The notes under the pieces are model-generated. The model saw only the letters and a list, made by a program, of their open reading frames with translations. It searched no databases and had not been told where the DNA came from. Positions 1 to 64,000 of a stretch of 64,000 bases of DNA are shown here, piece after piece; positions within the stretch are counted from its first letter, which is position 1, and each line of letters starts with the position of its first letter. Location: the NCBI RefSeq assembly GCF_026210795.1, contig NC_089431.1, forward strand, positions 3,658,001-3,722,000, written 5' to 3'. A program made the translations under genes and the position numbers. This DNA comes from Rhizophagus irregularis. Its lineage: Eukaryota.

Positions 1-1100
1 CCTATAGACAAACCATCAAAAAGCGTATACGGAAATCTTCCTTATATAGCACCTGAAGTTATTGCTGGAAAAGAATATACTTTTAAATCTGATATTTATA
101 GTATTGCAATGATTATGTGGGAAATTTCCTCTGGTCAACCACCATTTGTTAATCATGAACATAATTATTATCTTGCAATGAATATAATTAATGGTATAAG
201 ACCAAGAATAGTACCGGAACTCCCTTAAAGTATAAAAAATTAATGAAACAATGTTGGGATGCTGATCCATCGAAAAGACCTGATATTTACAAACTCAGAA
301 ATATAATGAAAGAAATTAATATGTCATGCCAAAATGTGGAAGCAAATAATAATCTAAAAATAAATGGCACAAATAGTTTATCAGAATCAAACTTCACTAC
401 CAGCAAAAGTAGAATTTATAATTCTGAAAATTTTCCTGAACCAAGGAATGCAACAGAAGGTATTATTTTGTATTGTAATCGACGTTTATTTATAAAATAT
501 ATCATTAATCAGATCATTTCTTCTTTTTTAATAATAATAGAAGAACTTGAAGGTATATATATAAATCGACAATTTATATATAATAAATTATTTATTAATA
601 ATTAACATTTATTTTATAATTTTTTTTTAGCGTTTCATAGTAAATCATATGGCTTTCAGATTCCTTTTGATGGTAAATGTTTATTAGTAATTTATATTTA
701 TACGTGTCGTCGGAATTACCAAATTATTAATTTGGCATTTTAAATATTTTTTCTATTTTACGGTATTTGAATTACGGCATTACGGAAGTATTACGGATTA
801 CGTATAACCTCCGTCCGTATGCAGTAATTAATTCCGGCGACAATTATATTTATATTTAAAATAATGAGATATTGATTGATTTTTTTGATTTTAGTTGACG
901 ATTTTGAAAAATCGAGGAACAATATATCAAATATTATGAGCAATCTTTTAAGGTAACTTTATTTTGCATATTCTAAAAATGACGCATTATTTAAACTCAT
1001 AAATATTAATTTTACATTAAAATTATTAAGATATATGGGAATATGATAACTCACGTGCTTTCTCATCATACTTCAGTTATTGATGGTATGCAAAACAATT
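1..1100 (+). pseudogene. 3' part of a TKL-type protein kinase gene with a 1-bp frameshift near 215-228; 3' micro-exon boundaries approximate
   Basis: Frame 1 reads YGNLPYIAPEVIAGKEYTFKSDIYSIAMIMWEISSGQPPF...GIRPRIVP and stops at 226-228. It resumes in another frame as GTPLKYKKLMKQCWDADPSKRP (ORF 243-605). Short GT-AG introns follow. Confidence 0.8.
703..844. mobile_element. Small MITE in a kinase intron, Mutator-like TSD
   Basis: TIRs tgtcgtcggaatta (705-718) and taattccggcgaca (829-842); direct repeat tatatttata at 693-702 and 845-854. Confidence 0.7.
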
Positions 1101-1398
1101 CATCTAACTTTATGTAGTAACGATAACTTTTTTTTTTATTAAAATCACAATGATCCTAATATTCGATCAGAATTACTGACGCAATAATAGCAGCGGTCGT
1201 ATTAAATTATTTTCAACACTAAGATTAGAAAATTAAGATTTCATATACAAAATTTCTTAGTTTATAATTTTAGTTGTCTGATAAATTTTTAAGTTATTAA
1301 TAAGTATAAGCTTTCAACTTTTTCTTTTTTTTTTATGTAATAAATTTTAATGAATTAGTGTGCCATTTAAATTATTCAAATGTTTTAACGTTAACTGT

Positions 1399-1566
1399 TA
1401 AGATTGACAGATATATAAAGTGTCAGGTTTAATTCCGGTCAGAATTTATTTCCTATTATAGCAACTACTGACATTACCATAATTCCGACCCTGAAAAAAT
1501 GCGTACAGCTCATAGTAAAAATTTTTTTCATCACCTGACCTCTATATATATATTTCTGGGTCTTAG
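1399..1566. mobile_element. MITE copy, same family as 63778-64000
   Basis: Shares ctgaaaaaatgcgtacagctcatagtaaaaattttttt-catcacctgacc with 63940-63990. Right TIR acctgacctctatatatatatttctgggtcttag; left TIR degenerate. Confidence 0.7.
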
Positions 1567-1818
1567 ATTCTTCTATTACTGTATATTACAAAAGAAAGTA
1601 CAAAAGAAAGTACAATGTAATCAAAATAAAATTTTTAAAATAAAGTATTGTGAATATGTTCGACAATCAATAATGTACTAAGCTACATCAATTCACATGA
1701 CGAAAAATCGACTATAGGTCGTTATTATAAATATGATTGATCATTGATGTCATTTTAATTTGTAATACGATTAGTTATCATCTTCTTCCTTCTTTTTTTT
1801 TTTATTTAAAAATTTAAA

Positions 1819-4058
1819 ATGGATGAAAACTTTTTACCAAAATTATCACAAAATTTGCTTGAAATTCTAAACGATGATGAATACTATGATGTTACGATAG
1901 AAGTTGGTAATAATCCTTACGTAAAAATATTTCGTGCTCATTTAGTTATTTTAAGTTATCGTTCTTCTTATTTGCGAAGAATTTTATCAACTAATAAAAA
2001 GAAGAACGATGGAACTTTAGTACAAATCAAACTATCAAATATTTCACCGGAAATTTTTCAAATAATCCTAAGGTAAAGAAACGAACGAAATTACAAAACA
2101 AGTTATTATTCCTTTTATAAAAAAAATTATTATTATTATTATTATTTTTTAAAAAAAATTATGAATGTTTGTTTTTATTTTAGGTATATTTATGGGGGAA
2201 GAATATCTGTGAAAGAATATGATAATATTGATATCATTAAAATTTTGATTTCTTCTAATCAGCTACATCTTCAGGAATTAGTTTTTTATTTACAATCATT
2301 TTTGATTGAAAATAAAGCAAGTTGGATGGAACAAAATTTTAATTTAATATATCAAATAAGTTTTGAAAATGATTCTTTCTTTGAGCTTCAAAAATATTGT
2401 ATGGACTTAATTTCTAAATCCTCAGATAAAATATTTAAATCATTAAACTTTCCATCAATTCCGGAAAAACTTTTGATTTCGCTTATCCAGAATTATAATC
2501 TTCAAATGAGTGAAACTCAATTATGGGAAAATGTTCTTAAATGGGGTCTTGCGCGAAATCTTAACTCAAAAGGTGATTAAAGGATACGACCGATACGTTA
2601 AAACATTGTACATACCTTTTATTAAATTTTTACGATTTAATTTCTAAAGAACTTTTTTATAAAGCAGTACCTTACAAAGAAATCCTGTCTGAAGAACTAT
2701 ATATAGATTTATTAAAAATTTTTTTGGATGCAGATAGCAAGCCAGGTTATAAACCATTACCTCGTAAAATCGGAGAAATCAATATAACACCACAGGAAAA
2801 CACTAAATATACATCACAAGATGACGATGACAGTTACTTGACACTACATGGAAATGACAATTTTACGACATCACAAGAAATTGATAATTATGCGTTGCAA
2901 GAAAACGAAGAAAATTTCAATTATACGCTAAAAGAAAATGAAGGAAATGCCATTTATACGCTACATGAAAATGGAATTTTCAACTATATTTCACAGGATA
3001 ATGAGGAGAATGTTGACTATATGTCACAAGAAAACGAAGAGAATATTAACTGTGCGTTACAAGAAAATGATGAGAATATCAATTATGTATTAACAGAAAA
3101 TGAAGAAAAATCTGCGTTACAAGAAATTGAAGAGGATATTAACCATGCGTTACGAGAAATTGAAGAGAATATTAGTTATACATTACAAGAAAAAAAGATG
3201 AATGTAATTTGTGCGTTGCAAGAAAATGAGGAGAACGTCAACTATGCGTCACAAGAAAATGAAGAGGATATTAATTATTCCTTTCGTGAAATTGAAGAGG
3301 ATATTAACTGTGCGTTACGAGAAATTAAAGAGAATACTAGTTATACATTACAAGAAAAAAAAATGAATGTGATTTGTGCGTTGCAAGAAAATGAGGAGAA
3401 CGTCAACTATGCGTTACAAGAAAATGAAGAAGATATTAATAATACTTTACGTGAAATTGAAGAGGACATTAATTGTGCGTTACGAGAAATTGAAGAGAAT
3501 ACTAGTTACACATTACAAGAAAAAAGGATGAATGTAATCTGTGCGTTGCAAGAAAATGAGGAGAACGTCAACTATGCGTTACAAGAAAATGAAGAGGATA
3601 TTAATTATACTTTACGTGAAATTGAAGAGGATATTGATTGTGCGTTACGAGAAATTGAAGAAGATACTAGTTATACATTACAAGAAAAAAAGATGAATGT
3701 AATCTGTGCGTTGCAAGAAAATGAGGAGAACGTCAACTATGCGTTACAAGAAAATGAAGAGGATATTAATTATACTTTACGTGAAATTGAAGAGGATATT
3801 AATTGTGCGTTGCGGGAAAATGAAGAGAATATAAATTATGTATCACAGAAAAATGAAGAGAATGTCGATTTTGCATTACAGATAAATAGGGAGAATGTAA
3901 CTTGTGCATTGCGAGAAAATGAGGAGAATGTAATTTGTGCGTTACGAGAAAATGAGGAAAATGCAATTTGTGCGTTGCGTGAAAATGAGGAGAATATCAA
4001 CTATACATTGCAAGAAAATGAAGAGAATGACAGCTATGTGTTAAAAAACGAACAGTAA
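1819..4058 (+). pseudogene. BTB/POZ-BACK gene with acidic 11-aa repeat tail; disrupted at ~2560-2720
   Basis: Exon 1 1819-2072 (YYDVTIEVG...FRAHLVILSYRSSY), intron 2073-2183, exon 2 YIYGG...WENVLKWG. A deletion, stop and frameshift follow relative to paralogues, then ORF 2724-4058 of NYALQENEEDI-type repeats. Confidence 0.8.
2880..4040 (+). repeat. Coding 33-bp (11-aa) tandem repeat with 165-bp (55-aa) higher-order unit
   Basis: The block NYALQENEEDI-NYTLREIEEDI-NCALREIEENT-SYTLQEKKMNV-ICALQENEENV recurs about 4 times. Confidence 0.9.
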
Positions 4059-4440
4059 GATCGCACTATTTTAATTGCAATTTTAAGCTTTTATTTATGA
4101 AAGGTGACTAACGCTTATTTCTTAATCGCACCCAATGATTATTGTGTGGCGCAACTGCTATCTTATTTCATCATGGATCCCCTTTTTTTTCTACCAAAAC
4201 TTTTATATATAAAGAATATCATTTTTTAATTTTTTTCGTCTAAATATTTGTAGATACTACACTTGCTGTTGATGATAAATTGATGTTTTCATAAGCATAG
4301 AAAGCTTCTGCTTAACTAGAAAGCTAATAATCATAAAGCAAAGCTTTATTTCAGTTCGAATATTATATTTTTATTTCTTTGAATTTTCTTATTCTATGGC
4401 GTTGGGCATCGTTAGCCTGTCATTTGGTCCAGCTTCTTGT

Positions 4441-4750
4441 CATTGCGGTGGATTTATGAAATTTGGCAAAAACCCTGCTGCGCCCTCGGGAATTAAAACT
4501 GACTTATAGAAACATTAAGCTTTTTTTCCTAAAAAATGTCAAATATGACGCACCTTTAACACTGGAAAAATTGGTTAGGTAACGGAAAAATTGGTTAGAC
4601 GCAAGATTTGGGGTACAAAAAAATTTTTTAGGGCTCATTTTTGACTGTTCACTGATAAATTGGGAAATTTGGTGACTAAAAGACTGTCAAATATTTATTT
4701 AATTTGATATGACGGACAAATTTAGGGTATTTCATAAATCCGCCGTGATG
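4441..4750. mobile_element. MITE (~310 bp) with 22-bp TIRs
   Basis: cattgcggtggatttatgaaat at 4441 and atttcataaatccgccgtgatg ending at 4750; no clear TSD. Confidence 0.65.
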
Positions 4751-5764
4751 TTTGGAAGCGTTGTATATTAAATTTCACTAAAAACTAAAAATGGCCGGAT
4801 GGCTTCTCACAACTACCCAGGCAGGAAGTTGTGCTTAAGATATTATCAAGTTTAAGTAATTATTATGATTATATAGTGAAGTTAAAGTAAATTACGGGAC
4901 ACGACAAAATTTTGATGCCGATAACTGTGATTAACAGTTCTATGCTCCAATTTATAAATTATTGAGAAAAGTTCATTAAATTACGGAATTTGTTTAAAAG
5001 ACATACAGAATTTAAAATGTAGCTAATCGCATTTCTTTCTTCACTAGACCCGAATTTAGTATAACAGAATATTGGCTCGGCATTCAGTTGGTCACATTTT
5101 CCAGCGATGTCGGACAATTTGTACAACGTGAGCTAAAATTTTATTGGGTTTTTTTGGTCGAAACACAAATAAAAGTTATTGACAACCAATCAGGAACGAG
5201 ATAAAGAGTATTTTTTACGTGTCTTTTATGTGTCTTATGCGGGTTTTCATTAACCATTTTTTTCTTCATAAAAAAATGTCTTCACAACAAGTTCTTAATG
5301 ATATTCAAAGTTTAATATCGTTAAAAGAAGGTAAAACATACAGTATATTGACATTAGATATATGAAGGTCCAAGTAACAAGCTTTATTCAAGTTGATAAA
5401 TCAAGCATAAAAATTTCAGATTATACGTAATTAATAAAACATTGTAAAAATAGTTGCAGTATAATAGTCAATTCAATAAAAGTTGACCTAAATTTTCAAA
5501 CTAAACAATTCACACATTTAAAAATTAATGCTTTTTACACACTTTATTATGATAAAATCAATTTAAATAAGCAAATAAATAGGTATTATTTTTTAATGAA
5601 ATGATTTCAATTTCGAACGCACATAAAAAAAGTACTAATTCAATAAATATTCAAACTAGTATAATAAAAATTAATATTTAAAACAATCTTACACTGATAC
5701 ATTTGCAGAAAAATAAAAACAACTTGGATAACTTCCATGTTTTGAGGCCATAAGTTCCGTGAAT

Positions 5765-5900
5765 GAGTCGCATTCAACGCACCGACAAATCATGGGTCGC
5801 ATTGACAAATCATTTTACCGCAATTAATTTAACCGACATTTTGCTGACACACACATTTTACCGACAATCATTTAACCGACAGGTACATTATACCGACAAT
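5765..5900. repeat. Short iterated accgaca motifs, probable DNA-transposon subterminal remnant
   Basis: ttttaccgaca/ttaaccgaca variants repeated about 6 times after (g/a)gtcgcatt. Confidence 0.45.
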
Positions 5901-8258
5901 ACAAAAGTATTATTATTGTTATGAATATTTCAATAAAATTAATATTTGAGTGGTTCCATACCTGCTGAATAACCTTAAACCTATATTGTAAAATGAACTC
6001 ATATTAGTCACCCAAATCTCGTTAACAATATTCCGCACTTTTCTTTCAGAATCTAATAAAAAAGTTAAATATTCTTAGTTCGTGGGAAAAATAACGGTAA
6101 ACACAAATAAATAGAGTACGTGATAAACATGTGACTTTATTTTACACACGCCATCTACGTTACTCACTTACTCATTTTCACAAGTGACCAACGTGATAGG
6201 CACAAATTAAGGCGCAGGATTTAATCAAACTAATACAAAATAATTTAAGCTCCAGTTTATTCATTTGTGGCGTTTTTTTAACGTGGTAATATTTTATTTT
6301 TATTTCTCAGTCCAAATTTAAACATTGGAATGGATAAGCATATCAAAATTATTAATTCACTTACATGCGTTTTCTGTTTGATAAATTTAGTAAAAATTTA
6401 TACATAATATTCGGATGTTACATTACAATTTCTCGATATTCATTACCTGCTTATCGATAAGACAAATCATGAATGGACATTTTTATTGAATATTGAATGT
6501 CATTTTGCCCGAAAAGACATTATCCCGAAGTAATATATTGATCCCGAAAGATATTCCTGAAAATCGATTTACAATGATTTGCTTATGCTTGATTATATAA
6601 GAATAACAGAAAAAAAAAATATTTTATAGTTGTGCTACAGTGCACCAAATATAAAATTTATATTAAACCATGTACAGTACATACGTCTTCATTAGAAGAT
6701 ATATCTATAAATATAATCTCGAGATAATCTTTGAGTCTGTAAATAATTATTAAATTTAATCTAAACGTCCATTTAAATATCTTTATAGAAGACAAGATAC
6801 TCAATTCATCATCTTTATTCTTTTTTTTTATTTATTAACATAATTGTGCTTAATGTATGATTTTACATTTTTTTCTTTTTCAAGAAAAAAAAAAATATAT
6901 ATATATATATATTTTATAAGAAAAAAATCGGCTTATTGCATGAATATATTATGAAAAGAAAATCCGAGCCTTTTTATATTAATAGAAAAAATATTCAGTT
7001 ATTTTGTATCAAAATGAGTTATTAAACTAACTTTTATTAACATAGAATGGACAATTAAGTTATGATTTCGCATATATACTGTATAATAAAATATATTTAT
7101 CTAAAAATAGATTTAATCTAAATCGATTGTAATCAAATAATGTAGATATTAGATTAACCTTACTTCCGTATGTTCATCTCAAACCTAAACCAAAAATATC
7201 ATAATATTAATAATAAACAATTGAAGAACGGCCTCAATCATATTAATTAGGAAGTAAATATCACGTTTTGAGGGCTAAATGATTGTTTATATTGTATACG
7301 TTGTAATCGTTGTATTAATACTATATTAGTGATTAAATAGATCATTACAAATACGTTATCACATAATACATCATTCGTGATTAAGTGATTAAACATGATA
7401 TACATAAATAATTATTATATAATATATTTATGTTCATTTATTATTTCGTAATTCGGATATTACCCGTGACACTAATCTCGTGAATGAACTTGGACAAAGA
7501 AAACAAGGATTTAGCGAATGATTATGGAAAGAATACCGTAACTAATATGGTTCAAATTGCGATTGTAATGATTGTGATCGAAAAATGAGCGTTAGAATCC
7601 ATTAGAACTAATAATATTTTTAATGGATGTCTTAAAATCATACAGCACTAAACAAAGAAAATTCGGTCTGTGCCGATACTTTGTAAGGTTATCGCGTTGC
7701 GCGACGACTTTTATCACTAATAAAGAGAGTTATTAAAAAAAAAGAAGAAAAAAGAAAATTCCGCAAATAAAATATAACACAAAAAATTTTTTTTTTCGGC
7801 ATGAAAGATCGTAAGCAAAGAAAAAAAATGCAGAAATTGTTAAATTAAATTACAAGATTTTAATCTGTTTCTTTTTTATTAATGAAACTGCTTTTAATGA
7901 TAATTTAAAATACTATAAAAAACCATAAATTTTGAAATAATGCTTTACACTCTTAGAAATTGAATATACATTGCAAAAAAGTTTTCAAAACTACGAAAAA
8001 GTTGTTAAATAAGTCTTACTTAAAGAAATTTTTATTATAAAGTATGTATATGTAAATAATTACACTTGAAGTTATAGAAGAAAATGAAGTTACGAAAATT
8101 TATGATAATTTACGATAATTATAATGTTTTTTTTTTTCCACCACAGCATCGACCAAATGTCTTTTTTTAAAAAAAATCCCTTATATCCCTCGTATTTTTT
8201 TTTTATCTAAACTATCGAATAAAAAAAGTTTTTTAAAAGCGAATAACATATTTTTAAT

Positions 8259-8849
8259 TCATAATTGAGATTGCATTTGCAAATTATTTAAAGAAAAATA
8301 ATTTAGTTGTCGCATTTCTAAAATATTCGAAGTAGTAGTAATTAGAGTATTCGGAGTTATTGGGGAATTAGCCGGTACAGAAATGACTCTGTACTCAAAT
8401 TTAAAGATTTCACAAGTATTTGAAGTATTTTCTTGAAGAGAGTCGTAAGTAACAGTATTAAATGTATACGAATAATTGTCCGGAATAGATTGTGTTGGGA
8501 TAGATTGTGGTAAACAGTGATTCGAAGTTGGAATAAAATCAAAATTATTCGTAAATTGTTCATTAGACGGTATAGGCGTTATGGGAGTTTGTTGGTAATT
8601 TTGATTAGAAGGGTTATCGAAAGTCGAATATTCTTCATCATCCATAGCGAAAAGTTCGTTAATAAAATCGCAATACGTATTATCACAATTATTACCATTA
8701 GTATTTAATGAAGGATTTTGCGCTTGAATATCGGTTGTTTGTGGTTGTACACCACTTATATTACCGTAATAGTTGTAAAAATCGTTAATGAGTTCAGTAA
8801 GTTCAGATTCGTTTAAGAATCCATCTTGCAAAAGATTATTGTTTTCCAT
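8259..8849 (-). CDS. Hypothetical N/Q/S/T/P-rich protein, 196 aa, single exon
   Basis: Long ATG-initiated ORF with an A-rich start context in very AT-rich DNA; no recognisable domain. Confidence 0.55.
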   Translation of the reverse strand: MENNNLLQDGFLNESELTELINDFYNYYGNISGVQPQTTDIQAQNPSLNTNGNNCDNTYCDFINELFAMDDEEYSTFDNPSNQNYQQTPITPIPSNEQFTNNFDFIPTSNHCLPQSIPTQSIPDNYSYTFNTVTYDSLQENTSNTCEIFKFEYRVISVPANSPITPNTLITTTSNILEMRQLNYFSLNNLQMQSQL

Positions 8850-11800
8850 TTTTTCTACTTGGTGAATTGAAAAAAAGAGTAAAGAAATTTTTGGAATTTT
8901 TTTTTTAAAAAAAAAGATCTTTGTTAAAGAGAAATAATAATATTTGCGTATGTGCGAAAAATAAATACAATTTTTTTTTAAAAAAGTTATACTGTACAGA
9001 TAAAAGTTTTTCTGAAGATTTCTTCGTCGGTCGAAAACTTGGATATTTATAAAAAATGGAACTTTACAAAATAGAAAGAATGGACAATTATTAGATGTGA
9101 CTATACAGGAGGTGACCCAATCATTTAAAATTTTATAGTTTTATCAGATAAACTTTAAATTTTTGCATAACTCCGTGTAGTGTGGCCAATGATTTCCTTT
9201 TTAAATAAATACAATATTACAATAATATAATCATTACATTTTTTAACGATGAATTCCTATTTTACTCAATAATTGATAATTTTTCTAACTAAGAAATGAA
9301 ACGAATGAACTAAAACGGTCGATCTTGCCTAAAGTTGATTTTCAACATGATGAAACATTAAACACATTATGAGACATTTCTCCTGGATACAATCATATCA
9401 ACCCAGTATCTCGGAATATAAATCGGTGTAATAATAACAATGTATCCGGAGCTTGTTTTCTTGTTTCGAACAATCTACAATATATTGTTATTTCTTTTTC
9501 CTTTTTCTTTCTCTTTTTAATATTATCTTCTCTCTTTTTTTCCGCTAAATTTCAAACTCATTTCTTTGTGTTTTAATATTACTTTTCTTCATTTCCTTAT
9601 TAGTTTATTTTTTTTTCTAAAAAGCTAAAAATAAATTTATATATCATATTAAAGCTTTATTTAGGTTGTAATGTGATTAGAAAAAAATATATTTTACCTT
9701 CAATAAATTGTTGATCCATCATTAATCTATTTTTATATTGTAGCACAGAACTTTCTTTCGATGATCATCCAATTAAAAAAAGAAATTTAGACCATGAACG
9801 ATAAATTTAAAAAAAAAATGTGATTGAGAAAAAAAAAATGTGTGTGTTATTGGATTAATACCTTTTTTCATTTAAATGGAAATGAAGTCATTTAATTTTT
9901 ATTAATGACGCATATATTCATGGATTTAAGATCTTATTCAATTTATGAAATTTAATTTATTTATTTATTTATTTATTTATAAAAAAAAAAAAAATTATTA
10001 TTATTATTTTCAAGGATTGTTCTTTAAAAAAAAAATTTTTTTTTTTTTAAAAAAAAAGAAATTCTATTTAATTGGCGGAGTATAAGGAGGTCATAATGTC
10101 TTACCTTTGAATAATAAATAAGGGGGGAGGGAGATAAAGTTTCAACTAAAAAGGTTATAGTTATCAAATTAAAGATATTAATTTTTTTTAATGAGAAACA
10201 AGTAAAATAAAAAAGAGAGTCTCTTTTTTAATGAATTATTATTCAAATATATTTACTCAAATTAAAGTTTTTATTTTTCAATGTATCATTTTTACTTTTT
10301 CGTTATAATGCGCAGAAAAATAAACTGTCCATTCCGTCCAAATATGTTAAAGGAGACGTCAATCGTTTTCTTATTTTTAAACGCTCCCTGCAGAAATTTA
10401 TGTATGACCGCATATTCATGTTTCACATGAAATTTGACGCAGCAAATATTTTATCAAAATAATTTTTTTTTTTTTTTTTTTACGGAACTCGTTCAAAATC
10501 TTAGTTATCTTAATTCGATTCATCCATTAATCCTATTATTGTATTTTTTTTTTAATTTTTTCTTTTTCTAAAAAAATACGTTTGTTTAACCATATGAATA
10601 ATTGTATTTATTATATATGGTTTATTAATTTTTGAAAATTCTTTTTTTTTCATGGATTTTTTTGGCGAAATTTCCATATTTGGTGTTATAATGTAAAATT
10701 TTTTGTGCTAATCAAATTATTTGTTATTGTTCAGTGTACACTGACCGACATGATTGACAACTAATTTGTAAGAGCACGGGTACACTGTTTACATTAATTT
10801 AATATTTTGTATCATTTTTTTTTTCGGGTGAAAAAAATAAACAAATATAAGAATAACCATTACTTTTTCAAAGTGTTATATTTTTTACAGACGGTTATGT
10901 TCAATAATTATTATATATGATTATTTTTTTTATTTTTTTTATTTTTTTAAAGAAAAAATATTTTTTTTCATTCGTATTTGTTTTCATTCATATTTACAAT
11001 ATGAAAAATTGAAAAATTGAAATTCCTTTATATGTATGCCCTTAATATCGAATTATTTATTATTTAGAAAAATGTTAATGTTTCAATTTACCATAATATT
11101 CGGTCCCAAGGTTGTTGAGTCACGTGATATTCTATTGTTTTCGACTGCGCCGCATAATACAATGTAAGTTGTAGTTTGTGAAACATGTTTCAAGAAATTT
11201 GGGTCTTTGGACTAATATAAAATGGGTTGGAAAATTTTTCTTTTGAACAAATTATAGAAGTTTCTATACAGAAAAATGAATATTATATAATTGATATAAT
11301 TGATATAAAAATTGAAACATTTATATTAACATTATTAAAATTTCTTTTTTAAGTCAAACGATACAAAAACTCAAAACTCAAATGAAAGATATGTAAGAAA
11401 TAAAACAAATGTATAACCTTAAAGGAAATTAACCAATTAAAGACGATTCTTAATCAATTAAAACAATGTTATTTCCGATTTTGTCAATACATATATCAGA
11501 TACTCGTAGCAATAAACATCATTTTATAAAGGTAGGACATTTAATATTATTTCAACTTGATTTTTTTTTTGTTTAACGTTCGAAAAAGTTTGAAGGGGGA
11601 GGGGAGAGTTTTCATTAAACAAACTAAGCGAAATAAACATAAATTTCAGAAAATTCGGAAGATCGTAATTTAAATTTGAAAAAACATAATAAATGTGATA
11701 AATTAAGATTTTTTTTTTTAAAAAAAAAATAAAGGGGTTAAACAAACAATCAAATTGGAACGGTCTAAGATATCATATGTTTCAATTCGCAAACATCTTT

Positions 11801-13870
11801 AATTATTCAAAGATGTCAATCTACCGGTAAACAATTTAATCATTTTTTAAATTTTATTTATTTTATTGTTGTCGTTAAAGATTATTTTTTATTGTAAAAA
11901 AAAATTTTAATTTTAATTTATTTTTAAACAATTGTTTACTACTAGATCAATTTCATTATCAAGAAAATAACGTAATATTTATTCAGAATTTAATTTAATA
12001 AAAAGAATGTTTTGAAAATGTTTCAGTTTGAAGACAATAATGAAAAAAATTAAGCTTTAGTACAATGGGCTGATATACCAAAATTTTTATTATATCATAA
12101 TTATTTAATTTGAATTTTTGGCCTTAATAAAGAACAAAGGTTCTATTTGCATATTTGCATATTCTAAAGGTTGAAATGAAAAATTACAGTAAATGATGTT
12201 TTATTTAATTAGTATTAAATTATTTAATTATTCCGTTAATTTAATTAAATTTATGTTTTTAGATTATTTTACGAAAGAAATCGAATTAGGAATTACTCGA
12301 TATATTGTAGTTCGAATATATAGGAACACGTAATCAAGTACGATTGTTGATTAATTTTGGCCATAACTATGAAGATCTTAATTCCGGGAAAATTACTGAT
12401 ATAATTAATAGATGTTAGATGGAGTTATAGTTCGATAATTAGGTGACCAATACTGAAGTTGTTTCAACTTGATTGTTTGTTTACGTCCGAAAAGTTTGAG
12501 GGGGAGGGGGGTTTTCATTAAACAAACTAAGCGAAATATAAACATAAATTTCAGAAAATTTCATGAAGATCGTAATTTAAATTTGAAGGGATATTTAAAA
12601 CATATATGCTGTGATAAGATTTTTTTAAAAAAATAAAGGGGTTAAACAAACAATCAAGTTGGAACGGTCTATCAATTTGCAAAATCTTTAATTATTCAAG
12701 ATGTTCAATCTACCGGTAAACAATTTAATCATTTTTTAAAATTTATTTATTATATTGTCGTCGTTAAAGATTATTTTTTTTATTGTAAGAAAATTTTAAT
12801 TTTAATTTATTTTTAAACAATTATTGTTTACTACTAGATCAATTTCATTATCAAGAAAATAACGTAATATTTATTCGAAATTTAATTAATCAATTATTGT
12901 CTATATTAATAAAAAGAATGTTTTGAGAATGTTTCAGTTTGAAGACAATAATGAAAAAAATTAAACTTTAGTACAATGGGCTTATATATCAAAATTTTTA
13001 TTATATCATCATTATTTAATTTGAATTTTTGGCCTTAATAAAGAACAAATGTTCTATTTGCATATTTGCATATTCTAAAAAAAGGCTAAAGATTTATAAA
13101 GGAAAATGTTTGAAATGAACATTACAGCAATAAATGATGTTTTATTTAATAAGTATTAACTTATTTAATTATTCCGTTAATTTAATTAAATTTGTTTTTT
13201 TAGATTATTTTACGAAAGAAATCGAATTAGATATACTGGGAACACATGATCGGGTACAATTGTTGATTAATTTTGGCCATAACTATGAAGATCTTAATTC
13301 CGGCTGAAGTTACAATAGCTGTTAGATGGAGTTATAGTTCGATCATTAAGTGACCAATACTGGGGTTGTCTCAACTTGATTGTTTGTTTAACGTCCGAAA
13401 AGTTTGAGGGAGAAGGGCGTTTTCATTAAACAAACTAAGCGAAATAAACATAAATTTCAGAAAATTTCAGAAGATCGTAATTTAAATTTGATGTATTTCA
13501 ATTCGCAATATCTTTAATTATTCAAGGTGTTAATCTACTGGCAAACAATTTAATCATCAAATAAAGAACAAAAGGTTCTATTTGCATATATTGAAAGGCT
13601 AAAGGTTTATAAAGGAAAAAATGTTTGAAATGAAAATTACAGTAAATGATGTTTTATTTAATTAGTATTAACTTATTCAATTATTCCGTTAATTTAATTA
13701 AATTTATGTTTCTTTAGAAAGAAATCGAATTAGAAATTACACAGTGAATTTCGAGATGCTAGGAACACGTGATCAAGTACAATTGTTGATTAATTTTGGC
13801 CATAACTATGAAGATCTTAATTCCGGCTGAAGTTACAATAGCTGTTTGATGGAGTTATAGTTCGATCATT

Positions 13871-15881
13871 TTTTTTTTTTTTTTTTTTTTTTTTTGGTAA
13901 CCGTATAAGTCATTTTATTAGTAAATATAACGCATCATAATACATAATAATTATAACATTAATACATTGAAATTCAAAGTTTTTCAACGATGAACCCCTC
14001 CATACCAAAGCCATGGGTTATCTAACCATGGCGCGGATAAACGTAACCAAAGATTTACTAAACTACTAATACTAAAAAAAAAAATTTAACTATGTATTGA
14101 CTAAAATTTTCTATCTATTTGTTAGAGCTATTGTTAAAATCTAAACGACTAAGTACATTGATGTGTCGTCTACTAACAACGGCAAATTTATACATTTGAC
14201 TAAATTGGTATGATGCTAAGCTAATCTAATCTAAAAACTCTGGAACTACTAAACTAATACGTTACCTTTTCTTTATAATTTTTTGCTATTTTTGTTGTAT
14301 TTAAATCTTTTAATATGTTTTTACTATTTTCTATATTTTTATTTGAAAAATTTGTTTGGGTTATGAAACTTCCTTCGTGGCTACCATTGATCATGTCTTC
14401 GTGATGGTGCGGAATGTCTATATGAAAAATCTTGTTGTTCCCACTCCCTACGAAAACCATTTGTCTTGGGACATAGCTCTTGTAAGAATATCATCTGTTA
14501 CCTTCTTGTAATTCGCCATTATCGTCGATGTAGTCGTTTTCTTTCTTGATCCATAATCCCCTTCCGATATCATATATCTTTATGGATTTATTAATTGCCG
14601 ACATCAAATCTGATTGTTTATTGAAATACAAAATAATAAATCTTTTCCCTTTGACTCTGATAATTTTTCCAAAGAAAGCGTGAAACGCTTTCACCATTTC
14701 TTTTATAACCAAAATATCATCGTCCTGTATATCAACTTCCAATCTTTTAAGCGCTTGCCAATGAAACTTCTCTTTAAATTTACTGTATGGTAAATGCGAA
14801 TCGGCCATTCTAATGAAGTAAGTTCTGTCATTATTTCTTGTTAATGACACGTTAACGCCGCCCTCTGAGTATATCTTTTCGTAAGCCTTGCTGAAGCGCA
14901 GCGTCGTTTTAACGGTCTTATACTTATGACATCATTTAAAATTAATGAATTCAACTACTCCCACGTTTGCATTTAGTAATCCTAAAATTTCCTCATCACT
15001 CCAATACGCAGGTATGTCGTAAAAAGTAATGTCACGTGACTTGTCGGCAAAATGTTTATCCAAATAATCTTTATCTTTATCTCCTTTATCGATCACTAAA
15101 TCGGTGATCATTCCATTTTTAGCAACTGCTCGCGCCCTTTTTCTCTTTTTGTTGGGGCGTTTTTTCTTTTTCTGCGTCTTGTTATCTATTTCCATATTCG
15201 TCACTTGACTCGTTGGCTGTTCCTCTTTTTTTTCTAGCGCTTTAATTTTTTCCCATAAACTATTGTTCGTCTCATTTTTCTCTAATATTATTCGTTCTTT
15301 TGCTATGACATCCGCTTCTAAATTTCTAATTTTATTTTCTAGTTCTCGTATGACTAATCCGTTTATCAAAGCACTATCCGCACTATTTTCCACTTTTTTT
15401 CCCAAATCGTCAAATTTTTTTTTTAATTCTGCATACTGTGTTTCTATTCGTTGAAGTGATACCGCCGCAGTATATTCACGGCGAAGTAGAAATTCTATAA
15501 CATTATCAAACTGGACTCCTGCAAATTTTGTTAGGAATAAAGATAAAAAATAATACACCGCTGGTACTTTCGTCTCCGGTTTGTTGAGGCGTATAGGTAT
15601 CTTTCCCAGTTTTGAAACAGAAGTACTTTTTATTATCATTTTTTCCAAGTCTATATATTCTTCAATTTTTTTACACTTCACTATTTCTACCAAAAATCTA
15701 TCATAAATGTCATGAAACGGGTTGAAAAAAGCTTTCATACATGTCTTCTTGTTATTGATAACCCACGTCGAGACCTCTTCTTCGTTTTCTATTAATGTTG
15801 TATCCATATTATCCATGTAACTATAATGTATTTTTGTTAATAAAAATTGGTTTAAGAGATTGTCGGAAAGAGTTTTCAATC
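13871..15881 (-). mobile_element. Retroposon 1: ORF1-only non-autonomous non-LTR element (~2.0 kb)
   Basis: Poly(T) 13869-13895 on +; AATAAA 18 nt before poly(A); TSD atagttcgatcatt at 13857-13870 and 15882-15895; empty site in the neighbouring array unit at 13334-13347. Confidence 0.9.
14254..15816 (-). pseudogene. Single ~520-codon coiled-coil + basic tract + tandem RRM-like (LINE ORF1p-like) ORF broken by two in-frame TGA
   Basis: ORFs 14932-15879, 14491-14850 and 14254-14460 are in one frame, separated only by TGA at 14932-14934 and 14491-14493. First ATG at 15816. Motif SRDITFYDIPAYWSDEEIL. Confidence 0.8.
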
Positions 15882-17329
15882 ATAGTTCGATCATTAAGTG
15901 ACCAATACTGGAGTTGTCTCAACTTGATTGTTTGTTTAACGTCCGAAAAGTTTGAGGGAGAAGGGCGTTTTCATTAAACAAACTAAGCGAAATAAACATA
16001 AATTTCAGAAAATTTCAGAAGATCGTAATTTAAATTTGATGTATTTCAATTCGCAACATCTTTAATTATTCAAGGTGTTAATCTACTGGCAAACAATTTA
16101 ATCATCAAATAAAGAACAAAAGGTTCTATTTGCATATATTGAAAGGCTAAAGGTTTATAAAGGAAAAAATGGTTGAAATGAAAATGACAGTAAATGATGT
16201 TTTATTTAATTAGTATTAACTTATTCAATTATTCCGTTAATTTAATTAAATTTATGTTCTTTAGATTATTTTACGAAAGAAATCGAATTAGAAATTACAC
16301 AGTGAATTTCGATATGCTAGGAACACGTGATCAAGTACAATTGTTGATTAATTTTGGCCATAACTATGATGATCTTAATTCCGGCTGAAGTTACAATAGC
16401 TGTTAGATGGAAGTACAGTCATTTGGTGACCAATACTGGGGTTGTTTCAACTTGATTGCTTGTTTAACGTCGGCGTTTTCATTATCAAATTAAGCGAAAT
16501 AAACATAAATTTCAGAAAATTTCAGAAGGTCGTAATTTAAATTTGAAGGGGCATTTAAACATATATGTTGTTATATCATGTTTATCAAAATTTAGATTTT
16601 AAAAAAAAGGGGGTTAAACAAGTGTTAAACAAACAATCAAATTGGAATGGTTTAAGATATGTGTTTCAATCCGCAACGTCTTTAAGGAATTTCGAGGTGT
16701 CAATCTACCGGTAAACAATTTTATGGCGTTAAAAATTTTTTTTTTTTTGTAAGAAAATTAAGAAAATTTTAATTTTAATTTATATAATTGTTGATCCAGT
16801 TTATTATCAGAAAGATATAACATAACATCCATCTGTATTTACTTAATCATTTATTTTCTATATTATTAATATTCATATTTGAAAATGTTTCGGTTGAACT
16901 ATCAGTTATTGGATAATCTAACAGCTATTAATTATATCAGTAACTTCAGCTGTAATTAAGATTTTTTTTATTTTATTTTTACTTTAGAAAGGCAAATGGT
17001 ATGGAAATATACAATAAATTCCGGAAGTAACTGAACATAAAGAGACGTAAAATCTATCTAAAGAAATCCAATAAAGTATATCCCATCAAGGACCCACCTT
17101 CGTTTTTTATAAAATAAAAAAAAAGCTAAACACAAACTAACAGTATTAGTATGATAGCTAAAAACACACTGGAGAATAAAAAAGTCTAATCTAAAATCCA
17201 GCCCGTATTAGTCTTTCACACATTGGTGCTACGCGCGAACGAAAAATCAGCCGGATTGATTAAGATCTATTTTTATTTTTATTTTTATTTTTATTTTTAC
17301 TTCAAGAAAGGCAAAATCTGCCGATACAA

Positions 17330-17650
17330 TGCCGGAATTAAGATCTACTAGTTATGGCCAACAATTGTACTTGATCACGTGTTCCCAGTATACCGAAATT
17401 CACTGTGTAATTTCTAATTCGATTTCTTTCGTAAAATAATCTAAAGAAACATAAATTTAATCAAATTAACGGAATAATTAAATAATTAAATACTATTGAA
17501 TAAAACATCATTTACTTTTCACATTTTTTCCTATAAAATTAGTACAATGAGCTGATACTATATCAAATTTTTATTATATTTTCTCATTATTTAATTTGAA
17601 TTTTTGCCCTCAATAAAGAACAAAAGGTTTTATTTGCATATTGAAAAAGG
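17330..17650 (-). repeat. Inverted copy of part of the tandem-array unit
   Basis: gccggaattaagatct...gttatggcca...ttgatcacgtgttcccag...tttctaattcgatttctttcgtaaaataatctaaag is the reverse complement of the unit at ~16250-16390. Confidence 0.8.
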
Positions 17651-19059
17651 ATAATCTCTTCATTTTATATTGAGGTTATAAAAATTCAAAATTTCGATTA
17701 GGAATATGCAGGATTGTATGGAAATCAGCATTAATTCCTATTGGTCACCGCAGTATTCCTAACCGAACTATACTAACTCAGTCATTGAATGGAGTCGAAG
17801 AAATATAATGGATTTAATTATATCGAACTTTTGTACCTAATAAACCGATGGATTCTATAAATCCGGTTTATCAAATTTCACCGTGTAATACAACTTTAAA
17901 ATAATGTTAGTAAATAATAGTATGTTATGATTTCATAAAACTAACTAATATTTAATTTTTATTTAATTTAGAAATAAAGAATATGTACCAAGGAATTTAA
18001 TGTTTATATCAACAACTTCATATATCATTATATTTTATATTTTTATATTATTTTACATCGTGTACCTTTAATTATATTTAACACAATAAATGAAAAAATA
18101 GTATAAATATCATGACTATTTTTGTTAACTAGCAAAAATCCCAGCGTAACTTACGATTAGCATGAAATATTTTTTACTTAGACACAATTGATTATTACAA
18201 GATTTCAAGTAGTAATTTTCGTGAAATTTATTTTGAATCGTAATTTACGATTAATAATTATTTGTAAGATCTTATACATTTTCTTTATATTTATAAACAT
18301 GTATGTGAACTAGATTTTAAACCGGGATCATGTTTAAATTAGTCGTGTATTTGCTATATAATTGTGAAGCTTGGCTAATCCCTATAAAAATTTTATTTCG
18401 TGTTTTTATTCCATGTTATTTCCGTAAACTGAATGTATCATATTCACGGAGTTTTTACAGAAATTACGGTAACAATATATATAAACTTTTGAAATAAAAA
18501 AATATATATATAAACGTGATACTATGTTTATACTTTAGGCACCGAAAACTATATATGGCAAACATTTAGACTTTTAGATCAATGATGTTTCATCGTTCGA
18601 GTCATACTTATTTACAAGGGGAGATAAAATTGGACGTGTTTCTAACCTGATGTCAACAGAAGCATCCATACAAACCTACGCAAACCATCTAAAGAAGCTT
18701 TCATCGAAGAGGGTAACAAAATTTTTAGTTATATTAGTTTTAGGCTCTTATTATTTTAGAGAAAATTATTAAATCCACAAAAACAGCGTATAACATAAAA
18801 AATACAAAAAATTTCTTTTTTCTGACTCTAGTGATAAATATTAGTTAGTAGTGTGGCCCTAGTCTTAGCATAGTATAGTCCTTATTAGTAGTATTAGCTT
18901 CGGTTAATACATCCATAATTGATATTGAGTTAGTAGATAGTTTTTATACTATGTATTTTTATTATGTAATTTTGCTTTTTATTTTTTGTAAAATGAAAAT
19001 TATAAATAAAAATGCGCGTTACTAACAAAAAAAAAAAAACTATATATGACGAAATATAT

Positions 19060-19195
19060 TTGGGATTTGATATATAGTTTCGGAATTCTGCCAAATCCAA
19101 AATCCCAAACCCACTATTGTCGAAATTTCAAACAGTTGACAAAATCCCGAAATCCCAAACCATTGCCGAATCTCAAATCGTTGCCAAAATTTTAT
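19060..19195. repeat. Iterated aaatccc(a/g)aa motifs, probable Mutator-like terminus remnant
   Basis: aaatcccaaac/aaatcccgaaatcccaaac repeats similar to the subterminal motifs of the element at 53533. Confidence 0.4.
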
Positions 19196-20049
19196 TTTTA
19201 TTTTTTTTATTCCTAATTTTATTTTTCGATAAGAAAATTGCCTTTTTTGAATTCGTGTAACGTCATATGCCAATAGTAATTTAGTCAGCAGTTTATCTCG
19301 ATTCTTTCTGATCATTTAATTCTGGCGTGACCAATAGTGCAATAGCGGTTTGAGGATTGCGTCAACAATTATATGCCTAGACGCTAAGTTAAGTTTAGAG
19401 TTTATTAATTTGCATTTTTTATTCTTTAAATTAATTTTTTGAATTTCTGAGTTGAATTCTTGCTTTTTAACAAATATCAAAATAATTATACTAAGCTTAT
19501 TGACCCAGCTAAGTAGCAAAAGTTTGCTGTGTACTTCACATACTGTATTTCAAAAGTTTATATTGCAGTTACAAATCGATCAATTTAATATATAACAGTA
19601 TTTGATGTAACTATCTTAAAATACTATTTTTAATCAATAAACTTCACCGCTTAAAGCAATAAAAAAAAATGTGGTGGCTCGACTTTCATATTGGTTGGAC
19701 AGTATAAAATAAAATTTTTCGTTTTTGTATCCTGGAAATTCTGAATTTAATTTTATTTATAATTTTTTAAAAGAATTTAAGAAAGTAATAATTAAAAATG
19801 ACATCATTATAATAATTATAGTAAATCACTATTCAGTGATTAAATCACGCATTATCTATCGATGATTATTAGTTAACTTTTAAGTTCCCATAAAGTTAAT
19901 CCATTTATGATTCAATTCAAAGTGATAAATGATAACAAATAATTTATTAATATTCAATAACATGTAATGTATAATAATATATAATCCGACTATATAAAGT
20001 ACTATGTAATAAATAAATATTCTAAAAAAAAAGAGATGTTTTTATATAT

Positions 20050-20880
20050 TATAATTCAAAGAGCGTTGATATCAAGATCAAATTCCTTGGTGACGTATCC
20101 TATATTGATAAATTTTTTTTAACCCAAAATTATTTATATATAGTGTTTACCTTTATTATGGCGTTGATCAGAACTAATATTAATATCCAATTCAATTTCT
20201 TTTGTAAAAAAAACATAAAGATCAATTAAAATTATGACGAATATGTACATTGTTAAAATGTAATATTATTTATCGTTATTTTCATTTTCAAGAGATTTCT
20301 TTTTTTAATATTTTGGTCTTAATAGTAATTTTTTTTTAAAAAAAAATAATAAAAATCTCGTTTTTGATGTATAAATTTATAATTATCTTTTTTTTTTGAT
20401 TTATATTATGTATTTAAAAGAATATGACTAAACTTATTCTAAGGATAAGTATTAAAGTACAATAGGCTATTTTTAATTCTGCTCACATTTTTTTGAATTA
20501 AAAGATAAAATGATTTACTAACTCTTAAAGATTAAATTCGCTGGGAGTAACCAAGGTTTTAATGACAATTGAAAAATCATATCCTCCAAAAATGTCTTTT
20601 TTATAGATACCTAAAAATTATACTTAAAAAATTTAATAAATTAAAAATTTATTTCATTATTAAAATTTCTTACTTGAAATATTTCCGGTTAAATATTTAA
20701 TTTATTGTGGTAATATTTCCATCATCTAAATTTTAAGCTAATTTTTATGATAATTTTGATGAAAATTTATTAATGGTTTATATTTTATTTTTCAAAAGAA
20801 TTTATTTTGTGCAACGCGTCAATTTTACAATACTAACGAATCATCTAACCATTTTTATAGAAAGTTGTACTATTCATGGA
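20050..20880 (-). pseudogene. Heavily decayed BTB gene relic with downstream YVTKEFDLDIN-type micro-exon
   Basis: The minus strand gives PEIFQ before a GT donor (~20670) and KTLVTPSEFNL*ELVNH (~20510-20560). 19800-20200 resembles 46090-46440. Confidence 0.5.
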
Positions 20881-21819
20881 TGAAAACATTTATCCTAGAG
20901 AAATTTATTTGATTGTTTTTCATAACCTAAAATAATTCTTGCCTACATAACAAATTTACTACCAAATGATGGACCACAATGAAGGTCACACATTATTTAG
21001 AAAATGACGCAAGACGTCATGAATTACTTTATTCATGCAACATGACAAAAAAATGTTTAGTTATATTGATTTTAGTATACGAAAAATTTTGCAGTGCTTG
21101 TACAGTACATCCTAGGGATTTACTATACAAATTTCAAAAAGAATTTGCTTTCACTTATGTTTCATCCTTATCAGTACTAAATAATCACATTAATTCAGGC
21201 TTTCTCTCACCAATTACAGTATGTGACCAACAGACCAGACGGTTAGATATAATAGATAATGAAAACATTTTTTTTTCTTTTAACGTAAAAAAATATTCGA
21301 GATCCACAAAATGAAAAAATTAATATGTTATTATACTTCTAAATAAAGGAGTTTTTTAAGGAGCAGCTTTAACTACCTAATGACGAAATTGAATTTTGTT
21401 ATAATGAAACATTTTTCTCCCAGTGAAGAATGAGAGTTACTAGCTAATTGATTTTTGATTTTTGATTTTTGATTACTATTTTATTTTGGTTAAGAATTCT
21501 TTATTTATTTATTTATTTATTTTTTTAAAAAAAAGATTTATATAGTAAGAATAAAAAAAATAATTTTTATAACAAAAATGTTTAATTGATAATAAAGACT
21601 AAAATAAATGATAAAAAATAAATGTATAATTAATTGAGTGATAATAAAATGAAAAAAAATTACATAATTGATAACTAATAATAAAAATTAAAAAAAAGAT
21701 TAATTAGATTGATTGTAATTCATATGGTTTATACGAACATTTCTTTTAACATTTTCCTTATTTCGTGGCTAAATATTTATCGGAGAAGATGAGGAATATA
21801 TCATATTAAAAAAAAAATT

Positions 21820-22225
21820 TGTCAAATAAAATATTAACAAATTCATATTTTTTGAATATCTTACTTGTCGTGTTTTGGTCGTATGCGACATTTTTCGTTT
21901 AAACCTTTTTCTTTTTTCCTACGGATCGTTATCTTTATCATGATTTCTAGGTGTTGTGTGTTAGTAGTTAAATCCATTTTTTTTCCTATGTACCTTTCTT
22001 CGATTTCTTGCCTCAATATCTTCTAGTAATTTGTCTATTTGAAATTTTGCTTCATCAATCCTCTTCCCAGAAGAACTATTTCCAACTCTATCCTTAATTA
22101 TATTAATTTCAATTTGTACTGGATTTGTATTTTTAATATATGTGTACCAATCCTTTCAGCAATGGTTACGTCCTTTACGATCAATTAATTTACCAACATA
22201 AATATTTTAAGCAAGACGTTCGATA
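21820..22225 (-). pseudogene. Possible decayed KH-domain gene fragment
   Basis: The minus strand reads YVGKLIDRKGRN then, after a frameshift, IAERIGTHIKNTNPVQIEI...IDEAKFQIDKLL, resembling a type I KH pattern with a mutated GxxG loop. Confidence 0.35.
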
Positions 22226-23539
22226 AATCAGCTGATGATCACAAAGTCACGAATAAATTCGTTAAGAACTTTCATTTATAGATTCTTGCCGAAAATTTAA
22301 AATACAGAAATTAAATAAAATACTCTGTTTGTATAAATTTCACAAAAAAAATACTTTATCGATTATTTAGTCTCAAAATTACTATTTTATTATCATTTGT
22401 GATTACTTTTATACTGTACAAATTACTGATAATATTCTTTATGATTGTTTAAAGATTCAATAAATTAATACAAGTATATAACTAAACAAGTTGCGTCATT
22501 ATTAGGTGAAAAATATATAAAAAGGAAATTATTTATGAATGAACTCAGTTATAATATAATAGTCAATATATCAATTATGTTTTACGAAAGAAAAAAACCA
22601 ATAATTATTGTTGATATACAGTATATACAGTATATAAAATTAATAAATTAAAATTTCCATTCACTTTAACAATAACATTACATTTTATTGATTTGCTAAT
22701 TTCCTTTAGTGCTTCCAAAATAATATAGTATTTAAACTCAAATCTTCATTTGATTAATCACACAAATATGTTTTCAGAGTATAGTAACTTAATAATGCCA
22801 TAAATTTTATGCTTTAATTAGTTAGCAGGTAATAATTATTATTCTTAATGTACTACTATCTAATAGACAAATTAGTAAGAAAAGAAATTATTTCTAAAAT
22901 ATTAAAAAAATTATAATTTCTCAATTCATAACAATTTAGTTACACTTTGTTACCAAACGTTAATATAAATGAACAAGGTTTTTCATTCATACTTCTTACA
23001 TAGCATGCGAAAATTAATATAAAGGGTTAAAATATTTCCTAAGAAAAGCAAAAAAACATAACGGCAAAAACATAAAAAAGGTACATGAATGAGTAAATAT
23101 GCTTATTTTTTTTCCAAAAACAAATTAAATTGAAACTTTATTACTTGCGCCATGCTTTGACAATTCGACATATAGTAAAAGATGATGACAACGCAACAAT
23201 CGAGCAATAGTAATCATAATTATCACGTTCAAATTCAAGAATTCTAAAGAGGAAATACACAAGGAATATTAGAAGGTTTAATGTTAAATTTGAAAATGTG
23301 ACTACTAAGTCAAAAAAAATATAAATGATGTAATTTATTATTTTATTATGATTTTATAATATACAGTACATATAGTAATTCATCCTATTTATTTTTGGTT
23401 TAATTTATAAAAAACTTTATTAATCATAATAAATATATTCCAATAAAATACACATACTGTAATAATGATAAATAAAATAAATAGTAAATAATAGATACAA
23501 ATAAAGACATTTATATTCTGAATATTTGTAAATTTTCTT

Positions 23540-25206
23540 CCTTAGTTCTCTTTATCTACATGAACGAATTAAAGTAAATTGTTAATATTATTAGTAAAAT
23601 TAACCATACAGAAAGCAAATTGATATACTAAACGAGTACCTAGATTGAGATTAGTGAAATCTATTGCTTCTATGGATTCTAGAAAATAAAAAACAATTGT
23701 ATATTAAAAGTATTTCATTACCTGAATATTCTACATCAGCTTTGTTATCAATAGCATTTTTTGGTTCTGGAAGATTTTTAAAGTCTAAAAGTCTACTCGT
23801 GTAAATTGCTTGAGGATTTGTAGTATATGAAAGAGTAGTACCGTTATATGGTAATGAAGTAGAAGTAAACTTTTTATTAATTCTTTTTGCTTCTTTGACT
23901 TGCTTATTGATTTCACTATCATCACTATTATCATCATCATCACTATCATCATCATCATCGCTATCATCACTATCATCTAATTCATCATCTAAATTATCTA
24001 CTAACTTATATAACTCTTGTGCTTTAGGTCGTTTTAAAGGATCAGCATCCCAACATTGTTTAATTATGTCCAAAATTAGTTGTGGAATTTTATAATTAGA
24101 TTTTGGCCTAAGCCCTTGACAAATGCTAATAGCTAAGATTTTATCATGAGCAATATCATGATAAGGAGGAAGCCCTGTACAGACTTCATATGCAATAATT
24201 CCAAATGCATAAATATCACTTTCTTGAGTATATTCTCTTCCTCTTAAAACTTCAGGTGCTACATAAGGTAATACTCCGTATACTTTATTTTCATATTCAT
24301 TTTGAGAAGATTTTACATTTGCTGGTTGGCATAATCCTAAATCAGTAATAATAGTATAATTACCATCTTTTAACATATTACCACAATGAACATCATGATG
24401 AATTAATCCTTTTTCATGAATAGAATTGAGGCCATCTGCAATATTTTTTAAATCATTCAACTTATCTTTGAATTAAATGTATTATTTAAATATTGTCTTA
24501 AACTACCATCTTTTACATATTCTATTACCATCATGAAATTATTAGATTCTGGATCTTTGGTAATGCCAAAACATTCAGCTACACAGTGTGAAACAATCTT
24601 ATTATATGATTCAATCTACATAATAATAATAAATAATAGTAAGTTTAACATTTATAATGGAATAGTAGTTTACAAATAAGTAACCTACTTCTTTTAAAAA
24701 TTCGGATGTAATATCCTGAGAATTATGTAAGCATTTAAAACAACTTGAAAATTTTCACTATCCTCAATCCAATATTTGTTTCTATTCCATTGATTATTTA
24801 CAGAATCCCATTTATTTATACATCCATCCTTCCAAATTGCTTTATAAATAGTTCCAAATCCTCCTTTAGCCAAATATTCAACATTTTCAAATCTATCATA
24901 TTCAATCCACTCTAAAATTTCACTAGATATTTTAGCTTTAAGTTGTGATTTTTGAATAAATTTATCAACTTTATCATTTCCACTAGTCCAATTTTTGAAA
25001 TTTTGTTGAAATTTACATTGAAACCAATAATTGGTAATTTGAGGCTGCTTACATTCTTTGCATAAACCATTCTGTTTATAACATTCTTTTAATTCATTAT
25101 CTAATATTAGCTTATCAATTAACAATATTTGTTCATCTGTTAATCTCCAATAGTTAAAATCTTTTATTTGCTCAATTACATCATCACTGAGCTTAAATTC
25201 TTCCAT
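23540..25206 (-). pseudogene. TKL-type protein kinase gene with two frameshifts and an Asp-rich microsatellite insert
   Basis: WTSGN, EWIEYDRF, LAKGGFGTIYKAIW; frameshift at VVL-KCLHNS (~24735); second shift near 24465; HHDVHCGN, DLG, YVAPE; poly-D at ~23917-23990. Confidence 0.85.
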
Positions 25207-25243
25207 ATTAGATTACTGGTCAATTTATGTAGAAGAGGATTAG

Positions 25244-27525
25244 TTTTTTTTTTTTTTTTTTTTCCACTCGCGTAAACGTGAAACTCCTTTATTAAATTTG
25301 TAAAAAGCGCACCATTTACAAAAGCAACCTCAAAGAATCACATTGAAGTAACCAGTGCAAGCACTGATTCAACCTCTCCATACCGGGCGCTTCGGCCTAC
25401 CGCTCGGTCAACCCACGATCCCCTTTAAATACTACACAACTACAAGAAAAACTATCTACCTATAAGTTATATTTACCTATATACACTATACAATGTCTAT
25501 ATTAAGTGAAACTACTTCTTTTTAACTAATCTACATCTACCTCCTCTATCTCGTCCGTGACTACCTGGTTTTCCTCCTCTTTTGTTATTTGATTCTGTAC
25601 TTACCACCACTTGATCTTCTTCATCTTCATCACTATCACTTTCTATTCCTTCTTCCTCCATTACACGGTCATCTTGTTTCTTTCTTAAGCGTTTCCGTTG
25701 TTCTACTTCTTCTTTTGCTTCTTTTAATACCTTCTTGTAAGTATCAATCATCCCATCGAGTCGCTTTACATATTCTGGAGTAAAAATCTTTTCTTTCTTT
25801 TTTTCCTTTTTTTCACCTAGCCTCTTGCTACATGTTTCATTTATTGATTCATACTCGTGCATTTCTAATGGTGATACCTGTTTAATATTTTCGTTGGATT
25901 TCGTTTCTTGCTCTTTTTCATTTTCAATCTTATCCAAGATTTTTTGATTTTCGTTCACTTTGTTTTGAGCTTCATCCACTTTCTTTTGTAACGTATCACG
26001 TTCCGCCCTTCCTTCTTCCATCTTCTTTTTTCTTTCTTTTAAATCCGTAACTAGCCCAGCATATCCGTATCTACATCGTTCAATCCACTTTTCATCATCT
26101 TTTTCTTCATGTGACAACTCTTTATTTATTTCTTCTCTTAAATCCAATACTATGTCTACAACTTTCTCTGGCGAAGCGTAATCTTTTATTGAAGTCGACG
26201 TGATATTTTGTGGAACTTCATCTAACAAATTTTTCCTATATTTATTTACTACGTCGATCACCTCATCTGTACTAACGTTATCTATAATTGTTGACGTGGC
26301 CACGGTTTGTTTTTTTGTTGCAGGCTGTGCTTTTCCATTATTTCATGGTGTAGTGCTGACCAAATCACTACGTGAGCCCCTTATTGGGAGGTCTACCGGT
26401 TGATTGCCCAAACCCTTACCATGAATAATCCAAGTATCGTCTCCTCTTTTATCTAAAGCCTTAGCTGCGTCCAATTGATCTTTGTCTTTAAAGTATGCAA
26501 GGAATACTAACTTTTTTCCAAAACGCGCCATTTTGCCGTACTCAAAAGAGTAATTTTTTCTAGCTACGTCTTGATAATAACTTGAACGAATTATTTTGTA
26601 TGCCTTCCACTTACATTTTTCTTTTATAGATTTAACTGTACTTTGTCCTGGAAACCAACGAACTTGCATCGCGGTTTGTCTCTTTTCACTATTTCCAAAT
26701 AAAAGTTGTACCTTCCATGTTTCTCTAACAAACTCACTTTCGTATTCCTCAAATAAGTTGATTTCAGCTCTTACCGATTGGTATTTGTAGTGCTTTTTAA
26801 TCCTTATTCTATGGACATTTCCTATATTTTTAATGGCTGAAATAACTTCACTTTCACTATACCGCGCTAGTATATCGTAAAACATTATGTCACGTGATGT
26901 TGCACATACGCCCCTTGAATTTTTTATGATCGGCTGTTGATCGACCGGTTCAGGTAGTATGATTTCCTTAACATCTTTTTTACCATGTTCTTTCTTTTTT
27001 GCATTTTTTCTTTGTTCGTTCTGACTATTGATTGGTTCTTTAAACTTACTATCATTTACTCTTTTTGGTACTTCTTCATGTGGCTGATTTTTTTGCTGCG
27101 CCTGGCGCAGCCATGAACGAAGCTGACATTTTCGTTCCCTATCCTTTTAACGTTATTATCATATTCTTTATATGCATATCTCAAGCAACCTCGTAATAGT
27201 ATTTCCACTGTTTCTCCTCTTATTCCCGTAGTTTCACTTATTTCGGTTAAAACTTTGTGTGTCCGTAGTGTTCTGAAGAAAATTTTATCAAGCTTGTTTT
27301 GTAACTTTTCTGACGAGCTGGTTTTTGCATTTTTGAAATTTTTCTTCACCAAAGTGCTGACTTCTTTTAGTATTTTTTCGTCGAACTCATCCTGGTGTAG
27401 GTATGACTCCATTTCCTTTACTTTTTGACAGTATTTTTATTAGAAAATGAAGTAATTTTTATATTTTTCTTCCCGTGAATTTTTTGGTCTGAATGATCGC
27501 CAGAGAGAGTTCTCCTAAATGGATC
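25244..27525 (-). mobile_element. Retroposon 2: ORF1-only non-autonomous non-LTR element (~2.3 kb)
   Basis: Poly(T) 25244-25263; AATAAA 24 nt before poly(A); TSD agaggattag(t)8 starting at 25234 and at 27526-27543, followed by an A run (TTTT/AA site). Confidence 0.9.
25512..27412 (-). pseudogene. Single ~633-codon ORF1p-like protein (basic linker, tandem RRM-like, coiled coil, acidic tract, RGG end) with one frameshift and one TGA
   Basis: Restoring one base near 27145 joins ORF 27056-27412 to an open frame running into SRDIMFYDILARYSESEVI (ORF 26343-26885). TGA 26343-26345 is in frame with ORF 25512-26303. Confidence 0.8.
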
Positions 27526-27690
27526 AGAGGATTAGTTTTTTTTAAAAAAAAAAAATTTACGCTTTTATATGTTGCACTGCAGTGATCAACAAATTTTAAA
27601 TCAGCTGATGATCACAAAATAAAATATTGTTACACAAAAAGCAAACTACAAGTGATAATTATATTTTATAAAATTTTTAATCTAGCAATT

Positions 27691-28090
27691 ATTATTGCTG
27701 TTTTCTAATTACTGTGATCTAGCATTATTTAATAAAAAAAAAATTTTTTGAGAAAATATGTGAAAATAAAAATTTTATTGCATTTTCAAATAAAGGAGGT
27801 ATAATTATAAGCTGAAAATTACAATTTTAAAAAAAAATTTTCAATTTTTAAATAAGTTTACTTATAAGTAACTTTTTAAATTTTGTGTAACAAATCGTTT
27901 TTTAAAAAGTTATTTATAAGCAAACTTATTTAAAGATTGAAAATTTTTTCTTAAAATTATAATTTTAGCTTATAATCATACCTCCTTTATTTGAAAACGC
28001 AATAAAATTTTTATTTTCACATGTTTTCTCAAAAATTTTTTTTTTTTATTAAATAATAATAGATCACAGTAATTAGAAAACAGCAATAAT
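27691..28090. repeat. Foldback inverted repeat with ~190-bp arms and ~20-bp loop
   Basis: attattgctgttttctaattactgtgatcta...actttttaaa pairs with tttaaaaagt...tagatcacagtaattagaaaacagcaataat. Confidence 0.9.
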
Positions 28091-28749
28091 ACACTCTGTT
28101 ATTGATAGTGGTATTCTTTTATGATTATATTATTGTGATCCAACTAAAAGTTATTTAATCATTAAATAAATGGAAGTATATAATTCAATTATTTAATCTT
28201 TAAAGCAAGTAATTGGGAAATTTCAACAGTTGATAAAAAAATTGTAATGAAACCAGAAAATTAAAATTTTATTTTAACATCTTTTTATATAACATAAACT
28301 TTTATTGATAAATGATTTGTTTCTTCTTTTAGTGCTTCCAAAAAAAATATATTATTTAAACTTTTTTTGAGTTTTTGGCTAATGACATAAATGTTTCTAA
28401 AATATAGTAACTCAATAAATTTAGTGCTCAAATATTGTGAATAAAACAAAAATAAATTTATTTCTAATAAATAAAATTTTAAAATATCATAATTTGCTTA
28501 GATAAAGATAAATAAATAATATAATTAAAATTTATTCCAAAAGTAATAAAACATATATTAAAAAATTTCTTGCAATTATGATGTAGCGGCATGTTCAAAG
28601 TATAGAATTCTAAGGAGGGACACAACAAAGAATATTAAAGGATTAAATAAATTGAAATTTGAACGAAGTTGTAGTTGTGGCGCAGAATATTACTGTTAAT
28701 AACTGAAGTAACGTTCGTGTATTAAGATTTTCACGATATAATAATTATA

Positions 28750-29630
28750 CAAACCTCTTCAAACTTTGATTTGCACTTTCGGCATTTTCTAATTTTTTAA
28801 GCACTACTTTTATAATTGAATTTTGTATTCCAAATTTTTCAACTCTTTTTAATTGTTTTTTTCCAGAATCCCATTCATCATATCTTCCATTAACCCAATC
28901 TGATATATAAATTTCAGAAAATCTACCTTTCGTTTAATACTTTCGTTGAATATTTAATATTTTATAAATTACAATATGGTTCCATTCAACTACCATATTT
29001 GGAATAAGTGTTTCCAATTGACATTTCTGTATTAATTCGTAATCCACAAGTCAACTGCAAATGATCTGCAGAAAATGGGAATCTGGCGTGGCGTCAAATA
29101 AAAGTAAAAAATTATGTGAAAAATTATTGCAGAAAAACAAATCATTTGAAACTTTGGGATAAATATTATGTATTAAAATATGTTGGTGTTGAATGGATTC
29201 ACATAAAGAGCATAATTTAAGGAATGAAAATCGGGCATCAGAAAAAAATACTAATGATCGACACAAATTTTCACCGAAATCAATATATGAATTTTTTTGC
29301 AGTAGACTCACGGATCACGAATTAAATTTATCAATCTTCTTTTATAATTTCGAATACAATATTCACAATATAATGTTTCTAAACACTCATGGTTACAGTT
29401 TTCACAAATTCTTTTTATTCCTGAATTATAAATAACTTTATCTCGATCATAAGACATAGTTAATTTTTTACTGCATAAGTTTTTTAATCATTTGTAAGAA
29501 TCTTATCAGCAAGAATTGTTTGTTTGTAAAATTCAAAATGTTTGTGTATATCATTGTAAATATTAGTATCTGTTAATGTTGTTGCTCTATTAATTGTTGC
29601 AGCAATTAACATAGATCAAAGAGTGGACAT
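28750..29630 (-). pseudogene. 5' half of a TKL kinase gene (CxxC...CxxC N-terminus), with stops and a MITE insertion
   Basis: MSTL*...INRA...KRICENCNHECLETLYCEYCIRNY; after the insert LIQKCQLETLIPNMVVEW...FSEIYISDWVNGRYDEWDS...VVLKKLENAESAN. Confidence 0.8.
29036..29321. mobile_element. MITE (~286 bp) flanked by ttaa
   Basis: TIRs ttcgtaatccacaagtcaactgcaaa and tttgcagtagactcacggatcacgaa; splits the IDK/LIQKCQ coding sequence. Confidence 0.7.
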
Positions 29631-30179
29631 AATGTAATCAATAAGTAAGAAAGAAATAATTATTTTAAGTTCGTTACTCCGAGATAAATTAGTAAAATTC
29701 AAATTGTTGATCAAAACTTCATGTGCCCACATAAATTTGTGATCTTGAGGCATAGTATTTTACGCCTCATAACCAAAAAAAGAAAAATATTACTACCATT
29801 TATTGCCCGCACGTAATATAACAATAAAAAAAACTCAATTTAAATGAATAATACGGGAAGTTGCAGAGTTCGGTTGACTAAAATGAGTGGAATACAGTGC
29901 TGTTACACCAGCAGTACACTTTACTCAATAGTACGTACATAATTGTCGCTTTGTAAGGATAAAAAACATAATAGTAACTAATTTTCTTATCTTTTGGCAT
30001 GCGTTTTGATCAACACGAATATTTTTACCGCTACTTATTTTCGCCAATCAATATGATACTTAAGTAGGTAAATAAGAATTGATATAACTAAAATTTTTTA
30101 TATTATTAAAATATCATAAAAAAAAATGTTTCAAAGAAAAATTGAAATAAAAAATAATTCAAATTCGAAAAATAATTAT

Positions 30180-31940
30180 TAATCACATCATTGTTTTAAT
30201 TGTTTTACCATTTCTGCGATTTTTTTTTCTTTTTTGTATTATTACCGTTCATCTTGTCATAAAAAATATATTAAGTTAATATAAATTCTAAATTAAATTA
30301 ACAAACACATTATGAAATTAATAGATACCGTTTCCGTATTCCATCTAGGAATGTATCCATTATAATTGCCCCGGTAGGTATCGTTCGTGGGTTCTTCCCA
30401 TGTATTGTTCACAGGTTTTTTCCATGTATTCTTTATTGGTTTTTCAATACTCCATGAACTAAGCTTTATGGAAATAAATTTGAATCATAATTTTAAAATA
30501 GTATAGGTTTATTTTAATGATAGAATTTCACTTAATAAATACCTTTTCTTCATCGAGATCTTCAATCTGAGAAGTAAACTTTAAGTGATGAAAAAAAAAA
30601 AGAATTCATATGAATTCAAACTATTAAATAAACATAGATTAATTACTTGAAAAATTTTTTATTTGGTACGTTTACCTTTTTTGAATATATAAAAATATGT
30701 ATATATAAAAAATAGTAAGCAATTTATAATTTTAAAAACTTGACGTAAAGTATATCTCAAAAAAAAAAAAAAAATTGATACCCTTCTTCCCTGTCTATGG
30801 TTGCGTTTACCAAATTTATTGTAATTTGGATTGTAATTTGGATTCTTAGGTAATGGCTGTATCCGGGTAATTAAAGGATCAACTACTTCTTTAGTATCTT
30901 GTTTTTGAGAATTAGTATTGGTAACCGTATATCCTGGATAAGTAGTAGTAGAAGGAATAGGGGGAGTAGGGTCCGAAGGATAAGTCTTTTCAGACATTTG
31001 TGGCCTTGATTTATAATTTAATTTGTCATGTAAACTTAATAAATCCATATATAAATCCTCGGGTAGAACTTCCTTGTAAGGTAATACTTTATCTGAAAAT
31101 TCTTTAGAAGTTAAACTATAGAATCTAATAAAAGGGATACAATTTCGTAAAGTATTCTTTAAAGAACTAAAATCATCTTTTGAATAATTAGAGGAATCTG
31201 AAAAAAGTTCTGGATTTTGTGTAAGACCCCATTTAAGAACGTTTTCCCATATTTGAATTTCATTCATTTGGAGATTATGACCTTGAATAAGCGAGATCAA
31301 AATTTTTTCTGGAATTGAAGTAAAATCTAATGACTTAAATATTTTATGTGGAGCTTCGTACATTAAATCTGTGCAATACCCCTGAAGTTCTAAGAAAGAA
31401 TCATTATCAAAACTTGTTTGATATATCAAATTAAAATTCTGTTCCGTCCAATTTGTTTTGTTTTTAATCAAAAAAGATTGTAAATAAATAACCAATTCTT
31501 GAAGATTTAATTCATTGGCGGCAATTAAAAGTTTAACTATATCTAAATTATTATAATCTTTCAAAAATAATTTCCCTCCATAAATATATCTAAAAAAAAA
31601 AGATAAAAAAATTATTCACGATTTAAAATAAGATATTTCAAGTTAATTTTTTTTTAAAATTTCATACTATTTTTTACCTTAATATTATTTGAAAAATTTC
31701 CGGTAAAATATTTGGTAATTTAATTTGTATCATAAAAGTTTCATCAATTTTCTTTTTATTTTTTGCCAAAATTCTTCGTAAATAAGATGAACGATAATTT
31801 AAGATAACCATATGTGCACGAAATATTCTTATGTTATTATCGTTTCCAACTTCAATAGCAATATCACAATATTCTTCATCATTATCTAAAATTTCAAGTA
31901 AATTTTGTGATAATTTTTGTGATAAATTATTATTATTCAT
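30180..31940 (-). CDS. BTB/POZ-BACK protein, multi-exon, with short Trp-periodic tail; 3' end approximate
   Basis: Exon 1 31940-~31678; exon 2 YIYGG...; later exon SSWSIEKPIKNTWKKPVNNTWEEP (~30330-30465). Confidence 0.8.
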
Positions 31941-32919
31941 TTTTTTTTTTTGAAAAATGTATACCGTATATATATTATATATATATAATGGTTATTCTCA
32001 AAAGGATGGAACCTTAATATATATGAATTTTAAATAATTTTGATCTTCAACAATTACATTTATTTCTTTTGGCTAAGTAATTGTTTTGTTAATCAGGAAT
32101 CGGAAAAATATTTTCCCGTATTTGTTCAAATTACAGGATTTTTTATTCAGGTTAAAAAAAGAATAGTTGCAATTATATTGCACACGCCACGAATTACCAA
32201 TATAAAAAAAGACAATAATATTTTTCTCATAAGGCAAATATTGTGCACATTTATAATCTATTTTTTTGAATATTCTTTAAAATAACGTTATAGATACGAC
32301 AAGGCAGATTTAGAAATAAAAACCTTTGATCTCACTTATCCGAAGTAATCTTCAAATTAATTCGAATTTGGGAAACATTTGTTCTCAAAAAGATAATTTC
32401 GAATAATGTGCTCATTTTATTTAAGTTTATAATTGTTTAATTATTAATTTTCAGAGATATAATTATGTCGCAAATATAATACCATATGAATTTATTGATG
32501 TCTACGAATATTAACTTATTTTCCATACCATTATACAGTAAAAATAATTGTTTATTTCTTATAATATCTTTTTTTTCTAAATAAAAAAAAAAAATTACAT
32601 TTTAATGACAGTAAAATCAGTACTTGTCAATAATAAGATTCTTTTCTCTAGCACTCTTCGGCATTATATTAATTTAATTTTTTAATACTGAAAGTACAAA
32701 TAATTGAATTTAGAAATGGGTCGCATTTCAAAACAAGCTTGTCATTTAAATAATCACTTGAAATTTTACTATTTATACTATATAAGAGCGATATGATTTT
32801 TATGTAACAATCTGATCACTCGAAGTCAAATCAGCACACAAGAAATTAAGTTTAAGATTGTTTTGGGTAAATAAGAATTGGAAAATTTAGAATAAAAAAA
32901 ACACTTGAAAAATTTTTCA

Positions 32920-34835
32920 TTAATTACGTCATTTTTTCACCAAATCTGCATATGAAAATACTTTCTTTTTTTTGTTTTTTTTCCTTTTCCTAATGCTATT
33001 CTCAATAATCGTGCTACTCTGAGCATCCTTGTCGTAAAAGATAAATTAAATTCATGAATTTCAAATTAAATATAAAATACTTTATAAATATTTTTATAGT
33101 TACCTTTTCTGTACTCCGTCCATAAACTGTTTCCACATCATCCCAAGATGTAACCGGCGCTACTGGATTTTCATCCCACATTCCTGTAGCTGTCATTACT
33201 GACGTTTCATCCCATCCACCTGCAGACTGAGGCGCTACTGGCTCTTCATACCATCCACCTGCAGACTGAGGCGCTACTGGCTCTTCATACCATCCACCTG
33301 CAGACTGCGGCGCTACTGGCTCTTCATACCATCCACCTGTAGACTGGGGCGTTACTGGATCTTCATTCCATTCACCTGCAGACTGCGGCACTACTGGCGC
33401 AAATAAACTAATAGGTTCATTACCTGGTTTATTACTCCACGATCCCTTGGGAGGTGCATGATAGGCTTTATTCTGCTTGCCTGAGATTAGTGCTTCCCAT
33501 GAACTGGTGAGTACATTATCCAATGAGCCCTTGGGAGATGCATAATCAGCTTTATTCTGCTTGCTTGAAATTAGCGTCTCATGTGGACCCTTAGGAAGTG
33601 CATTATCCCGTGAACTCTTAGGAGGTGCATAATTCCATAAATTAGAAGTTTCATTACGTTGTGATACATGCTTTAAAATAAAGTAATTCAATAAATTTAA
33701 TTAATACTTCTTTTAAGTCTTTAAAGTAAGTTCAAAAAAATAAAATAATTAATTAATTAATAACTTTAAACTTTAGCATAAATTTTTGATAAAATATTAT
33801 TATACCTTTCTTTCATCATCAATAGTCACAGCAGAAGTCGGTAACCCTTCTTTAGGCATACGAGGCTTTGATTTATGATTAATCTTACTATCAGGATGCA
33901 AATCTAAAAAGCTTTTTAATAAATCAACAAATAATTCCTCTGGTAAAACTTCCTTATAAGGTAGAATATTATCTGAAAATTCTTTAGCAGTTAAATTATA
34001 GAATCGTATAAAAGGAATGCATTGTTGTAAGGTATTTTTTAAAGAATTAAAGTCATCTTTTGAATAATTAGAGGGATCTGAAGAAAGCGCAGGATTTTGG
34101 GCAAGTCCCCATTTAAGAACATTCTCCCATACTTTAATTTCGTCCATTTGAAGATTATCGCTTTTAATAAGTGATATTAAAATTTTTTCTGGAATTGAAG
34201 AGAAATCTATTGATTTGAATATCTTATCTGGGTTTTTGGAAATTAAATTAGTGCAATATTCTTGAAGTTCTAAGAGTGAATCATTTTCAAAACTCGTTTG
34301 ATATACCAAACTAAAATTTTGTTCCATCCAGTTTGTTTTGTAATTAATCAAAAAAGATTGTATATAGGCAACCAACTCCTGAAGGTTCAATTCACTAGCA
34401 GCAACTATGATTTTAATAATATCTAAATTATCATAATTTTTCAAAGATGGTTCTCCGCCATAAATATATCTAAAAAAAAAAATAAGATTAATAAAAATAT
34501 ATAGATACATCATAGATTCAATATATTTATAAAACGCATAAATAATAAATTTATTAAATTTATTTTATTACTCATTACCTTAAAATTGTTTGAAAAATTT
34601 CTGGTAAAATATTTGGTAATTTAATGTGTACCAAAGTTTCATCATTTTTCGTTTTATTAGTTGACAAAATTCTTCGCAAATAAGAAGAACGATAATTCAA
34701 TATAACCATATGTGAACGAAATATTTTTACGTAAGGATCATTTCCAACTTCAATAGTAATATCATAATATTCGTTATCATCTAAAATATCGAGTAGATTT
34801 TGTGATAATTTTTGTAATAATTTATTATCATCCAT
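32920..34835 (-). CDS. BTB/POZ-BACK protein with PVAPQSAGGWxEE repeat tail; 3' end approximate
   Basis: ORFs 34575-34835, 33800-34513 and 33014-33691 joined by GT-AG introns. Confidence 0.85.
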
Positions 34836-35934
34836 TTTTTTTTAAAAAAAAAAATGTTGTCATGAGAGAAAAAGAAAATTGACACCTTATATGTAAATTT
34901 TATGTTACTCAAAATCGGAAAAAGTTTTCCCTTTTTTGTAGAACGAACTTTGCATTAAATCTAAAAAATGCAAAAATGAATGGGACCAAATATAATTTGT
35001 AGATCTTTTCTTTTTTTTAGATAATGCCAACCAGAGTTTATCAACAAGCATTATGCTTCTCTGACCAGAATTAAAGCTACTAATAGTAAATGTGCGCCGA
35101 TCACTTTATGTATTTGCTCGGGAAATTCTGTAAAAATAATTTAAACCCGAGGATTGAGATTAAATTATGAATACGATACTAATACGACTTTATAAATAAA
35201 CTAATTTTTATTTTCATTGAATACAGACAGAACTATTAAACATCGATTTTGCCTTTAAAATAAATCATGATCATGTCCCTGGCCCTTGAACATAGGGTCT
35301 CTGGTCCACGGGCAAAGATTTGTATACAATGCAACGTTTGCTGAAACCTCAGATTTAGCGACTTTAACACTTTTGGCATGTGACTATCATGTGACTATAG
35401 GGTAAATTGCTAGTGGCATTTTTTTTCATTTTGGCTGTCCAGTTTCTACCTCACTACTTTATGTTGGCTACATGGAGGTAATATAAAACCTTATTTGTTT
35501 TTAATTTTAAAAAATACGAATATTTTTTTCTAAAAAAATTTATGAAATTATAAATTCTATCTTTTCACTTCATATCTTCTATATATCAGAGATAATGAAT
35601 GTTGTGACAATTTATTAATTTTAAAAATACGAATTTATTTTAAATCCATTAATGAATATTTTCGAAAATAAAACTGCATAAATTTACCTAATATTTATAA
35701 GTTTTTTTTAATGCATTGTAAAAAATTTATATTATTAAAATATATAGTACGAATTCATTGTAAATTTATTGTGCAATTTATTATCTATACAATATATTAC
35801 TGAAATGCATTATAATAATATAATAAGATACTCGTTATTGTTAATTTATTGATATATAGCAAAAATGTATGATAAAAAATTCTACATGTATTTAAATTTG
35901 AATAGTAAATAAATTATGTAATTAAATATAAAAT

Positions 35935-38087
35935 ATATCAATATATGATACAGTTGGGGAGATTCATAAACTTCGTAGCCACGCTCAATTAAGGCAATGT
36001 ACTATTACTAGACCTATGCTAAAAATGACTTTAGCAAGGCTTTCTTTGTGAATTAAAAGAAATTTCATACACTTTGCCAGCTGGTGAGAAAGCTTATGAA
36101 GCAACCCATATTCTCATTTCCTAATAAAAGATTCACTAATAAAATATTTTAAATTTTAAAATTTTCTATAAATATTAGATATTTAACAAAAGGAGAAAAG
36201 TGCATGGTTTAAATAAATTGAAATACTTCAAAGAATCCCTAAAAAGAAAAAAAGTAAATACTTTCCAAAATTCACTTTTTCGTTCGTAATCACATGATAT
36301 CAATTGAAATCAAGATTTGCATCAGTTCGCACCTCCAACTCGTACAAACGATTCCAGAAAAATTATATCCAAATATAATAAGAGATCCAGAGAGACCTGA
36401 AGAATTAGTTGCATTCAGCTACTCATTTTTATTACTTTGAACATAATTGCCTGGTTAAATTAAAAAACACTAAATAAAAAATTGCAACAATATTACAATT
36501 TTAGATAAAAAATATTTACTTGCTGCTTCTTTTTCATTAGGCATAGTAGTTTCTTACTCCATGAACTGCTCCTTGAACTGTTATCATCCAATAAAATGGA
36601 CTTTGGTTTGGACCAGTCATCTGATGAAATTGGACCTGGGTTGGACTTTGCGATCTTACTCCATGAACTGCTCCTTGAACTGTTATCACCCAATAAAATT
36701 GGGTTGGACCAGTCATCTGATGAAATTGGCCTTGGGTTGGACTTTTCATCCGATGAAGTTGGCCTTAAGTTGAACTTTGCGACCTTACTCCATGAACTGC
36801 TCCTTGAACTATTATCACCTGATAAAATGGGTAAAATGGACCTTGGTTTGGACCATTCATCCGATGAAATTGGCCTTTGGTTGGATTTTGCGACCTTACT
36901 CCATGAACGATTCCATGGGTTGGGCCTTTCATTCAATGAAATTGGTTTTGGGTTGGTCCTCCATTCATCAATGTGACCTAATGAAACGGGCTTTCCATTA
37001 TCCCATGAAAAGGTTTCTTAAAAGTAAATTAACAAAAATAAGCAATTCATTCATAATTTTAAATTAAACAAAAATGTTATTATACCTTTCTTTCATCATC
37101 AATAGTTGTAGAAGTTGGTATCCCTTCTTTAGCTATACGGGGCTTTGATTTATGGTTGACCTTGCTATCAGGATGTAAATTTAAAAAGCTTCTTAATAAA
37201 TCCGTAAATAATTCCTCTGATAGAATTTCCTTATAAGGTAGAATATTATCTGAAAATTCTTTAGAAGTTAAATTATAGAATCGTATAAAAGGAATACATT
37301 GTTGTAAAGTATTTTTTAAAGAATTAAAATCATCTATTGAATAATTAGAGGGATCTGAAGAAAGCTCAGGATTTTGTGCAAGACCCCATTTTAATAAGAA
37401 CATTCTCCCATACTTTAATTTCATTCATTTTAAGATTATCAATTTGAATAAGCGAGATCAAAATTTTTTCTGGAATTGAATATCTTATCTGGGTTTTTGG
37501 ACATTAAATCAGTACAAAACTTTTGAAGCTCCAAGAAAGAATCATTTTCAAAACTTGTTTGATATACCAAACTAAAATTTTGTTCCATCCAGTCTGCTTT
37601 GTAATTAATCAAAAAAGATTGTGTATAGATAACTAGTTCCTGAAGGTTCAATTCACTAGCAGCGACCATGATTTTAATGATATCTAAATTATCATAATTT
37701 TTCAAAGATGGTTCTCCGCCATAAATATACCTAAAAAAAAAAAATTAATAATCATTTATGATTAATAAAAGTATAAATTCAATATATTTATAAACGCATA
37801 AATAATAAATTTGTTAAATTTATTTTATTATTTTTTTACCTTAAAATTATTTGAAAAATTTCAGGTGAAATATTTGGTAATTTAATTTGTACCAAAGTCC
37901 CATTATTTTTTTTTTTATTAGTTGACAAAATTCTTCGCAAATAAGAACGATAATTTAAAATGACTATATGTGAACGAAATATTCTTATGTTATTATCGTT
38001 TCCAACTTCAATAGCAATATCACAATATTATCTAAAATTTCAAAGTAAATTTTGTGATAATTTTTGTGATAAATTATTATTATTCAT
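35935..38087 (-). pseudogene. Chimeric BTB-BACK pseudogene with SSWSK/SSDDWSKP repeat tail
   Basis: Deletions in exon 1 (38087-37840), frameshifts near 37480 and 37395, tail ORF 36493-36936; decayed exons below 36450. Confidence 0.75.
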
Positions 38088-40570
38088 TTTTTTTATTTTT
38101 TTTGAAAAACGTATACCGTATATATATTATATATATATAATGGTTATTCTCAAAGGATGGAACCTTAATATATATGAATTTTAAATAATTTTGATCTTCG
38201 ACAATGACATTTATTTCTTTTAGCTAAGTAATTGTTTTGTTTATCAGGAATCGGAAAAATATTTTCCCGTATTTGTTCAAATTACAGGATTTTTTTTATT
38301 CAGGTTAAAAAAAGAATAGTTGCAATTATATTGCACACGCCACGAATTACCAATATAAAAAAAGTTACAATAATATTTTTTTCATAAGGCAAATATTGTG
38401 CACATTTATAATCTATTTTTTTTTTGAATATTCTTTAAAATAACGTTATAGATACGACAAAGGCAGATTTAGAAATAAAAACCTTTGATCTCACTTATCC
38501 GAAGTAATCTTCAAATTAAATTCGAACTTGGGAAAACATTCGTTCTCAAAAGATCATTTCGAATAATGTGCTCACTTTATTTAAGTTTATAATTGTTTAA
38601 TTATTAATTTTCAGAGATATAATTATGTAGTGTTCCGAAAGGGTTGGGTCAAACCCGGGTCATTTGACCCGACCCGTGTTTAAAATCCGAATCGGGTTTA
38701 TCATTATTTGACACGAGTCTTATATTCAACCCGACCCGTCGGGTCAGGGTCACACCTTTGCTTGACCCGAGTTGACCCGGGTTGACCGGGTTTAATCAAA
38801 TATTTATATTTAAAATATTTATAAACACGATTTTTAATTTCTAACTTTGTGTATAAATGAGTGAGGCTGAGAAATTAACTCTTGGAAAACGAATTTAGTT
38901 AAGAAGTCTATAACCCTTGAGCAGATCGAAATCAAGATGTTCTACTATGATGGAAGGTATATGTTTAATAATAACTAGTATATTTTATTAGATTTTATTG
39001 ATTCGTTATGAAAATATACTAGTTAACTATAGTAAAGTATTCACAGTTTCACACCTAGCAGCAATGGTAAGAGTAATCATTAAATAATATTAAAATTGGT
39101 CAAATTTTTTTTTTACCTGTAATTGAAAGTGTTACAGTTGAAGATATTTTCTGGAGGAACCGGCCAAAAGAAGCAATCTAAAACCAAATACAAATCTCGC
39201 GTGTATATGTTTGAGCGTAGGAGGATTTAATAAAAATTATATATTTTAAGCATCTGAAAATTTTATTTGGATCCGGGTTATCCAAGGATTAAACTATATC
39301 AGGTCGAGTCAGGGTCGGGTCATGTAAATATTAACTCGGGTATTTGTACGGGTTGGTTTTTATACTCGGGTCGAGTTCGAATACATCCTCAAACCCAACC
39401 CGACTCGACCCTTTCGGAACACTATAATTATTTCATATAGCAGATGGACTAATTAAACAAATATATGCACAGTATAATACCATATAAATTTATTGATGTC
39501 TACGAATATTAACTTATTTCCCATACCCTTATACAGTAAAAATAATTGTTTATTTCTTATAATATCTTTTTTTCTAAATAAAAAAAAAAAATTACATTTT
39601 AATGACAGTAAAATCAGTACTTGTCAATAATAAGATTCTTTTCTCTAGCGCTCTTTGGCATTATATTAATTTAATTTTTTAATACTGAAAGTACAAATTA
39701 TTGAATTTAGAAATGGGTCACATTTCAAAACAAGCTTGTCATTTAAATAATCACTTGAAATTTTACTACGATATGATCATTATGTAACAATCTGATCACT
39801 CGAAGTCAAATCAGCACACAAGAAACTAAGTTTAAGATTGTTTGGGGTAAATAAGAATTGGAAAATTTAGAATAAAAAAAACGCTTGAAAACTTTTCATT
39901 AATTACGTCATTTTTTCACCAAATCTGCATATGAAGATACTTTCTTTTTTTTGTTTTTTTTCTTTTTCGTATTGCTATTCTCAATAATCGTGCTACTCTG
40001 AGCATCCTTGTCGTAAAAAATAAATTAAATTCATGAATTTCAAATTAAATATAAAATATTTTATAAATATTTTTATAGTTACCTTTTCTGTACTCTGTCC
40101 AGAAACTGTTTCCACATTATCCCAAGATGTAACCGGCGTTACTGGATTTTCATCCCACATTCCTGTAGCTGTTGTTACTGACGTTTAATCCCATCCACCT
40201 GCAGACTGCGGTGCTACTGGCTCTTCATCCCATCCACCTGCAGACTGAGGCGCTACTGGCTCTTCATTCCATCCACCTGCAGACTGCGGCGCTACTGGCG
40301 CATCCCATCCACCTGTATATTGGGGCGCTACTGGCTCTTCATTCCATCCACCTGCAGACTGAGGCGCTACTGGCTCTTCATTCCATCCACCTGCAGACTG
40401 CGGCGCTACTGACGTTTCATCCCATCCACCTGCAGACTGAGGCGCTACTGGCTCTTCATTCCATCCACCTGCAGACTGCGGCACTACTGGCGCATCATCC
40501 CATCCATCTGTATACTGGGGCGCTACTGGATCTTCATTCCATCCACCTGCAGACTGCGGCACTACTGGCG
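38010..40570. repeat. Segmental duplicate of ~31860-33400 plus an inserted hAT element
   Basis: Near-identical intergenic and tail sequence, e.g. gtataccgtatatatattatatatatataatggttattctcaaa and aataatcgtgctactctgagcatccttgtcg in both copies. Confidence 0.9.
38628..39424. mobile_element. Non-autonomous hAT-like element (797 bp)
   Basis: TIRs tagtgttccgaaagggt and accctttcggaacacta; 8-bp TSD taattatg/taattatt; subterminal acccg/cgggt repeats; empty site at 32460-32467. Confidence 0.9.
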
Positions 40571-42124
40571 TTTCACCCCATCCACCTGCAGAACCCTCCA
40601 ATGTGTAGTCCCATGCAGCCTTCGTAGGTTTCTCCCATGTATTCTTTAAATGCTCTTCAGTATTCCATGTATCTCTTACAAGTACTACTCTATCCCATGA
40701 ACTATAATTTATAGGCTTCTTTTAAAATAAAGCAATAAAAATAAATTTTGATCATAAATTTCACAATAACATATATATATATAAATATATTCGTGATAAA
40801 ATTAAATCAATACCTTTCTTTCATTTATGATTTTAATCTGGGAAAAAATCTTTATACGTTATTAAAAAAAAAAAAATATCAAAATCAAAATTAATTAAAA
40901 TTATTAATTGAACGTAAATTAATTTCTTAGTGAATTGAAAATTTTACCTTCTTTAACCTCTAAATATAATTTCATAAAATATTAATAAGCGATTCTTTAA
41001 TCAAACTTAAAAAACATAAAATAAACTTCTTGATAAAATCATAAAAGTCATTAAAAATACCTGTCTATTCCTTCTAACACGACGTTTATTGGATCTGTTA
41101 AAAGGTACATGATTAAATATTTCTATCGATTTATTTATATTATGTTGAGAAGGATTAATTTCTTGAGATTTTGATATATTATTTAACTTGCTATCAGGGT
41201 GTAAATTTAAAAAGCTTTTTAATAAATCCATATATAATTCCTCTGGTATAATTTTCCTATAAGGTAATATATTATCCGAAAATTCTTTAGAAGTTAAATC
41301 ATAAAATCTAATAAAAGGAATACATTGTTCTAAAGTATTCCTTAAATTATTAAAATCATCTTTTGAATAACTAGAAGGATCTGAAGAAAGTTCCGGATTT
41401 TGTGCAAGACCCCATTTAAGAACATTTTCCCATATTTGAACTACATTCATTTGAAGATTATCATTTTGAATAATCGAAATAAAAATTTTTTCTGGAATTG
41501 AAGGGAAATCTAATGATTCGAATATTTTATTCGGATTTTTTGACATTAAATTATTGCAATAATTTTGAAGTTCTAAGAAAGAATCATTTTCAAAAATTGT
41601 TTGATATATCAAATAAAAATTTTGTTCTAACCAATTTGCTCTATTATGAATCAAAAATAATTGTATATAAATAACTAATTCCTTAATACTTAATTCATTA
41701 GCAGCAATCAATATTTTAATTAGATATAAAATATCATAATTTTTCAAAGATATCTTCCCTCCATAAATATATCTAAATAAATAAATAAATAAAAATCATT
41801 CACGATTAAAAAAAAAATTATATAACTATAAAATGCATAAATAACATTGTTTTTTTAATACCTTAAAATTACTTGAAAAATTTCCGGTAAAATATTTGGT
41901 AATTCAATTCGTACCAAAGTTCCATCATAATTCTTCATTTTATTTTCAAATAAAATTTCTCGTAAATAAGGAGAACGATAATTTAAAATGGCCATATGAG
42001 CACGAAATATTTTTACGTAAGGTTCAACATCACCAACTTTAATAATAATATCATAATATTCGCCATCATCTAAAACTTCAAGTAAATTTTGTGATAATTT
42101 TCGTAATAATTTATTACCATCCAT
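39900..42124 (-). CDS. BTB/POZ-BACK protein with an 11-GW repeat tail ending at a derived TAA
   Basis: ORFs 41855-42124, 41007-41747 and tail 40185-40601. GGWD*TSV here versus GGWDETSV in the 33 kb paralogue. Confidence 0.75.
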
Positions 42125-42654
42125 TTTTTTTAAATGTAAAAAAAGAAAAATGTCGTGAATGGGAACTTTATATATAAATTTAATGTTACCTAAAATTTGA
42201 TCTTCACCAATTATATACTCTGCTTAACAGTTAATAAATGGTCGGAAAATATTTTTTTTCCTTTTTTTTGTAATACAAATTACGCAATCATTAAATAACA
42301 GTTAAGTCGTACAATACTGAGTCATTTGATTGATACAATGTACGTGTGACGTTGAATTCGTATAACGATAACATAGATTGTTTCAAATATACGAACGAAT
42401 ACAGAAGTATCTAGTGTTGCAAGTCTATTTTAAAAGAACTTTCTTAAATTGTATCGTCTTTTGGCCAATCTGCATAGGAAAGACTTCAATTCAGTCTGGT
42501 GAAGAACCTATTGAAATTTTTGGATTTAATCCATTTTATAAAATGCGACATACAGTACGTGAATACGTAGTGAGTTATCGTAAATTTTTCAACTATTCAT
42601 TTTAAATTTATACATGCGATGAAGCCCGACAATCTTTCTCATAACATTATTTAA

Positions 42655-42835
42655 TATTCCCTAAGATTATTTGAAAAATTAGATAAAATATTTGATAATT
42701 TAATATAAACTAATATTTCACATCGATTTTCTTTTTATTTGTTGACAAAATTCTTCATAAGTAAAAAGTTTAATAATTTAAGATAATCATATGCCTTTAA
42801 AAAAATTTTTACGATAGATCGTTTCCAACTTCAAT
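42655..42835 (-). pseudogene. BTB exon 1 fragment
   Basis: IEVGND...HMIILNY...RILSTNKKK...IKLSNIL.NFQIILR-like remnants with indels. Confidence 0.65.
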
Positions 42836-43961
42836 ATATATTTGAACATTGAAAAAATGCCGCCTAGACAAAGAAGCCCATACTCTGGAAGAAATTCAAG
42901 AGTTTTAGCCGAACACTACCACAAAAAAAAAACTATAAGAAAAAAATAATTATGTAATTATGAAACTTCAGACATTTATTGATTAAAATATAATAAATTG
43001 ATGATAAAATATTAAAAATAAAATCCGAGTATATAACAGTGATAATGATTATATTTTATTCTAAGGACTTGATTTATTAGATGCAAAATTCGACTATGAA
43101 AAAAAAAGCATCAAATTATGTTGAATTGAAAAAATTAACGTCGCATATCTCAATTGTCGCATGAATTTTTTTTTTAAAAAAAAATATTTTTATAATAGAT
43201 TTGAGTTAAATATTGATTTTTATGTATGTAAATACAATTAACTTAACTGTTTAAAAAAGAGGCAAATACAGAGGATTCCATATTGAATTGATAATAGCAA
43301 AACAACTTGTAAATGATTTTAAATATGTAGTAATATTGTCAATAAATTAATAAATATTTACTTAAGTAATATAGGTTATGAATTTTATTAATAATTTAAA
43401 AATAACTAAAAAATAAAACTAAGAATTTTTATTTTCGTTTTTATTTGTACAAATATATTTAATTAATGATAATACTTATAATTCAATATTTACAATATTT
43501 AAATTAAATTATGATAAATTCTTCCTAATACTCACTATTTATATGAATAAAGTGTAAAATAAAAGCGTAACATCATTCTTAAAATATAATCAGTCATATT
43601 ATTTCACGTCATTACATACAGTATTATAGATTTCATTGCATGTTATGGAATTCTTTCTGAGAAAATTATAATTCTCCATTAGAAGCTTCAAAAAAAACAC
43701 AAATAAAAATGTAGTCGGCTACGCCACGTCATATGCATATTATTATGTAATACTTTAGAATTCTTTGCATGTTATAGAATTCTTTCTGAGAAATTATAAT
43801 TCTTTATTTGAAACTTCTAGAAATTGTGTAAAAGTCGAAAATAAAATTCCATTAAATTTAGAAACGTATATAATAGACAACAATTTTCTTTACTCTCAAA
43901 TTTCTCAAATTAAAAAATTAAATTCTTTTTTTTTAAAAAAAAAAATAAAAAATAAAAAATC

Positions 43962-45728
43962 ATGGAACAACCAATCAACTATTTATTATCAAACAATACA
44001 ATTTTAATTCAACCAGAAAAAATCAGTGTAATCAAAATACAAAAAAAGGAAATGTACCGAATGTAATAAAAGAAGGAAGACTTTAAATGAAAGTCATCAG
44101 ATATGTCATGTTTGTTACAAAATTAAGATGGTATAAAAGTACGACCCAAGCGGAAACAATACTATTGATGACTTTATTAGGAATGCACAAATTAATCTTG
44201 TTAAAAAACATGGGAAAATGGAGTTTGTTCCTTATGATCAATTCACGAATGTAGAATTTATTGCCGAAGGAGGTTTTAGTAAAATATATAAGGCTATTTA
44301 AATTATTTAATTATAGTAGCAAAAAGGGAATTTGTGAACGAAATTATACAATTGTTCTCAAAAAGCTCAATAATTCTAATAACATCACATCTAAGGAGCT
44401 GAATATTATGATAAATCTTAAGCTAATATAAAAAAATCCTTTTTATCAATTTTTTTACATTATACTAAGATATTTAACGATTATTCTTCAAAACTTAAAA
44501 ACAATAATGGATATGAAAATATTAACAGGTATTTTGGGATTACTCAAGATCCTAATTCTCAAGACGTAATGATTATCATGCCATATTATGATTCAGGTGA
44601 TTTGATACATTACATCACTAAAAATTTTCATAGTATTAGATGGGCAACAAAGCTATGGGAATTAAGAAAAATAGTAGACGGACTCATTCAAATACATAAA
44701 GTAAATATTGCCCACAGAGATTTTCATAGTGGAAATATCCTTCTTAATAGAATTAGTTTAAAATTTATTCGTAGTATAAAAATAAGTGTTCTTGGTAGAA
44801 GTAATTCTGCAACTGAATCTGGAGATAATAATGAGAATTATGGTATTATTCCTTATATGGCTCCAGAGATTTTTCAAAGACAAAAATATGATAAAGCTTC
44901 AGATATATATAGTCTTGGAATGGTTATGTGGGAATTAATGACAGGTAGAAGACCTTTTTGGGACCGAAGTCATGATACAGATCTTATTATTGATATTTGC
45001 GATGGTTTACGACCACCAATTGTCACAAATGCACCTGAAGGATATATTGAATTAATGGAAGAATACTGGCACTCTAATCCAGAAAAAAGGCCATCTGCTA
45101 CTGATATACATGATAAACTTAATAAAAAAAATAGAGAAAGATGAAAAAAATAAGAAATAAAAAACTGACTGAAATTATAAAATCATCAGATATTGGGCCT
45201 GTAACAATAAATAATCCGAATGCCATTTATAGGAGCAGACCTCAAAGCGCCATGATTAATTCTGCAATATCTTTGAGGAATTCAAGAAGCCAATCTATTA
45301 ATTTAGAAAGAGTCAAAAGGAGATTTAAGGATGATTTAATTGAAAATAATAATTATTATGGTATGATATTCGTTATTTGCAAATATTGATAACCATTAGC
45401 AAATCATTATTTTTTTGATTAAAAATATATTTAGGTCAAAGTATTAAAAGAAATAAGTTATATGAAAATAAAGGTAATTACTTTTTTTAACAATATATAA
45501 ATTTCATATTTTAATTTAATAAAATTTTGTGTATACTTTTTAGATTATCTTACAAGAGAACTCGAATTTTGATATTGAGATGAATTTAAATAGTAGTAGT
45601 AAGTAAACATACAGTATTGATATGTACTTTTTAGTGGTAACTTTTATTTATATATTATAAACCTAATTTTGTTTAATTTATATATAGAATATATTACCGA
45701 GGAAATTGATTTCGATATTGATGTCTAA
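43962..45728 (+). pseudogene. TKL kinase pseudogene, paralogue of 49598-51618
   Basis: MEQPINY start, CTEC...CHVC, EFIAEGGFSKIYKA, HRDFHSGN, DLG changed to VLG, YMAPE; several frameshifts; YITEEIDFDIDV-type last micro-exon. Confidence 0.85.
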
Positions 45729-46514
45729 ATTATCGAAATTATATTTTTTATGTATTGAAATAAATATATAAACACTTATTGACGTTTTTGTATTGACTTC
45801 TAAAGTTTCTTTAAAATATGATAAGGTAGGGAATTTACTATTTTATAAAAAGGAAAGGGACTATATGTAAACATGTAGTCATGTAACACCCATCAGAGAT
45901 GGATGATGTGGATGATGTTATAACAATCGATAAGTCGATAACCAAAAAATAAGATATTTATCGAACGCATGCCAAAACCATTTTCAAATTAAAGATAAAT
46001 ATATAAATGAACAATCTTGGTTTATTTTTAATTACATGCATGAAAATAGACTTGTAAGAAAATTAAAATAATAGTTACTAATAAAAAAAACATTATTATG
46101 ATTATTATGGTTATAATAAATCATGATTCAGTGATTAAATCACGCATTAATAGTGGTAAGAGGAGTTCTTAAATAACATAATATAATACGCTTGTATATA
46201 AAATGGTTTAATACTTCAATTATTTTTCAATACTATATAATAAGTTACTAAAAAAAAAGAAAAAATTTTTTAAACATTATAATTTAAAGAGCGTTGAGCT
46301 CAATTTATTTGGTGACGTATTCTAGTATGTTGATAATCTTTTTTAAACAAAAAGTTGGATAAAATACGATATGATGCTAACTTATGAACACCATTATTAA
46401 GATATTGATTAAAACTCATATTAACATCTAATAATTTAATTTCTTTTTAAAGTAGCTTATAAAAATATAAAATTATGATATGTTTCTTTTTAAACATAAA
46501 TAAAAATACATAGT

Positions 46515-48271
46515 TTACATTTTTGAAATAAGATTTTCAATAACACGCTCCAAATCTCCATTAAATTCTTTCAAAGCTTTAAGATTTTCCTCTTCATTAT
46601 TGAATCCCATGTCTTTCAAACGAATTAATGTTTCTTGATACTCTTCTGAAAATTCTTGATCTAATTTAACAGGTAATGATCTTTGAATGTTTTGGGTTCC
46701 CTTCCATGGGGTCAATTCCTGAGAATTTTCATAAAATAAAAATTTCAAATAAAAATAATGTACAAATTTAGCATAAAATGTCTTTCTTGATAAATTATTG
46801 ATACCTGGTAAGTCGATGCAGAAGAAAGATCCCCATTCTTATTTGATGAAATGGAAGATAATCGTGGTAGTTTATGCAAATCGTTAAAATATGATGGTGT
46901 AATAGGACGTGGAGGAGTCATGCGAGGATTTGATTTGTGATATAAATACGACGGGTTAAAAAAAGGAGGTGGAGGTGGTGGTGGAGGTATTTCTTTAGTC
47001 ATGCGAGAATCTGATTTGTGACTTGGCTTGCTATTAGTATTTAAACTATTTAAACTTAAAAAGGTCTCAAATGGGTTGGAAGATAATCGTGGTGGTTCGT
47101 TAAAATATGAAACTGACGGTTTAAGAGGAGATGGAGGAGTTATTTCTTTAGTCATGCGAGGATTTGATTTGTGAATTGGATTGCTATTAAAAAGGGTCGA
47201 TGCAGAAAAATCAATTAAATCTCCCTTGTAATTTGATGAACTGGAAGATAATTGTGGTTGTTTATCCAAATCGTCGAAAGTATTTTTAGAATATGAATAT
47301 GACGATCTAGGAGGAGGTGGAGGAGTTATTTCTTTAGTCATACGAGGATTTGATTTGTGACCTGGCTTGCTATTAGGATTTAAACTTAAAAAGGTTTTTA
47401 ATAAATCCATATATAATTCCTCTGGTAGAACTTCCTTATAAGGTAGAATATGATCCGAAAATTCTTGAGAAGTTAAATTGTAGAACCTAATAAAAGGAAT
47501 ACATGATTGTAAAGTATTCTTTAAAGAATTAAAATCATCTTTTGAATAATTAGAGGGATTTGAAGAAAGACCAGGATTTTGCACAAGACCCCATTTAAGA
47601 ACATTCTCCCATACTTGAATTTCACTCATTTGAAGATTATCGCTTTGAATAAGTGAGATCAAAATTTTTTCTGGAACTGAAGAGAAATCTAATGATTTAA
47701 GTATCTTATCTGGATATTTAGACATTAAATCAGTACAATACTTTTGAAGTTCCAAAAAAGAATTATTTTCAAAACTTGTTTGATATATTAAATTAAAATT
47801 TTGTTCCATCCAGTTAGCTTTATTTTGAATTAAAAAGGATTGTATATGGGTAATTAATTCTTGAAGGTTTAGTTCATTGGCAGCAACTAGGATTTTAATA
47901 ATATCCAAATTATCATAATCTATCAAAGGTAGTTTCCCTCCATAAATATACCTAAATAAAAAAGATAAAAAAATTAAAATAATAAAATTTATTTAATAAA
48001 TTTCAATTTTTTTTTACCTTAAAATTAATTGAAAAATTTCCGGTGAAATATTTGGTAATTTAATGTGTATCAAAGTTCCATCATTTTCCTTTTTATTAGT
48101 TGATAAAATTCTTCTCAAATAAGAAGAACGATAATTTAAAATAACTATATGTGAACGAAATATTTTTACGTAAGGATCATTACCAACTTCAATAGTAATA
48201 TCGTAATATTCGTCATCATCCAAAATTTCAAGTAAATTTTGCGATAATTTTTGTAATAATATAAAATCCAT
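46515..48271 (-). CDS. BTB/POZ-BACK + Pro/Ser-rich repeats + C-terminal UBA domain
   Basis: Three exons; HKSNPRMTKEITPPP-type motif repeated 4 times; last exon LIRLKDMGFNNEEENLKALKEFNGDLERVIENL has the UBA MGF loop. Confidence 0.85.
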
Positions 48272-49597
48272 TTTCTAAAATTAACAATTGTAATGAAGAA
48301 GAAAAAAAAAATTGAAAAATTGAGACAATGGAATTTTATATGTAATATTATGATGTAATGATGTACACAAATTTAACTGACATTGGAAAAGATTTTCCGT
48401 AAATTTTTATTGGGATCATCTTACCACATCAGCACTCGGCTATATGTTTATCATGTAATGCAAGTGATATTTGCAGGGCGTGACAAATAGAGAATAGAGA
48501 TCAAAAAAAAAACGTCGTGAGATAAATATGAACGCGGCAGTCACAGTTAGACATCACACCTTCCAGAGGGTAGTGTTATAATTTCTTTTTTTAATAGTAC
48601 AAATTACGAGGTTTCAAAATAACATGATTTCGTTTAAATTTTTTTAAAAAAAATGAATACGACTTTTCTTACTACAAATTTTACATTAACTGTTAAGGTG
48701 GATTTTTTAATATTTTTTCAACTTCAAATATATAGAGATCGCATCAAAATTATAATGTTTGATATAACAATTTTTATAACTGGAGTTTGTGTTACATCGA
48801 TTTCTGAAAGTGTACAAAATTTGAACATTCCTTTAAAATAAAACAAATGTAATGAATGTGTTTATAACGAAATGCATATAGAGGTTTATGATGTCGAACG
48901 ATTCAAATTTTTCGAACGGATTTTGAATTTAACTGATTTTATTGTCACAGTATCTTATTAAAGCAGAAAATTTGGTTCGTCATCATTTAAAATATTTTAA
49001 AAACATTTATTGATATCAGATGTTCAAGCTAAATTTAACAAAATTAAATTAGATAAATAACAAAATTTTGTTCAATCCAAAAAGTAGTCAAAAATAATGT
49101 GCTTATAAATACGAGATTAAATAACGCAATCGAAGTATTGAACCTTTTAAATTATGTTGTATTTGATTTATAAAGATTTTTCAAATGACACCTGATTTTA
49201 ATTTTAAAAAAGATAAAAACCTGAATAAAACATCTTATCATATTTGATAAATTCATTATTATTCCTTGTTTATATATGATATTTAATTGTTGAAATTATT
49301 ATTACGCGATGTTATTATTGCATTTCAAACAACGGTCTGCAAAGTTTAAAATTTAAAATTAATTTATATTATTATTTGGTTTATACGTCATATTTTGTGT
49401 ATTCCAAAAGAAATTTTGGCATCACTTGAATTATTATATAAACTTTTATAATTGAAAACGTTAATATATTTTATTATTGATATTATTGATATTATATAAA
49501 CAATATTAAAATATTTTTCCGCCATTGTAATAAAAAAAAAAAAGAAATAATTAAAATTCCCATAAATTTATCTTTTAATAATTTTAATAATAAATTC

Positions 49598-51618
49598 AAA
49601 GATTATTAATATCAATATCAAATTCTTTGGTGATATATTCTATATTATAAATTAAAAAATAAATTAAAATTATTATTCAGATACTGTAAAATTTAAAATA
49701 TTTTACATACCGTTATTTCGAGGTTGATCTAAATTTATATTAATATCTATTTCGATTTCTTTCGTAATGTAATCTAAGTAATTAGATTTACAGAATAATT
49801 AGAATTTTATTTAACTAAATAAAAATGGGTTATCATTTACCTGAATTTTTAGTTTTAAATAATTTTCCCTTTTTAATAATGCTTTGACCTAAATAATTTT
49901 TTTAAAAAAAAAGAAAAATTATTAAATAAAATTTTTGTTATTTTTTGTTATTTATTACAGTTGAGGATAAAATAAAAACATTGATCAATCTTTTATTAAA
50001 GTTGATGTAAAAAGTCTAATTTTATCATATATACTATCGTCATTACTGTCTTCAACTGAATCATTCTCGAACTTTCTTTTATCTTTAAAATAAATGATAA
50101 ACAATGGTATTAATAATAACATAAATAACATTAAACAATTATTTTTTTAAAAAAAATACCAGTAGATGCTATATTATTCTCCTGATAATAATAAAATGGA
50201 TCTATATAGTTGTTCAAAAATAAATTAAAGTCAAAATTATCCTTATAGTAAATATGTATCGTTAGTATCACAAAAATTTTACCAGTTTCTAAGTTAGTGT
50301 TAATGGATCGACTTCTTGAACTTTTTAAAGACATTGCGGAATGAATCATACGACTTAAAGGTCTACTCTTATAAATAGCACCTGGATTATTTTTTGCTAC
50401 AGGTCCAATATCTGATGATTTTATAATTTTAGTTGGATTTCTATAATAATAATTTTCCAGCTCATTTTTCCACATTTCTTCAATTTTCTCTAATATGTCG
50501 ATAGTTGTTGGTCTTTTCTTTGGATCAGAGTGCCAGCAATCTTTCATTAATTCAATAAATCCTTTAGGTGCATTTGTAACAATTGGTGGTCGTAAACCAT
50601 CACTTATATCAATAATAAGCTCTGTATCATGATCTCGATCCCAAAAAGGTCTTCTACCATTCGTAAACTCCCACATAATCATTCCGAAACTATATATATC
50701 TGAAGCTTCGGTATATTTCTGTCCTTGAAAAATCTCTGGTGCCATATAAGGAATAATGCCATAATTTTCATTTGTATTATCCGTAGATCCAGTTGCAGAT
50801 TTACTAATTCCCAGATCACCTATATACGCGAAATATTCACCAATAAAGATATTTCCACTATGTAAATCTCTGTGGATAATTTTTGTTTTATGCATATGTT
50901 TAAGTCCAATTATTATACACCTTAATTTATTCAACCTATTTTCCCAACTAATATTATAAAAGTCATTACTTATAAAATGTGTCATATCTCCTGATTTATA
51001 ATATGGCATAATTATCATATAATCTCTGGTAATAGGATCTCGAGTAATTCCAAGGTATTGACTAATGTTCAATTTAGATACGTTGCTATCCGAATAAATC
51101 TGATAAAATACCTTGAGCTAATTGAAAAAGTAATTAATTTTTATCGTTACATTTGAAGATTTAAAATATTACTTATAACGTACCTCATTCAGTTCCTTGG
51201 ATGTAATGTTTTTGGAATCGTTAAGTTTTTTAAGAACAACGGTATAATTATTTTTACGACCATTATCCAAATGATTATTTTTAAACTTAAACCAATCGTA
51301 AATTGGACCATTAATCCAGGTAGCTTTATAAATTTTACTAAATCCTCCTTCGGCAATAAATTCAATATTTTTGAGTTTATTATAATAAACAAACTCCAAT
51401 TCCCCTCCCAGTTCATTATTATTAGATTGTGTATATATGATAAAATCGTCAATAACATTGTTTCCACTTAATGTATACTTTCCACTTCGACATGCGTAAC
51501 AAAGCTGGTTGCTTTCATCTATTGTTTTTCTTATTTTACATTCATTACATTTTTTATGATCGATGTTGTCTGATACTAAGAAGTCAATTTTATGTTTATA
51601 ATTAATTGATTGTTCCAT
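49598..51618 (-). CDS. TKL-type protein kinase, apparently intact, with 3' micro-exons
   Basis: CNEC...CYAC, IAEGGFSKIYKATW, VVLK, HRDLHSGN, DLG, YMAPE, SDIYSFG, CWHSDPKKRP; last exon YITKEFDIDINNL. Confidence 0.9.
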
Positions 51619-51894
51619 TGTATCGACTTTTCCTAATTATTTGAGAAAGAAAATTATCAATATACACAATACGTTAAATATTTTTTCAATAGTAAAAGTT
51701 GACAAAAATTAACGAATTCTTTTTTCGGACTCTAAAAATTCTTATTAAAAATTTCTAACCGGAAATGTCAAATAACTGAAAATGAATTTTTAATGAGAAG
51801 TCCATAAAAGAATTCTAAGAATTTTATTGTTATGTGGTTCACATGTTTGATTGTTAATTTACTCCATAAAGTATTTAATTTGTTGATCATTTAA

Positions 51895-52276
51895 GGCCAC
51901 TCCAATTTAATAGTTTGTTTAACGTACCCCACCCCCCTCGTTTTTGAAAAATTTTTAAAAATAAACAAACATATGTTATATCACGTAACTTACAATAACA
52001 TCACCGATCTGTATAATATTTAAAAGAATTTCTTTCCAGTGCATTTGAATCTACCAAAGAAAATATTCCCAGTGGTATAATTAATAAAAGTAATATATGT
52101 AAACTTATTAATTACATTATCTGTAATAAACCAAGATGTATTTTTAGTAAAAATGCATTGAGTGATAAAGAAAAAACTATGTTCATTTTTAAATGTTTAC
52201 TTAATTTGACCCCCTCCCCCCCTTCAATTTTTATATAAAGTTAGGACGTTAAACAAACTATTAAATTGGAGTGGCC
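51895..52276. mobile_element. PIF/Harbinger (Tourist-like) MITE, 382 bp
   Basis: Perfect 31-bp TIR ggccactccaatttaatagtttgtttaacgt; TAA TSD at 51892-51894 and 52277-52279. Confidence 0.9.
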
Positions 52277-53532
52277 TAAATTACCGTTATGAGTAAAAAA
52301 GATAAACTAAAATTTGACGATTTCATAATGGTCATCACGTGAGGGCAGAGATATTCACGTGTTCGATCATAGAGCCGTGTCACTCATAAAGTATCATGTG
52401 ATTAACTATTTTCTTTCTTATGAGAAAACAGTACTCATAAATTAGAGATTTCCTTGTTGTCTATATAAAAAATAAACGAAGACCTATTAGACTTATGGTC
52501 ATTTATAAGCGGCATAGTTAATTACTGGCAAAAAATGAGCATGACAATGCGATAGGGTACATTTTATTATTTTAAATCTTTATTTATCCCTTAATAATTT
52601 AAAATGCACAAAAATACAAAATTACTTGCATTCCTTATAAAAAATTTATATTTGTATTCACTTTTTTTTTAATAATGTAATCCTGGTTAGTGTGTCAACT
52701 AAGACATCGACCCAATCACACAGTAAATACGTTAAAAAAGCGTACTTTTAAGTCATTGGTTAATCATAACTATTAAGAAATTAGAGAATATTACCCTAAC
52801 GATAATAGATAGTCCTTTTCATAGTCAATACCAATTATTGACCCCTACACAAATACTTCCATATTCCTGAAGCTTGAAAAACATCAAAAAGAAAGTTTGG
52901 GGAACATCGGAATGATTAAATTTACTTCAAATTTAGATTGATTTTTATTTTGATAAATGAATATTTTCAATTTTCAATGAAACTTTAAAATATTCTCACG
53001 AAATGAAGAATTCCGTTATCACATATTATAATTTATATTGATTTTTTTTTTTTGACGTAATAATTTGTAACACCCTGTAACAACTACTAGTAATACTTTT
53101 ATTAACGTGTAATAATTTTAAAATGTTTGCAAGTATTAATATCTTTATTAATTATTGTGTCGCAAACAATTAAATATTTTTATTAATATGTAAAAAATTT
53201 AAAATATTTCGCAAATATTAATTTTTTTTTTTATAGAAATTGATATATTTTTTTTTATTAATATTTAATAATTTTAATATATAATATAATACTTCGCAAA
53301 ACTTAATGAATTATTATTTCGGCAATTTATAATTAATTTCGTCGTACTTTTATATGTTCAATACCGTTGCTCTTTGAGTGGTGTTTGCACAATCTTAAAA
53401 ACATTTAACAGCGACATAAACACTTCATAAATTTACTAGAAAAAGGTTAGAACCAAAATATGGCCAAAAAACAAAAAATATCAAAAAAAAATTTTTTTGT
53501 GTTATTTTGTTAATTTAACGAGTGAATATATC

Positions 53533-54000
53533 GGGTTTACCACAAATCCCGTTGAAATAAAATCCCGATAGTCACAAATTCTGACAGTTAAAAATCTTGA
53601 CAGTCAAAATCCCAAAATTTTAAAATAAAAAATTATATAAATTTTCCATAATTTTAACGCAATAACGGGCTAATTTATTCGATATAATACTGATATAATT
53701 AAAATATAATCTGTAAATTTTATTAATACCAATGCAAATTTTATTAATATTAATGTAAATTAACTAACGTTACTATATTATTAGTTAAAAGGATTATGTA
53801 TAGTATATTACTAGATTACTAAACTTAGTAAAACTATTCATTATTTTCTAAATTAGAAATAATTGCATTAAAAAAATTACGTAATCACAAATTCATCTGA
53901 TCGAATCTCAGACAGGTCAAGATTTTAGATCATCGGATTCTGTGGCTGAAAGGATTATAGACTGTTGATATTATGGGTGTCAGGATTTTTGGGTGATCCC
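53533..54000. mobile_element. Mutator-like MITE, 468 bp
   Basis: TIRs gggtttaccacaaatcc and ggatttttgggtgatccc; 9-bp TSD gaatatatc at 53524-53532 and 54001-54009. Confidence 0.85.
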
Positions 54001-55189
54001 GAATATATCATATATTTTTCAATATTGCAAAAAAAAATCTTATAAAATTTATAAAATTCGTGAGTAGTTAACTAAAATATAAGGTGGTTCCAAAGTAAAC
54101 TTTTTCTTTGTCGTTTAAATTTGATCATTGATTGTTGATTTTGTGGAACATCAAAATAATGTCACTTCCGTACCTGATCTGCTGGATCTTCAAATTTAGT
54201 TAGAAAAATAAATTTCGGTTTTAATATTTTTTATTTTAATATACTGTGAGGTACAATCAAAATTTTATCACAAAAATTATATTTTATTCTAAAATTATTA
54301 TTTTATTTTATTCATTTGTGTTTTTAATTTTGTCATAGTAACCACAGTTGTAATGTAATAAACACAGTAACATAAACTATTTATTATAACCAATAATTAC
54401 TAATAATGAATTCCATACGAATATTACATATAAAATGGATTTGGAAAATATCATTGCCTTTGCATATGTATATTCTTCTTTCAGTTATTATTATACAGTA
54501 TCTTTTAGTGAATTAAATTATCTTGTAAGATGAAATTACCTAGTAAATTATAGCACCAATAATTTTTAAATCAGAAATATTAAAAATAAAATTTTAAATT
54601 TAAATAAAATATTATGAGGTGCACCAAAGAAATTTAATATTAAATTCAATTAGAAAACTCTTACTTAATAAATTTCAACATATAAATTACATGAGTATTA
54701 TGAAATAGCCAAGATTTTTGCAGGTCACGTTAAGATTGACAATAATAGCTGTTTATCTTTTATTGTTTTAGATAATCACGTACATTCATACATTCGTATC
54801 ACCTTGCATTACAGTGAAATTATTCAAATAACAAATGACAGCCAATTTCGCAAATGATCTACGTCTTTGTTGATCAACAATATAATTTTGGTCCACATTA
54901 TACTTTAATTTTTTTTCAATTAAATTCATGTGATAAGATATCAACCAATCAAAATTAAAAAGACAAAATAACAAAATAATTATGAATAATAACAAATGAT
55001 TCTTCATATACTGCATTAGCGCAGGCTTATAAACCAAATAATTAACCGCAGTATGATACGCAATATAATGATTTACTGTATGACAAATAGAGTAACCGTA
55101 GCACCAATGTTTTTTGTACTTATATTAAGATTTTATAGCTTTTTAGCTTTGTTTGAATAAAACAAAAAAATTTTCTTTTCAAACCAATA

Positions 55190-57433
55190 ATGTCTTTAAA
55201 TAACATTTCAAAGGATGATGAAAATTTTTTAAAAAACTTTTTAAAAGGTTTTTATCGTCAAATTATAAATATAGAGAATTATACTAAATATGAAAATATT
55301 TTATCAGAATGGATACAAGAATTCCTTATTTATAATGGAAAAAATCCTGAAATAATTTTAAAATTAATGAAAGATCATAAAGAAAATGAAAATTGGTTCT
55401 CATGTTTGATAGGATTTTTTTATGAGAGTGATATAGTAAATACTATTACAATTGATAAAAATGAATCTTTTAACTTATATTTATTATCAATTAATAAATA
55501 TGAAAAAAATGAAAATAATAATTTAACTTCCATGTATCAATTACTTAATATCATTATTTCAAAACATTTATTATCATTATCTTATTATAAAGATATTTTA
55601 TATAATAAATATTCAATTGCAAAGGAGTTTAAACATTTAGAAAATATGAATACGATGTCTTATTACCAGTTTGAAAATTTTAATGGATTAGAAATAAATT
55701 TGTGTAAAGATGAGTTGAATAATATGGAAAAATATTTTGATTTATTAGATAAAAATTCCATTGAACGTAACATTAATAAGAAAGAGTTAGATGATCTTGG
55801 TTATTATTATCAATATGGAATAGAAAGAAAGAAAGATGAATTTAAAGCATTTGAATTTTATCTGAAATTAGCAGAAGAAGGAAATTTAAGTGCACAGAAT
55901 AATTTAGGTTATTGTTATCAAAATGGAATTGGAATAAAAAAAGATGAAAAAAAAGCGTTTGAATGGTATTTAAAAGCTGCTGATGAAGGAGATATATATG
56001 CACAATATAATTTAGGTATTTGTTACCAAAATGGAATAGGAATTAACAAAGATGATCAGAAAGCTTTTGAATGGTATTTTAAATCTGCTAAAGAATATTC
56101 ACAAGCACAAAATATATTAGGTAATTATTATCAAAATGAAATTGGAGTAAAAAAAGATTTAGAAGAATCCATTTATTGGTATAAAAAAGCAGCAGAAAAT
56201 GGAAATAAATTTGCACAATATAATTTGGGTAAATGTTATGAAAATGAAAAAGGAGTAGAAAAAGATGAAATTAAAGCTTTTAAATTATATAAAAAATCAG
56301 CTGAACAAGAATATAAAGATGCACAATTTCAACTTGGAAATTGTTATGACCAAGGAATTGGAACTGAAGTTAATAAAACAAAAGCATTTGAGATGTATAA
56401 AATAGCAGCAGAAAAAGAGCATGATATTGCACAGAATAATTTAGGATCATTATTTGTGTATGGTAAAGGTACGAAAAAAGATTATAAACAAGCCTTTTAT
56501 TGGTATAATAAAGCAGCAAATAATGGAAACAAATTTGCACAATACAATCTTGCGGAATGCTATATATATGGATGTGGAGTTGAAAAAGATGAAACTAAAG
56601 CTTTTGAATATTTTAAAAAATCATCTGATCAAGGTTATTTAGACGCTCAAGTTCAACTTGGATATTGTTATGACCAAGGATTTGGAACTGAAGTTAATAG
56701 AACAAAAGCATTTGAGATATCTAAAATAGCAGCCGAAAAAGGACATGTAGTAGCACAATATAATTTAGGAGAATATTATGAATTAGGTGTTGGTATAAAT
56801 AGGAATGAAGTTAAAGCATTTGAATATTATGAAAAATCGGCTAAAAGTGGATATTTAGAAGCAAAATTTATACTTGGATATTACTATGTAAATGGAATTG
56901 GAACTGAAATTAATAAAGAAAAAGGTTTTGAATTATATAATGAGGCAACTGGTAAAAGTAGTAATGTTGAAAATATTTTATGTAAAAATGAGGATGAAAT
57001 AGATGATGATTTGGGTAAAGTTAATTATTGGTATCATAAATCTGCAGAAAATGACAATAAACTTGCATTGTATAAATTAGGGGAATATCATGAATTAGGA
57101 AAAGGTATTTGTAAAAATACAATGCGAGCAATTGAATTTTATAAAAAATCAGCTGATCAAGGATTTGCAGACGCTTATTATAAACTTGGACATCTTTATA
57201 GTAATAATGGAATTCAATTTGATATTAGTAAGGAGAAAGTATGTGAATTATATAAAATAGCTGCAGAAGGAGGAAATGTTGAAGCACAAAAAAGTCTTGC
57301 ATCTTTATATGGGCGAGGTGAAGGAACTGAAAAAAATATTGAATTGGCTATTTATTGGTATAATAAGGCTGCAGAAAATGGATGTCAAGAATCCAAAGAT
57401 AACCTAGATATTTTATTAGAAGAGCAAGAATGA
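55190..57433 (+). CDS. Sel1-like repeat protein, 747 aa, intronless
   Basis: More than ten ~36-aa repeats of the form AQYNLGxCYxxGxGVxKDxxKAFEWYxKAAExG. Confidence 0.95.
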   Translation: MSLNNISKDDENFLKNFLKGFYRQIINIENYTKYENILSEWIQEFLIYNGKNPEIILKLMKDHKENENWFSCLIGFFYESDIVNTITIDKNESFNLYLLSINKYEKNENNNLTSMYQLLNIIISKHLLSLSYYKDILYNKYSIAKEFKHLENMNTMSYYQFENFNGLEINLCKDELNNMEKYFDLLDKNSIERNINKKELDDLGYYYQYGIERKKDEFKAFEFYLKLAEEGNLSAQNNLGYCYQNGIGIKKDEKKAFEWYLKAADEGDIYAQYNLGICYQNGIGINKDDQKAFEWYFKSAKEYSQAQNILGNYYQNEIGVKKDLEESIYWYKKAAENGNKFAQYNLGKCYENEKGVEKDEIKAFKLYKKSAEQEYKDAQFQLGNCYDQGIGTEVNKTKAFEMYKIAAEKEHDIAQNNLGSLFVYGKGTKKDYKQAFYWYNKAANNGNKFAQYNLAECYIYGCGVEKDETKAFEYFKKSSDQGYLDAQVQLGYCYDQGFGTEVNRTKAFEISKIAAEKGHVVAQYNLGEYYELGVGINRNEVKAFEYYEKSAKSGYLEAKFILGYYYVNGIGTEINKEKGFELYNEATGKSSNVENILCKNEDEIDDDLGKVNYWYHKSAENDNKLALYKLGEYHELGKGICKNTMRAIEFYKKSADQGFADAYYKLGHLYSNNGIQFDISKEKVCELYKIAAEGGNVEAQKSLASLYGRGEGTEKNIELAIYWYNKAAENGCQESKDNLDILLEEQE

Positions 57434-58059
57434 AGTATTAAAATAATAACAACCGTAAATACTTGGTTATCACCCATCTCAAGATGGAATATTTTATTGT
57501 CTTTAATTTCATATAACTTTATATTTTATTAGCAATGTATACATTTTTATTAATAAAATTTTATTAAGTAATTCACTTAAAGCTAAAATATTAACGTGTG
57601 CTATTTATTACATTTAATTGTATCAATAACTATCTATCACTAGTATGCTTCAAAATAAAAATTTAAAAAAAAATCTAAAGTTCCAAATAATGTAGATCAT
57701 TGTATTTTATCATTTCAAACTGAAGTTACATAAATTAAAATAAGAATCGCGATAGCAGTTGCTACAAGAATGGGGACAACTGTAACTTGAAGTTTCTTCA
57801 TATCTTAAATATTTTCTTCATGTTTTTTTTATTCTTGCTTTTCCTTTAACACTTTTACAGCTGATTCGATTTTTGTATGCTTGGAATATTAGCAAGTGGC
57901 TTTAATTGTAAGATTAGATTCAGAATGTATAATTTCTTTTTTGGTTATAGTTTAGAATGGTTAAGTTTAGTTTGTTCAAGTTGTTATTCCATAGTTTTAA
58001 TATACTACTATTCCATCTAAATTACATCATTACATAAATGTTCATTTGAATTAGTAAAT

Positions 58060-58760
58060 TATAAACATCCGATAAGTTTTTAAAACCAGAAATATTAAAA
58101 ATTAAATTTAAATTTAAATAAATATCGTAAAGTGCACAAAAAAATATTACACGAAAGCTTTTTTTTAATATTAATTCACTAACAATTAATAAATTATAAA
58201 ATCTACTTACTAAGTTAACTTATAAATTAAGTAATTATCACATAAAATAATCAATATTTCTACAAGAATTAAACTTTAATTGATTGATATATTGAAAAAC
58301 TTCCCCGGAAAACAAATTTTGAGATATCGATTTTAAATTATAAATATAATGTAGGGGTCACGAATCATATTATACGAAGTTAATTTGGCTCAAGTTCTAT
58401 AAACTAATTATTAGGCGCAGTGTACGCAGTGATGATCCATCGTATGACAAACAAGTGTAACTGTAGCAGAACTTTCTTTGAATACAATTATTTTTTCTGA
58501 CGTCAAACATTACAAAAGATGACGAAACTTTCTTAAAAGATTTTTTAAATATAAAAAATTACACTAAATATAGTACATATCATTGATAAGAACAAATCTT
58601 TTGAATCATATTTATTATTAATTAATAAGTATAATAAATTCCATGTATCAATTACTTATATTATTATTCAAAATATCTATTATCATTCCACTATTATAAA
58701 GATATTTTATATTGTAATAAATATTCCATCGCAAAGGAGTTTAAATATTTAGAGTATGCA
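58060..58760 (+). pseudogene. Deleted duplicate of the Sel1 gene upstream region and 5' end
   Basis: cagaaatattaaaaa(t)taaa matches ~54572; KDDETFLKDF matches KDDENFLKNF; ttccatgtatcaattactta...tattataaagatattttata...gcaaaggagtttaaa matches 55528-55633. Confidence 0.75.
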
Positions 58761-60487
58761 AAAAAAGCAAAGGTGATTACAAGATAATATTAAATGAACT
58801 ATTTGATTGAATAGAATAAATTTCAAACTAGTTTTGTGAACATTTCTTTCTTAAAACTATAATATATTGTACAGATTTATCGTCTGCAAGACATTATATT
58901 ACAAACTCCCCTTAATTCTGGTCTCGCTTATTTTCTAAATTCAAATTTGGGATCAATCTCGATTACTTAGAAATTAAGAGTTACTTTTTGAACTTTACCT
59001 GAGAAACTCTATATAAACTTCTACCGAAATCATGACTATTTTAACTTCTCTTTAAAAAAAGTTTCCATTTAGATTAGTATTTCTAATTTATTCTTAATCC
59101 TATAGCCAATTCTTTATTATTGGTATCTTATGCATGTAATAATCAAACAAATATAAATGAAAGTTAGGAAATTCATATTTAAAAAATGCTTAGAAGTATG
59201 CTTAGAGTTACATTTGAAGATTACTCAGTTTGTAATAGTTGAACTTATAGTCAACCTTATAATAAGCAGACCACATCGTGTTTAGAAATTGATTTTAAAT
59301 AAAAATTTATTAACTATGCTACAACAAATAAACTTTATCTTATAACGTTAACAAATTTAAAAAAAATCAAGTTTTACAATAAAGTTATTCAAAATAGGTT
59401 CAATTAATTTACTCGAGTTTATATTGCATACTATTCTTTAATAATATTCATAAATATCTATAATATAATTATTTGTATTAATATAATAATAGACGTGCTG
59501 CATTTAACTATTAGTCAAATTAATTAAAACTTTATTAAATTTGTCGAGGTGGGATTATACACTATATGACCATATAGATTTGGTTTAGTCCAAGAAATAA
59601 TGCTGACTTCCCAGACCGAAACCAGATTGAACTGGACCAATCCAATGATGTGAAATTTTAACTTACAATTAAAGAGACAAATTCTATACTATCATTAACA
59701 CGTATAGCAAATATGCAGTACCTGTTTAAATATACAATAATTATATATTATCGGTTTGACGGTTTGACGGGACCACTCATGCAATTTTTATATTATTATG
59801 CTAATACATAGAAATATGAGATAACCGACCTAAATAACAATTATGTAAAATCTGCATGAACTTATGAGAATAACTGATAATTTTGAATAAAAATAAACGT
59901 AGCAACGAATAAATAAATATAGTAAATATACTTTTTAAGTCGTATTTTTAGAATATATAATCATGGTACACTAATTCGATTTTAATCGAACCAAAACATT
60001 ATCATCTACTCGACCAATGATTAATTATACTTTATTCAATTAAGAATCTATACAAATTATACTATTATAGTTTATATGAAAAATTATGGATATTTTATTT
60101 ATTATATTGAAACCTGTTAATATATTTTTTAAATTAATCACTGAAATATCAAATAAAATTGGTTTTTGTATAGATACAGTATATTGATAAGATACAAAAT
60201 TTACAGTTATGCTCAAACAGGATCACAACATAAATGAATTAGCAGTTCACACAGTTTACTTGTAAACATGCTTTTTAACCGAGTGTTTTATCATAAAATA
60301 AATACTGTGCAGCACTAACATTTAATTCTTCAAATTGTTTAATTTATATTTTTATTGTTTGAATAAATAGTAATTGGTGAATTGATACAATTATTTATTT
60401 TAGTTAGGTTCAAAACAATATACTTGAAACTCAAACTGCTATAATTAAAGTAGTAAAATAATTCAAATAATTACTCTAATTTCTTCA

Positions 60488-62407
60488 TTATTTCTTAGGA
60501 ATTGCTTTTATTTTATATTTCTTATTGCGCTTCGAAACTGCCCACGGACTCGTAGGTGCATTACCCCATAGGCCCCACGAACTAGTAGGTTCATTACCCC
60601 ATGATCGAGTAGGTTCATTATCCCATGAACTAGTAGGTTCCTTGTCCCATGAAGTAGAAGGTTCCTTATCCCATGAAGTAGAAGGTTCCTTATCCCATGA
60701 AGTAGAAGGTTCCTTATCCCATGAAGTAGAAGGTTCCTTATCCCATGAAGTGGAAGGTTCCTTATCCCATGAAATAGTAGGTTCCTTATCCCATGAACTA
60801 ATAGGTTCATTACCCGGTTTATTACTCCATGAACCCTTGGGAGGTGCATAATTGGCTTTATTCCGCTTGCTTGAGATTAGTGTCTCCCATGATATATTAT
60901 TCCATGAACTAGGAGGTTCATTATCCCATTCCGTAGAAGGTTCATTATCCCATTCCGTAGTAGGTTCATTATCCCATTCCGTAGTAGGTTCATTATCCCA
61001 TGAACTAATAGGTGGTTTATTACTCCATGATCCCTTGGTATGTGCATAATTGGCTTTATTCTGCTTGCTTAAGATTAGTATCTTCTTAGGAGGTATATTA
61101 TTCCATGAACTAGTAGGCTCATTACCCGGTTTATTACTCCATGAACCCTTGGGAGGTGCATAATTGGCTTTATTCTTGCTTGAAATTAGCGCCTCACGTG
61201 GACCCTTAGGAAGTGCATTATCCCGTGAACTCTTAGGAGGTGCATGATTCCATAAACTAGAAGTTTCATTATGTCGTGATATAGGCTGTAAAATAAAATA
61301 ATTCAATAAATTTAATTAATACCTCCTTTAAATCTTTAAAGCAAGTTCAAAAAATATAATTTTAATGAAATATTATTATACCTTTCTTTCGTCATCAATA
61401 GTCGCAGCAGAAGTCGGTAACAATTCTTTAGGTATACGGGGCTTTGATTTATGATTGATCTTACTATCAGGATGCAAATCTAAAAAGCTTTTTAATAAAT
61501 CAACAAATAATTCCTCTGGTAAAACTTCCTTATAAGGTAGAATCTTGTTCGAAAATTCTTTAGAAGTTAAATTATGGAATCGTACAAAAGGAATGCATTG
61601 TTGTAAGGTATTTTTTAAAGAATTAAAATCTTCTTTTGAATAATTAGAAGGATCTGAAGAAAGCTCAAGATTTTGTGCAAGTCCCCATTTAAGAACATTC
61701 TCCCATACTTTAATTTCGTCCATTTGAAGATTATCGCTTTTAATAAGTGATATCAAAATTTTTTCTGGAATTGAAGAGAAATCTATTGATTTGAATATCT
61801 TATCTGGGTTTTTGGAAATTAAATTAGTGCAATATTCTTGAAGTTCTAAGAGTGAATCATTTTCAAAACTCGTTTGATATACCAAACTAAAATTTTGTTC
61901 TATCCAGCTTGTTTTGTAATTAATCAAAAAAGATTGTGTATAGATAACCAACTCCTGAAGGTTCAATTCACTAGCAGCAACTATGATTTTAATAATATCT
62001 AAATTATCATAATTTTTCAAAGATGGTTCTCCGCCATAAATATACCTAAAAAAAAAATAAGATTAATAAAAATATATAGAAATATAAATTCAATATATTT
62101 ATAAAACGCATAAATAATAAATTTGTTAAATTTATTTTATTATTCACTACCTTAAAATTGTTTGAAAAATTTCAGGTGAAATATTTGGTAATTTAATGTG
62201 TACCAAAGTTCCATCATTTTTCTTTTTATTAGTTGACAAAATTCTTCGCAAATAAGAAGAACGATAATTCAATATAACCATATGTGAACGAAATATTTTT
62301 ACGTAAGGATCATTTCCAACTTCAATAGTAATATCATAATATTCGTCATCATCTAAAATATCGAGTAAATTTTGTGATAATTTTTGTAATAATTTATTAT
62401 CATCCAT
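60488..62407 (-). CDS. BTB/POZ-BACK protein with EPSTSWDK 8-aa repeat tail
   Basis: ATG 62407; ORFs 62147-62536, 61376-62020 and 60488-61306; BTB-BACK nearly identical to the 34835 gene. Confidence 0.85.
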
Positions 62408-63589
62408 TTTTTTTTTAAAAAAAAAAAAAAGTTGTCGCAAGAGAAAAAGAAAACTTGCCTTATATGTAAATTTTATGTTACTCAATTTTGGTGTGAAAAT
62501 CGGAAAAAAGGTTTTCCTTTTTTTTTTGTAGTACATTAAATCGCATTTTTTTAATGAGAATATCTTTTCTTTTTTTAGATAATGCCGACCAGAGTGGCAT
62601 TATGCATCTCCGACCAGAATTAAGATGCGTAAAGCTACTAATAGTAAATGTGCGCCGATCACTTGTTACCATTTGCTCGGGAAATCCTGTAAAAAATAAT
62701 GCCTAAAATCCATAAATAAATATATAAATTAGCCAATAGTAATTATGATCTGTGTTTATAAAAAAAAGATCATAATTTCTATTGGCTATTTATTTAGAAT
62801 TTTTAACCATGCTAGGATTGAGATTAGAACTATTAAACATCAATAAATAAATAAATCATGATCACGTCCCTGGCCCTTGACCATAGGGTCTCTGGTCCAT
62901 GAGCAAAGATTTGTAATTTTGTATACAATGCAACGTACATAACAATCAAAGTTGTCGATGAGACAGAATATGCAGTTTTATCACGTGCTATAACTAATGA
63001 TGCTGTTTTGTTAAAATAGTAGAAAATTCTAAAGTGATTTATTTTATAGAAGAGGAACTATTAAAGTTTCCTTACATGATAAGATAATCATAGGATATTA
63101 AAAATTCCTTAAATCATTTGAAAAGTTTCATGGCAGGTAATATATTTATTTAATAACTAATTTGTACCAAAATTTCTCTTTATTATCAATTGATAAAATT
63201 ATATAATAATTTTTAATGGTTAATAGTAATATCGAGTAATATCACAATATTTGTTGCCATAAATTTAAAGTGAATCTTTTTATCATTTATTTATATTAGG
63301 ATTAATACTAAGAGTGATTAAAAAATGTCGTAAAGGAACTAAGTATTATATACAGAAATTTGATGTTACATAGAATTAAAGCATAAGCATTTACTACCAT
63401 TTCTAGAGAAAACGCTTTTTTCCGTATTTTTTATTCTTTCGTGTAGAACAAATCACAAACTTATCAAGAAAGAACATTTTCGATTCAAAGTCTGATCTTC
63501 TATCTTGTCTCGACTTATAGCATAACTTTAAATTAACTATTTTTTTACCACTTTATTTTTAGCAGGCACCATTACATCTTTAGCTTTAT

Positions 63590-63777
63590 TTATATTTTAT
63601 TTTTGAGAATTGACATTAGAAGTTGAAGGTCCTGGATAACATGGCGTAGAAGGAGACGGGAATAGGGGAAGTGACCGAACAACGAGTTTTTTTTAGCCAT
63701 ACGGGGCATTGATTTATGATTTAGCCTGCCATCAGGATGTAAATTTAAAAGGAATTCGCTTCCTATAGGGTAGAAAA
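63590..63777 (-). pseudogene. 3' fragment of another BTB-BACK gene, interrupted by a MITE
   Basis: LPYRK...FLNLHPDGRLNHKSMPRMAKK...PSTPCYPGPSTSNVNSQK resembles the linker of the 31940 gene. Confidence 0.6.
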
Positions 63778-64000
63778 CTAGGACCCAGAAATATATATAA
63801 AAGGGTCAGGTTTGAGTTTGCGTATTTTGAACTAAAAAAATCATGAAAATCTTTCCTTTTTTAGATAATTTCTGATAATGCCGGTCAGAATTTTATTTCC
63901 TCTTATAGTATCTGACTGACATTATCATAATTCTGGCCCTGAAAAAATGCGTACAGCTCATAGTAAAAAATTTTTTTCATCACCTGACCCCTATATATAT
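63778..64000. mobile_element. MITE truncated by the window end, same family as 1399-1566
   Basis: Left TIR ctaggacccagaaatatatataaaagggtcaggt; right TIR begins acctgacccctatatatat. Confidence 0.75.

What the first reader, a model, noticed from the sequence alone, without database searches (positions are those of the whole stretch)
13857..27543. A family of full-length, protein-coding retroposons that lack reverse transcriptase (ORF1-only, HAL1-like)
Seen: two independent minus-strand insertions (13871-15881 and 25244-27525). Each has poly(A), AATAAA, a 14-18 bp TSD and one intronless ORF that fills most of the element. The proteins are homologous but very divergent: SRDITFYDIPAYWSDEEIL/SRDIMFYDILARYSESEVI, HKYKTV/YKYQSV, KEKFHWQALK/KEKCKWKAYK, GKIIRVKGKRFIILYF/GKMARFGKKLVFLAYF. 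There is no room or motif for RT (YxDD) or APE endonuclease. Established: LINE ORF1p combines coiled coil and RRM, and ORF1-only non-autonomous elements (HAL1) are known in animals. Inference: an old, diversified lineage of ORF1-only parasites mobilised in trans by an autonomous LINE; I do not know of a description in AM fungi.
Basis: partly seen in the sequence, partly recalled or inferred. Interest (0 to 1): 0.92.

Follow-up and report, generated by a model that had tools for sequence, protein, structure and literature searches.

The report
Enzyme-less retroposon families in mycorrhizal fungus
Two broken copies of 2-kb jumping genes in the plant-symbiotic fungus Rhizophagus each carry one gene for a predicted RNA-binding protein and no copying enzyme, belong to large families, and likely borrow that enzyme from another mobile element, a known way of life that I did not find described for these fungi.

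Summary
Both insertions are real: poly(A) tails, 14- and 18-bp target duplications, T/A-junction sites, and an empty-site twin for E1 in the flanking repeat array. Both ORFs are intronless but broken (three TGA stops, two frameshifts). They share only a 170-residue core, predicted to be two tandem RRMs. Each has dozens of relatives, nearly all from Rhizophagus irregularis, including four uninterrupted 633-634-aa gene models, 91-96% alike, on different contigs. No listed relative carries reverse transcriptase, endonuclease or RNase H. New: both elements share a 3' tail motif, gene models of other copies run from the ORF into that tail, and one E2-type model ends in the E1-type tail. Best reading: ORF1-only non-autonomous retroposons (HAL1/HeT-A way of life), moved by an unidentified LINE (0.7). 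Not shown: the partner LINE, descent of the protein from a LINE ORF1, and shared termini across copies; no genome was held. New member of a known kind.

The parts
13857..13870 (.). E1 target-site duplication, 3' copy (14 bp)
13871..13895 (-). E1 poly(A) tail (27-T run from 13869; first 2 T lie in the TSD)
13914..13919 (-). E1 AATAAA
13964..14006 (-). E1 copy of the shared 3' tail motif (GGTATGGAGRGGTT, predicted hairpin, TTCAATGT)
14010..14032 (-). E1 predicted hairpin just upstream of the tail motif (7-bp stem); also present in the tail read by P0100 and P0116
14381..15816 (-). E1 ORF, intronless, broken (TGA 14934-14932 and 14493-14491, frameshift between 14452 and 14488); relatives 482 aa: helical N-domain, long helices, basic linker, RRM-RRM, short tail
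14530..15039 (-). E1 tandem-RRM core (predicted fold), the only part shared with E2
15817..15881 (-). E1 5' leader, 65 nt
15882..15895 (.). E1 target-site duplication, 5' copy; site reads ATCATT|AAGT on the + strand
13334..13347 (.). Empty-site twin of the E1 target in the neighbouring unit of a ~520-bp tandem array (single 14-mer joining both flanks)
   Evidence: same junction as a loose end in run X19
25234..25251 (.). E2 target-site duplication, 3' copy (18 bp, 8 of them T)
25244..25263 (-). E2 poly(A) tail (20-T run, 8 within the TSD)
25288..25293 (-). E2 AATAAA
25340..25384 (-). E2 copy of the shared 3' tail motif with a predicted hairpin at the same place
25512..27412 (-). E2 ORF, intronless, broken (frameshift between 27071 and 27128, TGA 26345-26343); relatives 633-634 aa: N-domain, basic linker, RRM-RRM, long charged C-terminal region ending in an RG-rich stretch
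26420..26897 (-). E2 tandem-RRM core
27413..27525 (-). E2 5' leader, 113 nt
27526..27543 (.). E2 target-site duplication, 5' copy; site is a T8|A12 junction

Best explanation
E1 and E2 are dead copies of two multicopy families of poly(A)-tailed, TSD-flanked retroposons in Rhizophagus that encode one predicted tandem-RRM protein and no reverse transcriptase, and that likely move by borrowing the endonuclease and reverse transcriptase of an autonomous LINE. Shown: insertion hallmarks, empty site for E1, one intronless ORF, multicopy families with uninterrupted members, no RT in any listed relative, a shared 3' tail. Predicted: two RRMs (RNA binding) and helical oligomerisation segments. Inferred: an intact source copy is transcribed and polyadenylated; its protein coats its own RNA like an ORF1p; the conserved 3' tail plus poly(A) recruits a LINE ORF2p, which nicks T/A junctions and copies the RNA by target-primed reverse transcription, leaving 14-18-bp duplications; new copies then decay, with stops at Arg codons as expected from CpG methylation. 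Inferred and untested: descent from a LINE by loss of ORF2.
For: TSD + poly(A) + T|A sites; E1 empty-site twin. Families: 27 clusters for E1 and 41 for E2 among about 8,000 candidates scored each (one cluster in each may be this locus itself); four 633-634-aa models, 91.4-96.1% identical, on contigs of four different lengths. No RT: 0 of 49 hits of 309-2000 aa carry an RT, APE or RNase H family, longest 719 aa; 0 of 145 further relatives do, longest of the best 150 is 687 aa. Tail follows ORF in other copies: gene models P0020, P0100, P0116 end in the E1 tail, P0076 in the E1 3' UTR, P0040 and P0048 in the E2 tail. Summed contig depth in DNA run X10 is about 3,750-4,200 over the E1 tail against 230-280 per contig and 490-3,100 over the ORF, as expected for 3'-anchored copies. 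Fold: pLDDT 85, pTM 0.76; Foldseek top hits nucleolin and PABP RRM1-2 (E 2e-5, 5e-5); VIA Z 8.7, rmsd 4.2, 158 aligned to PABP RRM1-2. Selection on the ORF: 21 of 39 listed differences at third codon positions, 18 of 39 synonymous against 19% expected. Gene models fused to unrelated neighbours (kinase, Crinkler N-domain, HSP20) fit scattered sites. The class is known: HeT-A, HAL1, Ag-Sponge (PMC5786205). RT-bearing LINEs are reported in R. irregularis (PMC11075540).
Against: No autonomous partner and no RT-linked homologue of the ORF was reached (searches found nothing; no genome). Missing RT in protein records is weak, because ORF1 and ORF2 of a LINE are normally separate proteins. The read-through gene models are spliced predictions, so the DNA distance from ORF to tail is unknown, and P0040/P0048 and P0076/P0116 may each be one locus. 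Termini and TSDs of other copies were not seen (searches showed none among the rows kept). No CCHC knuckle and two RRMs rather than one, so the protein fits neither ORF1 type I nor II of PMC4120745; best fold matches are host RRM proteins. The tail pattern was drawn from these two elements, and its hairpins are modest (z -1.9 to -3.1 on hand-picked windows; z -0.5 and -1.5 on wider windows). The 39 differences are 39 of 352 rows, best-supported first and not independent. Depth is no copy number by the tool's own warning.
Confidence: 0.7

Rival explanations
1. They are non-autonomous retroposons, but the protein is not a former LINE ORF1: a host tandem-RRM gene was captured and joined to a LINE-recognised 3' tail.
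For: Top fold matches are cellular RRM1-2 proteins; no Pfam ORF1 family and no CCHC knuckle; N- and C-terminal regions of E1 and E2 do not align.
Against: Identity to the cellular RRM structures is only 4-17%; the core has 301 clusters at 50% identity, all named ones from Glomeraceae, which fits a fast-evolving mobile protein; tandem RRMs are common in LINE ORF1s; weak Atlas leads include an RRM + zf-CCHC Mucoromycota cluster (score 0.76, lead only).
Confidence: 0.12
2. They are ordinary processed pseudogenes of an expanded host gene family of RRM proteins, copied passively by LINE machinery.
For: AM fungi hold very large host gene families (PMC8647823); runs guessed to be RNA hold contigs of one diverged member; both window copies are dead.
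Against: No intron-sized insertion in any relative's contig among the joints shown; two unrelated-looking members retroposed within 12 kb; a shared 3' tail despite 28% protein identity; several near-identical uninterrupted copies on different contigs.
Confidence: 0.1
3. They are prematurely polyadenylated or internally deleted copies of normal two-ORF LINEs, not self-propagating lineages.
For: The partner was not found, so this is not excluded; ORF2 would be a separate protein and invisible to my protein searches.
Against: The ORF is followed by a 250-490-nt UTR with a conserved tail, not by an endonuclease start; other copies show the same order; the pattern recurs in two deeply split lineages (tree, 100/100 support).
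Confidence: 0.08

Closest known systems
HAL1 (half-L1) of mammals (PMC5753468 and PMC5786205, passages seen; Bao and Jurka 2010 not available)
   Same: One ORF1-like gene, no ORF2, poly(A) tail, TSD, T/A-junction targets, presumed trans-mobilisation.
   Different: Protein has two predicted RRMs and no match to the L1 ORF1p family; parent LINE unknown; at least two lineages at about 28% identity share only the core and a 3' tail.
ORF1-present non-autonomous LINEs as a class: HeT-A (Jockey), Ag-Sponge (CR1) (PMC5786205, passage seen)
   Same: Protein-coding, RT-less, bipartite layout; Jockey-type ORF1s also hold one or two RRMs (PMC4120745).
   Different: No CCHC knuckles; not telomeric here; fungal host; link to a LINE clade not shown.
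EKA family of Blumeria (ORF1 of the Satine and Kryze LINEs; PMC4641428, passages seen)
   Same: A large fungal family of LINE-ORF1-type genes that is annotated as host genes.
   Different: EKA ORF1s carry zf-CCHC and were tied to RT-RNase H ORF2s; described as truncated and recruited effectors, not as TSD-flanked ORF1-only retroposons in the passages seen.
SINEs with LINE-derived 3' tails (PMC5786205)
   Same: Short conserved 3' tail as the likely recognition signal for a borrowed RT.
   Different: These elements code for a protein; no tRNA head and no Rfam match in the tails.

Membership tests
ORF1-only non-autonomous LINE (HAL1/HeT-A/Ag-Sponge class) | Inserted by target-primed reverse transcription: poly(A) tail and TSD | tested here: met
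   empty-site twin for E1 only
ORF1-only non-autonomous LINE (HAL1/HeT-A/Ag-Sponge class) | One intronless ORF, no RT or endonuclease inside the element | tested here: met
ORF1-only non-autonomous LINE (HAL1/HeT-A/Ag-Sponge class) | Multicopy and dispersed, with coding-competent members | tested here: met
   (protein records and contig depth; DNA of the other copies not seen)
ORF1-only non-autonomous LINE (HAL1/HeT-A/Ag-Sponge class) | Other copies have the same termini, own TSDs and no ORF2 | tested here: inconclusive
   6 gene models among 252 proteins compared run into the tail or 3' UTR; termini not seen
ORF1-only non-autonomous LINE (HAL1/HeT-A/Ag-Sponge class) | Protein homologous to the ORF1 of an autonomous LINE | tested here: inconclusive
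   RRM-RRM fold; sister clade found but no DNA context for it
ORF1-only non-autonomous LINE (HAL1/HeT-A/Ag-Sponge class) | 3' end shared with an RT-encoding partner | tested here: inconclusive
   tail shared by E1 and E2; collection scans gave 0 and 5 chance hits
HAL1 in the strict sense (L1-clade derivative, type II ORF1) | Coiled coil, single RRM and CTD (Transposase_22, PF02994) | tested here: not met
   two RRMs predicted; no PF02994 hit; definition from PMC4120745
Type I ORF1 (I, Jockey, R1, Tad1 clades) | [quoted passage not shown] | tested here: not met
   no CCHC pattern in 114 + 140 proteins; RRMs present
Autonomous LINE | ORF2 with endonuclease and RT | tested here: not met
Processed pseudogene of a host gene | Intron-containing parent gene | not testable with these tools
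   no genome held; no sign of introns in the joints shown
tRNA-derived SINE | tRNA-like head, no protein | tested here: not met
   0 tRNA genes in the window; 1.4-1.9-kb ORFs

The most novel reading that the evidence does not exclude
Glomeraceae harbour an ancient, self-sustaining radiation of RT-less, protein-coding retroposons: one clade, cut off from any cognate LINE since before Rhizophagus species split (long branch, support 1.0), that has rebuilt its protein around a zinc-knuckle-free RRM-RRM core, swaps 3' recognition tails between lineages (E2-type ORF with E1-type tail, P0100) to follow whichever LINE is active, and accounts for many 'hypothetical' orphan genes in AM fungal annotations.
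Probability: 0.3. Interest if true: 0.7.

Novelty: new member of a known kind. Interest (0 to 1): 0.45.

Why it matters
About two-thirds of R. irregularis repeats were unclassified, and the curation described in PMC11075540 leaned on profiles for RT, transposase and recombinase domains; RT-less protein-coding retroposons would slip past such profiles and be counted as orphan host genes. This gives two families, a Pfam-less tandem-RRM domain with 301 clusters, and a short tail motif by which the driving LINE can be sought in one genome search. E2 sits about 45 bp upstream of a probable kinase start codon, so the families may also alter expression of the expanded kinase repertoire (inference). 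If tail swapping holds, it is a compact case of modular evolution in a parasite of a parasite.

Tried and rejected
No whole genome is held, so copy counts, termini and the partner could not be read directly. Tail-pattern scans: 0 matches in viral contigs; 5 in metagenome contigs, none with a family protein and none looking like the tail. Profile scans for loci: core alignment, 37 and 119 pattern hits, none confirmed; sister-clade alignment, 29 and 108, none confirmed; these collections are prokaryotic or viral, so the blanks say little. Pfam: nothing above cut-off for the element proteins; PDB sequence search: 2 matches, E about 1. Rfam on both tails: 2 + 2 matches, E 3.5-9.2, chance. ESM Atlas: best scores 0.81 and 0.77, leads only. 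L1 ORF1p was not among the fold-search rows shown; that is no exclusion. The wide VIA search never ran. Full-length fold of the E1 family was poor (pLDDT 56, pTM 0.32) and was not searched. No listed holder run is on record as RNA; three runs guessed to be RNA hold contigs of one diverged E1-family member (depth 244, 85 and under 5): a hint, not evidence of expression. Logan contigs of 2,317 and 2,323 nt carrying E2-type proteins are close to E2's length: noted, not tested. LTR reading of the ~530-bp repeats flanking E1 rejected: they are units of a tandem array with further copies and an empty site. Empty site for E2 not found in the window. Other long A/T runs in the window gave no convincing TSD pair, and no third family member lies in the window. 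CpG observed/expected is not low in E1 (1.40) or E2 (1.09; window 1.08), so methylation-driven decay rests only on the three stops. Dropped rows: 4 short ENA members of the P0032 cluster unrelated in sequence; 1 of 40 listed differences outside the ORF; 151 of 301 profile hits were not listed and not examined. Literature: 10 searches, top listings only, showed no description of ORF1-only elements in AM fungi; word searches in PMC11075540, PMC8647823 and PMC11952901 gave 0 hits for ORF1 and non-autonomous; one supplement searched, 0 hits for the motif, ORF1 or HAL1. Repbase, Dfam and the papers' repeat libraries were not seen and may already hold these families as unclassified, LINE or SINE entries.
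Full report
What was checked. The two stretches were read on the minus strand and translated. No whole genome is held for this window, so the family had to be studied through protein collections and public contigs. The host is Rhizophagus irregularis or a close relative: every named hit of both proteins is from that species, and the window's genes are kinases, BTB-BACK and Sel1 repeats.

The insertions are real. E1 (13871-15881) ends in a 27-T run and is flanked by a 14-bp direct repeat; E2 (25252-27525) ends in a 20-T run and is flanked by an 18-bp repeat with 8 T. E1 lies in a tandem array of ~520-bp units; the neighbouring unit carries the 14-mer once, with E1's left flank before it and E1's right flank after it, which is the empty site. 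Both targets are T|A junctions (ATCATT|AAGT; T8|A12), the kind of site cut by APE-type LINE endonucleases (own knowledge). For E2 the 10 informative TSD bases are expected 0.004 times in 5 kb, but no empty site was found. AATAAA lies 18-24 nt before each tail.

The ORFs are intronless and dead. Against uninterrupted relatives, E1 aligns at 89% over 456 residues and E2 at 77% and 66% in two frames, without intron-sized gaps. E1 has two TGA stops and a frameshift, E2 one of each. Close relatives have Arg at all three stops, and four other contigs show the sense codon at 14934, so the lesions are private to these copies. Six-frame motif scans gave only one YIDD in E1, which is not conserved in the family. 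There is no RT, endonuclease or RNase H.

The protein. E1 and E2 share one region of about 170 residues (BLASTP E 2e-11; profile probability 99.4%, nothing else aligned). Folded from nine relatives it gives a confident model (pLDDT 85, pTM 0.76) with two alpha/beta units; Foldseek finds 81 chains at E up to 0.001, headed by nucleolin and PABP RRM1-2, and VIA-align gives Z 8.7, rmsd 4.2 over 158 residues to PABP RRM1-2. Two UniRef entries of the E2 family are named 'RRM domain-containing protein'. Around the core the lineages differ: E1 has long helices before it (low-confidence model), E2 a long charged region after it. No CCHC knuckle was found in 114 + 140 proteins. By the scheme in PMC4120745 (passages) this is neither type I (RRM + CCHC) nor type II (coiled coil, one RRM, CTD).

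The families. E1 has 27 and E2 41 clusters at 90% identity among about 8,000 candidates each (P0005 and P0031 may be this locus). One cluster holds four models of 633-634 aa, 91.4-96.1% identical, on contigs of four different lengths in one accession series; that they come from one genome is my inference from the series. Contig depth in DNA run X10 is 2-12 times the per-contig level over the E1 ORF and 15-17 times over its 3' tail (the tool warns that depth is no copy number). Of 39 listed differences in the E1 ORF, 21 fall on third codon positions (p 0.007) and 18 are synonymous against 19% expected (p 0.0001); the rows are a best-supported subset of 352 and not independent, so this only suggests selection on source copies. 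A profile of the core finds 301 clusters at 50% identity; the named ones among the 20 looked up are from R. irregularis, R. clarus, R. diaphanus and Glomus cerebriforme.

Is there an ORF2 in the relatives? None of 49 hits of 309-2000 aa carries an RT-type family; the longest is 719 aa, and the only families are a kinase and a Crinkler N-domain fused in by gene prediction. None of 145 further relatives does. This is weak alone, since ORF2 would be a separate protein. Stronger: six gene models of other copies, among 252 proteins compared, run from the ORF into sequence that matches the elements' 3' UTRs: P0020, P0100 and P0116 into the E1 tail, P0076 into the E1 proximal UTR, P0040 and P0048 into the E2 tail. 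They are spliced predictions and some may be the same locus, so they show order, not distance.

A shared tail. Though the elements have no other DNA similarity, both carry GGTATGGAGRGGTT, a predicted hairpin and TTCAATGT about 70-120 nt before the poly(A); the motif occurs nowhere else in the window even with two mismatches. The pattern was drawn from these two sequences, and the folding z-scores are modest. It matches no Rfam family. P0100 is an E2-lineage protein (tree; 44% to P0032) whose model ends in 20 of 23 residues of the E1 tail read in frame. Either tails are exchanged between lineages, or the model was spliced onto a neighbouring insertion; I could not tell which.

The missing link. 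The profile also reaches a sister clade (profile probability 99.7%), set off by a long branch with FastTree support 1.0 (50 cores, midpoint root for drawing only), many of whose members end in a short leucine-rich helix. I recall proteins of this kind as ORF1s of RT-bearing LINEs in these fungi; that is memory, and no call confirmed it: none has an RT domain, their clusters are mostly singletons, and no locus could be fetched. Tail scans found no partner. RT-bearing LINEs of several clades are reported in R. irregularis (PMC11075540 and PMC8647823, passages).

Mechanism and verdict. The best reading (0.7) is ORF1-only non-autonomous retroposons: an intact copy makes a polyadenylated RNA and an RRM-RRM protein that likely packages it, and a LINE ORF2p borrowed in trans, likely recruited by the tail and poly(A), inserts it at T/A junctions. 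Insertion hallmarks, coding content, multicopy state and the shared tail are shown; RNA binding is predicted; packaging, partner and descent are inferred. Rivals: captured host RRM gene on a LINE tail (0.12), processed pseudogenes (0.10), truncated two-ORF LINEs (0.08). The way of life is known from HAL1, HeT-A and Ag-Sponge (PMC5786205 and PMC5753468, passages); it works like HAL1 but fails the strict HAL1 test on protein type. Ten literature searches, read as listings, and word searches in three AM-fungal TE papers showed no description in these fungi; Repbase, Dfam and the papers' repeat libraries were not seen. Unchecked notes of this scan report like elements in other fungi, which makes the kind look widespread rather than surprising. 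New member of a known kind; interest 0.45.

Noticed in passing
window 25206 and 23651-25212 (-): E2's poly(A) end lies about 45 bp upstream of a probable start codon of a Tyr/Ser/Thr-kinase gene on the same strand, separating it from its upstream region.
   Followed up: partly
window 11547-16900: Irregular tandem array of ~520-920-bp units, 73-96% alike, with an inverted fragment at 17331-17516; E1 sits in one unit. Function not examined.
   Followed up: partly
window 27690-28091: A ~400-bp near-palindrome (90% self-complementary) 150 bp upstream of E2, MITE-like.
   Followed up: no
window 30659-62600 (-) and 1783-2730 (+): Six or seven copies of a BTB-BACK gene, several followed by coding tandem repeats of 24, 33 or 39 bp.
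   Followed up: no
window 55157-57433 (+): 758-aa open frame with 13 Sel1 repeats.
   Followed up: no
window 10463-10481, 10036-10061, 20329-20346, 34836-34858, 43927-43945: Adjacent T-run/A-run junctions are common between genes here, so E2's type of target is abundant; the 19-T run at 10463 has no TSD partner.
   Followed up: partly
proteins P0007, P0021, P0024, P0114: Public gene models fuse the E1-family ORF to a Crinkler N-domain, HSP20, a kinase or an unknown domain; likely annotation chimeras with neighbouring genes, possibly real fusions.
   Followed up: partly
window 8259-9140 (-): 293-aa Asn/Gln/Thr-rich open frame with no Pfam match.
   Followed up: no
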